The notes below the pieces were generated by a model. That model had not been told where the DNA came from and searched no databases. It saw only the letters and a program-made list of their open reading frames with translations. From assembly GCF_036365525.1 (NCBI RefSeq), contig NC_090407.1, forward strand, positions 23,278,084-23,342,083: a DNA stretch of 64,000 bases, read 5' to 3'. Both the position numbers and the translations under genes were made by a program. Origin of the DNA: Heterodontus francisci. Lineage: Eukaryota. This document shows, one piece after another, positions 1 to 64,000 of this stretch. Position 1 is the stretch's first letter; each line of letters opens with the position of its first letter.

Positions 1-2281
1 AAAGTATAAACATGCTTCGACAGTGCCATCGCTCTGAAACCAATAGAGTGGTCATTCTGGAGCTTACGAGAATCACACAAGAAGCTGTGCCAACTACAGG
101 ACAGCAGTCATGCAAGGCCTGCTATTTCTTCTCCACCTCTCCATATCCATCTGCAAGGTTGTGAAACAGATGATAGTTTAAACTGTGTAATTTCATGAGT
201 TGGAGGGTATGTGGGTTTCAGATCCAGCCAATGAATCTTGATCCAAATCAAAAGTAATAGTGTGCCACATTAAGAGGGGCCGACTGGCTTGAAGACAAGT
301 AATCTGTGAGATGCATATGAAACAAACCAACCTGTTGAGAAATTACAAAATTCTTTATGTAAGTGAACTGCCAAACTATCTTGTGCACCCTTTATAACAC
401 AGAACTGCTTTAAACAGAAATCTATCTCATTTACGTTGAAGGGTGGATTGTATAAAACCTATGACAACTGTGCACACGCAATCTTGGGCACGCATCATTT
501 GAAAAGTTACTTCCGGCCACAGACTGGAGGAAGTCTATAACTGGTCTTATGGGCAGGCTGAGTCCTCAGTATTTGTGACTGGGAAGGAAGACTGGCTAGG
601 CCAGAAGCATGCTTTTAGATTTAATGCTGATGGCTCTGGTGAAGGAGCAAAGCACAATCTCTTCAGGGGATTCTCTGGTGCTCCAGCAGCAGTAGCACCA
701 ACTCGCTTGCATTCAGCATTGCTGTAAAATTTCAACCAGCTACCAATGGCAGTACAGCAAAAGGGAATCAAGATCCATATACTGAAGGCTGCATTTGCTG
801 ACAACGCAACCACTAAGTGGCGCTGTACTGACACATGCGCAAATGCAACCTGTTCCACTTAAACGTCACAGTCTGCGACGTTAAGGCAGGACTAAAGATG
901 GCGCTGCTCAAATAATCACAGAATGGCAAAGTAAACCTATGGCAGCACGCAATGGAAATCGAAAGTCCAGCACTTCAGACAGTGCTGCACAATTCTAATT
1001 GTTTTCAGTGCCATTCCTCTCTGGCCGCTCGCTCCCTGCCTCCTTCCCGCACCGCGCCACCCTAAGAAGCAAGGCGATGTAGGAGTACGTGGCAGAGAGG
1101 AGGGAAGCGGCGCCACCTCGAGCTAGTGTCCGGAGGGATGGGGGAAGAGAGCTGGTGGCGGGGAGAGAGCGGCGGAGTAGGCAATGGAGCGGAGCAGCCG
1201 GAGAGAGCGGGGGGGGGGCAGCAGAGCTGACCAGGCGCTTTGCACGAAGATGGACACGTCACGTGATGATGTAGTCGGCGCATGCGCTAACCAGTCCTGG
1301 CAATCGGAATGCCACGCACGCGCAGAGAGCAGGAGCCCGTCTGCGCATGTGCGCATCTTGGCGCAGCCTGATGACGTCAGCAGCCGGCTGCATTGTCAGG
1401 AATCACTTTGTATACTGAATGTAGGCTTATGTACCCTTGCAAAGAAATGTGCTAGTGAGACACCTTGTGACCACCTGTGGTATTACAAACATCATCATAA
1501 ACATTTTCAAGAAAATAAAATGTAGACTGAAGGGATATGGAATTTCTTTAATGCCATAAGCGGAAAGTCTTGCCAAATTTTACAGCGATTATATCAGCTG
1601 CTATTTATGCAGAAATTTTCTGCCCAACTCATTAGCATATATCAGAGCATAAAAGCCACTATAAACAAGCAGAAATCAGCATAATCTGGGCCCAAATAAA
1701 GTCCTGAACCTATAGCATTTTCATTCTTTGTCCCTCTTCACGTATGAATATTAAAGTTTGAAGCTATAAAACTATCAATTCTGTAAATTAGGAACAGCAT
1801 GCTTAAATAATGCAATCGTCGAAGCTTTCCAATTTTTACTGTTAGTCAGTCTGATGTCATAAATATGCATTTAAAGCTCCAGAAGATAGAGTGCAAGTCT
1901 CAGTGTGGAGAAATTTTAAAAATGCTTTCAAAATTGCCACAGTTGGAGGCTTTGACTCAGTGTCCATTGCTGCCAATGCTCAGTAATCTGAGCAGAAAAC
2001 GATAGATGTGGGAATTCAGCATTCAACCCTTTCACGGAAAAAGCAAAACTACTTGCACAGGATGGTGGCTCGAGAGGTTGCAATCAGAGGGTGGAGACTG
2101 GGTAGAAATAAATTCGGGAGCCTCAAAGAATCAAAGGCAGATTTGTAGCCCTATGTTATATCCATTACTCAACATTGAGGAGAAGTAGCAATGCTGTAAC
2201 ACACAGGACCGTTCGCCGGCAAATTGTAACTGAAGCAAATAAGCTTTGAAGCACAGAATGAGACACAATGCATAAACTCAC

Positions 2282-2316
2282 CCTAAATGTCGATCTGGTG
2301 TCATGTTGTAATCACC
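2282..2316 (-). CDS. INTS11: Integrator complex subunit 11 (CPSF3L), coding exon 6 (GDYNMTPDRHLG)
   Basis: 35-nt exon, ctgcag acceptor and GTGAGT donor. Encodes the beta-CASP metallo-beta-lactamase motif GDYNMTPDRHLG, in phase with exon 5. The next exon was not found in 1-2281, so the gene continues off the window. Confidence 0.93.
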
Positions 2317-2529
2317 CTGCAGATTTTTAAACCAAAATAAATGCAATCAGAGAGGGAAAAAAAAACAAAAGCCAACTTGTAAGAAAACTCAAGCAGATGG
2401 TTATGTTTTGTTGGTGAGGTTTGTCTCAGTGTCCTTCTAATTTAAATAAATTGAAGACCCAGTCTGTGCTTTGATATACATTCAGTGAGGCACTACAAAT
2501 GACCTCAGCACTTCCTGGGCTAGGCTTCA

Positions 2530-3437
2530 GCAATGATCTTCTCTCCAGCATAAGGTCACAAGTGGGGATATTTACTGATGATTGCACAGTGCTCAGCTCC
2601 ATTTGCAACTTCTCAGATACTGAAGCAGTCCTTATCTCATGCAGCAAGACCTGGACAACATTCAGGCTTGGGCTGATAAGTGGCAAGTAACTTTCCTGCC
2701 ACACAAGTGCCAGGCAATCACCATCTCCAACTAGACAGAATGTAACCATCTCCCATTGACATTCAACAGCATTATTATCTCTGAACCCTCCCCCCCCCCC
2801 CCATCATTAACATCCTGGGAGTTAGCACTGACCAAAACTTAACTAGGGGCTACAAGATCAGAGGCTGGGGAATTCTCTGGCAAGTAACTCACGTCCTGAC
2901 TCCCCAAAGCCATCTACAAGGAGTATGATGGAATACTCTTCACTTGCCTGGACGAGTGCAGCTCCAACAACACGCAAGAAGCTCGACACCATCTAGGACA
3001 AAGCTGTCTGCTTGAATGGCATCCCATCCACCACCTTCAACATTCACTCCCTCCACGACCGGTGCATAGTGGCAGCAGTATGTACCATCTACAAGATGCA
3101 CTGCAGCAACTCATCACACCTCCTTCGACAGCACCTTCCAAACCCATGATCTCTAGAACCTAGAAGGACAAGGGCAGCAGACGCATGGGAACACCATCAC
3201 CTGCAAGTTCCCCTCCAAGCCACACACCATCCTGACTTGGAACTATATCACTGTTCCTTCACTGTCGCTGGGTCAAAAAGCTGGAACTCCCTCCCTAACC
3301 CTACTGTGGGTGTACCTACACCACATGGACTGCAGCAGTTCAAAGGGGCTCACCACCACATTCTCAAGGGCAGTTAGGGATGGATAATAAATGCTGGCCT
3401 TGCCAGCCAAGCTCACATCCCATGAATGAATAAAGAA
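2530..3437 (+). mobile_element. Older 5'-truncated copy of the same LINE family
   Basis: SIRSQVGIFTDDCT remnant; colinear with 60965-61880, including the tail. Confidence 0.85.
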
Positions 3438-3966
3438 AAGGCTGGCAGGAATAGCTACCCTAAGTTCCATCCCTGATTACTATCCATTGACTTCTGTTGG
3501 AAAGTGTGAATGTGTGAATTCTGGGTGAGGATACGACAGGACTTGGTTGTGATTCAATAGCCTACCAGCACTCATAGTATAAGCTTGCACATGAACGGTA
3601 CTGCAGGCCACCTAATACCAGTAAACCCCAAGTCCAGCATCAGTCAACAGTTTCAGTAAAGGTGAAAGTAAATGAAAACTAACAGGACAAAAGAGGCTGT
3701 GATATGTAATCATTCACTATGTTGCATATCACAGCATGTGGACATCTCTCAGTGTACCTGGCACTACGATTCCCACCGTACATTGGACAAATAGTTCAAT
3801 GCAATGACAGACATTATAGCACTTCAATGATGATTACTATCCAAGATGGCATGGTCAATAAAAATCAAATTTCAATCAAAATAGTTAGCCTTGAAGCAAT
3901 TGCTTGGCATCACACACTTGTAGTAATAAATGAATAGTATAGTGGCCGAGGTTCATTCATACTCAC

Positions 3967-4065
3967 AGTATATACCACTGATTCGGAGCCCACCCGTATG
4001 TGAACCATGGCTGCACCTAGCACATGTCCAGCATAATATGCTTTAATTTCGAGTTCATCATCAAC
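3967..4065 (-). CDS. INTS11: INTS11 coding exon 5 ([33 protein letters not shown])
   Basis: 99-nt exon, tctag acceptor and GTGAGT donor; contains the AGHVLGAAM motif. Confidence 0.96.
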
Positions 4066-4388
4066 CTAGACCATTACAAAATACAAATTAGTATCTTTCA
4101 AATGCAGACAATTCTAGTAACCCTGTTTATGATGTAGGACCTGGGTATGCTGGCAGGCAGAAAAGAAAGGAAGGTCAGTGAATCAGTCCTTACTTGGATC
4201 AAGAGGCAGCAGAGTAGAAAAACCTATTATGGCTAACATTAAAACAAAAATCCTATTTAAGGTACTGGAAGCGCGGACACCACAGTCAGATTGGTGTGTT
4301 ATCTATGTATCCTGCGTATCTGTTCCTCTAGTACAAGTTAATATTTCTTACTTTTTAAACAAAGGATTGTAACCAACACACTGCTTAC

Positions 4389-4617
4389 CTGTACTGTTTG
4401 ATGCAGATGAACAGCTACCACTTTCTTCATGCAGTCCTTTATCATCTGAGAAGTAAAGAAGTTTGTCTCTCCTTTCTTATCAACTGTAATCTTCCTATAA
4501 TCTTCTAAAAGGATTGGACAAATGGCTTTTGTAGGGTGGGTCATGTATATAGGACCATCGTAGCCAATCATTTCACTCATGTAAGGAAGGGCACCGCAGT
4601 GGTCCAAGTGAAAATGA
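4389..4617 (-). CDS. INTS11: INTS11 coding exon 4 ([12 protein letters not shown]...HQTVQ)
   Basis: 229-nt exon inside ORF 4338..4649; HxHxDH metal-binding motif; cag acceptor and GTAAG donor. Confidence 0.97.
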
Positions 4618-5132
4618 CTGATAAGAACAAAAATTGTATAGTTAAACACTACAAGGGCACGTTTTAAGGCATATCAGAAAATTCAGGATTAATTTAGTAA
4701 AAAGCGTGATCAAGGCTGGGACATGAACAGTTCATCTATCATCTACATCCCTGAAGAATCCCTTTCGGATTCATCTAGTCTCTTCATTCCATAAACTCTA
4801 ACTGAAGAATGATTTTACAGGCCACAAGAAGCAAGCAGATTCTGTACAGAACTGAAGAAAATCCATCACAGCACACTCAAATAATCCTCACATTTTGAAA
4901 ATAATAGTGAAACCAATTTGAAATCGTTTGGGACTAAAATGGTTATTTGTGATAGCAAAATATTGCAGATGCTGGAAAATGGAAATAAAAACAGAAAATG
5001 CTGGAAACACTCAACTGACCCAGCAGCAAATAAAACTCTAAACAGCACTACAACCAGAAGCCAGGTCTCTTCTATACCTCTATCTAAACTCCAATAGCAC
5101 CACAGGTTGTAACCTATTAGAGCAATATTTAC

Positions 5133-5206
5133 CTGATGATGACACAGTCGAGAAATTCTGTCAGTCTTCCATTTTGAGTTATGTAAGAGAAATCAGGAAA
5201 GCGTCT
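5133..5206 (-). CDS. INTS11: INTS11 coding exon 3 ([25 protein letters not shown])
   Basis: 74-nt exon, ccag acceptor and GTAAA donor; phase fits exons 2 and 4. Confidence 0.95.
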
Positions 5207-5312
5207 CTGGAATAATAATAAGAAGCGATAAATCACAAACTACTGAACAGAGCTATATAGACCGAGTGTGTTCTGGTTCAACTCCCAGTCTGCCCCCAGA
5301 AACAACAACTGG

Positions 5313-5541
5313 GAAGTTTACGGCCAGAAAGGAGGCCACTTGGACCATCATGACTGTGCTAGCACTTTACTAATTTCACTGTCCTAGTCTGTCCTACATC
5401 TTCCTCTGCTTCGAAGGTTCATCCAAGCTTCTGTTAAAAGATGCAATGCTGTCTTCCAGCTTCTTGTGGAAATACGTTCCATGCTCCAACAACCTTCTGG
5501 ATGAAGACATTTCCTTTGACCTCTCTGCTCATTCAACAACT
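5313..5541 (-). mobile_element. CR1-type LINE 3'-end fragment flanked by ~170-bp direct repeats
   Basis: Minus strand ends ...atgatggtccaagtggcctcctttctggccgtaaac, resembling the CR1 tails at 9590-9640 and 33285-33330. Confidence 0.6.
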
Positions 5542-5604
5542 ACAGTCGAGAAATTCTGTTAGTATTCCATTTTGAGTTACATAAAAGAAATCAGGAAAGG
5601 TTCT
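5542..5604 (-). pseudogene. Diverged partial duplicate of INTS11 exon 3 (pseudo-exon)
   Basis: 63 nt reading RTFPDFFYVTQNGILTEFLDC, 7 substitutions versus 5144-5206. Keeps a ttgcag acceptor, lacks the donor, and reaches TGA two codons later. Confidence 0.85.
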
Positions 5605-7369
5605 CTGCAATAAGAAGCAATAAATCACAAACTACTGTACAGACCATACAGACCAAGGAAGTTCTGGATCAACTCCCAGTCTGCACCATTACAGCAGCTG
5701 GGGAATAACAACTGGCCTTAAGTGCCCCTGTTTGACTAGGATTCCTTCTCATCATCAATTTCCAGGGACTCCTGTTGGAGATGCACGTGTGCGGATGGGT
5801 GAAAGGAAGGATCCAGCTTGGCTAAGATGTTCTGTAAAGTCAAATATTCCAGGCTCGCACTCTCAGAATGGCAACTTGGACAAGGTACCAGCGGCTGTAA
5901 AATTGTACCCTTAGGATGAGTCAGCAGCATCATGGAAGGTGACAATGCTGAAACTGAAACATCTTTTTAAAAATGAAGACGGTACAAAAATACAATGAAT
6001 CGTGCGGAGACCGAGGTGTCACAGGATTTCATAATCCTCATAAAAATGACATAGCAGTTTGAGAGAAATCTTTTCTAAAATTAAATTCTAAAAGGAAAAG
6101 GCAATGTTTTCCTATTAAGTAACATTTCACATACTGGTTGATTGCTGATCAATAGCACCTTCCCTGGTAATAGACATAATGTACAGGGAAACTTGAAATA
6201 AAAAACACATATAGAAATTCATCTGAAATAAACTGCTCCCTGATGGTTCCGCTGCTTAAATCAGTGAGAAACTGAGCCAAAAAGATCAAAAAAGGGAACA
6301 GATCCAATCTCCATTCTGTACAGTTAGCTGAGCACAGCAAGCGCAGCAGTGGCGGGGGCGGTGGTAGAAGATCTAATAATTAGTATTACCATCCTGACAG
6401 AGAGGGGCAAGATATAACCACCATCCCTGTATCTAATCGTTATCCAGAAACATGCGTTGGAAGTGCAAGTGGGTGAATGTCGAGTGAAGGCGGGAATCAA
6501 GCTTGGCTGTTGCTGTCCCTCATGATTTAATACCCTCCCTACAATCATTAGTGTTGACCTAGGTGCTCTCAGCAGGTGATCTATATTATAGGAAATCCAG
6601 GCATGGTCCGTGCATCATTTTCCAACCATTTGTTTAAATGCACCACATGTGCTGAACTTCAGTGGCGCGACACTCCACCGGAAGCACAAACTCAAAGTCA
6701 ACCCATAATCTGAGGTCATAGGAGTACCAGAGGACAACTGGCACCTGGAACCTAGCAAGCAGAGGTGACTGAGAAAAGACAAAAAGAGAAAAGAAAATTA
6801 CTCCAAGGGTTGTGTGCTTTTGTAAATACATTAGAAAAAAGCTTCCTAACTACTGTCCCATCTGCGACAGGGGAAAAACAGAATATGTTTGGTGTAGTAA
6901 GCAGTCCTTTTACTGAATTACTGCAATTTCTAATTCTACTTTGTGATGCAGCCTTGACTCAGAGTTCAGCCACAACATGGCAAATATAGTCTGTAAGTAA
7001 AGTGCTCAATTTAAGTCCTAATCCTGAAGTCTGCACTTCTGAGTTGTAGTTACAGCATTAACTACTGCAACACATACATAACTATCATTTCACTGCCATC
7101 TTCAATTCCACTGATTGGTGGTAATTTCATGAAAACTTCAGGGATATAACTTCCATTTGTCACACTAACTGTACATACTAAAGGGACACATTTCAGCAAG
7201 GTCAAAATGTATTGAGTTGAGATTAAGAACTTTACTGAATTTTAGAAATAAAAGCTATTTAGAAAAGTGTTTGGCTCAGTAGCTTCCCTGACATGTTTAT
7301 CATCTGAATAGCTGAAGGATACCAGGATGGCCCCAGGTTTGATCCTCAGTCTAAGCTAAGATCCCGACT

Positions 7370-9360
7370 GTAAGATTATGAGAAACAGGAGTAGGCCATT
7401 CAGCTCCACCATTCAATAAGATCATGGTTGATCTGATTGTGGCCTTAACTCCACTTTCCTGCCGGCCCCCCATAACCCTCGACTCCCTTGCAGATCAACA
7501 ATCTGCCTAACTCAGCCTTGAATAAATTCAATGACCCAGCCTCAACTGCTCTCTGGGGAAGAGAATTCCAAATATTAACGATCCTCTGAGAAGGAATTCC
7601 TCCTCATCTCCATCTTAAAATGGAGACCCCCTATTTTGAAACTGTGCCCCCTAGTTCTAGATTCCCCCATGAGGGGAAACATCCTCTCAGCATCTACCCT
7701 GTCAAGCCCCCTCAGACTCTTATATGATTCAACAAGATCACCTCTCATTCTTCTAAACTCCTATGAGTATCGGCCCAACCTCCTCAACCTTTCCTCATAA
7801 GACAACCCCTTCAACCCAGGAATCAGCCTAGTGAACATTCCCTGAACTGCTTCCAATGCAAGTATTTCTCTCCTTAAGTAAGGAGACCAAAACTTTATGC
7901 AGTACTCTACGTGCGGTCTCACCAATGCCCTCGCAAGACTTCCCTACTTTTATATTCCATTCCCCTTGCACTAACTGCCAACATTCCATTTGCCTTCCTA
8001 CTCACTTGCTGTACTTGCATGCTAACATTTTGTGATTCACGTACAAGGACACCCAGATCCTTCTATAGTGCAGCATTTTGCAGTCTCTCTCCATTTAAAT
8101 AATATTCTGCTTTTCTATCCTTCCTGCAAAAGTGGACAAACTCATATTTTCCCACCTCATGCTCCATCTACCAAATGTTTTCCCACTCGCTTAACCTATC
8201 TATATCTTTCTGCAGACACCTTGTGTCCTCCTCACAACTTGCATTCCTACCTAGCTTTGTACCATCCACAAATTTGGCTACAGTGCACTCAGTCCATTCA
8301 TCCAAGTCATTAATACAGATTGTAAATAGTTGAGGCCCCAGCACTGATTGCTGCGGCACTCCACTAGTTACAGTTTGCCAACCTGAAAATGCCCCATTTA
8401 TCCTGACTCTCTGCTTCCTGTTAGTTAGCCAATCCTCTATCCATGCTAATATATTACCCTCAGCACCATCAGCTCTTATCTTGTGTAGTAACCTTTTACG
8501 TGACACCTTATCAAATGCCTTTTGGAAATCCAAATACACTACATCTACTGGTTCCCCTTTATCCACCCTGCTTGTTACATCCTCAAAGAACTCTAATAAA
8601 TTTGTCAAGCATAATTTCCCTTTCATAAAACCATGTTGACCCTGCCTGTTTGCATTATGATTTTCTAAATATCCTGCTACTACTTCCTTAACAATGGATT
8701 CTAGCATTTTCCCAATGACAGATGTTAGGCTAATTGGCCTATAGTTTCCTGCTTTCTGCCTTCCTCCTTTCTTGAATAGAAATGTTACATTTGCAGTTTT
8801 CCAATCCGCTGGGACCTTTCCAGAAACTAGGGAATTTTGGAAGATTGCAACCAATGCATCCACTATCAATGCAGCCACTTTTTTAAGACCCTAGGATGCA
8901 GGCCAACAGGTCCAGGGGACTTGTCAGCCTTTAGTTTCATTAGTTTTCCGAGTACTTTTCTCTTGTGATAATGATTGTTTAAAGTTCCTCCCTCCCTTTT
9001 GCCTCGTGATTTTCTACTATTCTTGGGATGCTTTTTGTGTCTTCTACTGAGAAGACAGATACAAAACACTGCTTCAAATTCTCTGCCATTTCCTTGTTTC
9101 CCATTATTAATCCCCAGTCTCATCATCTAAGGGACAAATGCTTATTTTAGCTACTTTCTTCCTCTTTATATATTTGTAGAAGCTTTTCCTGTCTGTTCTT
9201 ATATTTCTTGCTAGTTTACTCTCATACTCTAATTTCTCCCTGTTACATAATTTTTGGTCATTCTCTACTGGTTTCTAAAATGTTCCCAATCTCTGGCCTA
9301 CCACTAATCTTAGCAGCATTGTACGCCTTTTCTTTCAAATTGGAACCATCCTTAACTTCT
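7370..9360 (-). mobile_element. CR1 LINE, 5'-truncated (second family)
   Basis: ORF 8168..8878: GNYRPISLTS, YLDFQKAFDKV, GVPQxSVLGP; CR1 3' tail near 7375. Confidence 0.92.
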
Positions 9361-10031
9361 GGAGAGCCAGCCAGATCTGTCTGATTTTATCCCTTGTATA
9401 AGCCAGTCTGAATTCAGGTCAAGGGAAGGGGGTGAGTCATCCAGCCACCCCTTACATCCTTAGACAATTGTATCTGGGTGAGTTCCAAGGTTACTACAGA
9501 TTTTTGGACACTGACGGAATCGGAGATATGGGAACAAAGTGGGAAAACGGAGTTCAGGTAGAAGATCAGCCATGATCTTATTGAATGGCGGAGAAGGCTT
9601 GAAGGGCCAAATGGCCTACTCCTGCTCCTATTTGTTATGTTCTTACACTCTTCCTGGGCCTATCAGAACACAACAGCGAGTGAACAGAAACTTAATGGCC
9701 TTTCCCAGATCTCAGTTCCAAATACTGCCAGCACAGTGCAATGGGCATCTTTAATGCACTTGTACAGGCATGGAAATGACTTTGTCCCCAGTGATTTGGG
9801 ATGTCTTCGGCTGCAGGTGGCTGGGAACCATGCAGCACCTCTACTGGTGTAGCAGCAACCCAAGAATTACAGGGCCCACGTCTTTAGGGGAAGAGTGAAG
9901 ACACAAAAATTGACAAATAAACTGTATGAACCTGATATTGCTTCAGGTCTTGCAACACTGGCCAGGTTATTCCTTTATTTAATAATTCTGCAGCCAGTGC
10001 ATTCACTACTATTCAATAATTTCCTACTTAC

Positions 10032-10129
10032 ATCATCATTATATCCCATGTGCATTCCACAATCCAGCATCACGTTTTTCCCACCAATTGAGACCAGGAT
10101 ACAGCTACGGCCCACATCCTGGCCCGCCC
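10032..10129 (-). CDS. INTS11: INTS11 coding exon 2 ([33 protein letters not shown])
   Basis: 98-nt exon inside ORF 9975..10184; ttttcag acceptor and GTAAGT donor. Confidence 0.97.
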
Positions 10130-10216
10130 CTGAAAAAAGCAAGGACTCGTCATTTTGTGAGTTCAACGTACTAAGGATTTGCATCCCTCAAATCAGTTTA
10201 ATGTCTAAATTCTTAC

Positions 10217-10244
10217 CCAAAGGTGTGACTTTTATTTCAGGCAT
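10217..10244 (-). CDS. INTS11: INTS11 first coding exon (MPEIKVTPLG)
   Basis: ATG at 10244-10242, 28 coding nt, GTAAG donor, 87-nt intron to exon 2. An upstream ttgttag acceptor at 10265-10266 suggests a non-coding exon further 5'. Confidence 0.93.
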
Positions 10245-10383
10245 TGGCAATCAGCTTTCCCAGGCTAACAAGTGATGAAATCAATCACTCACCCTAAATT
10301 GAGTAAAAAGTTCTGTTAGGTTTAAAGCAGACGATATCAGCAAAATGCATCACGAGATCACTTGGCTCAGCTGTTGGCCGTTT

Positions 10384-10384
10384 C

Positions 10385-10416
<32 letters not shown>
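10384..10416. repeat. (CT)n(AT)n microsatellite
   Basis: ctctctctctc followed by atatatatatatatatatata. Confidence 0.9.
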
Positions 10417-11799
10417 GGAAAAGCAAGGAGAGAGAGAGGGGAGAGTGTCTCTGTGTACTGGGGGAGAGAAGGGAAAGGAGTGCCAATATGTACTGAAAGT
10501 TAGAGGAAGAACAGTACCTCTGAGTCACTATGATAACCTTAGAATCAATTTTTCAACAGCTTAATAAGCTGATTTAGTAACAGAGAATACCAATCTATAT
10601 CCACAACTTCTCTACAAAACAATGACCACAACTAGCACTGAAAAAGGTATTGGTATTTCAACTGAAGCTATCCATTCTAATCATATTCCCCTGTCCTCTC
10701 CCGATATCCTTTTACAAATGTCTTTCCAAATACTAATTCAATTCCTTTTTAAGCAGTTATAATCTCAACTTCAATAGCCACTTGGGTAATGCCTGTGTGG
10801 GAAAAAGGTTTTGCTAAATTCCCCCTTCATTCTTCCAGTTATATCTTTAATCTTGTTACACTATGCCAACCAGTGGAGATGATCTTTCACAGGTTACCCT
10901 TAAAAACCTTTTAAGAATTTTTGAAAGCCTCTATTAAATCTCTATTTCTCTGTTCTAGTAAAAAGGACCCAGTTTTTGAGCCTGTCACCCTTTATATTCC
11001 TGGTGTTTTTGTCTGATTACACCTCTGTGTAGCAACTTAGGACATTTTACAACTTTAAAGGTGCTATATAAATGAAACATGTTGCTTCTCATTCTAGTGA
11101 ACTTTCATTGTACCATGGGTACAATGTTTTGTACAAATGAATTTCCTTATTTTTATATTCAATGTCCCAAAGTATAAAACCCAGAATCTGCTTCTTATGG
11201 CTTTTTCAACCAGCACTCACTATAAAGATCTTCATAAAATCAATGAGTACAGTAGCATAGTCATTACTGGACAAAAAAAATCCAGAGACCTGGACTAACA
11301 ATTCAGATTCAAATCCCACCATGGAAGCTTGAGAATTTGAATTGCATGTAAAGGATAGCTGGAAATAAAAAGCTGGTGTCAGTAAAGTGACCACGAAACT
11401 GTCAGATTGTTGTTTTAAAAAAAAATTCAACTGCTTCACTGTTCCTGCTGCAAATATTTATTCACATGCAATCAACTTCTAATAATTCAAAGCTGTTTTC
11501 TACACCTAAAATTGAATTATCCAATAATTTGAATTCAGCACTATAAATCCCACTAAAAAGTGGGAACTTCGTGCTTTAAAAAATTAAACTAGCGATTTGA
11601 ACTGAACAGGTTTGCAGTGAATTTTGCAAAAGTGTAGCAAATATCCAGATAGTGAAATTAAACAGAGCAGAGAGCCAGCTGAGGCCTTCCTCCACTGGTA
11701 TCAATACAAATCACAACCAAGGTCTTCAGGTTAACATTCAGGCCATTTTAAACAGCGCAGTTAAGAACACAACTCGATTTATCGTCTCTTTCTTGCTGC

Positions 11800-12130
11800 A
11801 CAGGCCCAGTTGCGGATTTTAAACACGCCGGCCCGCTCACTGACAGCGACCCCGGCCTCTCCCTCCTCTTCCTTTCCGCTATACAACCACCACTAACCAG
11901 GCAAAACCGCCACTACAGCCTCAGGCCTACTTCACTCCCAGGCCAAGCGTGTTACCCGGGCACCCGCCAACCCCGCCCCCTCACTGACTGACGTGGGAAT
12001 CAACCAATGGGATTCCCGATTCGGGCAGGCCGGTGCGAAGGCGGGACTTCCTCTGATGGCGATCCCGCTGTGATTGGCCAATAAACGCCCCGCCCCCCCG
12101 GGAGCTGGTTTCCGGCTTGAAGATGGCTGA
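11800..12130. promoter_or_regulatory. Bidirectional CpG-island promoter shared by INTS11 and CPTP
   Basis: CpG-rich. CCAAT boxes (12004, 12073-12082), GC boxes, ETS cores (acttcc ~12046, ttccgg ~12110), CRE-like tgacgt (~11989), YY1-like AAGATGGC over the CPTP ATG. Head-to-head INTS11/CPTP is also the human arrangement. Confidence 0.85.
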
Positions 12131-12241
12131 CCCAGAGAGATTCAGTCTGATTGAGGTGTTGGAGTCCTTCAAAAACTGTCTGACTGACAATGGGGAGATC
12201 CTACAAGAATATTACTTAACTGGATGGAAGGGGCTGGTAAA
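12123..12241 (+). CDS. CPTP: Ceramide-1-phosphate transfer protein (GLTPD1), coding exon 1
   Basis: MADPERFSLIEVLESFKNCLTDNGEILQEYYLTGWKGLVK; 119 nt, AA|GTGAGT donor; matches the CPTP N-terminus (WKGLV). Confidence 0.93.
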
Positions 12242-12784
12242 GTGAGTTAGAATCCTCTTATCGTAATCAGCTTCACTTAGTGTGAAGGCAAAGTATAAAG
12301 CTGACTTTTTTGTAGTTTACACAGTTGACAAGATAATAAATATTTGGGGAGGATGAGAAGGTGTGAGCCATTTCTCATTGTGGTAATGTTACATGGTGAT
12401 GACCTAGTTATTGTAAATTGTTTATTTGCCAAACACACTTGTATAAAGATATTCTCATTAAACACCTTTTCGTGATTTTTATATTATGTATCTCACAACC
12501 TACTAAGAAACAAAAATATTGGAGCTGTATAGAATTATAGAGGCCCTTTTGCATGGAAAATTGGGAGGTTGCGAACATTGGTCTGGATTTGGTGGTCAGT
12601 AGCGAAACAAGAGTGCTCGCCACTGACCTAAAAAAAAAGCTGCTCACAAAGATTTAGCAATCTCTGGCATGTATTTCCCCTCTCTTAACAGCAGGTTAAA
12701 TCTGGCGGCAAGTCAAAGAGATGTCGTGGCGTACAACAGTAGTGATGTCAGCAAGCAGCGTAACCAGCCAACTGCATTGAAGTA

Positions 12785-12997
12785 GAAGCAAAATACTGCA
12801 GGTGCTGGAAATATGAAATAAAAACAAGGAATGCTGGAAATACTCATCAGGTCTGGCAGCATCTGTGCAGAGAGAAGCAGAGTTAACGTTTCAGGTCAGA
12901 GACCCTTCTTCAGAACTGACCTGAAATGTTAACTCTGCTTCTCTCTGCACAGATCCTGCCAGACCTGCTGAGTATTTCCAGCATTTCTTGTTTTTAT
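12785..12997. mobile_element. Palindromic non-autonomous element (Penelope-like inverted terminal structure) with 12-bp target-site duplication
   Basis: Arms 12817-12899 and 12916-12998 match at 79/83; flanked by tgcattgaagta at 12773-12784 and 12998-13009. Confidence 0.8.
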
Positions 12998-14832
12998 TGC
13001 ATTGAAGTATTCATGCCAGCAAGCCATGAAGTTAAAAGCACTTTATCCTTCACTTTTTTAATTTACATTTTCAGATTGTGAAATAAATGACTGATTAGAT
13101 TTAGGTAAGCTTTGTTTTTAAAAAGGTGATATTTGTAAAAATATGGCAACCTTTTTTAATCATAATGGAGAAATTTGACATTGTACAAATATAAAACTAG
13201 CTTTTCAGGGACAGTGGAGGTGTTTAGCAGTAACTATGATGTTAGTATGCTGTTAAAGACCCAGTTACACCTCATTCAACAAGGTATAACTTTTTCAAGG
13301 GTTTTTATAGTGACACTATTGGCGCAAGAGTGGAAACTCTTGTCAACTCAGATTCCCCACTGATTGCAGTCTGGGGGTCCTCAACAGTGCATCCTCTGAA
13401 GAAAAGCGTAGCAATACTGACAGTAACTTCCGCATTTCTGTGTAATTCTGTGCATGTGCAGACTCCTGAAGTTGCTGTCAGAATGATTGTAAATGTTGAC
13501 TGTTTCTCCCATCATTCCAACAATAACATCTGTGCCAATAACCCGTTGTGTGCTCCTGCATCTGCTATTTTTGCTTCTAATTTTGAGCATACACAATTTT
13601 TGTATTTAATTCTATTCATAATTGCACTAATAATTAGAGTTTGATTTTTGGTTAGTGAAGTTTCAGCTTTCAGTGAGTTTAGAGTTGAGCTGTTAAAGCT
13701 GAAATGCACCTCACTCACATTGTAAATCAACAGATTTTGGTTAAATGTCCGATTTTCCCACAGTGATGGTACATTCAGTATACCTAATGGCAAATTGATA
13801 ACAAATGACTTACAGGCATTTAGCTCCCCAAATTTATGGTTTCTCTAAACAAATCTCATTCATTATAGTTTTTTTTTTTAGCTCAGCGTGCAACAGGGCA
13901 TGGTGGCTGCTTATGGACATGAGAGTACATATGCTGAATTTTGTATATCTATTGGTTGAAACACTTAAATGTTTTGTGTGAAAACTCTGCTAGAAAACGA
14001 TAATCCTTGGGCTATTACAAAATCTGGTCCAATGTCGAGCAAGTCACTACATCCAGAAAAGTAGATGCAAAGAAAATTAAATGCAACTTGAAATCAGATA
14101 ATGGCTGGATGCGACTGTGTAAAATTGTGTACATGCAATGTGTATACAATGTGTGAGTGCCCCTGGGTGAAAGTTTCAAAAGGAAATATCAGTTTTGTTA
14201 AGCAGTAATATTTGCATTAAAGTGTGTTATAATCAGGGGCATATCAAAGTCCCTTGTGCTCCCTTACCAATTTTCTTGGCTCATTTCGCTCCTGAAGGAA
14301 CTGATTCTCTGCTGGGATACATTGGGTGTTTGGCACTTTTCAGTACGTCGCCTGAGTACCAAGCATTCAGCTCTGAGTCTCCATGGTTAACGTTGGACAG
14401 ATAGTACCAGTGGTTGAACAATCATTGCTGAGCCCAGTCCTATCCTCTGAGGTGCTTATAGCAGGGGCTTACTGGGTCTCAATCAGGAGAGGGAACCCTG
14501 TTTCCCCTCTCTAGCCATTGGGTGCTAAGTAAAACTGTAGTGCTTCCACCATCCCAGATCAAATAGATCAGTGAAAATCAGGGGTCAAATTTGAGATCTT
14601 CCAGCCACACCATACAGGATAACCTCAGAGTTCAAGTTGTAGCTACTTTTCCAGATGCAGTGACCTGCTTGATGGTGGATCAGATTTTGTACTAACTCTC
14701 TAGGATTATTGCTCCTCATTTCAACAGTTTTATAATTTCAAATTTTTTGTTAAATTAGTGATTTACTTTAAACTTTAGCAGCTGGGTGCTTTGTGTTAAT
14801 ACTAATCTTTATTTATATTTGTCATTCTTTAG

Positions 14833-15355
14833 GTTCATGAATAGTCTTGGGACGGCCTTTTCTTTTATTTCAAATGATGCTGTCACCAAAATCAAAATTA
14901 TGGAAAACTACAGATGTAGTGCAAATGGCCAGAATTATCTAACAATTCAGTCAATGGTGAAGTACGAGGTAGATCACAAGCTTGTGGATCTGAAGATGCG
15001 GGGTGACCACTCGGATTCTGGCTGCCGTACACTTCTGCGACTCCATCGTGCCCTCAGGTGGCTGCAGCTCTTTCTGGAGAAGCTCCAGGTAGCTTCTGAC
15101 GATAGCAAAACTTCCATTCTGTGTACAGAGGCCTATCATGACTCTCTGGCAAACTATCATCCCTGGATAGTACGCAAAGCTGCAGCTGTTGCCTTTTATA
15201 TGCTGCCAAGCCGAGCAAGCTTCTTTGAGATTATGAACATGGGCCCAACAGAAGAGGTTGTGGCTATACTGGAAGAAGCACTGCCACTCATTTCAAAGAC
15301 TTATGACATCACACAAGACCTATATACTCAACACGGTTTGCTTGATCTTCCTTAA
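14833..15355 (+). CDS. CPTP: CPTP coding exon 2 (GLTP fold)
   Basis: tctttag acceptor; FMNSLGTAFSFISNDAVTK...SGCRTLLRLHRALRWL...YHPWIVRK...LLDLP*. Joined CDS is 642 nt = 213 aa plus stop. Confidence 0.97.
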
Positions 15356-16871
15356 TTCTGCACTTTTGTAAAGCAATTGGATTGTTCAGCATGATGTTGG
15401 GTATTTGAATGATAGTATCTTCATACAAACTTCAGCTGCAAAATGTTTCACTTTTGGTAGAAAATTACCTCAAAATCAGTTCACCTTTTTAAAAAAAAAA
15501 ACACAAGTTGTTGGCTTTAGTTGATCAGTACTCCATTCACCCTGTGAAACTGTTTGTTAAAAGGGCTGATATTGGCCTTTCATGTGAGAGATAGATTTAA
15601 ATCCAGATTCTTTGTAAAATGAGTTTGGGAAATTTCAAACTAGCTGTGAAAGGGCATGGCCCCAAAGCATAAAACTAGTTTGGAAGTCTTACTGCAAAAG
15701 GGTGTAGGATGACTGATGTGGAAAGTGAAAAATGGAATTAGGTACAAGAAGGGATGCTTCTCTAAGGTTGGGATAGAGTATGGGAGTGTTGCTCTTCACC
15801 TAGCCATACCATAGTTAACCTGGGAATGATTGCAGACACTGCTGTCCAAATGGAAAGTGTTCTGTTCTGTAGGACTCCGACCCCTAATCTTCTTCAGTAT
15901 TTTAGGGGTGACCTTAGCTCATGGAATTGCCTGCTTCAAAACCTCTGTTTTAGCTGCCAGTGGTGTTTGCCATGCATCAGGTACAATATCTGCTGCAGCA
16001 CAAACCACTGTTGCTTTCTCAGGGAAGATTTGCTTTTTAAACACAGTATTGGTGACCTGATGATGCACATCTGTTTATATATTGAGTGGAAAAAAGCCAA
16101 GATATCATTTTGCCAGGATGAAAATGATCCTTCACGAAACTTCAACAACATTCCATTTGCAATGCCTCAAGCTCCAATGCACAAGAGCAAGTTTTTGTTC
16201 AATCTGTATTACTGACCAAAAGCATACTTAATATTTGGACATGTAAATGAAGATCTCACATATTCAATGAGAGAAGTTACTGCTCTACAAATTGCCCCCA
16301 CCCCACTATCTCCTAAAGGGGTTGACTGCTGGTAAATGGTTCCAAGGGTGTCAACAGCCTATACCTTTACCAAGTGTCAATTATTCTTGTCTGAAAGTGG
16401 GCAGTGGGTCTATTTGACTGTGGGATGCATCAAGGTTCAGCCTGATTCTGTCGCCAGTGACTTGAACATTTGCGCATTTCTCAGGGTTAACTGGACAGTG
16501 GCCAGGAATGAGAATCATGACTGACTATTTTTTGTTCCTGTTTCTCTTTTCCAAGGGTCATGAGGCAATCAGCCCAATTGCAACTCAGTACAAGCCATGG
16601 ATTGGACTTGGGTGTCTCCCAGGCCAGTGATATGTAATTGTATAGCTCAGCTAGTTAATGTGAGAAAGTCAGACATAGTGTGATGAGTCACCTCCTATAT
16701 GCCTTCTTTAGCTTTGTTATATTCTGTAAATGGAAAATTTCAAAAAGTTTCCCTCCCACTTTCAAATTATGATTTTTAAGTTCAGTTGCTCTTGGCTCCA
16801 AGCTAATTTGGACGACCAATTAAGATCACGTTCTGATGAAAGGCACACCTCCAAAGCGTTCTCTTTACAGA

Positions 16872-17092
16872 AATGAAAACAAAGTGCTGGAATTACTCAG
16901 ATCTGGCAGAATCTGTGGAGAGAGAAGCAGAGTTAATCTTTCAGGTCCATGACCTTTCATCAGAACAAGGTCACAGACCTGAAATGTTAACTCTGTTTCT
17001 CTTTCCGCAGATACTGCCGGACCTACTGAGCATTTCTAGCACTTTCTGTTTTTATTTCAGATTTCCAGTATCTGTAGTATTTTGCTTCTATT
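16872..17092. mobile_element. Second palindromic copy of the same family (single-arm copies at ~4955-5020 and ~24297-24425)
   Basis: ...gcagagttaatctttcaggtc...gacctgaaatgttaactctg... inverted arms. Confidence 0.75.
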
Positions 17093-20000
17093 TTAGTGTT
17101 CCTTACAGATGCTGATAAACTTACTTTGTATTTCCAGAATTTTCTGCTTTTGAGATCCACTGTCCTTTGCTAGTTCTGATCTGTTTACATATGTTTTGTC
17201 AGTCTCAGTCTGCTATGTGATTGAAATAGCTTGAGTAAAAGCTGTTGCATGCATCATGCAGCAAAGCCATAAGATTACTAATGTAGTAAAAAGAGACTAG
17301 TCTCCTGTATTACTTTTGCAGGAGAATTAGATCAAATTCAGAGAAATTGAAGTTCTTGTGGAACTAGAAAAATATGGTTTACATAATGTTTTGCACTTTT
17401 TAACCATATAATTTGCTTTGCAAGATTGGAAAATGAAAAGGAAATGTATGTTAGTTTAAGAATACTTGGAAAGCTTTAATTGTTCTGTGTGGAAAGAATA
17501 AGCCATTTGCTTTTTTTTTGTACCTCCCTCCTCTTTCTGGGTCCAGTTCTATGGGCACTAGCTGTTTTCCAGAATTGTCAGTCGACCCATGATCATGGAC
17601 AGTGCCTGTGGACAAGGGGGCATGACATCCGAGCCAGAAGAAATCCATGGTTAACAATCAGCAGTGATTTGCCTTTCCCAGTCCCGCATGTCCTTTCAAG
17701 TCAATTTTATTCCCTCAACTGAGAGCAGCAGACTTTGAATTGAACATTGGACCTTGTTGGTCTGTGCAGGGGCAGTGCACTTAACCAACTGACCACTGGG
17801 AAAGATTTGTTATTTTTAGCTCTTAAAGAAGAAATAAATTGCAGACAGAGAATTCTGTTAACAGCTCCAGTCTATGAACAGGTTAGGGAGAGGAAAAGCT
17901 AGTAGGCATTTCCACAGCTGCTGGAAATTGCGTGTGTGGAATTTGGGCGAAAGCAAGATCAGCTCAGCTGTGATGCTCACTGTGGTCCAAGAACCTGCTA
18001 CTTATTGTCTTGGCTTACGTGTGAATGAACATTGGTTACAGTGGCATTTTACCCCAGGAAGAGTCACTACTTCCAGGACAGGAAAGGGAAAAAATATGGG
18101 GATAGGTAACAAAAAAAGTGATTTCACAATTAAAGATGAACTTTAATTAGTTCTGTGAAAAACAACTAGAATTTAGTCTTGATGATTATTTGCAGGGGTC
18201 AAATTATTACTGGGATTTTTCCCAATCCTATTCACATATCAGCTTTAATCAACTGCAGTCTTTGACTGCTAGTCACGACCTTTGTTTTCAACTAGTGTAG
18301 GTGAATGGGTTTGACGTGCTTTTGGAGGGTTTCTGTTGTTGGTAATCCAGTTATAAACCTATAAACTGGTAATCCAGTTATAAACTTGTATAAATTTCAA
18401 ACACTATAATAACTGTTCAACTAATTACTGGACTTTAAAAACAATACTTCTCAAGCATGATTGTGGATGTTTGTAATGTTGGAAAAGTCTTTACATTTGA
18501 TCTTTGACCTGAAATGATTCATAATTTATATAAAATTTAATGTATCTTTGTAATTTTGAGTAATTATGTTCACTATATAAAAGCATTAAGTTGTGGTGTA
18601 CATCATTCTGTTTTGTGCCTGATGGTACTGTATAAACTGTTTAGGCTTATCAATCTTGGTGGGGGTGGCATGGAAACAGGTTAGCAAAGTGAATTTCTCA
18701 GCAGTGTGCTGGTGCCAAACATCATCATACAGTAATCATGTATATGCTGATAGTAACTTGGTAAGATTTATAAAGCATATGCTGCTTTGGGTGACTAGAT
18801 TACTGCAAATCACTTTATGTGAGATTAGTGTCTCGTTACATGGGCAATTCTAGCCTAAAGCATGTATTCTTCCATCAAAACCAAAATCCTGCTCCTGCAG
18901 GCCACACAAAAATAATTAGACACTGACCTTTGGTAGGTCTCTTTGGAGCCTGCACCAACTGGAATCAAACTAAAATCTCAATCTGAGTCCTATTCACATC
19001 GTAGGTCCCCGATTTTCCCTATTAAAAGGGCCAATCACCTGACACAGGATAGTGCTTTAGATACCCACAGTTAAGGGTGGTAAGGCTACTGACCTCATTT
19101 TGAGGCTGTTAACACCAGGCGAAGGCAGTAAAAGTTGACCCCCCTGAGGGTGTTTTAATAGGAACAAAGACATTGAAGGAAAATGATGAAGCAGTTTTAA
19201 CAGGTCAATAGAAAACACTTTTTAAATGCTTCTAATGGTCCAAACCTTTGCTGCATTATCCAAATGATCCAGTTCTAGTCTGGCAATATAATTCATCTGC
19301 CTGCTTTATAGAATCCTCAAAGCCATCTTTTACAGTGAGTTGCAGGATTGCAATAGAGGTGGGCAGATGGAATTGCTGCAAAGATCACTAAAGGCCACCT
19401 TGAAATCTTGTAATAACTTAAACCCTTGGGAAGACATCGCCACCGCACCCCAATGACATGTCTGCTGAACCAGTTTGACTGAATATGAGGTTGCGAGATG
19501 TGACTGCCAAGTGCCTTGCACACAAGTCAACTCGCCCACCTGCCTCATTTGGCTATTGGTGTGGTTATGTGTGGTGTATACGTGCATCCAGGATCAGGCT
19601 CTTCTCCCATTAAGCCACCCACAAGGAGTGGGACTCATCCATTACTGCCTCTCGATGTGTAAAAATACTGGGTTCTGACATGCAAACTACCATCACACTG
19701 AAGTTATTGGGGAAGAGAAAAAGTTGGCAGAACCCCAGATAAAAGTGATTATATTTAAAGATTGCCCTGTCTGACATTACTTGTTTGAGGATTTTGTTAA
19801 GGGTTGACAATTTGTCAGTCATAGAGAGATACAGCACTGAAACAGGCCCTTCGGCCCACCAATTCTGTGCTTACCAACACCACCCATTTATACTAATCCT
19901 ACATTAACCCCATATTCCCTACCACATCCCCACCTTCCCTATATATGTTTGTATATTCATGATAATCCAAAATGTGTAAGGATTATAACTATATCATGTA

Positions 20001-20774
20001 ATTGAATATGCAGCCAGTAGATGGTGCAATTTATTTGGTAAGCACCCAGATGAATAGGGAATCTGAAGATAAATGCAGAGATAATGATCTTGTGAAAAGA
20101 GCAGATTCTATTCTGCTTTATTCAAAGCCAGTTTCACACACAATGAAGGTGAAATTAAACTGTATTCACTCTGGAGTGCACAGATAGGAATAATGATCCC
20201 AGTTGCTCTAATGGCTCACTGAGCAAAGTGAGGAAATTGTTCAATTCATAATTCAGCTGTGATGCCCTAAGACAAAATAGACAGATAAAACTGCCCATTC
20301 TGACATTAAAAATGAAGTACAAGGTTGCTGTGAGTTGCCAGCTTCACTGGAACTGTACATCTGTATGAGAGAGTGCCTTACGAAAATGAAGAAAATTAGA
20401 AGAAAACAAATAATGCTGAAATCATGGGAAAAGTATCACTTCCAAATCTCCCTTCAAGTCACACACACCTTCCTGACTTGGACATAGATCACTGTTTCTT
20501 CATCACCATTAGGTCATAATCCTGGCATTCCCTCCCTAATACTATGGTGGGAGAACCATAACCACATGGACGACAGTGGTTCATGAAGAAGCCTCACCTG
20601 AACATTTGGGTAACGAGGGACAAGCAATAAATGTGGCTTTGTCCTGCCCATATCCTGAGATCAAAATATATCAAATAAAATGGGTTGTAGTAAGAAATAG
20701 ATGCAAATTGAGAGATGTATAAGAATAGTATCGTTCAAATTATTGGGTGGCACTCAAATACAAAAAGTAGCCCA

Positions 20775-21020
20775 ATGGCTCAGTTTGTAAAGTCAATATG
20801 TGTCTCAGCAGTGCAAACCAGGGGGTCTTAGGTTTAATTCCCAGTCTGTGCTAAGTTAGCTGATCTTATCCGAGAGGACAGTGGAGACACTAAAATTAGC
20901 TTCCACGCTCTTGGGGTAAGGTTGGAAAAATCAACCAGTGTTCCTGATCAGTATCCATTGAGTCCTGTTGAAAAGTGCACTTGAGGTGAAAATCGTATGG
21001 AGCTTGGCTATGATGCCTCC
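20775..21020 (+). mobile_element. LF-SINE-like element (further degraded copies ~3440-3660, 5640-5930, 14300-14620, 16330-16660, 17500-17800, 50230-50500)
   Basis: Recurrent head cagtctgtgctaagttagctgatct and core atcc.t(t)ga...ctgttg.aaagtg. Confidence 0.55.
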
Positions 21021-22022
21021 TGAGATGACATCTACACAAGGGACCGCATGTCCCTCTGGAAGATGCTATCTCTGACCATGTAGCACTCCTTCAGTGCTAC
21101 ACTGAAGTGTTAGTCTAGATTGTGTGCCCAAGTCCTGTATTGGAGTTGAACCTATGACCTTCTGACTCAGACAGGAATGCTGATAATTGAGCCAAGCTAA
21201 CACCACAAGACCTCTTCTATTTGATCATAGAACATAGGATCCCAGAACACTATGTTTTGGTCATCACTTAACACTCAACAAACACAAATGAAACATTGTC
21301 TTGTCATTTATCTCACTCTTGTTTATGGAAGCTTGCTGGGTGCATATTGGCTGTTGTGTTTGCCAACATAGCAACAGTTACTATATGTCAAAAGTAATTA
21401 ATTGGCTGTAAAGTATTTTGGGATGCCAAGCTCTTGAAAGGCACTATAGAAATGCAAGTTTCTTTGTTAGTTTGTACTTGTATACTTGCTAGCAATGGCC
21501 ATGGGATAACAGATAGATGCCCTGGCTGACTTTTTCCTTCCCCTAGCTGAAGCATCCTGAGACAGATAGTAAGATCTCTATCTCTATTCTTCCTGAAATC
21601 AGTTACCTCATCCCAGACTAGGGATCTAGGGTCTTCCTGGTCTGGTCTATATATCTTAATAACACACTGGGTGATGTATTTATGCAGTAGGTCATTAGCG
21701 GATCTGACAATCAATTATTATTGTGCTTCTTCATTTAACAGTAGATCTGCAAAGATGTTGTGGTAGCGGTTATCTTTCCCTAACTCTGGCATGAAAATCT
21801 TGTTAGTCTTGTGAACCAGAACTTATACACTTAACAAAAGTTTTTTTTGAGAAGTAAATGTTCTATCAGAGTTTACAAATTATTACAAAATTGGGAGATT
21901 AGTGTGTTGGAAAACAGGACAATAAACATAAACATTCCCAAACGATGGAGATGACGAAGAATAGCAACTTTTTACCTCCCAACCTTTGATCCTCAATGAT
22001 CTATGACGTTTTCATAATTTTT

Positions 22023-24293
22023 ATAGTGGGGATTCAGCGATGGTAATGCCATTGAATGTCAAGGGGAGATAGTTAGATTCTCTCTTGTTGGAGATGGTCA
22101 TTGCCTGGCACTTGTGTGGCGCGAATGTTACTTGCCACTTATCAGCCCAAGCCTGGATATTGTCCAGGTCTTGCTGCATTTCTACACGGACTGCTTCAGT
22201 ATCTGAGGAGTCACGAATTGTGCTGAACATTGTGCAATCATCAGCGAACATCCCCACTTCTGACCTTATGATTGATGGTAGGTCATTGATGAAGTAGCTG
22301 AAGATGGCTGGGCCTAGGACACTACCCTGAGGAACTCCTGCAGTGATGTCCTGGAGCTCAGATGATTGACCTCCAACAACCACAACCATCTTCCTTTGCG
22401 CTAGGTATGACTCCAGCCAGCGGAGGGTTTTCCCCCTGATTCCCATTGACCTCAGTTTTGCTAGGGTTCCTTGATGCCATACTCGGTCAAATGCTGCCTT
22501 GATGTCAAGGGCAGTCACTCTCACCTCACCTCTTGAGTTCAGTTCTTTTGTCCATGTTTGAACCAAGGCTGTAATGAGGTCAGGAGCTGAGTGGCCCTGG
22601 TGGAACCCAAACTGAGCGTCATTGAGCAGGTTATTGCTAAGCAAGTGCCGCTTGATGGCACTATTGATGACACCTTCCATCACTTTACTGATGATTGAGA
22701 GTAGGCTGATGGGGTGGTAATTGGCCAGGTTGCACTTGTTCTGCTTTTTGTGTACAGGACATACCTGGGCAATTTTCCACATTGCAGGGTGGATGCCAGT
22801 GTTGTAGCTGTACTGGAACTGCTTGGCTAGGGGTGTGGAAAGTTCTGGAGCACAGGTCTTCAGTACTATTGCCGGAATATTGTCAGGGCCCATAGCTTTT
22901 GCAGTATCCAGTGCCTTCAGTCGTTTCTTGATATCACGCGGAGTGAATCGAATTGGCTGAAGTCTGGCATCTGTGATGCTGGGGACTTCAGGAGGAGGCC
23001 AAGATGGATCATCAACTCAGCACTTCTGGCTGAAGATTGTTGCAAATGCTTCAGCCTTATCTTTCCCACTGATGTGCTGGGCTCCCCCATCATTGAGGAT
23101 GGGGATATTTGTGGAACCACCTCCTCCAGTTAGTTGTTTAATTGTCCACCACCATTTACGGCTGGATGTGGCAGGACTGCAGAGCTTAGATCTGATCCAT
23201 TGGTTATGGGATCGCTTAGCTCTGTCTATTGCATGCTGCTTATGCAGTTTGGCACGCAGATAGTCCTGTGTTGTAGCTTCACCAGGTTGACACCTCATTT
23301 TGAGGTATGCCTCGTGCTGCTCCTGGCATGCCCTCCTGCACTCCATTGAATAGGGTTGGTCTCCTGGCTTGATGGTAATGGTAGAGTGGGGGATATGCCA
23401 GACCATGAGGTTACAGATTGTGATTGAGTACAATTCTGCTGCTGCTGATAGCTCACAGCGCCTCATGGATGCCCAGTTTTGCATTGCTAGATCTGTTCAA
23501 AATCTATCCCATTTAGCATGATGATAATGCCACACAACACGATGGACGGTATTCTCAATGTGAAGGCGTAACTTTGTCTCCACAAGGACTGTGCGGTGGT
23601 CACTCCTACCAATACAGTCATGGACAGAAGCATCTGTGGCAGGCAGATTGGTGAGGACGAGGTCAAGTATGTTTTTCCCTCGTGTTGGTTCCCTCACCAC
23701 CTGCCGCAGACCCAGTCTAGCAGCTATGTCCTTTAGGACTCGGCCAGCTCGGTCAGTAGTGGTGCTACCGAGCCACTCTTGGTGATGGACATTGAAGTCC
23801 CCCACCCAGAGTACATTTTGTGCCCTTGCCACCCTCAGTGCTTCCTCCAAGTGGTGTTCAACATGGAGCAGTACTGACTCATCAGCTGAGGGAGGGCGGT
23901 AGGTGGTAATCAGTAGGAGGTTACCTTGCCCATGTTTGACCTGATGCCATGAGACTTCATGGGGTCCGGAGTCGATGTTGAGGACTCCCAGGGCAACTCC
24001 CTCCCTACTGTATACCACTGTGCCACCACCTCTACTGGGTATGTCCTGCCGGTGGGACAGGACATACCCGGGGATGGTGATGGTAGTGTCTGGGCCATTG
24101 TCTGTAAGGTATGATTCCGTGAGTATGACTATGTCAGGCTGTTGCTTGACTAGTCTGTAGGACAGCTCTCCCAACTTTGGCACAAGCCCCCAGATGTTAG
24201 TAAGGAGGACTTTGCAGGATCAACAGGGCTGGGTTTGCCGTTGTCATTTCCGGTGCCTAGGTCAATGCCGGGTGGTCTGTCCAGTTTCATTCC
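22023..24293 (-). mobile_element. CR1-group LINE ORF2 (APE endonuclease plus RT), lacking its 3' end
   Basis: ORF 23497..24183 (ILTESYL, YRPP, GDFN, LDLV, SDH), and ORF 22021..22893 (ALDIKAAFDRV, GVPQGSVLGP, FADD). Confidence 0.93.
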
Positions 24294-24599
24294 AAAATGA
24301 AAGGTCAATGGCCTGAACCATTAACTCTATTTCTCTCTCCACAGATGCTGCCTGACCTGCTGAGTATTTCCAGCATTTTCTGTTTTTGCTTCAGATTTCC
24401 TGCATCTGCAGTATTTTGGGTTTGTATTTTCTATCTAAATACAAATTGTTATTTTTGGCGTTTCCGAAATTTGTACAGCTATTCACTGAAGTTAAACGTA
24501 AATCCACGTTATTAGGTATTAAAGAGATAACGGAATCCCCAGATATATACACACGGGAAAAAGATACTGCAGCGTTGCCTCTAATAATGGAGACATATT

Positions 24600-24760
24600 A
24601 CCCAAAATTCCCAGCGCGGCAGAAAGTCCTCTATCTGCAGTGGGCAGAATGTGTGCATTGCGCATGTCCGGAAGTGGATTCCAAGCAGGGCGTGGTGACG
24701 TTGCATTCTGGGTGGGAGCTGCAGCAAACAAGCAGGACATTTCTGGAGCCGTTGCAGACA
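24600..24760 (+). promoter_or_regulatory. CpG promoter of the zinc-finger gene
   Basis: NRF1-like TGCGCATG (24659-24666) abutting ETS CCGGAAGT (24668-24675), CRE-like gtgacgt, followed by ATGGCAG|GTAAAA. Confidence 0.7.
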
Positions 24761-24767
24761 ATGGCAG
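24761..24767 (+). CDS. C2H2 zinc-finger gene, predicted first coding exon (MA)
   Basis: acaATGGCAG|gtaaaa; phase 1, in frame with both downstream exons. Confidence 0.6.
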
Positions 24768-25454
24768 GTAAAACCCTTCTTCAGTGTTACCAGCTGTGGA
24801 CAAGCTGGGCTTCCAATTTACAACAGTGTAATAGTGTTATTTTTTTGAATGTTATAAATTATTTTGGCTTCTTCTTCCTTAAAGCAACAGACTAATTTTT
24901 TGCATTATATTTTATTTCATTTGTTTCCAGATGCATAGAATTTACAGCACAGAAACAGGCCATTGGGCCCAACTGCCCTATGCTGGTGTTTATGATCCAT
25001 ACCAGCCTCCTCCCATTCTACTACATCTCACCCTCTCAGGATAACATTCTGTTCCTTTCTCCTTCATGTGTTTATCCAGCTTCCCCTTAAATACATGTAA
25101 TTTGAGCCTGTCCCTTTTCTGAGTGTTCCTGTGCCACTCAGCACCCAGATCCCAGGGTGAGCAATTCCTGTCGTGGAATTCTCCCACATGTCTGTCCGGA
25201 CCCATTCTCAAAGCAATTATTAGAGGAGTTTGTAAGAGAGCCAAATTGACCAGATTTCATTCTGTTTATAGTCAGCTCGTTTCGGTAGGAGAGAAGTGGT
25301 AAAATTATTCTGTGCTGTAGGATTAAGGAGGACAAAATTTGGCTCGAATTCCCAGTCCTGATTCTAGTGACTCTAACAGGAAGGTATGTACCAGCTGAAT
25401 ACGGGACCATGCTTGGACATGATGCCCTCCTGACAGTCAAGTCATCAGGGCAGG

Positions 25455-25815
25455 TGGTGGCGTAGTGGTAGTGTCACTGAATTAGTAATCCAGAGGCCCA
25501 GCTTAATGCCCTTGGACAATGATTCAAATCCCATCATGGCATCTGGTGGAAGTTAAATTCAAATAATTAATAAAAATCTGGAATGGGTAATGATGCCATG
25601 AAGCTATCATCGATTGTTGTAAAAACCCATTTGTTTTACAAATGTCCTTTAGGGAAGGAAATCTGATGTCCTTACCTGGTCTGACGTACATCTGACTGCA
25701 GACCCACAGCAATATGATTGACTAACTTCCCCCTGAAATAGTCTAGCCAGTCACTCAGTTGTGAAGGGCAATTGGGGATGGGCAACTTGCCAGCGATGCC
25801 CACATCCCATGAAAG
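25455..25815 (+). mobile_element. tRNA-derived SINE with LINE-derived tail
   Basis: A-box-like gtggcgtagtggta, B-box-like gattcaaatccc, tail aagggcaattggggatgggc...cacatcccatgaa. Confidence 0.8.
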
Positions 25816-27364
25816 AGTGCTCTTTAAAAATATATTCTAACAATACTCACATATGGATAATGACCGTTTAGGTGAGCAGCAGTGATAGAATGGTTACATT
25901 TATGGATCTTTTGAAATCTCCTCGCTTTAGATTCTCACCTCTCATATCTTAGCTGATTCTCATGGCCAGTGTTTTGAGTGTGTCCATTGTTGCCTTGAAA
26001 TCTCGATAAGCTCTTGGTGATAAATCCAAGACAACAAAACCGGAAACCCTGATTGCTAATTATTTATAAGCTAATGGAATTTATCCTTTGCATCCATAGG
26101 ATCTTCCCTGAGTTTTCACAAGCAGTAGTGAATCACATCAGAGCTCATGAAGTTTAAAATGTGAAGTCAATTCATTAAACAAGCAACAAATAGATTCCCT
26201 AATGTAAATACATAATTTTTAGACTATCATTTAACTCAAGCCAAAAAAAAGTTGACATCTAATACTAAGCTATCAGAGCAAATTAGTCTTTTGTGAAGAT
26301 TCCAATCAGTTCCGATCTCTTCAGCTAATTCACGTATTGAGCAAATCAAACTGCTAGTATACCTGTTCACTGGTTCCTGTAATTTGTTTTCATGATTAAC
26401 ACTTAATTTCACAAGTAATTAATGGTCATACATTTAACTAAACAAATCAAGACCACATTGAGGTCTGTATTCGTTTTTTAAAAAATTGTGATTTCTCTCC
26501 TCAAGCCCTGCAGTTTGGTAGGTAAACAATTGAACCTGACCATGAATACTGACGGTCTATTGAATTTGGCTGAGACGTGGGTCACTTTAACCTCCTTGTC
26601 TATTGGGACTGGATTTAAAGTGACAGTCGTGAAGCTAAATATACATAAGCAAAATAATGCTGCATTTTAGTCATAGGAGCTGTGTTAGCGCCTTCAAGAA
26701 AGGAGGACAGACAATTGAAAGGGAAGTAAAGCCCTGTTTATCTCCACCAGCTCTGATCTGTTTTGGAAATCAGCATTTTGGAAGTATTCAGACTGTGATT
26801 TGATTTGTGCTGAGAACTCCTAAGCGAGGTGAAAAAGGAGCCAGGCTCCACTGTTAACAGTTAGTTGCACACTGTGTGGAAAATGAAATAGAAGGGGAAT
26901 TAACCTGCACAGGGCAGTTTCAGTACTAAGGTATTAGAAGAATTTCCACCCGCCCCCCCCCCCCCCCCACCTTTACAGAGTAGTATTATGTCCAAAAGCA
27001 TTTGATGCCATGTCAATAAATTGTTTCAAAAATATTAATCAGGGTGTTGCAGAGCGTACCACACAGCTTGTGTGTTACAGACCATTAAACATTACAGAAT
27101 ATAAGCCATATACATCAATACATTTGGGATGAATGATCATTTTAAGGTTTATTTATATAAACTACAGATTGTTTAATGTCCAAATTAGATTTTTTTGGTA
27201 CAGTCTGAATATTTGTAGCGCTGTTGAGTCAGGATTTGCTGCTTTATATCAGGCATATTGTGCCTATTAACAGTGTTATACAGGGCACCTGTGTGGCTGA
27301 GTAAGTGAATTTTTTATTATATTTTTATTTTGGAATTTTTACCAGTGTTTGAGGATCAGCTGTC

Positions 27365-27760
27365 TTCAACTGCTTTATCAATGACCACCTTGTCATCAGC
27401 TGGTCAAAAATGGGGCTGTTTGCTGACGATTACAGTGTTCAGCTCCATTCACGCTTCCTCAGATAACGAAGCAGTCCATGTCCGATAGCCAGGTTTGGAC
27501 TGGTAAGCGGCAAGTAACATTCGCACAATGCAAGCACCAGGCAATGACCATCTGCAACAAGTGAGAGCCTGTTTCTCCTTGACGTTCGATGGCATTACCA
27601 TTGCCGAGTCTCCCACTACCAACATCCTGCAGGTGGGGGGAGTCATCGTTGACCAGTAACTCAACTGAACCAGCCGCTTAAATGCCGTGGTTCCTAGAGC
27701 ATACCAGAGACTGGGTATTCTGTGACAAATGGCTCACCACCTGACTCCCCAAATGCTCTT
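27365..27760 (+). mobile_element. Degraded fragment of the same LINE family
   Basis: tttgctgacgat (FADD) and ttgacgttcgatggcattaccattgccgagtctcccact, colinear with 60950-61340. Confidence 0.7.
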
Positions 27761-28618
27761 CTCCTGGAGTTTTACAGCAGTACGAAGACTTTGCAGCATG
27801 GCAGGTGTCCTGGATTTTGGTATCAGTGAAGGACTGATCTTCGGTGAGGGTAGTAGGAGAACTTGGGGTGTGAAACATGGGGCTTGGTACCGTATCTGGA
27901 ATGCAATGGATTTGTGGAGTGTGAGCTCTTCTCCCAACAGTTAAAATTTCAATGTTTACAAAGCACATGCTCACATCCTGTAAACATTTAAATGAATTCA
28001 AGGAAGGTTTAAAAATTGTTCAGGAGGACCACTTGAACATGTTCACAACTTGCTTTGACCATGGTGAAGAAGTACACCATGCTGGGTCAAACAGCCTTCT
28101 CTAGTGTGTCTTCCACCAACTTCCTCTGAAGCTCGCTTGGGTCCTGATTCTGTGAAATCTGTGCAAAGCAGAAACTGTCGGAGCAACGCGTGAGAGGTAG
28201 CATAAAGACACTCTGAATCAATGGTTTATTAGATATTCTTCATTTCCATTGCAATCGACACATTTAGCATTAACTGTGTGGATGCATTTCCCGTGGGTAA
28301 ATTTTCTTCAACAGGGACATTCCTCATTCTGTGACTTTTGTAACAGGGCACTGCAGGGTGTATTATGTCTTATAGCCACTGATAACATCATGATTTAGTT
28401 GTGATTGTTCCCTTTGCTTATGTTGGGACTTTTTCTGCTTATGTCCAGCTTCTTTTAGTTCGATTGGACTATGTGTTTCTTATATTCATAGTGCGCTAAA
28501 TGAGGCACTTGTGCTAATTCTCGTTTGATGACACAGGGGCAACCTAGTGTCTCTCTTACCCATCTAAATAGGACCACTCTGTACTAACTGATCTTGTCTC
28601 TTGTTTTGCTTCTTTCAG

Positions 28619-28651
28619 ATGTCCTTAAAGGAGAGGGACTAAGAAATGCTG
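28619..28651 (+). CDS. C2H2 zinc-finger gene, predicted 33-nt exon (DVLKGEGLRNA)
   Basis: TACTAAC branch point (28582), long pyrimidine tract, CAG acceptor, G|GTCAGT donor; symmetric phase 1-1. Confidence 0.65.
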
Positions 28652-28777
28652 GTCAGTAATGTAGTGTATAGATTTCTCCAGTGTAGTTGATTTGGAGGTG
28701 TTGAATTTGAATGCATTCACCATTTTAATCGATTGGGAGTTATGATGTGGAACTGATATTAATCTGCTGTGTTGTAG

Positions 28778-29745
28778 GAGTGGCGGGAATCCTGATGGAG
28801 AATGTGCAGCAATCTGGCTCTGATTCTTGTTCTGCAGAGGCTGCCGAAGATGGGAGTGCTGCGCCCGTGTCCCAGCCCCGCAAGAAACCCCGGCACTACG
28901 GCCAAAAGCGTTTCATCTGCAGTGAGTGCGGGAAGAGCTTCAAGCAGTACTGCGACCTGAAGCGGCACGGACGGGTGCACACGGGCGAGCGGCCGTTCCG
29001 GTGCCCGCCCTGCGGCAAGCGGTTCAGCACCTCCTACAACCTGCTGATCCACCAGCTGGTCCACAGCGGCGAGAAGCAGTACAAGTGCCGGGTGTGCGGC
29101 AGGGAGTTTGTCCAGCTGCACCACCTGGTCACCCATCAGCGCACGCACACGGGGGAGAAGCCCTACCCGTGCCCAGTGTGTGGCAAGGCCTTCCGCCAGT
29201 CCTCCACCATGCTGGTGCACCAGCGCATCCATGCCGAGGAGAGGCCCTACCGCTGCCCTGAATGCACCAAGAGCTTCAAGACATCGTCCAACCTGTCCAA
29301 GCACAAGCGCATCCATGGCGGCGAGCGGCGTTTTGCCTGCGAGGTGTGTGGCCGGCGCTTCCTCCACTCCCACCACCTGGCCACACACCGCCGCACGCAC
29401 GTCGGCGAGCAGCCGGCTACCTGCCCACTCTGCGGCCAGTGGTTCGGCAACCCAGACCAGCTACAGGCGCACAGGCGGGTCCACGCTGGCGAGCCGCCGT
29501 TCAGCTGCGAGACATGCGGCAGGGGCTTCAACCAGCGCTCGACGCTGGTGCGGCACCGGCGCACACACACAGGGGAGAGGCCGTACGCCTGCCCGATTTG
29601 TGCCAAGGCCTTCCGGCAGACCTCCACCATGCAGGTGCATTACCGCACACATTTTGACGACCGGCCCTACTGCTGCCTGCAATGCGGCAAGGGCTTCAAG
29701 AGCGCGTCCAATCTAATCGGCCACCACCGTGTCCATCGGAGGTAG
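28778..29745 (+). CDS. C2H2 zinc-finger protein, terminal exon with 10 tandem fingers
   Basis: ORF 28747..29745; ten CxxC-x12-HxxxH units with TGERP/TGEKP-type linkers; NLS-like PRKKPR; gttgtag acceptor ending at 28777. No KRAB, SCAN or BTB domain seen. Confidence 0.93.
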
Positions 29746-32394
29746 AACACTCAACGTCTGCGGCCACAAGACAGAGACTGGAGCCATCCCACCCACCCCA
29801 CACAGCATCTGCATTGGACAAGACTGTCGTCATTAGCTGCAAGCATCAAGTGACTTTAAGCCAGGGGAGATTTTTAAGTTAACAGATAGTAATTCACACA
29901 GTCAGGGCATTCTTGTGAAGCATTGCAGTGACAGAAATGATGCATTTTGATTTAGTGGCTATCTCTTTAAAACTCAAGTCATTGTGCTTTGGGAAATTTA
30001 ACAGCCAGCTAAAGGTCTTGGATCAAGCCTATCTTGATACAGCCGTGTGAAGTTTCCCCACTAACAGGCTTGAGATGAAGTTTTAATGCACAATTTTCAA
30101 ATACATACAAACTTTGTGATCTGATGCAATTGTAATTGAGTGTCTAGTTTTCAAAATCTGTGAAGTCCTGATCACCTTTTCCCAGGATATGCAAAAGGTT
30201 CTTCTCTGCTCAAAATAGAGTTCGCTGATGGAACATTCCATGAGAAAGACTGCGGGGATTCAGAGAAGCAAAGAGAACATGGGTTGATATTCCTGAAAGT
30301 GAAGAGAAACACTGTATTTAAAAATCATTTGCAAAGGATTAATTTAGCTGATAGGGTTACAGTCTTTTGTTATTTTGTCGATTTAGATTAAATGTGTTAT
30401 TGTCGATGTATAACTTCACTATTAGATTATGCTGTTTATTTGTGTAATAATTTCACTTTGTATTTTGAACTTATAAGCATGATCTCTTGTGATGCTGTAT
30501 TGCTTTTGAAAACTGAAGTATGATCATATGGTGCCATAAGATAATCCAGTACCTAAAAACTTACCGATCAGGGTTAGCTGTTCAGCTGCATGTTAGCAAA
30601 GGCTTACTGGGATCTCAGACATGGAAGAACACTCATGGTTGGAACTTGAGTGTGAGTGATCAAAGATATGTGAACCAAATTAATGTATGGAAAAAACCTA
30701 AAACATAAATCCTAAAAACATAATTACTGTGTTTTTTTTTTTGCAAACTTGCTGTTTTGTGGACCGAACCCTCTGATGCTGAGCCAATTCTAGTGTTGCC
30801 CAAACTGGAGTCAAGTTTTCTCAACACAAATCAGGGATTGATTCTGCGGCTTTTCTTGGCTGGGATTTATCAAGTCTTGCAGGACCCATTTAGGGGAAGT
30901 GCTGTCCATTCTGAATCCCTATGAAGACTATTTTACTACAGCAGAGTAAGTGTTGACATGATGTAACATGGAGACTGCTCCTCCTCGCACCAGATGTTTC
31001 TCGTGTTTTATGTTGAAGGAGGTTGAGCACCTAGCCCAGTGTTGGAGAGCATGTGGTATGTGAAGGAGCATGAAAGGGGCCAGAATGAGACAGGCAGCAT
31101 GTTGCTGCTCCAGAACACTGCAGCAAAACATCTTGCAACATGGATTTCAAGCCTGTGGAGACACACTTCTTTCCTGCCTGTCTAAAAACAAATGATCTGT
31201 CATATGGTTGTGGTTGTTTTGTGCTTATCAAGATTGATCATATATAGCACCAAGCACTTGCAGGTCAGGTATAGCACAGTTAAAATGCAGAGTAAAGCTC
31301 CCTATACCAAAGCTCCATACAGTATACTTCAACTCCAGGCCTAGAGGAGCATTTTTCCTGTTTCCCATACCATCCATCCTTTCCCATGCCAACTATCCTT
31401 AGATTTGAGTGGCATTGCCAATTAGTTCCAAGTTAAGTTAGTTTTGTACTGTAGGTCGATGTCCATTAGAAGCTGGCTTGATGACTGCTCGAACTCAATT
31501 TGGCCAGCAGAGCGGAGACTTTCATTCCATTGGTATGGTCTGGATTTGAGTCCACATCCCAGAGTTGAAAGGGTCACTTTCCAACTCAGTCCATCACCCA
31601 GTCACTCCTGCATATTGCTGTCTTACTGGGGAAGTTCCATAAAAAAGTTTATTACTGAGGCCTGTGTATAATCAACCTGTGGGTATAAAATGAAAATTCC
31701 ATCACTATTTAAAGGCAAAATCACTCTTCCATCTCAATAAGTGAATGAAGATCTTTAGATAAAGTGACTGGAAATTTCCTTTACTCTTTACAAAGACACG
31801 CCTACTCTCATTTGGCTGTGACTACGCTGAACGCAATTTCTGTGTAGTGGAATTAGAATTTCCCATGAAAAGCCACAGAACTGATTGACTTTCTATAATG
31901 CAGCTATTTTCTGTATGTGTTGAATATTCCTGTTGAACATTTGCATTAACTTTCCATTTTTTTGGATGTGGGTAGAATAGTATCAACTGGTGCTAAATTA
32001 CTGTAAAACTTCTGTACTGAGTAACATTTGGAAACCATAAACGCCTCTGTGTAAATTTTCAGTATTATAGATAATATTTCCCATAATTTAAGTGGGCAAT
32101 AGATTATGTACCAAATGTTCATCATGATTATCTATTTAAGCCAATATTTAATTACTAGTGTATGTCACAATATTGCTCACAGTAAGTCAGAGAATACCCT
32201 GTTTTGTCATAGCAGCATTTCACCATGTTTAAGGTTACAACGCAGTGCTGCTTCCTTGGTATTGCTTAGGGATTTGTATAGATTGGGCTGCTGGATGGGG
32301 TGGGGGTCGGGGGTGGATGGTGTGCAAGGTCAGTGCTCAGTTGGGTAAAGTGGGTGCTTTAACAAAGCTTGCTCCTATTTTACATAGAAAGGTA

Positions 32395-33331
32395 CCCTTG
32401 CTTTTCCTGATCTATATTAATGACCTAGACCTTGGTGTACAGGGCACAATTTCAAAGTTTGCAGATGATATGAAACTTGGAAGCATTGTAAACTGTGAAG
32501 AGGATAGTATAGAACTTCAAAAGGACATAGACAAGTTGGTGGAATGGGTGGCAGATGAAGTTCAGTGCAGAGAAATGTGAAGTGATTCATTTTGGTAGGA
32601 AGAACATGGAGAAACAATGTAGAATAAAGGGAGTGCAGGAGCAGAGGGACCTGGGTGTATATGTGCATAAGTCATTGAAGGTGTCGGGACAGGTTGAGAG
32701 AGCGGTTAATAAAGCATGCAGTATCCCGGGCTTTATTAAAAGGGGCATAAAGTACAAGAGCAAGGAAGTTATATTGAACTTGTATAAAACACGAGTTCAG
32801 CCTCAGCTGGAGTATTGCATCTAGTTCTGGGTGCTGCATTTGAGGAAAGGCGTGAGGGCAGTGGAGAGAGTACAGAAACGATTCACGAGAATGGTTCCAG
32901 GGATGAGGAATTTCAGTTATGAAGATAGATTGGAGAAGTTAGGACTGTTTTCCTTGGAGAAGAGAGGGCTGAGAGGTGATTTGATAGAGGTATTCAAAAT
33001 CGTGAGGGGTCTGAACAGAGTAGATAGAGAGAAACTGTTCCCACTCGTGAAAGGATCGAGAATGAGATGGCACAGATTTAAAGTATTTGTTAAGAGAAGC
33101 AAAAGTGACATGAGGAAAAACTTTTTCATATAGCGAATGGTTAAGGTCTGGAATGCGCTGCCTGAGAATGTGGCAGGAGAAGAAAATTAGACAGTTAAGT
33201 GAAAAGGAAGAATGTGCAGGGTTGTGGGGAGAAGGCCAGGGAATGGAATTGAGGGAGTTGCACTTTCAGAGAGCCGGTGCAGACATGATGGGCCGAAGGG
33301 CCGCCTTCTGCGCTGTAACAATTCTGTGATT
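32395..33331 (+). mobile_element. CR1 LINE 3' portion
   Basis: LFLIYINDLD...KFADDMKL, ERVQKRFTRMVPG, RGDLIEVFKI; tail ...acaattctgtgat. Confidence 0.9.
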
Positions 33332-34855
33332 TAATGAGCCTCGCACCATATGTGGCATTCTGCACATTGAGTGCTGACTACCTGCTAATGCACTGTGTTT
33401 GCTTCTGATGTGCTTCACTGCTCCGGGTGCCATTCAGTGCTCATCAGCCCCAGAGAGACAGGCAAGTTGCAAAAGTCAGAAGGAGGCGAGGGATCATTTG
33501 CCCGAGGGTGACAACTTGCAGTTGGCCCTATGCTGTCTTTATTCTATGAAGAAACATTTTCCCTGCTTTTGCAGTCGTTCTGATTTCTGCAGTCTGATTA
33601 ATCATCTTAAACCAGAAGTGCACACAATTTATTTGGGGATTGTAATTGAAATCGAAGCGTTCTTTTTTTCTCGTAAAATAACCCAGGGTGGCACAGACAC
33701 TTCATTTTCTAATGTAAACTAGCATATATCTTACATACATTTTTCTCATTCTTACGCACATACCCCTTGAGGTTTTTGAATTACTGAGAAATACGAGCCG
33801 AGATCACTTATTACAAGAAGGCTAATATTTATCATGATTACAATCAGATTATCATTCAGGGTGCCAGTTTTAATATCGACTGAAATATTACTTGCAAAAT
33901 ACCAGCTACTGAAATTGATCATCAAAGCCAGCATAGACCACAATAGCTCTATGTTCTCGTAAGATGTATTCGGAAGGTTATTTACCCCTTCTTACCTCGA
34001 CCATTGGGAAAGACCCGATAATTGAACTGGTTCCTAAACAATTCGAGGGGTTTGCCTCCATTTGGAAGTTCATCCATGTCCTCGTGGCTCTTGGTGTGAA
34101 ATAGTTGTATTTGACATCATTCCAAAGTTATTTCTTTCTACTTTGAATCTGGTCCCTTGTCCTGCCCCTGTATTCAGTGATCCGTCAGAAGCAGTACAAT
34201 GTTGATTTATGGAAGAGCCCTCCACTTATTAGTGAAACTAAGCAGAATTCTGAGTGGAAATATGCGCTTTGATAACATTTCAATCAGTTCTTCCCTATCC
34301 ACCTCATGTTTAATTGGGCCAGAAAATATCTCAATGCAGACATGCACTCTGCCAGTTCTCAATGACTACTGCAGATTTGACCCGAACTGTCATCTCCCCA
34401 TTACAGGACAGTGCTTACTGCTCTCACGCCCCCAAAAACAAATACAGCTGAGTAATTGGAGAGATAGGATATCACCGTTTTACTTAACTTTAAATGAACA
34501 GTAGGGGGGAAAAAAACAACTATTTGGACCAAGAGAACTTATTAAAGAGACTAGTGCTAAGGCTCCTTCAACAATACCTTCCAAACCCCAACTACCTAGA
34601 AGGACGAGGGCAACAGATGCATGGGAACACCACCACCTGCAAATTCCCCTCCAAGCCACACACCATCCTGACTTGGAAATATATCTGCCATTCCTTCACT
34701 GTTACTGGATCAAAATCCTGGAACTCCTCCCTAACAACACAGTGGGTGTACCTACCCAACACAGACTGCAGCAGTTGAAAAAAGGTGTTCTTATACTCAG
34801 GTTTTTGCCTGGCTAAGTGAAATAGGTTGACCTCTCCCAACCTCAGGTACCTTAT

Positions 34856-37590
34856 TAGGAATATAGGAGTAAGAGTAGGCCATTCAGCCCATCGAGCTTG
34901 CTCTGCCATTCAATTAGATCATGGCTGATCATCTACCTCAACACCACTTTTCCGCGCTATCCCCATATCCCTTGATGTCATTAGTCTCCAGATATCGATT
35001 TCTGTCTTGAACATGCTCAATGATTGAGCTTCCACAGCCCTCTGGGGTAGAGAATTCCAAAGATTCAACACCCTCTGAGTGAAGAAATTCTTCCTCATTT
35101 CAGTCTTAAATGGCCTACCCTTTATTGAGATTATGTCACCTGGTTCCAGACTCACCAGCCAGGGGAAACATCCTGTCTACATCCACCCTGTCACGCCTAG
35201 TAAGAAGTTTGTAAGTTTCAATGAGATCATCTCTCATTCTTTAAAACTAGAGAATACAGGCCCAGTTTCTGCAATCTCTCATCAGAAGATAATCCCGCCA
35301 TCCCAGGGATTAGTCTGGTGAACCTCCGTTGCACTCCCTCTATGACAAGTATATCCTTCATTAGATAAGGAGACCAAAACTGTCACAATACTCCTGATGC
35401 AATCTCACCAAGGCTCTATACAATTGCTGCAAGACGTCTTTACTCCTGTACTCAAAACCCCTTGCGATGAAGGCCGACAAACCATTTGCCTTCCTTATTG
35501 ACTGTTACACCTGCATGCTAGCTTTTAGTGACTCCTGAACACGGTCACTTTGGACATTTCCCAACCTCTCACCATTTAAGAAATATCCTGTCTTTGTTTT
35601 TTCTACCAAAGTGGATCACTTCACATTTATTCACATTATAGTCCAAGCCATGTTCTTGGCCATTTACCTCATCTGTCCACGACTGCTTGTAGCCTCCTTG
35701 CATCTTCCTTACAACTTACATTCCCATCTAGTTTTGCAGCATCAGCAAATTTGGAAATATTACATTTGGTCCCCACATCCAAATCATTTATATAGAATGT
35801 GAACAGCTGTGGCCCTAGCACTGATCCTTGCGGCACCCCACTAACAATAGCCTGCCACCAAGAATGACCCACTTATTTCTACACTCTGTTTTCTGTTAAC
35901 CAATTCTCAATCCATACCAGTGTATTACCACCAATCCCGCGTACTCTAATTTTGTTTACTAACCTGTGTGGGACCTTATCAAAAGCCTTCTGAAAATCTA
36001 AATACACCACATCCACTGTTTCTCATTTATCTATGCTGCAAGTAACATCCTCAAAACTCCAAGAGGTTTGTCAAACATGATTTCCCTTTCATAAATCCAT
36101 GTTGACTGTGCCCAACTTTACCATTGTCTAGTTATCACATCCTTTATTATAGATTCTAACATTTTCCCTACTACTGACATCAAACTAACAGGTCTGTAGT
36201 TCTCCATTCTCCCTCTCCCTCCCTTCTTAAATAGTGGGGTTACATTTGCTACTTTCCAGTCTGCAGGAACCTTTCCAGACTCTAAAGAATTTTGAAAGAT
36301 AACCACCAATGCATCCACTGTCTCTACAGCCACCTCCTTCAACACTCTGGGATGTAGCAGATTTATCAACCTTCAATCCAGTTAACTTTTCAAGAACTAC
36401 CTCTTTACTAATTTCTTTCAGTTCCTCATTTTCATAATTCCCTTGTTTGCCTCGTATTTCTGGGAAATTTTCTGTATCTTCTTCCATGAAGACAGACACA
36501 AAGTAATTGTTTAGTTTCTCTGTCATTTCCCTGTTCTCCACTCTAATTCTCTGTCTCTACCTGTAATGGGCTCACATTTGTCCTTGCTAATCTTTTCCTT
36601 TTCACATACCTAAAGAAGCTTTTACAGTCCGCCTTTATGTTTCTCACTAGCTTGCATTCATATTCCCTTTTCCCTTTCTTTTTCAGTTTCTTGGTCATCC
36701 TTTGCTGGATTCTAAATTGCTCCCAATCCTTCGGTTTACCACTTTTTTTGGCATCCTTATAAGTCACTTCCTTTGATCTAATGCAATCTTTAACTTTTTT
36801 GTTAGCCATGGTTGATTCACCTTTCTTATTGGGTGTTTCTGCCTTAGAGGAATATATATCTGTTGTAGACCATGTAATAGCTCTTTAAATACTAGCTATT
36901 GTCTGCTTCACAGTCAAATCTTCAAAGTATTTCCCAATCCACCATACCCAACTTGCCCTCCTTCCTCATGGTTTCTTTTGTTCAGATTTAAGACCCTAGC
37001 TTCAGAATGAACTATGTCACATTCAAACTCAATGTGAAGTTCCATCATGCAGTCACAATTTTCCAAGATTATTAATTAGCTCTTTCTCATTAGATAATAC
37101 TAAATCTAAAATAGCCCAATCCTTGCTTAGTTCTTCAACATACTGCCCCAGAAACCCATCTCATACACACTCCAGGAATTCATTCTCCACTGCATTACTG
37201 CCGATTAGGTTTACCCAGTCTATGTGTAAATTGAAGCTGCCCATTATTACTGTATTACCCACATTACATGCATCTCTAATTTCTTGATTTACACTATGCC
37301 CAACATTACCATTACTGTTTGGTGGCCTCTCAACCACTTCCACCAACGTTTGCTGCCCCTTGCAGTTTCTTAGCTACACCCAAATGGATTCTACATCTTG
37401 ATCCTTCGATCTAAGATCCTTTCTCACTAATGTACTGATCTCGTCCCTTATTAACAGCACTACCCCACCTACCCCATACCCATCTCTTGTTCCTTTTTGC
37501 CTAACCTTCCTAAATGATGAATATGCTTGGATATTCATTTCCCAATATTGATCACCCTGTAGCCAAGTCTCTGTAATGGCAACTAAATTA
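34856..37590 (-). mobile_element. CR1 LINE, decayed ORF2 from endonuclease to tail
   Basis: ORF pieces RPPNS...GSFN, NYRPVSLMS, GVPQGSVLGP, KFAD; tail at ~34860. Confidence 0.9.
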
Positions 37591-40499
37591 TGGCTAACAC
37601 AACAAAATATTTATATATTTAAGGGGCTTAATGTCGACACCTAAAAAAAAAAAAATTAACAGTGGGCCCAACACCTGCATAGTTTGGACACAGGCCTCCC
37701 CACTGTCACATACAAACTAGGAGCAGGAGTAGGCCATTCGGCCCCTCAAGCCTGCTCTGCCACTCTCTAAGATCATGGCTGATCTGTTTGTAGACTCAGC
37801 TCCACTTTCCTGCCAACCCCCAATACCCTTTGACTCCCTTGTTTGTCAAGAATCTGTCCACCTCTGCCTTTAAAACATTAAATTGGTATACGTCATGCCA
37901 ATGTATGTCAATTTCTACTTCAAATAGTGCAACGTGCAAGATGAATTCTTTAATGCCCCTCTTTCTGTTGAATCTAGTTTCAGTTAGCTAGGCTGTGGTG
38001 ACTTGGCTAATGTTCAGAATTTCCTGACTATCAGAATTTCAGAAACCGCTGTAGTTCTCAGACTACCAGACACAAAAAGAACACACTTACTCACTGTTAC
38101 CTTTGGTGGTTATTACAATGGTTAAAGTTTGGTTTCTGAGATCAAGTGCATTACGTTTGCAGTATTACTGAGCTTACTGAGCCTTACACTTGAACCTACC
38201 TCGTTTTCCCACGGTGCTACCTAGACATTTCTGGACCTGGCACCCCCTTGCTTCCCCCACATTCAGAACAAGGAGCGCAAAGTAACACTGAATGGAATGA
38301 GAAGTCTAGAACTGCCTTTTTGTAACACTGTACGGTTATTTGTTTAATAATCGACACACTGCAGTTTGAGAGATATTTAACAGATTTTTTTATTTCTTAA
38401 AAAACATTTTTATATTACAGAAATATAGTGCAATTGACAAACAGGATACAGTCTCTACTGGGAAATTATAGACAGCTATTTTTTTTCTCTTAAATATCTC
38501 ATTATCTCAGTGTTAACACAGCTGGCATTCACTGGCTTCTTGGTAAATTAAAAATGCTCTGCTTACCAAAGTAAAATCACAAAGCCTATGAAAAGCCCAG
38601 AATTCCTTTTCTGTAATATCATTGTCATTTAACATTTTATATTACATTACACATCCAAAGCATTCTTAAAACATCACAGTAATAAATTATATACAGTATA
38701 TATCATTGTACATCTTACAAGCATCTTAGAACCACTAATGCTGGCTGAGGTTTTGATTGCACTGTGATTAAATGAGGATGGGGAGGGTGAGCGTTTCACG
38801 AGAGAGGAAGAACAAAGGCAGTTCCAACACCAATCACTGCAGCCTTCACTAACTCTACTTACTCATCCCTTTGTTGTCTTTCAATCCAAACTCAACTTTT
38901 GCTGTCCACTTTTCAGTCAAATCTCAACCCATTTTTAATGTCCTCGACTCCTTACAAGCCCTTTCTTTACTTGTTGCTATTTATTCTTTATCTTTCTATT
39001 TCTGCATGCGGAAATACTGAAGCAAAGTATGAAATAATTCTGCAATTCCCATATCGAGTATAGCCTCACCATGCTGAGTGCCCCATCGTCTCTCCTTTTT
39101 TAGCTGTAATTTTCAGCCTAACCTGATTACTCATTCTAAGAGCTACAAACCTTGATTCAGGCCGTTTTTCCTCCCTGAAATGTTTCTAGACTGTACTGTG
39201 CTTTTCTGACATTTCAGTATTTCCCAATAAATTTTATCCTCCAATTTATCAAGGCTCAGCCCTCTCTTCCCCAATCAATTTGTTTTGATTCTCTGTTTTT
39301 TCCGCCTCTAGTGTAATGTTAAAGCAAAGGAGGTCATAATCACAAATCCCTCATTTTTCTGTCACCTTTATGCTGTTCATTGCCTAGAACCACATTCAGT
39401 GCTGCATCTTTCCTTATAGGACTTGTAACATACTGCCATATAACAGCTGAAGTAAAGCCTACCATGACAGCGCTGTAATACATGTAGCACTTTATAGCCA
39501 ATGAAGTACTTTTAAGTGTAGCTACTGTTGTAATGTAGGAAATGCGGCAGCTAATTTGCACACAGCAAGCTCCCACAAACGGCAATGTGATAATGACCAG
39601 ATAATCTGTTTTTGTGATGTTGATTGAGGGATAAACATTGGCCAGGACACTGGGGAGAACTTCCCAGTTCTTCGAGATAGTGGCCTGGAATCTTTTACAT
39701 CCACCCGAGTGAATGGGGCCTCTGTTTAACATCATTGATGAGAGAGGATGAGACTGTGTCTTCAGGAGGGAGGGAAATGATGAAAAAGATATTTAAAAAA
39801 AAAGTTTTATATTAGTGAGCCTAAGAGCTGAGTCAATAAATTCTCCACGATAAAAAAAAACTAGAGAAAATTATAATTAACCGTGTCTTCCTTACGAGAT
39901 CCTAAACCAAACAAATGTTCACTTGAATGGTAATTATACAAATTGGTAGTTGGACCTACTAAAACATCAGCCTAAAGTATTCTTTCATTATGAAACGGGC
40001 AAATGGAAAACGGTGATTGTCTCCTTACTGGGAGAAGTGGCAAAACTGCAGAAATTAGAAAAAACACAATGTTTGCGATTGGTTTAAGCGTCCGACCACC
40101 AGAACTGAGGAACTTCAGGATTTGTTTGTTTACATTACCTAGTATGTAAACTTCACAGTTTGGTCTATGAAATGGCCTCCATAGAAGAACCTTGTGGATA
40201 GGAATGCTTGACAATTAATGGCTGAAAGCAAGAAACTATAGGCACTTATTCTAAAAGACTATCTCCATTAATGTAATGAACCAAAAATGCCATTGAATGT
40301 TTTATACGGCCATAAGCCAGTACCGCACCCAGGTTTATATAAACAAGGCACAACCAGAAGCAGCTACTTGATATAATCCCATTTAAAAGCACACCACTGC
40401 GTGAGCTGGTAATGGAGTGAGGTAGGAATAAGTGGAAACAGTACTTTCACAACAGGAAATTTGACTAGAGTAGGAATTCAGAGGTGAGCAGGAGTAAGA

Positions 40500-40773
40500 A
40501 GAAAGACTTGCATTTTTATAGTGGCCTTCACAAGGTCAGGTTGTTGCAATATGGGAAGTGTGGCTGCCAATTTGTGCATATTAAAGTCCCACACACACAA
40601 ATGCAGTAATGACCATGCAATCTGTTTTAGTGATGTTGGTTTAGGGATAAATGTTGGCCAAGACATCAATGTCCTTGTTGAGACCTCCCCTGCTCTTAAA
40701 TTAGTGCCATGGCATCTTTTACATCCACCCGAGAGGACAGACAGGACCTCCACTTAACCTCTCATCTGAAAGA
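40500..40773 (-). mobile_element. DeuSINE/SacSINE1-like SINE, head missing (other copies ~39485-39735, ~47900-48185, ~21290-21460)
   Basis: Shared body gataatgaccagataatctg...gagggataaa.attggcca repeated across the copies; the family name is from recall. Confidence 0.65.
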
Positions 40774-41016
40774 GTAGTTCAGAATATTGCAGGTTTTCTT
40801 GTGTATTTTACCCTCTTTAACCGAACTTTAGTCTTAAATTTGTGCAACTGATAGTGAATTGGCAGCTAGTTAGTGAACATTAGTTACTAGCTAGATGTGA
40901 ACCATCTGTGTAGTTGGGCAGACTGAGTGCTGAAAATTGGTTTGTGACCTAATCTGTCGGGACTATAAAAAGAGAGGTAGTATCAGGGAACCGTGAGTTC
41001 AAGTAAAGATTGCACT

Positions 41017-42400
41017 ACAGATAGAGTGATTAAGAAAACAGTAAAGAGTATTTTACATCTTCCATCGGAGACTGCTGATGGTTTGTTATACTCTAAAATG
41101 AGGAATGGTGGACTAGGTTTACCAAAGTTAGAACTACAAATCCCTGCAGCTATTATTAAAAAGTGGTCGAAGATGGAGCTATGGACGGATCCAGCGATAA
41201 AAGCCTCGTTTTCGTTTTGTGGGATTAATTTAAGAGATAAAATTAATCTCGAGTGAACTGAAAGTATTGAAAGAAGTATTAGGAATGGATGGAAAAAGGA
41301 TCGACTCCATGGAGAGGGATGATTCCAATGCATTAATGGAAATTAACGAGATGGATGGCCAGGAGGATGCGAGCGAGGAGAGGACGAAATATCGAGATCC
41401 TTATATAAAATGGAGAGATGCTGAATTCTGGAGATGGTCCCGATTACATTTTCAAGGAGTGGGAATTTCCTACTTTTATGACGACCCATTATCGAACAAA
41501 TGATTACAATTCAACACAATGAAACAATCTGCATTTCTAAAAGCCCTCCAATTAAGGACCAATACATTTCCAACGCGTTATTTCCTATCTTTGGGTAGGG
41601 AGAACTACAATAAGAACTGTCGGAGATGCGAGGTTCCTAATGAGACGCTGCCACATATACTGGGGAGTTGTATGTCGATGCAGAGATACAGGATACATCG
41701 ACATAATAAGATCGTGGATTTGTTGAAGGATAAAGTGGCAAAGGAGGGCTGGAAGGTATATGTGGAACCACACTTCTGAGATGATGAGGGAAGACTATGG
41801 AAACCTGACCTTATATTTACGAAAGGTCAGGATGTTGCAGTGGTTGATGTAACAATAAGGTTCGAGGACAATAATAGATCTTTAGAGAACGCTTGGGACG
41901 AAAAAACAATGAAGTATAAACACCTAGAGACAAGAATTGCGGATTTTACTAAAAGTTTCTATGGATTTGTAATTGGAGCCCGGGGGAAATGGCTTGTAGC
42001 CAACAATACCTTGTTGACTTTTTTACGAATTTAGAATTTTAAGACCTTTGCCAGCCAGGTTTCACGTCTGACAATTGGACTATCGTTGGACATTTTAAAG
42101 GACTTTCTTGGATTTTAAAATTTTAAATGTTATATTTTAATGTGTACTGTTAAAATTGTGATAGTATAATTTAATAATTTTAAGGTTTACAGTTTTAATA
42201 ATAAAGTTTATGTTTTAAATAGTAGAGGAGGAGAGGCAGGGTAAGACTAATCAGAGCGGCGGTATAAACCCAGTAATATTACGAACGATTATAGTCTCAA
42301 TTTTGGGATTACGTGATTATGACTTCTTCATTCCCCTTTTTCCCGTTACACTAATGATGACATCGAGGCCGGACTTGGAATTGTGGACGTCCCACTTAAA
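41017..42400 (+). mobile_element. R2-clade non-LTR retrotransposon remnant (thumb, CCHC zinc knuckle, restriction-like endonuclease, 3' UTR); RT core absent
   Basis: LHLP...LLYSKMRNGGLG; WRDAEFWRW...QG; ALQLRTNTFPTR; CRRC...HILGSC; RHNKI; EPH...KPDLIF...VVDVTIRFE...EK..KYKHL; GFVIGARGKW. One frameshift (~41250), in-frame stops at 41501, 41777 and 42032, terminal TAA at 42116-42118. The 3' boundary is approximate. Confidence 0.88.
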
Positions 42401-45400
42401 AAGACGAAATGTACAGATTTTGATCAATCTGTCTTAATGCTGTTTATCAGAGACTTTTACAACAGGAATTTGGATAGAGTGAAAATTTAAAGCAGAGGGA
42501 CAGGATGAGCAGAGTAGTTTAATTCAAATTTAAGCAAAGGTTAGAAACGTAATTATAACATTGCCATTAATACGTGTGGTTCTTACAGGAGTGGCAGTTT
42601 CAAGCAGCAGATATTACCCGTAAACCTTTTGTTTAATCGCTGACTTGAATATTACAGCAGTCTTTTCATTAAACTCAGCCAGATGACAAATATACTAGTT
42701 GAGTTTCTTGTCCAGATAAATGTTGCAAAGCTAAATACAAACTAAACTCTCCAGCAAATATTGGAGCTGTTAAAGCCTAAATGCGATCCAATAAAATTTC
42801 ACACGAAAAACCTGCAAAACAGATTTGTTTCAAAAAAAAAATGTAAACATTAACGGTTCTGAATCCAACTAAAGCTATGGGATAAGCATTTTTCAGGTCA
42901 CTGTGTAATGTTGGAAATGTTTGTGAAGATTTCCTCTGTTCACTATTTCTAGCCAAATTGTAAGCCTATTATTAAAACAGTTATCAGAGAAAACCTTTAC
43001 TGACTGGTACACAACAGTTTCTTCACTAAACATAAATTGATAGAGGAATTCTTACTCCTATAATCGTCTAGTCTAAGATGCAATAAATACATAGCAATTG
43101 TTACCCTGTGTTCATACAAGGCATTTTAATGAAAAAAATGTAGTGTGAAAATTTCCCCAGAGCGGTATGTTTTTGCAGTTTTCATAACTTATTTGCATGA
43201 AAAACTGCATCAGTTGGGATGGACCACTATATAAATCCACTGTCTTCCTATTTTCCTATCCTTCCATTACAGATTTAATCTGGTTTTACTTTCTACAGTA
43301 TTAACTTAATTAGATGTGTTTTGCTCGGGTACTTGTTATGTGTGCTGCAATATATTATAGGCTCCGCAACATATTCCATAGAGCTTTACAGCATGAAAAC
43401 AGGTCACATCGTGACTGTGCTGGCTCTTTACTAGAAGAATCCCAAATGAATCCCACTGCCCTGCTCTCTCCTCATAGTGTTGCATCCAACTTCCCTGCAT
43501 ATCAGAGTTATAGTACAGTCAGCTGGAATTTCAAGCTTGCACAACATTGCACAAAGCAAGACATCCTGTAACACATCCGCTGAATCTCTACAATATACTG
43601 CAGTTTTTATAGAAAAGCTCCCAGAAGCAGTGAAGATGTCAGTCTCAGTGATCATCTGTCCAAACTACAGTTTATATGACCTTTCCTCCAGTTATTTAGT
43701 TTAAAACATTTGACTGCGTTTTCTTGGCTTCTAGTTCATTTTCCCTGAGAGTTTCACATTACTGCATTTTTGTGATTTTTTTGTTGTTGCATTCAGCATG
43801 TTGCCCCAGGAATTGGAACACCTTCCCATCTTAACCACCTTGCATTGGCATGGAGCACTCCCCAACAAGTGTAACCAAGGAAACGTCCCTTTAATCTACC
43901 CAACAATATGCTTCAGACCCAACCTTGGAGAGCAGCATCCCCACTGAACATTTTTCCATTTACCATACTATGCCTTAATTTATTCGCAGCTAGTGCTGAA
44001 TTAGGGGCAGTGTTATGCTCTAAACCTATACGGACAGGAACCAAACTTATTTTGCATAGAATCCTTATAAGCCCTAGCCATTCTCATCATTACTGCAGCC
44101 CGTTTTCAAACTCAGAGCCTAAGGCTAAAAGCTTGGTGTGTTAGCCCACTGCCGCACCCAGCACTCTTTCATATTTTGCCCTTTCCTCACTGTGTGTGTT
44201 TCTTTGTCATTGTGTTCCTGATTTCCAAGATGTTGATAGCCGTCAGGGTTGGTGCATGAGGATTAGCATTCTGAGAAGAATTCTCCCAGCACCCACCCCC
44301 AGGCTTCCACTAAGCTATCTAATATTGAACAAGCTTATTTCTTATTGATGCGTCGATTATGAATGAAGACATTTGTCCAACTAATTTTGAGAAGTAAACT
44401 GTTATTCAATAATGGCTGGAGGTGTAAATATTTTGTTTCAAGATTTAAGGAGAATACTGATCTGATGGTAGGTGCAGCCCCTTAACTTTAGACAGCACAA
44501 ACAACAGGACAAAACACAAGTTTACAGCATCGCCCTAGCTTCTACCATTCACACCTATTCACACATCTTGCACTCAAATTCCAACATCGGACTAAAACAT
44601 AGAGGCGCCTACATTGAAAACCTGAAGCCTTCGCTCAGGTTTCTCAAGTGGTTGAACGGCTCTTGTACTTGCAGTGGTGTGCCAGAGGGATGGAGGTAGC
44701 GCTGTCCCAGGAGGACCACAGACCTCTTTGTAAATTCAGGGAAAAGTAGTGACAGACCTGTGGCGATAACCACGAGCCAGTGCATCACGCACCCCCCCCC
44801 CCCCCCCCGCTGACTAAAAGAGGAGCAAACCATCTGAGAGTTCAATTTTTAAACAATGTTACTAAAATTTACTTTGCCAGTGTAATTAATTGTTGACCAG
44901 ACTAAAAATAACTGATGTAATAAACTATTTCTGAGCTGTCCATTTCCTCAGTTAAGCTGTGAGACCTAAAGGAAAGATGCAGACTCTTTAGGCCAGGACC
45001 CTGAACAGAAATAGGACAACCAATGAGAACATTATTCCTTAAGGAACCGATGGTTATTAAGCCATTTTTTCATCCTTCATTTCTACATTGAAAAATAAAT
45101 CACAACAGAAAGTTTACCCGTTCTCTTTGAGCACTGAAATAGTATTCAAGCAACCAAATAAGAGAAATAGTATACATTTGTTCCCGCTATATTTCTCGGG
45201 TTCTTTGGCCAGCCTCAGAAATGTATGGAGGTCTATTGGCAAATAATGTACAGAACTTGGAGTTAAACCTATTTATAATGAGGCTCCATGAAAAAAGTGA
45301 TACTGCACAATGTCTGCAAGACTGACTTTGTTGAAGATTAATGAACAGATTTGTTCTTCATTTCAGGTAAAGGCAGCAATCTGTAAACTTGAAATCAATT

Positions 45401-45426
45401 AAAGGCCCCGCCATACTGATGACTGG

Positions 45427-45518
45427 TCAGTTTTTTACTTGCACTGATGTGATATCCTCGGATTCTTCCTGCACAGGATCCTTTACGTCTTGTTTGATCC
45501 AGAAACACCGATTGAAAT
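45427..45518 (-). CDS. TNFRSF4: TNFRSF4/OX40-like receptor, last exon (cytoplasmic tail DFNRCFWIKQDVKDPVQEESEDITSVQVKN*)
   Basis: ttacag acceptor, phase 1; PVQEE TRAF-binding motif like OX40 PIQEE; no death domain. Confidence 0.75.
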
Positions 45519-46584
45519 CTGTAATTACGATGCAGTAAAATTCCATGTTAATTACAAGCTGCGACTATCAATTGATTATAGATGAAAAGGTTACTCATTA
45601 AGTTTGTTTATTCATTTCTAATTGGGCTGTTACTTTCTTCAAATTCAGTTAAAACTGTGCTGGATAGGTGCAGAATCCAGGCGCAAAAGATTGCGCTGCA
45701 GAACACCTTTCAAACTAGGTTGGAAAAGACATGAATGGCACAAATGTTTCAGCTCAGCTGCCTCTTCTTTCTACACAACTGTCAGGCTTCCTTGTAACAG
45801 CGTTAAAGGCTTCACCATTATAGGTGAATCCTGCCAGTGTTTGCTGAGGCTTCATTTTTTTTTAAAAGCAGCTTGGGTTCCATTTAGAATCACAAGCAAG
45901 GTATTATGTGGCAGTCCCCTATTCAATACCTGTGTAATATCATGAGTTTGCTTAATTGCATTTAACAGGTTAAACTTTTCAGAGAGGAATTTCAAGCTCC
46001 CCCCCCCCCCCCGTTTATCATCCCCATAATTAAAAAGATTTAGCATGTGTAGTCTTGAAATGCTTTGCTCTGCTGCAGAGGTTAGCACTCTCTACGCACA
46101 GGTATGCTTTACCACTCCACTTGTTTATCCATCTCAGGTTCTCAACTGGCTTCATTTAGAAAATGTTAATATGGTTTATACCATCCAATACTTTGCTGAT
46201 TTATAACACGAGTGAATGGAATTGCAATAATGCAGGAACTTGAGATCTGGGCATCACATGAAACACAGAGCATCCAAGTATGCCATCAGGAATTAGAGGT
46301 CAGCTTTCCGGTGAAGTACAGAGAGTGATGCAGATCCTAACTCTACGACAGTAGTTGGTTAGAACATCACTTTGAAATTCATGAAGCAACTAATTATCAA
46401 AGTAAAAGTTGGAGAATAGACTTTGATTCCATTCCGTCCCCACTGAAGAGCCTCCAGGATTCTCTCAGCTGGCTTCAAATTGTTTTTATATTTATACTAG
46501 TGAAGCAGAATAACATCGTGAAGCAGATAAAGAAAATAAAATGAAAGAAAAGAATGAGGTCTTTCAAAGTTTCTATTTCCTCAC

Positions 46585-46695
46585 CTCGGTTTGCCATTCC
46601 AAAGTGTAATTTTCCTCTCTTAATCAAGACAATGAGAAAAATCGCAACTGCCACAATAATGCATCCAATATAAAATGTGGTTCCTGTTGCCCTGC
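46585..46695 (-). CDS. TNFRSF4: TNFRSF4-like transmembrane exon (GRATGTTFYIGCIIVAVAIFLIVLIKRGKLHFGMANR)
   Basis: 111 nt, tttag acceptor and GTGAGG donor; hydrophobic helix followed by KRGK stop-transfer. Confidence 0.8.
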
Positions 46696-47082
46696 CTAAA
46701 GGGAAAAGAGAGTGTGATATTGAAGTAGTCTACAGTTCAAAATTTTCAATATCCCAATGCTTTCATTTGTTATTTACTAGTACTTTGAATACCATGGAGG
46801 CAACAACAACTGGCATTTATACAGAGCCATTAGAACATAAATAGGAGCAGAGTAGACCATTCAGCCCTTCGAAACTGCTCCACCATTCAATATGATCATG
46901 GTGGTTCTTCTACTGTCCCCATATCCCAAACACAAAGGACTGCGGTAATCTAATGTCTTATGGATCGTTCGTTGATTGTTATTTGCAGAACAAGGTAGAA
47001 CCTTTAATAATACAAAATCCAGGATGCTTTACAATTCCCTCATCTCAATCTTCTCCCAACTTCTGAAGGCATTTGGGAGAGA

Positions 47083-47465
47083 TGGTGACGTAGTGGTAAT
47101 GTCACTGAACTAGTAATCCAGAGACCTAGGCTAATGCCCTGGAGACATGAGCTCAAATCCCACCATGGCAGCTGGTGGAATTTAAATTCAATTAATTAAT
47201 TAAAAATCTGGAATTGAAAGCTAGTCTCAGTAATGGCGCCATGAAACTATCAATTGTCATATAAACCCACCTGGTTCACTTTGGGGAAGAAAATCTACTG
47301 TGCTTATTTGGTCTGGCCTACATGTGACTCCAAACCCACAGAAATGCGGTTGACCCTTAACAGCCCTCTGAAATGGCCTGGCAAGCCTTTCAGTTCAAGG
47401 GCAATTAGGGATGGGCGACAAATGCTTGACAGCGAAACTCACATCCCGTGAAAGAATAAAATAAA
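47083..47465 (+). mobile_element. tRNA-derived SINE, same family
   Basis: Colinear with 25455-25815; a partial copy also lies at ~11250-11440. Confidence 0.8.
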
Positions 47466-48654
47466 ACTCAGCTAGCCCACCTTCATATGTAGTTAAGCAT
47501 CGCAAGGTGCTTCTCAGGAGATGTTAGGGCAGGTGACCAAACATTGGGTCAAAGGGCTAGGCTTTAAAGCCTTGAAAGGAGGGAGAGGCGTAGGCAGCAA
47601 ATTTCTTAGGGCCGAGACAGTTGAAGGCATGGCCAACAGTGGTGGAATGAAGGAAACCATGGGTGCACAAGAATCTTGGAGCACAACTGTGAATGCCCAT
47701 ATATAACTTGAAATGTGCCTCTGGTGGCACATGTGCTGCACAGTGTGGCTGTGAATCATAGAAAACACAAAGCTCCCTGTTTCTACACTTGCCTGCGTGT
47801 CCCTTGCCCTTGATCACTGTCCAATGCCATTTGCTTGTAATGCTGCAGATGCAACACAGCTGCAGCTTGCTCTATCCTAGATATAATATCCCGTCTTTCG
47901 AATGAGAGGCCTTGTCTACCTTCTTAGGTAGCTGTAAAAGATCCCATGATACACTTTGAAGAAGAGCAAGGGAGTTCTCCCTGTTGTCCGAGCCAATATT
48001 TATCCTCCAACCAACATCCCTAAAACAGATTACCTGATCATTATCTCATTGCTGTTTGTGCACAAATTGGCTGCTACATTTCCTACATGATAACAGTGAA
48101 TACACTTCAAAAGTACTTCATTTGCTTTAAAGTGCTCTGGGGCATCCAATGGTTGTGAAAGGCGTTATAGAAATGCAAGTCTTTTTGAGTGGGGCACAGA
48201 ATTAGACTCAGCTGATGTTGACCCCAAAGGTGTTCAGCCAACTGGCATTCCCATTTCAGACTCCTGCATAAAGACGAGCCAATTGTGGACAGCTGCCAGC
48301 ACTCACGCAACAATCTGTTTGTTCAGCTCACTCCCTTCCAGGAAAAAGAGAAAGAAATCCTAGGCCGGGAATTTGCTCAGAATTGCTCCTGCTGGAAGTA
48401 TGGCTGGTGAGCCCCGTTTCTACCCATGAGCAAAGTTATTGCAGTGTAGTGGGAAATCCATGGCCCTGGTGTTTAATGTACACAATGTTAACTATAAAGG
48501 ATGGAGACCATTCAAAACCTTGTTCATCATAAAAACAATATAGAAATCAAATTACTTTCTTTAATATTTCAAAGGCAGTGGACCCATATGACAGAGACGA
48601 GGCAGAATGTACATTGAAATAATGTTTAAGCACGAGTCAGTCATTGACACTAAC

Positions 48655-48845
48655 CTGGTTTGTCTACTGTTGTTACTGAAGGCGTTCTCACTGAGGTACT
48701 GAGCACTGTTGCACTGGACGTAGTCGCAGGGTTAGGAGACCTTCCTTCAACTGTGGTGGTCTTTATAGTAGAGATGGATATGCCACATTCTGCATCCTCT
48801 GTACGTGATCCATTTTTAATTAAATGTTGTCCTTTTGCTTCACAA
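48655..48845 (-). CDS. TNFRSF4: TNFRSF4-like exon: end of CRD4 plus Ser/Thr-rich stalk
   Basis: 191 nt inside ORF 48650..48901; SCEAKGQHLIKNGSRTEDAEC then a mucin-like stalk; atatag acceptor, GTTAGT donor. Confidence 0.8.
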
Positions 48846-48941
48846 CTATATAAAAAGAGTCCATTGTTGCAATAAGTAAAACATGTGGGACTAAGCATCA
48901 CTCAAAAAGCTAGTAAAGGCACAATGGGCCGAATGGCCTTG

Positions 48942-49028
48942 TTCTATGATGTCAGTTTCTATGATGTCAGTTTCTATGATGTCAGTTTCTATGATGTCAG
49001 TTTCTATGATGTCAGTTTCTATGATGTC
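48942..49028. repeat. 15-bp tandem repeat (TTCTATGATGTCAGT), 5 perfect units plus 12 nt
   Basis: Directly visible; preceded by the CR1 tail remnant atgggccgaatggcc. Confidence 0.97.
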
Positions 49029-51559
49029 TCTGCATTGAAAGAGGTAGGTCTGCTGATTGATCAATGCATTACATTATAACTGTGGAATGAACAGTCTCCA
49101 TGGGGCTGCTCGGAAATAAGCTCAACACATTGTAACATGGGAGGGGAGAGCATTGAAATAACACAGAATGGTCAAGACTCACAACTGGTCACTTACCAAT
49201 TATTGGGGAGAAGCTATATACATTATTGAATTGAACATGACTTATGAATATTTGACTTATTGGGAGCTGTTGATTGCATTCAGTCCTCTCACTTGGTCAA
49301 AGGCACCATAAGACTTGAGTATAGAAACCCAATATTACTGGTTGAAAAGCTACACACTTCCTAAAAGGGTACATTGATCTTCTGTTAGTCTTAGCAGCAA
49401 CTACAACATATTTCAGTACAAATTTCAGCACTTTCATACAGCAAACACTACAGGGCAGATTTTCCTCTCCTGTGTGACTGGGGAACACTCTGCCTACAGG
49501 TGTAAAAAGGGGTGAAGACCTAATATGCCCCCATTATGTTATAGGAGATTTTAAGGGTTTCAACAGGTACAAACAAAGGGCAGCCATGCAACTGAGGGGA
49601 TTAGGCCCTGCAGAAACTATGCAGTGCAGGCAGCCAAACTGACAGCAGGCTGTGTCTTGCACCCACTCCTGGTCAGAGTATCTGATAGGGGCATGTGAGA
49701 AAGCACTGAAGGTTTTAAACGATAAATGTTACCTTCCTTCACAACCACCACCCACCCCAAGATACCCAGTATTAAAACTCAGACAGCCAGGCAGTGAAGG
49801 ATGGAATACTGGAGCCAAGATCTGAGTTACATATCATACACCAACAACCACACTTTCAGTCTGCTCCTATATATACACATGAGTACAGGTGAGTCCCCCA
49901 ATTAATGCCCACCACCTGATTACAATTAAGCACCCAATTAATTTACAATTAACACCCAGTGGATCCCCAAGACTGAAGGCCTTTAAGGTGGTGGCCACGG
50001 CTGCTGCAACAGTGGTTGGATTTCCATTTCTGAGTCTAGGCATGGTCCATGGCCAAGGAGCAGGACCTGGAATACATTGGACCCATATAAAGAGCAGAAC
50101 CCAGAAATAGAGGCAGTTTCAAGTACCCTCTGCTTGAATGGCACTTATATTGGTAGGGTGACAGGGGTGTAATTCAACCCTCATGATGATGAGGAAGCTT
50201 ATATGCAGCTCTTGTGGATCACTTGATAAAGGCAGTGTGCAGCTGAGCCACACAGAGCCTTTCCAATTGGTCTCAGTCAGAATGACATTGCAGGCTCAGT
50301 CGAGCCCAATGCCCTGAACTAAAGAGGGAAAAAACCTGGCACAATTCCTAACCATTGATCTCTTCTGGAAAGCATGCATATGTGGACTTTGGGTGAGGAC
50401 AGAAACAGTCACGATCATATTCCATCCACGTTTGAAAGCCCACTGATATTCACTGGCTAGCTTCACATATGAAGAAAGGCCACTTGAATGAGATATGTGG
50501 TAAGATGGGAGTTGGGACAAAGAAAAGTAAATAGTATCTATAGTTAGAGTTGGACTGAACTGGCTTGCATTGAGTTTGGGTGCTTATTTTTATACAATAC
50601 CTGTTGCAACATAGAAGTGTACAGAATTGGAAGAGACCGAACGAACTCAAAAAATCCCAAAGACAGCTTCAGTGTATTAATCTACTGCTCATACATTTAA
50701 ATTACTTACTCCCCCAAATAGCTATTCAGTCCCCTCTTGAAGACATTGGCACTATCCATCTCCACAGTCTCTCAGACATTTGTTTCACATATTCCACATC
50801 CAATGTGTGAAATAATTAAATCTAAACTGATTACAGACCTCCCCTCTATTGAACTTGAGCATGTGCTCCTTGTATAATTTGTGACTGTCAGCACATTATT
50901 ATAGTTCAATTTATCTTAGATTGAGTATCTGAAGATTTTTCCTGACCTTTCCAGTGTAAAATTACCAGTTTCTGTAGCCTTTCTCCATACCTCAGGTGCC
51001 TGATCTATTGTATCAATTTACCTGCCCTTCATTGTATTTTTTCCAAAGCTAGCATGCACTCCATGTTGTAACCCGCCCTAAACTATGCACAACCTTTTAC
51101 TAGTACTTGACAGGTCTGAGAAAAAAAGCCACTCCAAATGACAATCAAGCAGCTTATCTGTTTAACCCTTTTATGAACTGATTCAAAGCTACTGCATTAG
51201 AACTGTCTACAACCATTAAACTGCTGTCATTGTAAAGAACTATCTGTGAATTGGTAGTTTGGAAGTGTTTGATACTAACTATCCGTGTAGGTGCTGTCAG
51301 TCTGTAATGGAATCCTGCATATTAACCCAGAGACAGTAAATGGATATTTCCTCAGGACTGGCTATGCTGGATTACTTTCCATACTAGCTTTCACTCCAGT
51401 TCACATGGAGTGGGAACGCTTGTTTGTGGGAGCTAATCTTTGTGTTGAGCCAGAGAAAAGTAGCTGGTGGGACCCTGAATCCCAACACACCACATAGAGA
51501 CTGCGCTGCCTTCAAACAGACACATATCAGTTACAAAGCTGTACAAAAGTTTCACGTAC

Positions 51560-51641
51560 CTTATCCAAGGTTTGCATGGTTTATTGTCTTCATCATCTGA
51601 ATAAAATCCTGGTTTACACGGCTCACAGCTGTGGGGGTTTC
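51560..51641 (-). CDS. TNFRSF4: TNFRSF4-like exon (GNPHSCEPCKPGFYSDDEDNKPCKPWI)
   Basis: 82 nt, catag acceptor and GTACGT donor; CxPCxPGxYS...CKPW cysteine-rich-domain motif. Confidence 0.85.
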
Positions 51642-53103
51642 CTATGAATAGAAATAAGATTAAAGTGACAACACAGTTAATCACAATTGCAAGCAGATGA
51701 CTAGTTTCCAGTTAACTGATTCATACCTCATGATGAGCTTAAACATGCAATTAAAGACATTTTGAACAATTGCATGTGTGACAGCTTCACCTACAGCGAA
51801 GGGATTTTACTTACGTAAAAATTTAAAGAGCGGGTTTCACCACTTTTTCACTCCTTTCAAAAAGCAGTTACAAAGAATTATATTCCCTAGCATTTTGTCT
51901 TCCTCCACTGTTTTCTGCTGATATTTGTGAACAATTCTGTTTCAGACGAAACCATTCCAATGAAAGAATCTGTGTGGCAAACTGTTGCTTGTTCATTTGT
52001 AAGCACGTGATATGATAGTATAAACCCCCTTCGCTTAATGTCACAATAAAATTGGCACATAAGCCTGTTGCTCTTCAAGCAAAATCTTTGGCCCAAATGT
52101 TTTTTTATGCCCTTTTAACAATCAGTGTTGGGGAGACCCATTTCCAGTTTACAGGTTGCTGCTAGTTAGTCAGTAGGAGTCCATTGCAATTGCGATGTTT
52201 CCATTCCAGACATAAGCACAAACTGGCATTTGCTGGTCAGGGTTCATTGTAAGTGTACTCCTGTCAGCTTATCACAAACCAATTATTGATGATCATCGAA
52301 AAACATCCTGAATGGGAACAGTTGACTATGGGAACATGCCCATTCATCGTGTCATTGGAACAAGAGTTTCATATAGCCACATCAGGGGCAGTTTTACTGA
52401 AAGGCCTACTCTCATGCAGTAAATAAGGGGCAACTAAGAAGCAACTTGCATATAGATATCTTTCCATTATATTCAGGATTGTCTAACAATTCAGATAAAT
52501 ACACTTATTATTTAAGTACCTCAACTGTACCTAAATTGTACCCAATGGGACAAGAGTACTTTGATTCTTATTGTTACCTTGTAAGTGCTGGAGATGGAGT
52601 TGGGTCATCTTCTGGGCTCAATAAAACTGATGATTCGCAATGGTTCCAATTGCAGTTTATCTTAATTTAGGCCCCTATTCTCAAAATGTTACCTAAGCTG
52701 CTTAAAATCTGCCTAGAAATTGCTGAATTTTCTGTCAGTGGGATACTGTACTGCAAAATACAGATATAGCTACTGCTGATATATGCAGCCATGGAGTGTG
52801 AGCAGTGGAGGTGCATTTCTGACCAAAGGGGTCAAAAGGCCTACTTGCAGGAGTGACCAGTGACACTGAGCCCGGAGAGATTATCTACCAAAGATCCATG
52901 AAATATATAATAGCTATCAGACCATTAGCAACACCAAGGCAATGGCTGCTTGGGAGAGGATGGTTGACATACAAGAAGTATTGACAGAACTTCCCTCTTT
53001 GCCTGATTTAAGTTAGTACTATAAGAGACACCAGGCCTGGTAATTCAGATGATTCTTGCTGTTTTCTTTTGTTGCAATTTATCAAACGTTAATAGTTTCA
53101 TAC

Positions 53104-53187
53104 CTGGTTTCAATTGTTCACCTTTACCGCACGAGCACTCAGCATTAGAATTGCGCTCACATTTCTTTTTATAAGTGGCACCATTTT
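53104..53187 (-). CDS. TNFRSF4: TNFRSF4-like exon (ENGATYKKKCERNSNAECSCGKGEQLKP)
   Basis: 84 nt, tacag acceptor and GTATGA donor; end of CRD2 and start of a shortened CRD3. Confidence 0.82.
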
Positions 53188-53876
53188 CTGTATCGAAAAC
53201 AAAAAGCACTTTCATAAAATGCGCTGTTCTTACAAAAGGAACAGGTAAAGAATCCATTTTGTATGTTCATCTGCCGTAATCTAATTTTAAAAAAATCAAA
53301 ACAGACTATAGCACATTCTCATTGACTACCTACAGCCTTCTTCAATTGAGAGATGAATTACAAACTTGCAGCTCCTCCCAGCACAAATCAAGTGAGGGCT
53401 GGTGCTTATTTCACCTGTGGGAGCATGGAATTAGTTAGGGAGTCCCAAAGTGAAACAGTCTTCACTCAAAGACATCATTTTCACACTAGCAAACTATAGG
53501 TATCAGCGGGGACAGTAGGAGGTACTTTTTTGGGTTTTTTTTTTACAATGTTCTTGCCCTGTCTCTCCTTTCTTCCCCATTTCTCTTCCAGTTGTTGCCT
53601 CTCTATTGAGATGAAGAACAATCATCATTTAAAATGTCATTGCTTTAAATGTTTGGAAAAGGGAGAATATAAAAAGCAGAGAGGGAGCAAGGGATTAAAG
53701 TGGAAAGGCCCAGAGACAGGCATAATGAAAGGAATAGTGTCCTTCTATGCTGGAAGTTGTACAAGTAACTGAATTATAGATACAAAAGTACTGCATGTGT
53801 GTGCATCTTCATTCTTTGATTGAATGATGAAAGCAATAAAAACTTCTAGAAACTCAATAGTAGTCAATGGACTCAC

Positions 53877-54005
53877 CTGTGGAACAGATATTGCATGGAG
53901 CACAGGAACTGAATATGTTCCACGCTATGGAATACGTTCCCTCAGAGCATTCTTCACATTTTGCAGACTCTTGGAAATTTTCACACCGTTTCACCAAATA
54001 GTATC
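53877..54005 (-). CDS. TNFRSF4: TNFRSF4-like exon (GYYLVKRCENFQESAKCEECSEGTYSIAWNIFSSCAPCNICST)
   Basis: 129 nt, aaatag acceptor and GTGAGT donor; second half of CRD1 and first half of CRD2. Most 5' exon I can identify. Confidence 0.85.
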
Positions 54006-54879
54006 CTATTTAAAAAAATAAAATGCCAGTAATGCACTCTGTCAGATTTGCAGAATGAAAGATTTTACCTTATCATGTTGGAAAACTGCACTCTGAATTG
54101 ACAGTTGATTAACCAGCATTTGAAGTCTTTAGAAATTCTGGCCACCGCAACAGGAGGTTCTTCAGCCCCTTGAGCCTGCTCCACCATTCAGTTAGATCAT
54201 GCCTGATCTGTACCCTAACTCCAATCTACCCACCTCAACTTCATATCCTGTGATACCCTTACATGTAATCAAAATAAAATCAGGGTCAGGAACAATATGG
54301 AACTTGCATTCTAGAATTGTCAACAGGCATTAAAAAAAATCCTCTGCTGGAAGAATGCAGTGTAGGGTTGAAGGTAAAGGTTATAGGCTTACCTAATTTC
54401 TGATATTTTGCTTATCAAATACCCATAGAACACGCAATTCCTTATATCACAGTACAATCATTTTTAAGCTGTAGGATTATACAATTATATTAACAAAAGT
54501 GAGAGGTTAGATTTACTTTTGTCACTCTTTCTCTGTTAGTTTTTTTGAATTGACTCTAAATACTGGGGAGGAAATGGCCTCCTGCAGTATTAAACATGTT
54601 TAAAGTCCATTCCCTCCTTGGTCATGGAACCAAAACAGCAGAAGAGGTAAATAAAACAGCAGTAAGACTATTGGAAATCTCAACCTTATAAAGGCCAGAA
54701 GTGTATTTATTCAAATACACTTTCATCTGAGAATGGTATATCACCACTACTGTATTATCACCAAGGTAAAAGTATTAATATCATGGGCACAAAACAGTAC
54801 AGCCACAATTGATCGAATGTCCTCCTTCTGCACCATTTGATGATGGTTCAATGACTTGCAACATTAATTATTTTTTTAA

Positions 54880-55330
54880 AAGCTGGCTTTCCAAAGATGC
54901 AGATTATCATTGACAAGACTTGTATTGTCATTTCTGGGCATATCTGATATACTGGAGTAGGTCAAGCCACTACTCCATCAATATCCAAATAGTATGGGAG
55001 CAGCAGCAAAGCCTCCTGCATGTAAATACATGCTCCATGGTGCACGGATGATGCAGTCCAAAATCCCTCAGCTATTTGAGAAGAAAATACAGACGGCTGG
55101 TTTATTATTTTACAATACGGAATGTGCAGTTGTATCTCATGACACCACTACACAAGATTTGCATTACAGCTGAGGATGAAATATATAACATGGGATATTT
55201 GTGAACCATGATATCCTTGAGCAAACATTTAGCATGAGGGTGCAGGCAGCTTAGAACATGCTTCACAAAAACTAGACAAAATAATGACGCAATATGTTTC
55301 AGGCTGCACAATATGATTATAGACAGAGGC
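54880..55330 (+). mobile_element. Highly decayed PIF/Harbinger DDE transposase fossil
   Basis: Ordered motif remnants across frames: AGFPKMQIIIDKTCIVI (54882), HYSINIQIV (54968), LMTPL...AE..YN (55136), ILEQTFSM (~55213), AICFRLHNMIIDRG (55289). Confidence 0.7.
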
Positions 55331-58300
55331 ATCACTCTACATGTGAATAAGGAGCAGCAGCACATCAAAGAGGAATCATCAGACAAAGATGCAGAATAAC
55401 ATCAGTATCTGAACAACCACCACAAACAGGGATATGGAGGTATCAGCAATTGATTCAAAAAGTGTCTTTCAACAAGTAGCACCTTAGCAACCATAGAACA
55501 CATGCACAACAAACAGCCTTTTGTCAATGTCAGGAATTTTCAGACAAAGATCAGTATGTTGTCATAAAAGAGCTTTTGTGACTAATTGACTCTACCTTTT
55601 GTACTTAAATAAAGAGCTGTTGACTCATGACTGGTTGATAAAATGTACTTCTCTTATCTGCAGCATTGTGCATCTGAGCCAATTAATTTTACTGTGGGTC
55701 AAAATGTCATACTGCCCATAACTATGTCTGGTTTCACATCTGCCCCTTGTTATCCCACTCATTGTCCAGCAAGGTAGGTAAAATGGTGTGTACGCCATCT
55801 ATAATGAGTAAAATATTTTGTTTGCTTAAATCAGCAGTATAGAAGTGAACTATAGGGCAAAATATTCATACAACCAAAATCATTCACTTGCAATAGCAAA
55901 AAGCAGATAGAATACCCTCCATTCTGTTAATTGTATAATAATTGAGTATTTAATTGTTTCAAGTTCTGGGTATTAACTGGAGATTCACTTAGGCTACTCT
56001 ATATAGGAGCAGATGGAAACTGTGGTTGTTGGGTTAGGAGGTGCAGGTTTATAATGTGTTTCTCTGTAAATAAAAGCTTGCAAGTGTGTAAGGATTAGGC
56101 TCCAGTTCTATCCTAATGGCCTGGCTAACTGGAGTAAAACACAATCTGTGATGTAAACAATATGTACTTTCTTAGGATCAAAAATATGCAAAAAGGTACA
56201 CGTGACAGCCACTTTCTGCTCACTGAAAAATCTTGATTCCAAAATATTATATTTACTTCTCAGGAATTCACACTGAATTGCTTCACAATTTATTGCATAC
56301 TTTTTTTTTACTTTAAAGAACTTTTAACTGCAAAGAGGAGATCTCTGAATATAAATTGTCACAAACTGTTAATGGCATGCTGTAGTTTGTCAAAATATCA
56401 ACATTGGTGGACAGCATTATAGAGGCAGTGATTATTTACTTGAAATTGAACCAAGTAACACATAATAGGAATTTGAAGACATATGTACTCATTATTGAGA
56501 ATTAAACTACTCACAGAAAATGCTATGGACTTCAATTTGTAGTCACATAATGGAAACATTCACTTTTAGATGTTTACTTAAGCGGAATTTACTATGATGC
56601 AATTTATACACTTTCTTCGCAACTGACTCAGTTATCTTTCATATATTTTCCATAGCACTCTTTCTGTAAAGTCTCTGGATCGCCCACTTTACTTAACATT
56701 ACTCCTTTGCTGTCTACTCCTAGGCAGAGACAATAGCTGCACCTTTTTTTTTTCTTCAGCACATCTTTTCAGTCATTCCATGCACCAACTTTTCTGCTAC
56801 TGCTGCCCACACACCATTTGGTTCTTTATGTAGCTACTACATAAAGTAGCTTACCTACTTCAGTGCCAAATTTGGTTTATAACTGCTTTTGGTCCTTGAA
56901 GCAAACTATAAATGATTGATTTGTGTCTTGTGCAGCTACTTTTTAATAAACAAAACTGATTGTTTCCACCATAAGTTATATTTCTCTTTTGAATGACTGA
57001 AAGCACAACAATGTTGCTTGAGATTCACTCGAGCAATTGCTTATTGTCCAGATAGTTCGACTGTGCAAATCAAGTTCTAGTAACAGCCTGTACTTAGATT
57101 TTAATTTTTTTAAATAAATAGATCAGACAGACATCAGATTGAATACATTTACATGCAGTGGATGTGTCAACATGTTTCTTGCATTGACATATCTGTGTTA
57201 CACCATTAGTAAATGTAAGTACTCCTGGCTGATGTGGAATAAACATATTAAAGCAACATATGGAGCATTGGTGAACCTGTTTGTGAACTAAAGTCATACA
57301 GATGCCATTATTGCTCTCAATTCCCAAATCTGACAGTCAGTTCTAATGACTTTAACCAGATCTTGTTGAATAGTTTCTTCTATAAGCGAAGATTCATCTT
57401 TAACCTTGATGCACATAAATGCAGAGACGTAATGTCTATTAGTTGTATGTGGTTGCAGTATCAGTGAAGCAATGCTGTTGCTTAAGCAGATGATAGGACT
57501 ATAGGACTAACGCTGCCTGGGCCAGTGCACCCCTAGCTGCGGATTTCTTTAGTAGTGCTATTTGCACATAGGCAAAATAAAAGTTCTGGCCATAAATGTA
57601 CCACACTGAAAGCCTGCAAATTAAGCTAGGCACCCCAATGACCTATAATGTTTTAAATTCCTAAATATGAATCAATGGAAGCAAAGTGTAGGCTTCTGAG
57701 TGGACATCTCTGTGACCTATTCTTTCTTGAGAATGAAATTCCCTCTTTTTTTTCTTAAAACCATTTCCCTTACAGACCCTTTGTTTTGCCTCGTTGCACC
57801 ACACACTACCTCCCAGCTGTCAAGTGGGTGACCTACTCCTCAGACCCAGATACTTGAAGATATTTGAGAGACACGGAGCAGAATTTTCCCTGTGGGCTTC
57901 AGAACCGCAGCATCAGGCTGAAATGTGGGTCAGAAGTTCACACTGTGTGGGAAACAGTTACTCATTGTGACTTTCCCCCGGGGGGGGGGGGGGGGGGGTT
58001 GCAGAGGGAGGGCTCAGCACCAATTAATGATGATGGATGGGTTCTTGAAGCTTTAGGGCCAATCAGCTTGAAAGGAGCAGCAGGCTGTGAAGGCAGCTGG
58101 AAAAGCCCCAGTTGGCCGCCTTTAATTGGGAAACTGGCATGAATGCTGGTGGCATTATTGTTAGCTCCTGCCCATCTCCAATACTAGCCTAAAGATCAAG
58201 TCCTTGGTGTGAATCTTCTAAATTGCTCTCCTTTCTGTGAGGAGTTGCCTGAAATCCACTAAACAATGATATGGCTGAGACCCAGCGCACGGTATGTGAG

Positions 58301-59149
58301 GAATCCCATTTGGATACTTGAGTTCTGCCATCCACTAACTAAGTCTCTAATGCACCACGCCACTTTGGTGACTATATTGATACATTCTCTTTACCAGGCA
58401 CACTGCAGATTATTTTAAAGGTTAGATAGTTGATCATACAAATATTCCCGACCTCACACCATCATTTCACAATTATGGGACAGTAGTTCCGTTTATTATT
58501 TCTAACTTATAGTCTAAAGTTTGGTGTACAGGTCTCATCATCGTGCACCCTCTAAATAAGGGTAACTTGTACCCCCCGCCATACAACTTAGAAGGGGTTT
58601 ACTGAAACAGCTGCTAAAAAATAATGATTGACATGTACGATCAATATTTCTTCTCTGGGTTAATTTAACTGTTTGTGAGCTTATTTATGAATTGCTTTGA
58701 AATACACAATGGTAAATTTTGGGGGTGGTGAGACGCACCGTGTGGACGCATTTACTAGTCTTGAATGACATGACATCGTCATCAAAGTCTTTCTAAAGGT
58801 CTTTAAATAAGTCCCGACAGTTAGGCCTTCGCACAAATTCCTGTATCATCAACTACATGAGACATCGAGTTAAAATATCAGATCACAATCTCGTCATGGC
58901 AACTGCGTATCAGTTCAACAGCCTGGGTTTCAACAGACTATTTTAGCAGATAAGTAACTAATTTTAAGTCATTACCTACATAACCCGGGAAAAGATGACT
59001 CCAAGTCATTACAGGCACATCACTAGAAAAAGTGACTCCATCCATCCCTGCACGGAGTATTTCTTTTAATAATTCTGTACACTCGCTCTTTCCTCACTCT
59101 CTTTCAAACACACACATTTCCTCTCCATCCCACTCACACGCATTGATGG

Positions 59150-59615
59150 AGATGAGTAGAAAATCCCATCACGAAATTGCAGAAAATAAGCAATTTTTGC
59201 CGGGCGCCTTTCCTTTTCCTTCCAGTTAGTCTCAGCCCCCTAATTCACAATTTGTCACTGTTTTGAAAATGAAGTAGATTCATTGGAACAAGACATCCTT
59301 CGAACATTTCCTGCTCAGAGCTCGTCTTCCTGTCCCTTCTGTGCCACTGAAACCCCCTCCCCACTTCAAGTCTTCTGCTTTAAACCTTTCTTCCTCATTC
59401 ATTTGAAGTCTGTCCAATTCTGGACTTGTTTCTCTGAAACCACTCCTTTCCCTCTCTGACCCAGCTTCCTGATCCCCTACGATTCCCTTAACCTTCACAG
59501 GCGCCAGTACGAAATGCTGCCAAAAACCGCTGCAGAATTCCCAGTGCTTGTGAAAGTGGGAATTCCTTTCACCGGTGCTCAGAATTCCGGGATCACTTGG
59601 GATAGTTTCCCCACT
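59150..59615. promoter_or_regulatory. Candidate immune-inducible enhancer/promoter (NF-kB, IRF and ETS motif cluster)
   Basis: GGGAATTCCT (59558-59567), cagaattccc (59533-59542), gaaaatccc (~59159-59167), tagtttcccc (~59603-59612), GTGAAAGT and several ttcctg cores, upstream of the receptor exons. Confidence 0.5.
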
Positions 59616-59713
59616 CGTTCTCTCCAATGATGAAGCTAAGAAGGTGTAACAGAACAGTGGCCATGCAAGAAACGGCAGGGGTGGGTGGAGATTGAGGTAT
59701 ACAAGTGGGTGGG

Positions 59714-60358
59714 GTTTTTTTGTTTTTTTTTTCCAAAAATATACTTTATTAATAAAAATTTGCAAAAAGTACACTACAAAACAGTTCAAATTTCACATTT
59801 TGGAAAATGCAATGGAAATTAGATGCCTTCAATGCAGAACATGAGTTGCCTCACAACTCTTGCCATTCCATTTTATATGCAATGTACATTTGCATTACAC
59901 AGCAAAAACGTTTTTGGTGCATACAGCCCGAAGGGTATTACACTGATTCCAGCCCCTTGGTTCACTGTGGCAGGAGGACTTTACACAGTGGCTTTACCCC
60001 ATTGAGCCTTTGCGGCGGCTGCCCCAGGCTTTAGTGCATCCCACAATAGGTAGTCCTGGACCTTGAAATGTGCCAGTCTGCAACACTCGGTCATCGACAT
60101 CTCTTTGCACTGGAACACTAGCAGGTTTCAAGCAGACCAATAAGCATCGTTCACTGAGTTGAGGGTCCTCCAGCAACAGTTGATGTTTATCCCGGTGTGC
60201 GTCCCTGGGAACAGCTCGTGGAGCACAGAGTCCTGTGTTACAGAGCTGCTCGGGATGAACCTCGACAAAAACCACTGCATCACTTCCCATACTTGCTTTG
60301 CAAAGACACATTCCACAAGGAAGTGGACAACAGTCTCTTCCCCACCACAGCCACCTTG
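59714..60358 (-). mobile_element. L1/Tx1-clade LINE 3' end
   Basis: GCGGEETVVHFLVECVFAKQVW zinc-knuckle remnant and C-terminus, 3' UTR with AATAAA (59745-59750) and an A-rich tail (59715-59732). Confidence 0.7.
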
Positions 60359-60627
60359 ATTGTTTGCACTTAAGAATGTTCAGGAAGGCTGACAGCAAAA
60401 GATGTCAGCTACCAATGCTTATCATGCTTGTATCAGGACTGGAGGAGGTGGGGCACCATTGATAATACTGACCAATGTCAGTAATAATCATCTCAGACTG
60501 TTCATCTACTTTCCTGTTGTAGTCTGTCATTTGTCCATGTTCTGAGCAAATAGAAGATAATAAAAAGAAAGCATGCGGATTACACTTACCAACACTTCAC
60601 ATGGAAAACTTAAGCAATCTGGCAACC

Positions 60628-61882
60628 TCAGTTTGGGTTCCACCAGGGCCATTCAGCTCCAGACCTCATTACAGTCTTGGTTCAAACATGGACAAAAGAG
60701 CTGAACTCAAGAGGTGATGTGAAAGTGACTGCCCTTGACATCAAGGCAGCATTTGACTGAGTATGGCATCAAGGAGCTCTGGTAAAACTGGAGTGAATGA
60801 GAATCAGGGGCAAAACTCTCTGCTGGTTGGAGTCATACCTAGCGCAAAGGAAGATGGCTGTGGTTGTTGCAGGTCAATCATCTGAGCTCCAGGACATCAC
60901 TGCAGGAGTTCCTCAGGATAGTGTCCTAGGCCCAACCATCAGCTGCTTCATCAATGACCTTCCTTCAATCATAAGGTCAGAAGTGGTGATGTTTGCTGAT
61001 GATTACACAAAGTTCAGCACCATTCGCGACCCCTCAGATACTGAAGCAGTCCGTGTAGAAAAGTAGCAAGGACAATATCCAGGGCTTGGGCTGATAAGTG
61101 GCAAGTAACATTTGCTCCACACAAGTGCCAGGCAATGACCATCTCCAACAAGAGAGAATCTAACCATCTCCCCTTGACATTCATGGCATTACCATTGCTG
61201 AATCCCCCACTATCAACATCCTGGGGCTACCATTGATCAGAAACTGAACTGGAGTAGCCATATAAATACCATGGCTAAAAGAGCAGGTCAGAGGCTAGGA
61301 ATCCTGCGGCGAGTAACTCACCTCCTGATTCCCCAAAGCCTGTCCACCATCTACACGGCACAAGCCAGGAGTGTGATGGAATAGTCTCCACTCGCCTGGA
61401 TGGGTGCAGCTCCAACGACACTCAAGAAGCTCAACACCATCCAGGACAAAGCAGCCCGCTTGATTGGCACCCCATCCACAAACATTCACTCCCTCCACCA
61501 CCGACGCACAGTGTCAGCAGTGTGTACCATCTACAAGATACACTGCAGCAATGCACCAATGCTCCTTAGACAGCACCTTCCAAACCCACGACCTCTACCA
61601 ACTAGAAGGACAAGGGCAGCAAATGCATGGGAACACCACCACCTGCAAGTTCCCCTCCAAGTCACACACCATCCTGACTTGGAACTATATCGCCGTTCCT
61701 TCACTGTCACTGGGTCAAAATCCTGGAACTCCCTCCCTAACAGCACTGTGGGTGTACCCACCTCACATGGACTGCAGCAGTTCCAGAAGGCAGCTCACCA
61801 CCACCTTCTCAAGGGCAATTAGGGATGGGCAATAAATGCTGGCCTGGCCAGCGACGCCCACATCCCATGAATGAATAAAAAA
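60628..61882 (+). mobile_element. Same CR1-group LINE family, 5'-truncated copy with intact 3' tail
   Basis: Near-identical to the RT region of 22023-24293; ends cacatcccatgaatgaataaaaaa. Confidence 0.92.
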
Positions 61883-62559
61883 ACCTTGGTAACCTTCTAG
61901 TATGGATTTTGCTTCCATTTCACCTGCTGCAGTCGACTCTCCAAGCTATACTCATTAGATATTTCAGCTGTTTTTAAAATGTTAGACCTAAAAGAATATT
62001 AGATTTGTAAGTATAAATTGGTCAATCTCCTGATGAGTTACTCACAGGGACTTGATCAAGTGTAGTCTTCAGGTGAAATTGGGTTGAATTGTGGGGATTA
62101 ATTCGATAGAAGCAACTCTGTAATCATTTTAAAACTATGCCCTCTATCCATAGTTTATATACTTTTATTTTATAATTATAGAGTAAAATACATGGCAAGT
62201 TGGAGCACAGGAGTTTCTCTGCAGCAAAGGCTGATGAACTGGAAGGCAACAAAAATAAAATGCCACATCTCCACCACAAGTGGGAAGGTGAAATTACAGC
62301 GTGACAAGTTTACATGGGCAGTTTCTATTATTAATTGGAACTTACAATCGAAAGGTCAACAGAATTTCAGACAAACATAAGAATTTAAATACAAGATCTA
62401 TTGAAAGCAAATGAATTGAATACATGAATATCTGTACTTTCACTCCACTATTGCTTCTTTCAGCATTATCTACTGCTGTAACACCTTAGTTGATATAAGA
62501 TTCTTTAGAAAAAAAGCCAAGTGAGTTCACGAGGTAATCAAGTATGTGGAAGATCATTC

Positions 62560-63600
62560 GTTCATTCATTCAGAAAGACCCTGCAGTCCCCAACAATTGC
62601 AGCATACTGTTTCTTAAATGATTCCAAGATCTTTGCCTCCACTATACTATCCAAAAGTCCATGCCATACATTGATCATGCTTTGTGTGAAGAACATCCTG
62701 ATATCAGTCCTACATTTGTTCTTTACTGGTTTGAACCTGTGGACCCAGTTCTTCTCTTGCAGTTTAGTTACAAGTAATTATCAGACATTTGCATTTTCAT
62801 TATCATTCACAATCTTATACATCTCCATCAGATTACCATGCAGATATTTTATTTCACAGCTGAAAAGCCTAAGCTTCTTCATGACTCAGGCCTTTAAGAT
62901 ATGACAGCCGCCTTGCGGCTCTTCTCTTCACTGCCTCCAGTGCTGGAATGTCTCCCCTGTGTCTCAGTAGCCAGAACTGCATTAATTGAGGTCTAATGTA
63001 CCCAGAGCATGATACTGTTTGATCGCACCTTCCTCTGACTTTTAATTCTTTGGACCACATAGTGTAACATCCTATTAGTCTTGATTTTTGCTCTACATTG
63101 TTTGGAAATGTTGATGGTGAGACAGTCAAGGCTCCTAAGTCTCTCTCAATGCCATTCTTAGCTTTCTTTTTGTATTTGTTCATGGGATGTGGGTGTCACT
63201 GGCTTGGCCAGCATTTATTGCCCATCCCGAATTACCCTTGTGAAGGTGGTGGTGAGCTGCCTTCTTCAACTGCTGCAGTCCACTCAGAGAACATATGTCA
63301 CTTATTTTTCTTCTTATCTGCAGCATGCCACAATTGTCTATATTAAATTTCATCTGTCAAGGTTCTGCCTACTTATGATATATTTTGTCCAACAGACTGT
63401 CCTTTCTGAGCTACCTCCTCCTAGTCCATAGCCCCCACTAGTTTGGTAGATTTGCAAATGTGACTAATTTTCATTGAGTTTCTTAATCCAAGTTACTGAT
63501 GTCAATTAGCGGCCCCACTACTCAGCACTTGAGATAACCCATTCCCCACACCCCAGCATAACTCCTCTAGCAAGTACCTATTCAGCTAGTTTAAAAAAAA
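62560..63600 (-). mobile_element. Old CR1 fragment interrupted by a LINE/SINE tail (~63170-63285)
   Basis: ERDLG...RPQL...ALEAVKRRAAR remnant in ORF 62869..63183. Confidence 0.6.
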
Positions 63601-64000
63601 AATGCATTCCCAAGATCGACAGTCTTTGTTAAGCTCCACCATTGAGCTTAACAAATAGACCTTCATGTAGAACTTAATCAAATGCCTATTGGAATTTTAG
63701 GAACGGTACCTTATATGACTTCCCACTTGGGTTGTCATCTCCTCAGAGAAGTAGAAGGTTGGTCTGGGACTACCTTCCCCATATTGACCACTATTCAGCA
63801 ACCCCATCGTTTGATGGATCAGCCCTACTTTCTGACCATATCCCTTCCCTCTCCAAACATTACAGAAATTATACTGGGATTCCCAAAAAGATTAAAAAGG
63901 TCTTGGGGAACATCTTGATGATCTCCCACTTGGAAGTGCCTCGTGGATTCAGTTATTCCCGTCAGCTTCCAGAACCTTCCTTGCTAACATTCTGGGACTC

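Follow-up and report, generated by a model that had tools for sequence, protein, structure and literature searches.

A dead, 5'-truncated R2 copy outside rDNA in Heterodontus francisci, probably an off-target insertion of a 28S-targeting shark lineage-A R2

The window analysed here, a stretch of 64,000 nucleotides of Heterodontus francisci contig NC_090407.1, contains four genes which we take to be INTS11 (4338-4673, minus strand), CPTP (14762-15355, plus strand), a single-exon C2H2 zinc-finger gene (28729-29745, plus strand) and a gene of the TNF-receptor family (45420-51711, minus strand). This order presumably resembles that of human 1p36.33, and both the family assignment and the reading of a TRAF motif in the gene segment at 45420..46730 are our assumptions. 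Four fragments, at 8168-8890, 22021-24219, 32233-33265 and 36118-37610, are presumably CR1/L2-like LINEs, and that at 22021-24219 keeps long open endonuclease and reverse transcriptase (RT) frames. The R2 copy lies about 3 kb past the stop of the TNF-receptor-family gene, antisense to it (Table 1). As the original prediction had stated, no 28S sequence flanks the copy: Rfam at gathering score gave no match in the whole 64-kb window, neither rRNA nor U2, and at thresholds up to E 10 the region 39000-44500 gave seven weak, chance-level matches, none of them to rRNA. A SINE had also been placed beside the copy, but the immediate 5' flank (40770-41021) is single-copy, and a SINE-like repeat is found further up, at about 40540-40750.

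Table 1. Coordinates, strand and supporting evidence of the R2 copy, its insertion site and the neighbouring gene (positions in the window).
Feature	Position	Strand	Evidence
Old local paralogue of the target region	40414..40500	+	Local alignment score 72-74 vs window background 24 +/- 7
5' junction microhomology, 2-3 bases common to target and element	41019..41021	+	Empty-site contig aligns through 41021
ORF remnant 1, thumb/linker after the RT core	41020..41250	+	tblastn with P0003; frameshift near 41246
Target site, 13 bases GTGAGGTAGGATT of organism B lost here, no target-site duplication	41021..42449	+	Empty-site contig
Whole insert, 5'-truncated R2 copy, 1427 bp	41022..42448	+	Organism B contig joins 41021 to 42449
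ORF remnant 2: linker, CCHC zinc knuckle, restriction-like endonuclease and stop codon, with 3 premature stops	41258..42118	+	
3' UTR, AT-rich first half, about 2 bases short of the family 3' end	42119..42448	+	
TNF-receptor-family gene (presumed): transmembrane exon (about 46730-46600) and last exon (PVQEE, stop near 45420)	45420..46730	-	

The insert is a tail piece of about 1.4 kb, with 365 codons (41020-42115) on the plus strand that come from the C-terminal third of an R2 protein. P0003 (776 aa, from Logan), the most similar intact protein found, aligned by tblastn in two pieces, 41020-41247 at 58% identity (P0003 residues 408-483) and 41258-42106 at 49%, and since these lie in different frames the copy contains one frameshift, located near 41246, where related contigs have two extra bases. 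Within 41234-42115, a segment that reads as 294 residues with X at the stops, codons 90, 182 and 267 (about 41501, 41777 and 42032) are premature in-frame stops, and near 41954 there is a 12-base in-frame gap relative to related contigs. The copy shows the motifs ALQLR..PTR, KPDLIF, VVDVT, KYKHLE and GARGKW as well as a CCHC knuckle; the RT catalytic core, the DNA-binding domains and the 5' UTR are missing. Against solved R2 proteins, phmmer gave E values of 2e-53 for PlaMe (9nl2), 3e-53 to 4e-53 for R2Tg (9nl3 and 9dou) and 9e-10 for R2Bm, so that a C-terminal CCHC knuckle and restriction-like endonuclease of R2 type are present (E 2e-53 to 4e-53); Pfam gave zinc-binding matches below threshold only. 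The CpG observed/expected ratio is 0.83 in the R2 ORF versus 0.30 across the window. The tblastn pieces, the translation and this ratio bear out the original prediction of about 365 codons covering thumb, CCHC knuckle and endonuclease, with one frameshift, three stops and many surviving CpGs. Its extent, given as 41017-42400, needs correction, as the insert runs 48 bases past 42400 and bases 41020-41021 are common to element and target.

A search with the C-terminal region of P0003 yielded 80 proteins, with shark proteins at the top. Trees were built on the C-terminal 365 residues only, with no named Utopia/NeSL row and no named non-R2 outgroup among their rows, and P0021 was left out of the careful tree because its match was too short. 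In this careful tree of 26 rows, the copy falls in an eight-row clade (support 100/98) with five shark-named and two other proteins, as sister to the other seven; the coelacanth row and one turtle row come next, and the bird, PlaMe and gar rows are on another branch. The quick tree of 78 rows agrees, placing the copy in a five-row clade with support 98. Within the shark clade the copy is on a long branch by itself, with 41-56% identity to the remaining rows. Placement outside R2 had been named beforehand as the outcome that would speak against the assignment, and both trees nest the copy among named R2 proteins. The assignment to R2 therefore stands, by phmmer (E about 1e-53) and by the grouping with known R2 proteins; the trees put the copy in a shark branch apart from the bird and turtle R2Tg-PlaMe proteins. 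R2Tg and PlaMe (9dou, 9nl3, 9nl2) are the best solved matches and belong to the same major lineage A, although PlaMe is only 36% identical over the region and the bird and turtle proteins are on a different tree branch.

The assignment of the shark branch to a lineage comes from P0005, a member of the eight-row clade, which shows three zinc-finger motifs at its N-terminus and matches the start of R2-1_CPu, a 28S-flanked element of Table S2 of PMC13188248 (both by eye). Lineage A is marked by three N-terminal zinc fingers plus Myb and by a 5' ribozyme, a region that the truncated copy lacks. Table S7 of the same source gives the label 'A' to a zebra-shark R2 with this type of N-terminus, and on these fingers and this label the branch is judged to be lineage A; an earlier placement in lineage D or C was replaced for the same two reasons. 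With R2-1_CPu the copy shares the clade (100/98), but it sits on a distinct sub-branch, at 41% identity over the region. Shark R2s at 28S are already published (PMC5035012, PMC13188248, as far as their available text goes), and the lineage-A elements of cartilaginous fishes, R2-1_CPu, R2-1_STig, R2-1_SAc and R2-1_SCa (Table S2 of PMC13188248) and R2Sqj (PMC5035012), have the same C-terminal domains as the copy in the sequence that these sources give. Twelve of the 13 cartilaginous-fish rows of Table S2 show the 28S target downstream, and the flank cells of the white-shark row are empty. That white-shark R2, of 1278 aa, has an AT-rich start that does not look like rDNA, and is possibly a near-full-length ectopic copy.

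The AT-rich 3' UTR shares AATAAA and short motifs (by eye) with the dogfish and bamboo-shark R2 rows of Table S2, as far as these rows extend; an exact search for six short motifs of the 3' UTR found none of them in the text of that table, whose cells hold up to 400 characters. The AATAAA could have signalled a switch to Pol II, an idea that was discarded because the 28S-inserted dogfish and bamboo-shark R2s have AATAAA too. According to the available text of PMC5035012, some bony-fish R2s carry 28S-derived sequence in the 3' UTR; the idea that the same holds here, which came from inspection by eye, was dropped as Rfam gave no support. Folding of three 3' UTR stretches under a pseudoknot-free model gave z values of 0.83 to 1.62 against shuffles, no signal.

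Junctions were analysed by aligning 40770-42900, from 80% likeness upwards, against four runs (X1, X5, X9 and X12) of 16; the raw-read run X12 gave only six aligned reads and was uninformative. A 1579-base contig of organism B aligns over 40770-41021 and resumes at 42449, skipping 1427 bases and showing 13 other letters between the two parts, which is an empty site. Over three aligned pieces, the flanks of this contig show 19 substitutions relative to the window in 689 bases (2.8%) as well as six gaps. Because this contig joins 41021 to 42449, the insert is delimited to 41022-42448, without target duplication. Relatives of the copy in X1, X5 and X9 first align at 41019-41020, and their sequence upstream of this point is still R2 coding sequence (compare P0006), so the copy is 5'-truncated at a microhomology of 2-3 bases. 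The absence of a target-site duplication and the 5' truncation with microhomology and target deletion (2-3 bases shared, 13 lost) are R2-type features, 5' microhomology and target deletion being usual at R2 junctions according to the text seen of PMC2718515. The local paralogue of the target region near 40415 keeps 12 of the 13 lost letters, a score reached by nine of 500 shuffles of the 13 letters, and its agreement with organism B supports the empty state as ancestral. This paralogue lies about 600 bases upstream, adjoins the SINE-like repeat, and has the AGG-TAG core and no insertion. In X5 and X9, which we guess to be RNA, long flat contigs cover both flanks, which may reflect read-through from the TNF-receptor-family gene or DNA carry-over.

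The relatives are about 83-85% alike to the window copy, differing at about 15-17% of positions plus gaps, and align as far as 42425/42437; beyond this they carry a terminal motif that is almost the same, followed by the 28S target. The X9 relative, from organism B, ends in ...GTTTATTCC followed by TAGCCA, the 28S target, and the X5 relative, from organism A, ends in ...GTTTATTCC followed by a 28S match with two of 13 letters changed. Both 3' junctions of relatives that could be read thus show the 28S target (before TAGCC), exact in X9 and decayed in X5, and among the readable junctions organism A shows only the decayed one and no intact one. The X5 relative, with its decayed target, likely belongs to an rDNA orphon elsewhere in the genome. 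The exact junction likely belongs to the deepest R2 contig of X9, at depth 428 versus 18 for the flank contig, an assignment made by length arithmetic (789-base contig, 379 aligned, 44-base side, 57-base loose end). Run X9 contains four or more separate R2-related contigs, with depths of 4.7, 21, 68 and 428 and a likeness of roughly 79-86% to the window copy, which suggests several R2 sub-lineages co-existing in one organism.

The window copy itself ends in ...GTTTATC followed directly by host DNA, complete to about two bases and with no 28S tail. Its absence from 28S rDNA follows from the lack of an rRNA match, the single-copy flanks and the empty site in a relative. The position of the 3' end at the family terminus without 28S sequence indicates an RNA template. 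A piece of R2-inserted rDNA could also have been moved as DNA by recombination, with later loss of its 28S flanks, and the decayed junction in X5 demonstrates that an R2 stray with a 28S tail exists; this is very improbable here, since a random break would rarely fall within about two bases of the element terminus and leave no 28S base. Still less credible is that the insert represents another element with a restriction-like endonuclease (Utopia, NeSL or R4) or an assembly artefact, and not R2. The trees contained no named Utopia/NeSL protein, but the copy is nested among named R2 proteins and its relatives, at about 83-85% likeness, end at the 28S R2 site, which effectively refutes a non-R2 element; the U2 snRNA or spliced-leader targets of Utopia/NeSL find no counterpart either, with no U2 match in the window and the relatives at 28S. 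Against an artefact, X1 and X5 contigs cross both junctions, although X1 may be the assembly's own data.

The preferred reading, to which we give a probability of about 0.8, is that the insert is a dead, 5'-truncated off-target insertion, outside rDNA, of a shark lineage-A R2 that targets rDNA. It is supported by the relatives at 28S in both organisms and by the empty site, and it corresponds to the first of two options raised in the original prediction, a rare off-target insertion of an rDNA R2. The second option, a lineage that has lost or changed its target, is left without support, as the readable 3' junctions of relatives are at 28S. Most likely, an R2 RNA would have left a 28S rDNA array, and it would likely have been reverse-transcribed into the non-rDNA site in one off-target event. 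The R2 protein would have nicked a weak mimic of its target, either the AGG-TAG within the 13 lost bases or the TAG at the 3' junction; reverse transcription, primed at the RNA 3' end, would have stopped after about 1.43 kb, and the cDNA would have annealed to the upstream strand through the 2-3-base microhomology. With no RT core, DNA-binding domains or 5' UTR, the copy would have been inactive from the moment of insertion, and it has decayed since.

The target resembles the 28S site in its core. The lost bases contain AGG-TAG in the orientation of the element, like the 28S nick site, and AGGTAG occurs in 224 of 127,976 13-base windows (0.18%, a post hoc figure). Around the nick, seven of 12 positions match the 28S target, which 1.5% of window positions equal or exceed (also post hoc), and of the four positions described as critical for R2Bm cleavage in the part seen of PMC10499050, three match and the T(-6) of the R2Bm motif is missing. 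The upstream recognition motif matches by eye at three of seven positions from -25 to -19, and lacks the T at -20 that the available text of PMC12222951 gives as typical of R2Tg off-targets. A nick at AGG-TAG requires the loss of seven downstream bases, which plain target priming leaves unexplained; the second TAG, at the actual 3' junction, leaves a discrepancy of one base only. A less probable but fair variant of the off-target reading is that the R2 RNA-protein healed a pre-existing DNA break without its own endonuclease, the TAG resemblance being chance. The loss of bases on both sides of AGG-TAG, the lack of duplication and the upstream recognition motif out of register would agree with this, but the AGGTAG within the 13 lost bases in the orientation of the element (0.18% of windows) and the second TAG adjoining the 3' junction argue for a nick made by R2.

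Similar strays are described in insects. Non-rDNA R2 copies are present in five Drosophila species among those examined (PMC2718515, as far as seen), and a non-28S R2 insertion of the silkworm is described by Xiong et al. 1988, as cited in the available part of PMC10499050. As far as these texts describe them, the Bombyx mori and Drosophila non-28S copies are, like the one studied here, rare and often incomplete ectopic copies at a target resembling the 28S nick site. The silkworm site has the nick-site and upstream motifs at the right spacing (PMC10499050, same part), whereas the present site has the core only; unlike the silkworm and Drosophila strays, the one studied here has its empty allele known from a related organism. 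The literature searched, with most subscription papers and Repbase lying outside that search, yielded no report of shark R2 inserted elsewhere than in rDNA, and two metagenome scans for related loci gave 84 and 14 pattern matches, none of them confirmed.

In X1, 63 pieces align to the element: 16 at 99% or more, four at 95-99%, 14 at 90-95% and 29 under 90%. The 47 pieces under 99% alike weigh against the preferred reading. Depths summed in X1 amount to 7-42 across the element and 4.3-4.9 across the flanks, roughly a few related copies and not a large dispersed family, depth not being equal to copy number. A second version, in X1 and X5, covers 41133-42293 and differs by about 1% over 977 bases (4% in one 167-base piece); it shows a 60-base deletion at 41621-41680 and lacks the frameshift, the 12-base gap and the third stop. 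This version is likely the other allele, or possibly a close paralogue. If it is the other allele, the insertion is older than the allele split and younger than the split of organisms A and B. The insertion probably postdates a split with a flank divergence of about 3%, in keeping with the description of the copy as fairly young, but the second version, about 1% different and with lesions of its own, suggests that the copy has been dead for some time.

Non-specific R2 families have been described, R2NS-1_SMed and R2NS-1_CSi, of two flatworms (PMC5035012), as have R2 homologues in Porifera (PMC13188248), both sources seen in part. These families share with the present copy an R2-type element outside 28S, but in the parts seen they consist of young copies (more than 98% to consensus in R2NS) at unrelated sites, whereas the readable relatives here are at 28S. 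The R2NS pattern, numerous young copies scattered over unrelated sites without any link to 28S, is not what was found, given these junctions and the low summed depth. The lineage-A shark R2s and the relatives of the copy are at the 28S site, the copy itself being outside rDNA, 5'-truncated and broken.

A further reading, which we regard as unlikely, is that a shark lineage-A sub-lineage has relaxed its specificity, keeping its 28S home and regularly inserting genome-wide at dispersed sites with little beyond the TAG core and no upstream motif. The several copies in X1 that are diverged and of low depth (of 63 pieces, 14 at 90-95% and 29 under 90%), the absence of the upstream motif at the insertion site and the long branch of the window copy are compatible with it, as are no fewer than four additional brownbanded bamboo shark R2 proteins on scaffolds of 52 kb-2 Mb, two catshark R2 proteins on scaffolds of 40 and 255 kb, one in a Mustelus ZNF gene model, and the white-shark row without 28S flanks in Table S2 of PMC13188248, as that row is given. 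Several long shark scaffolds carry decayed R2 proteins, and strays could therefore be commoner than the word 'rare' implies. These scaffold copies may, however, be rDNA orphons with 28S pieces, and the 28S target at both readable 3' junctions of relatives and a summed depth less than ten times the single-copy level argue against regular dispersal. R2 sequence is also found in the gene models P0007, P0008 and P0017, of an uncharacterized Mustelus ZNF, a turtle PDE3B and a myna enolase-superfamily protein respectively; these hint that other vertebrates, too, have R2 strays within or close to genes. A Parnassius butterfly gene model, P0084, of 2328 aa contains six identical tandem R2 C-terminal units.

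The preferred reading makes this copy an ordinary but well-resolved stray: a vertebrate lineage-A R2 went off target in the germline, at a site whose state before insertion can be read in a relative, and the locus provides a presence/absence marker for a species split. Lineage A is the R2 lineage used for gene insertion in human cells (background on R2 tools is reviewed in PMC13586686, seen in part), and the locus suggests that a weak nick-site match without the upstream motif sufficed on at least one occasion. The finding would gain greater importance only if such insertions were frequent in the shark sub-lineage. A leaky sub-lineage, if true, would represent a natural halfway state between site-specific and non-specific R2, and its empty and filled shark alleles would be a natural off-target map for vertebrate R2 gene-writing proteins.
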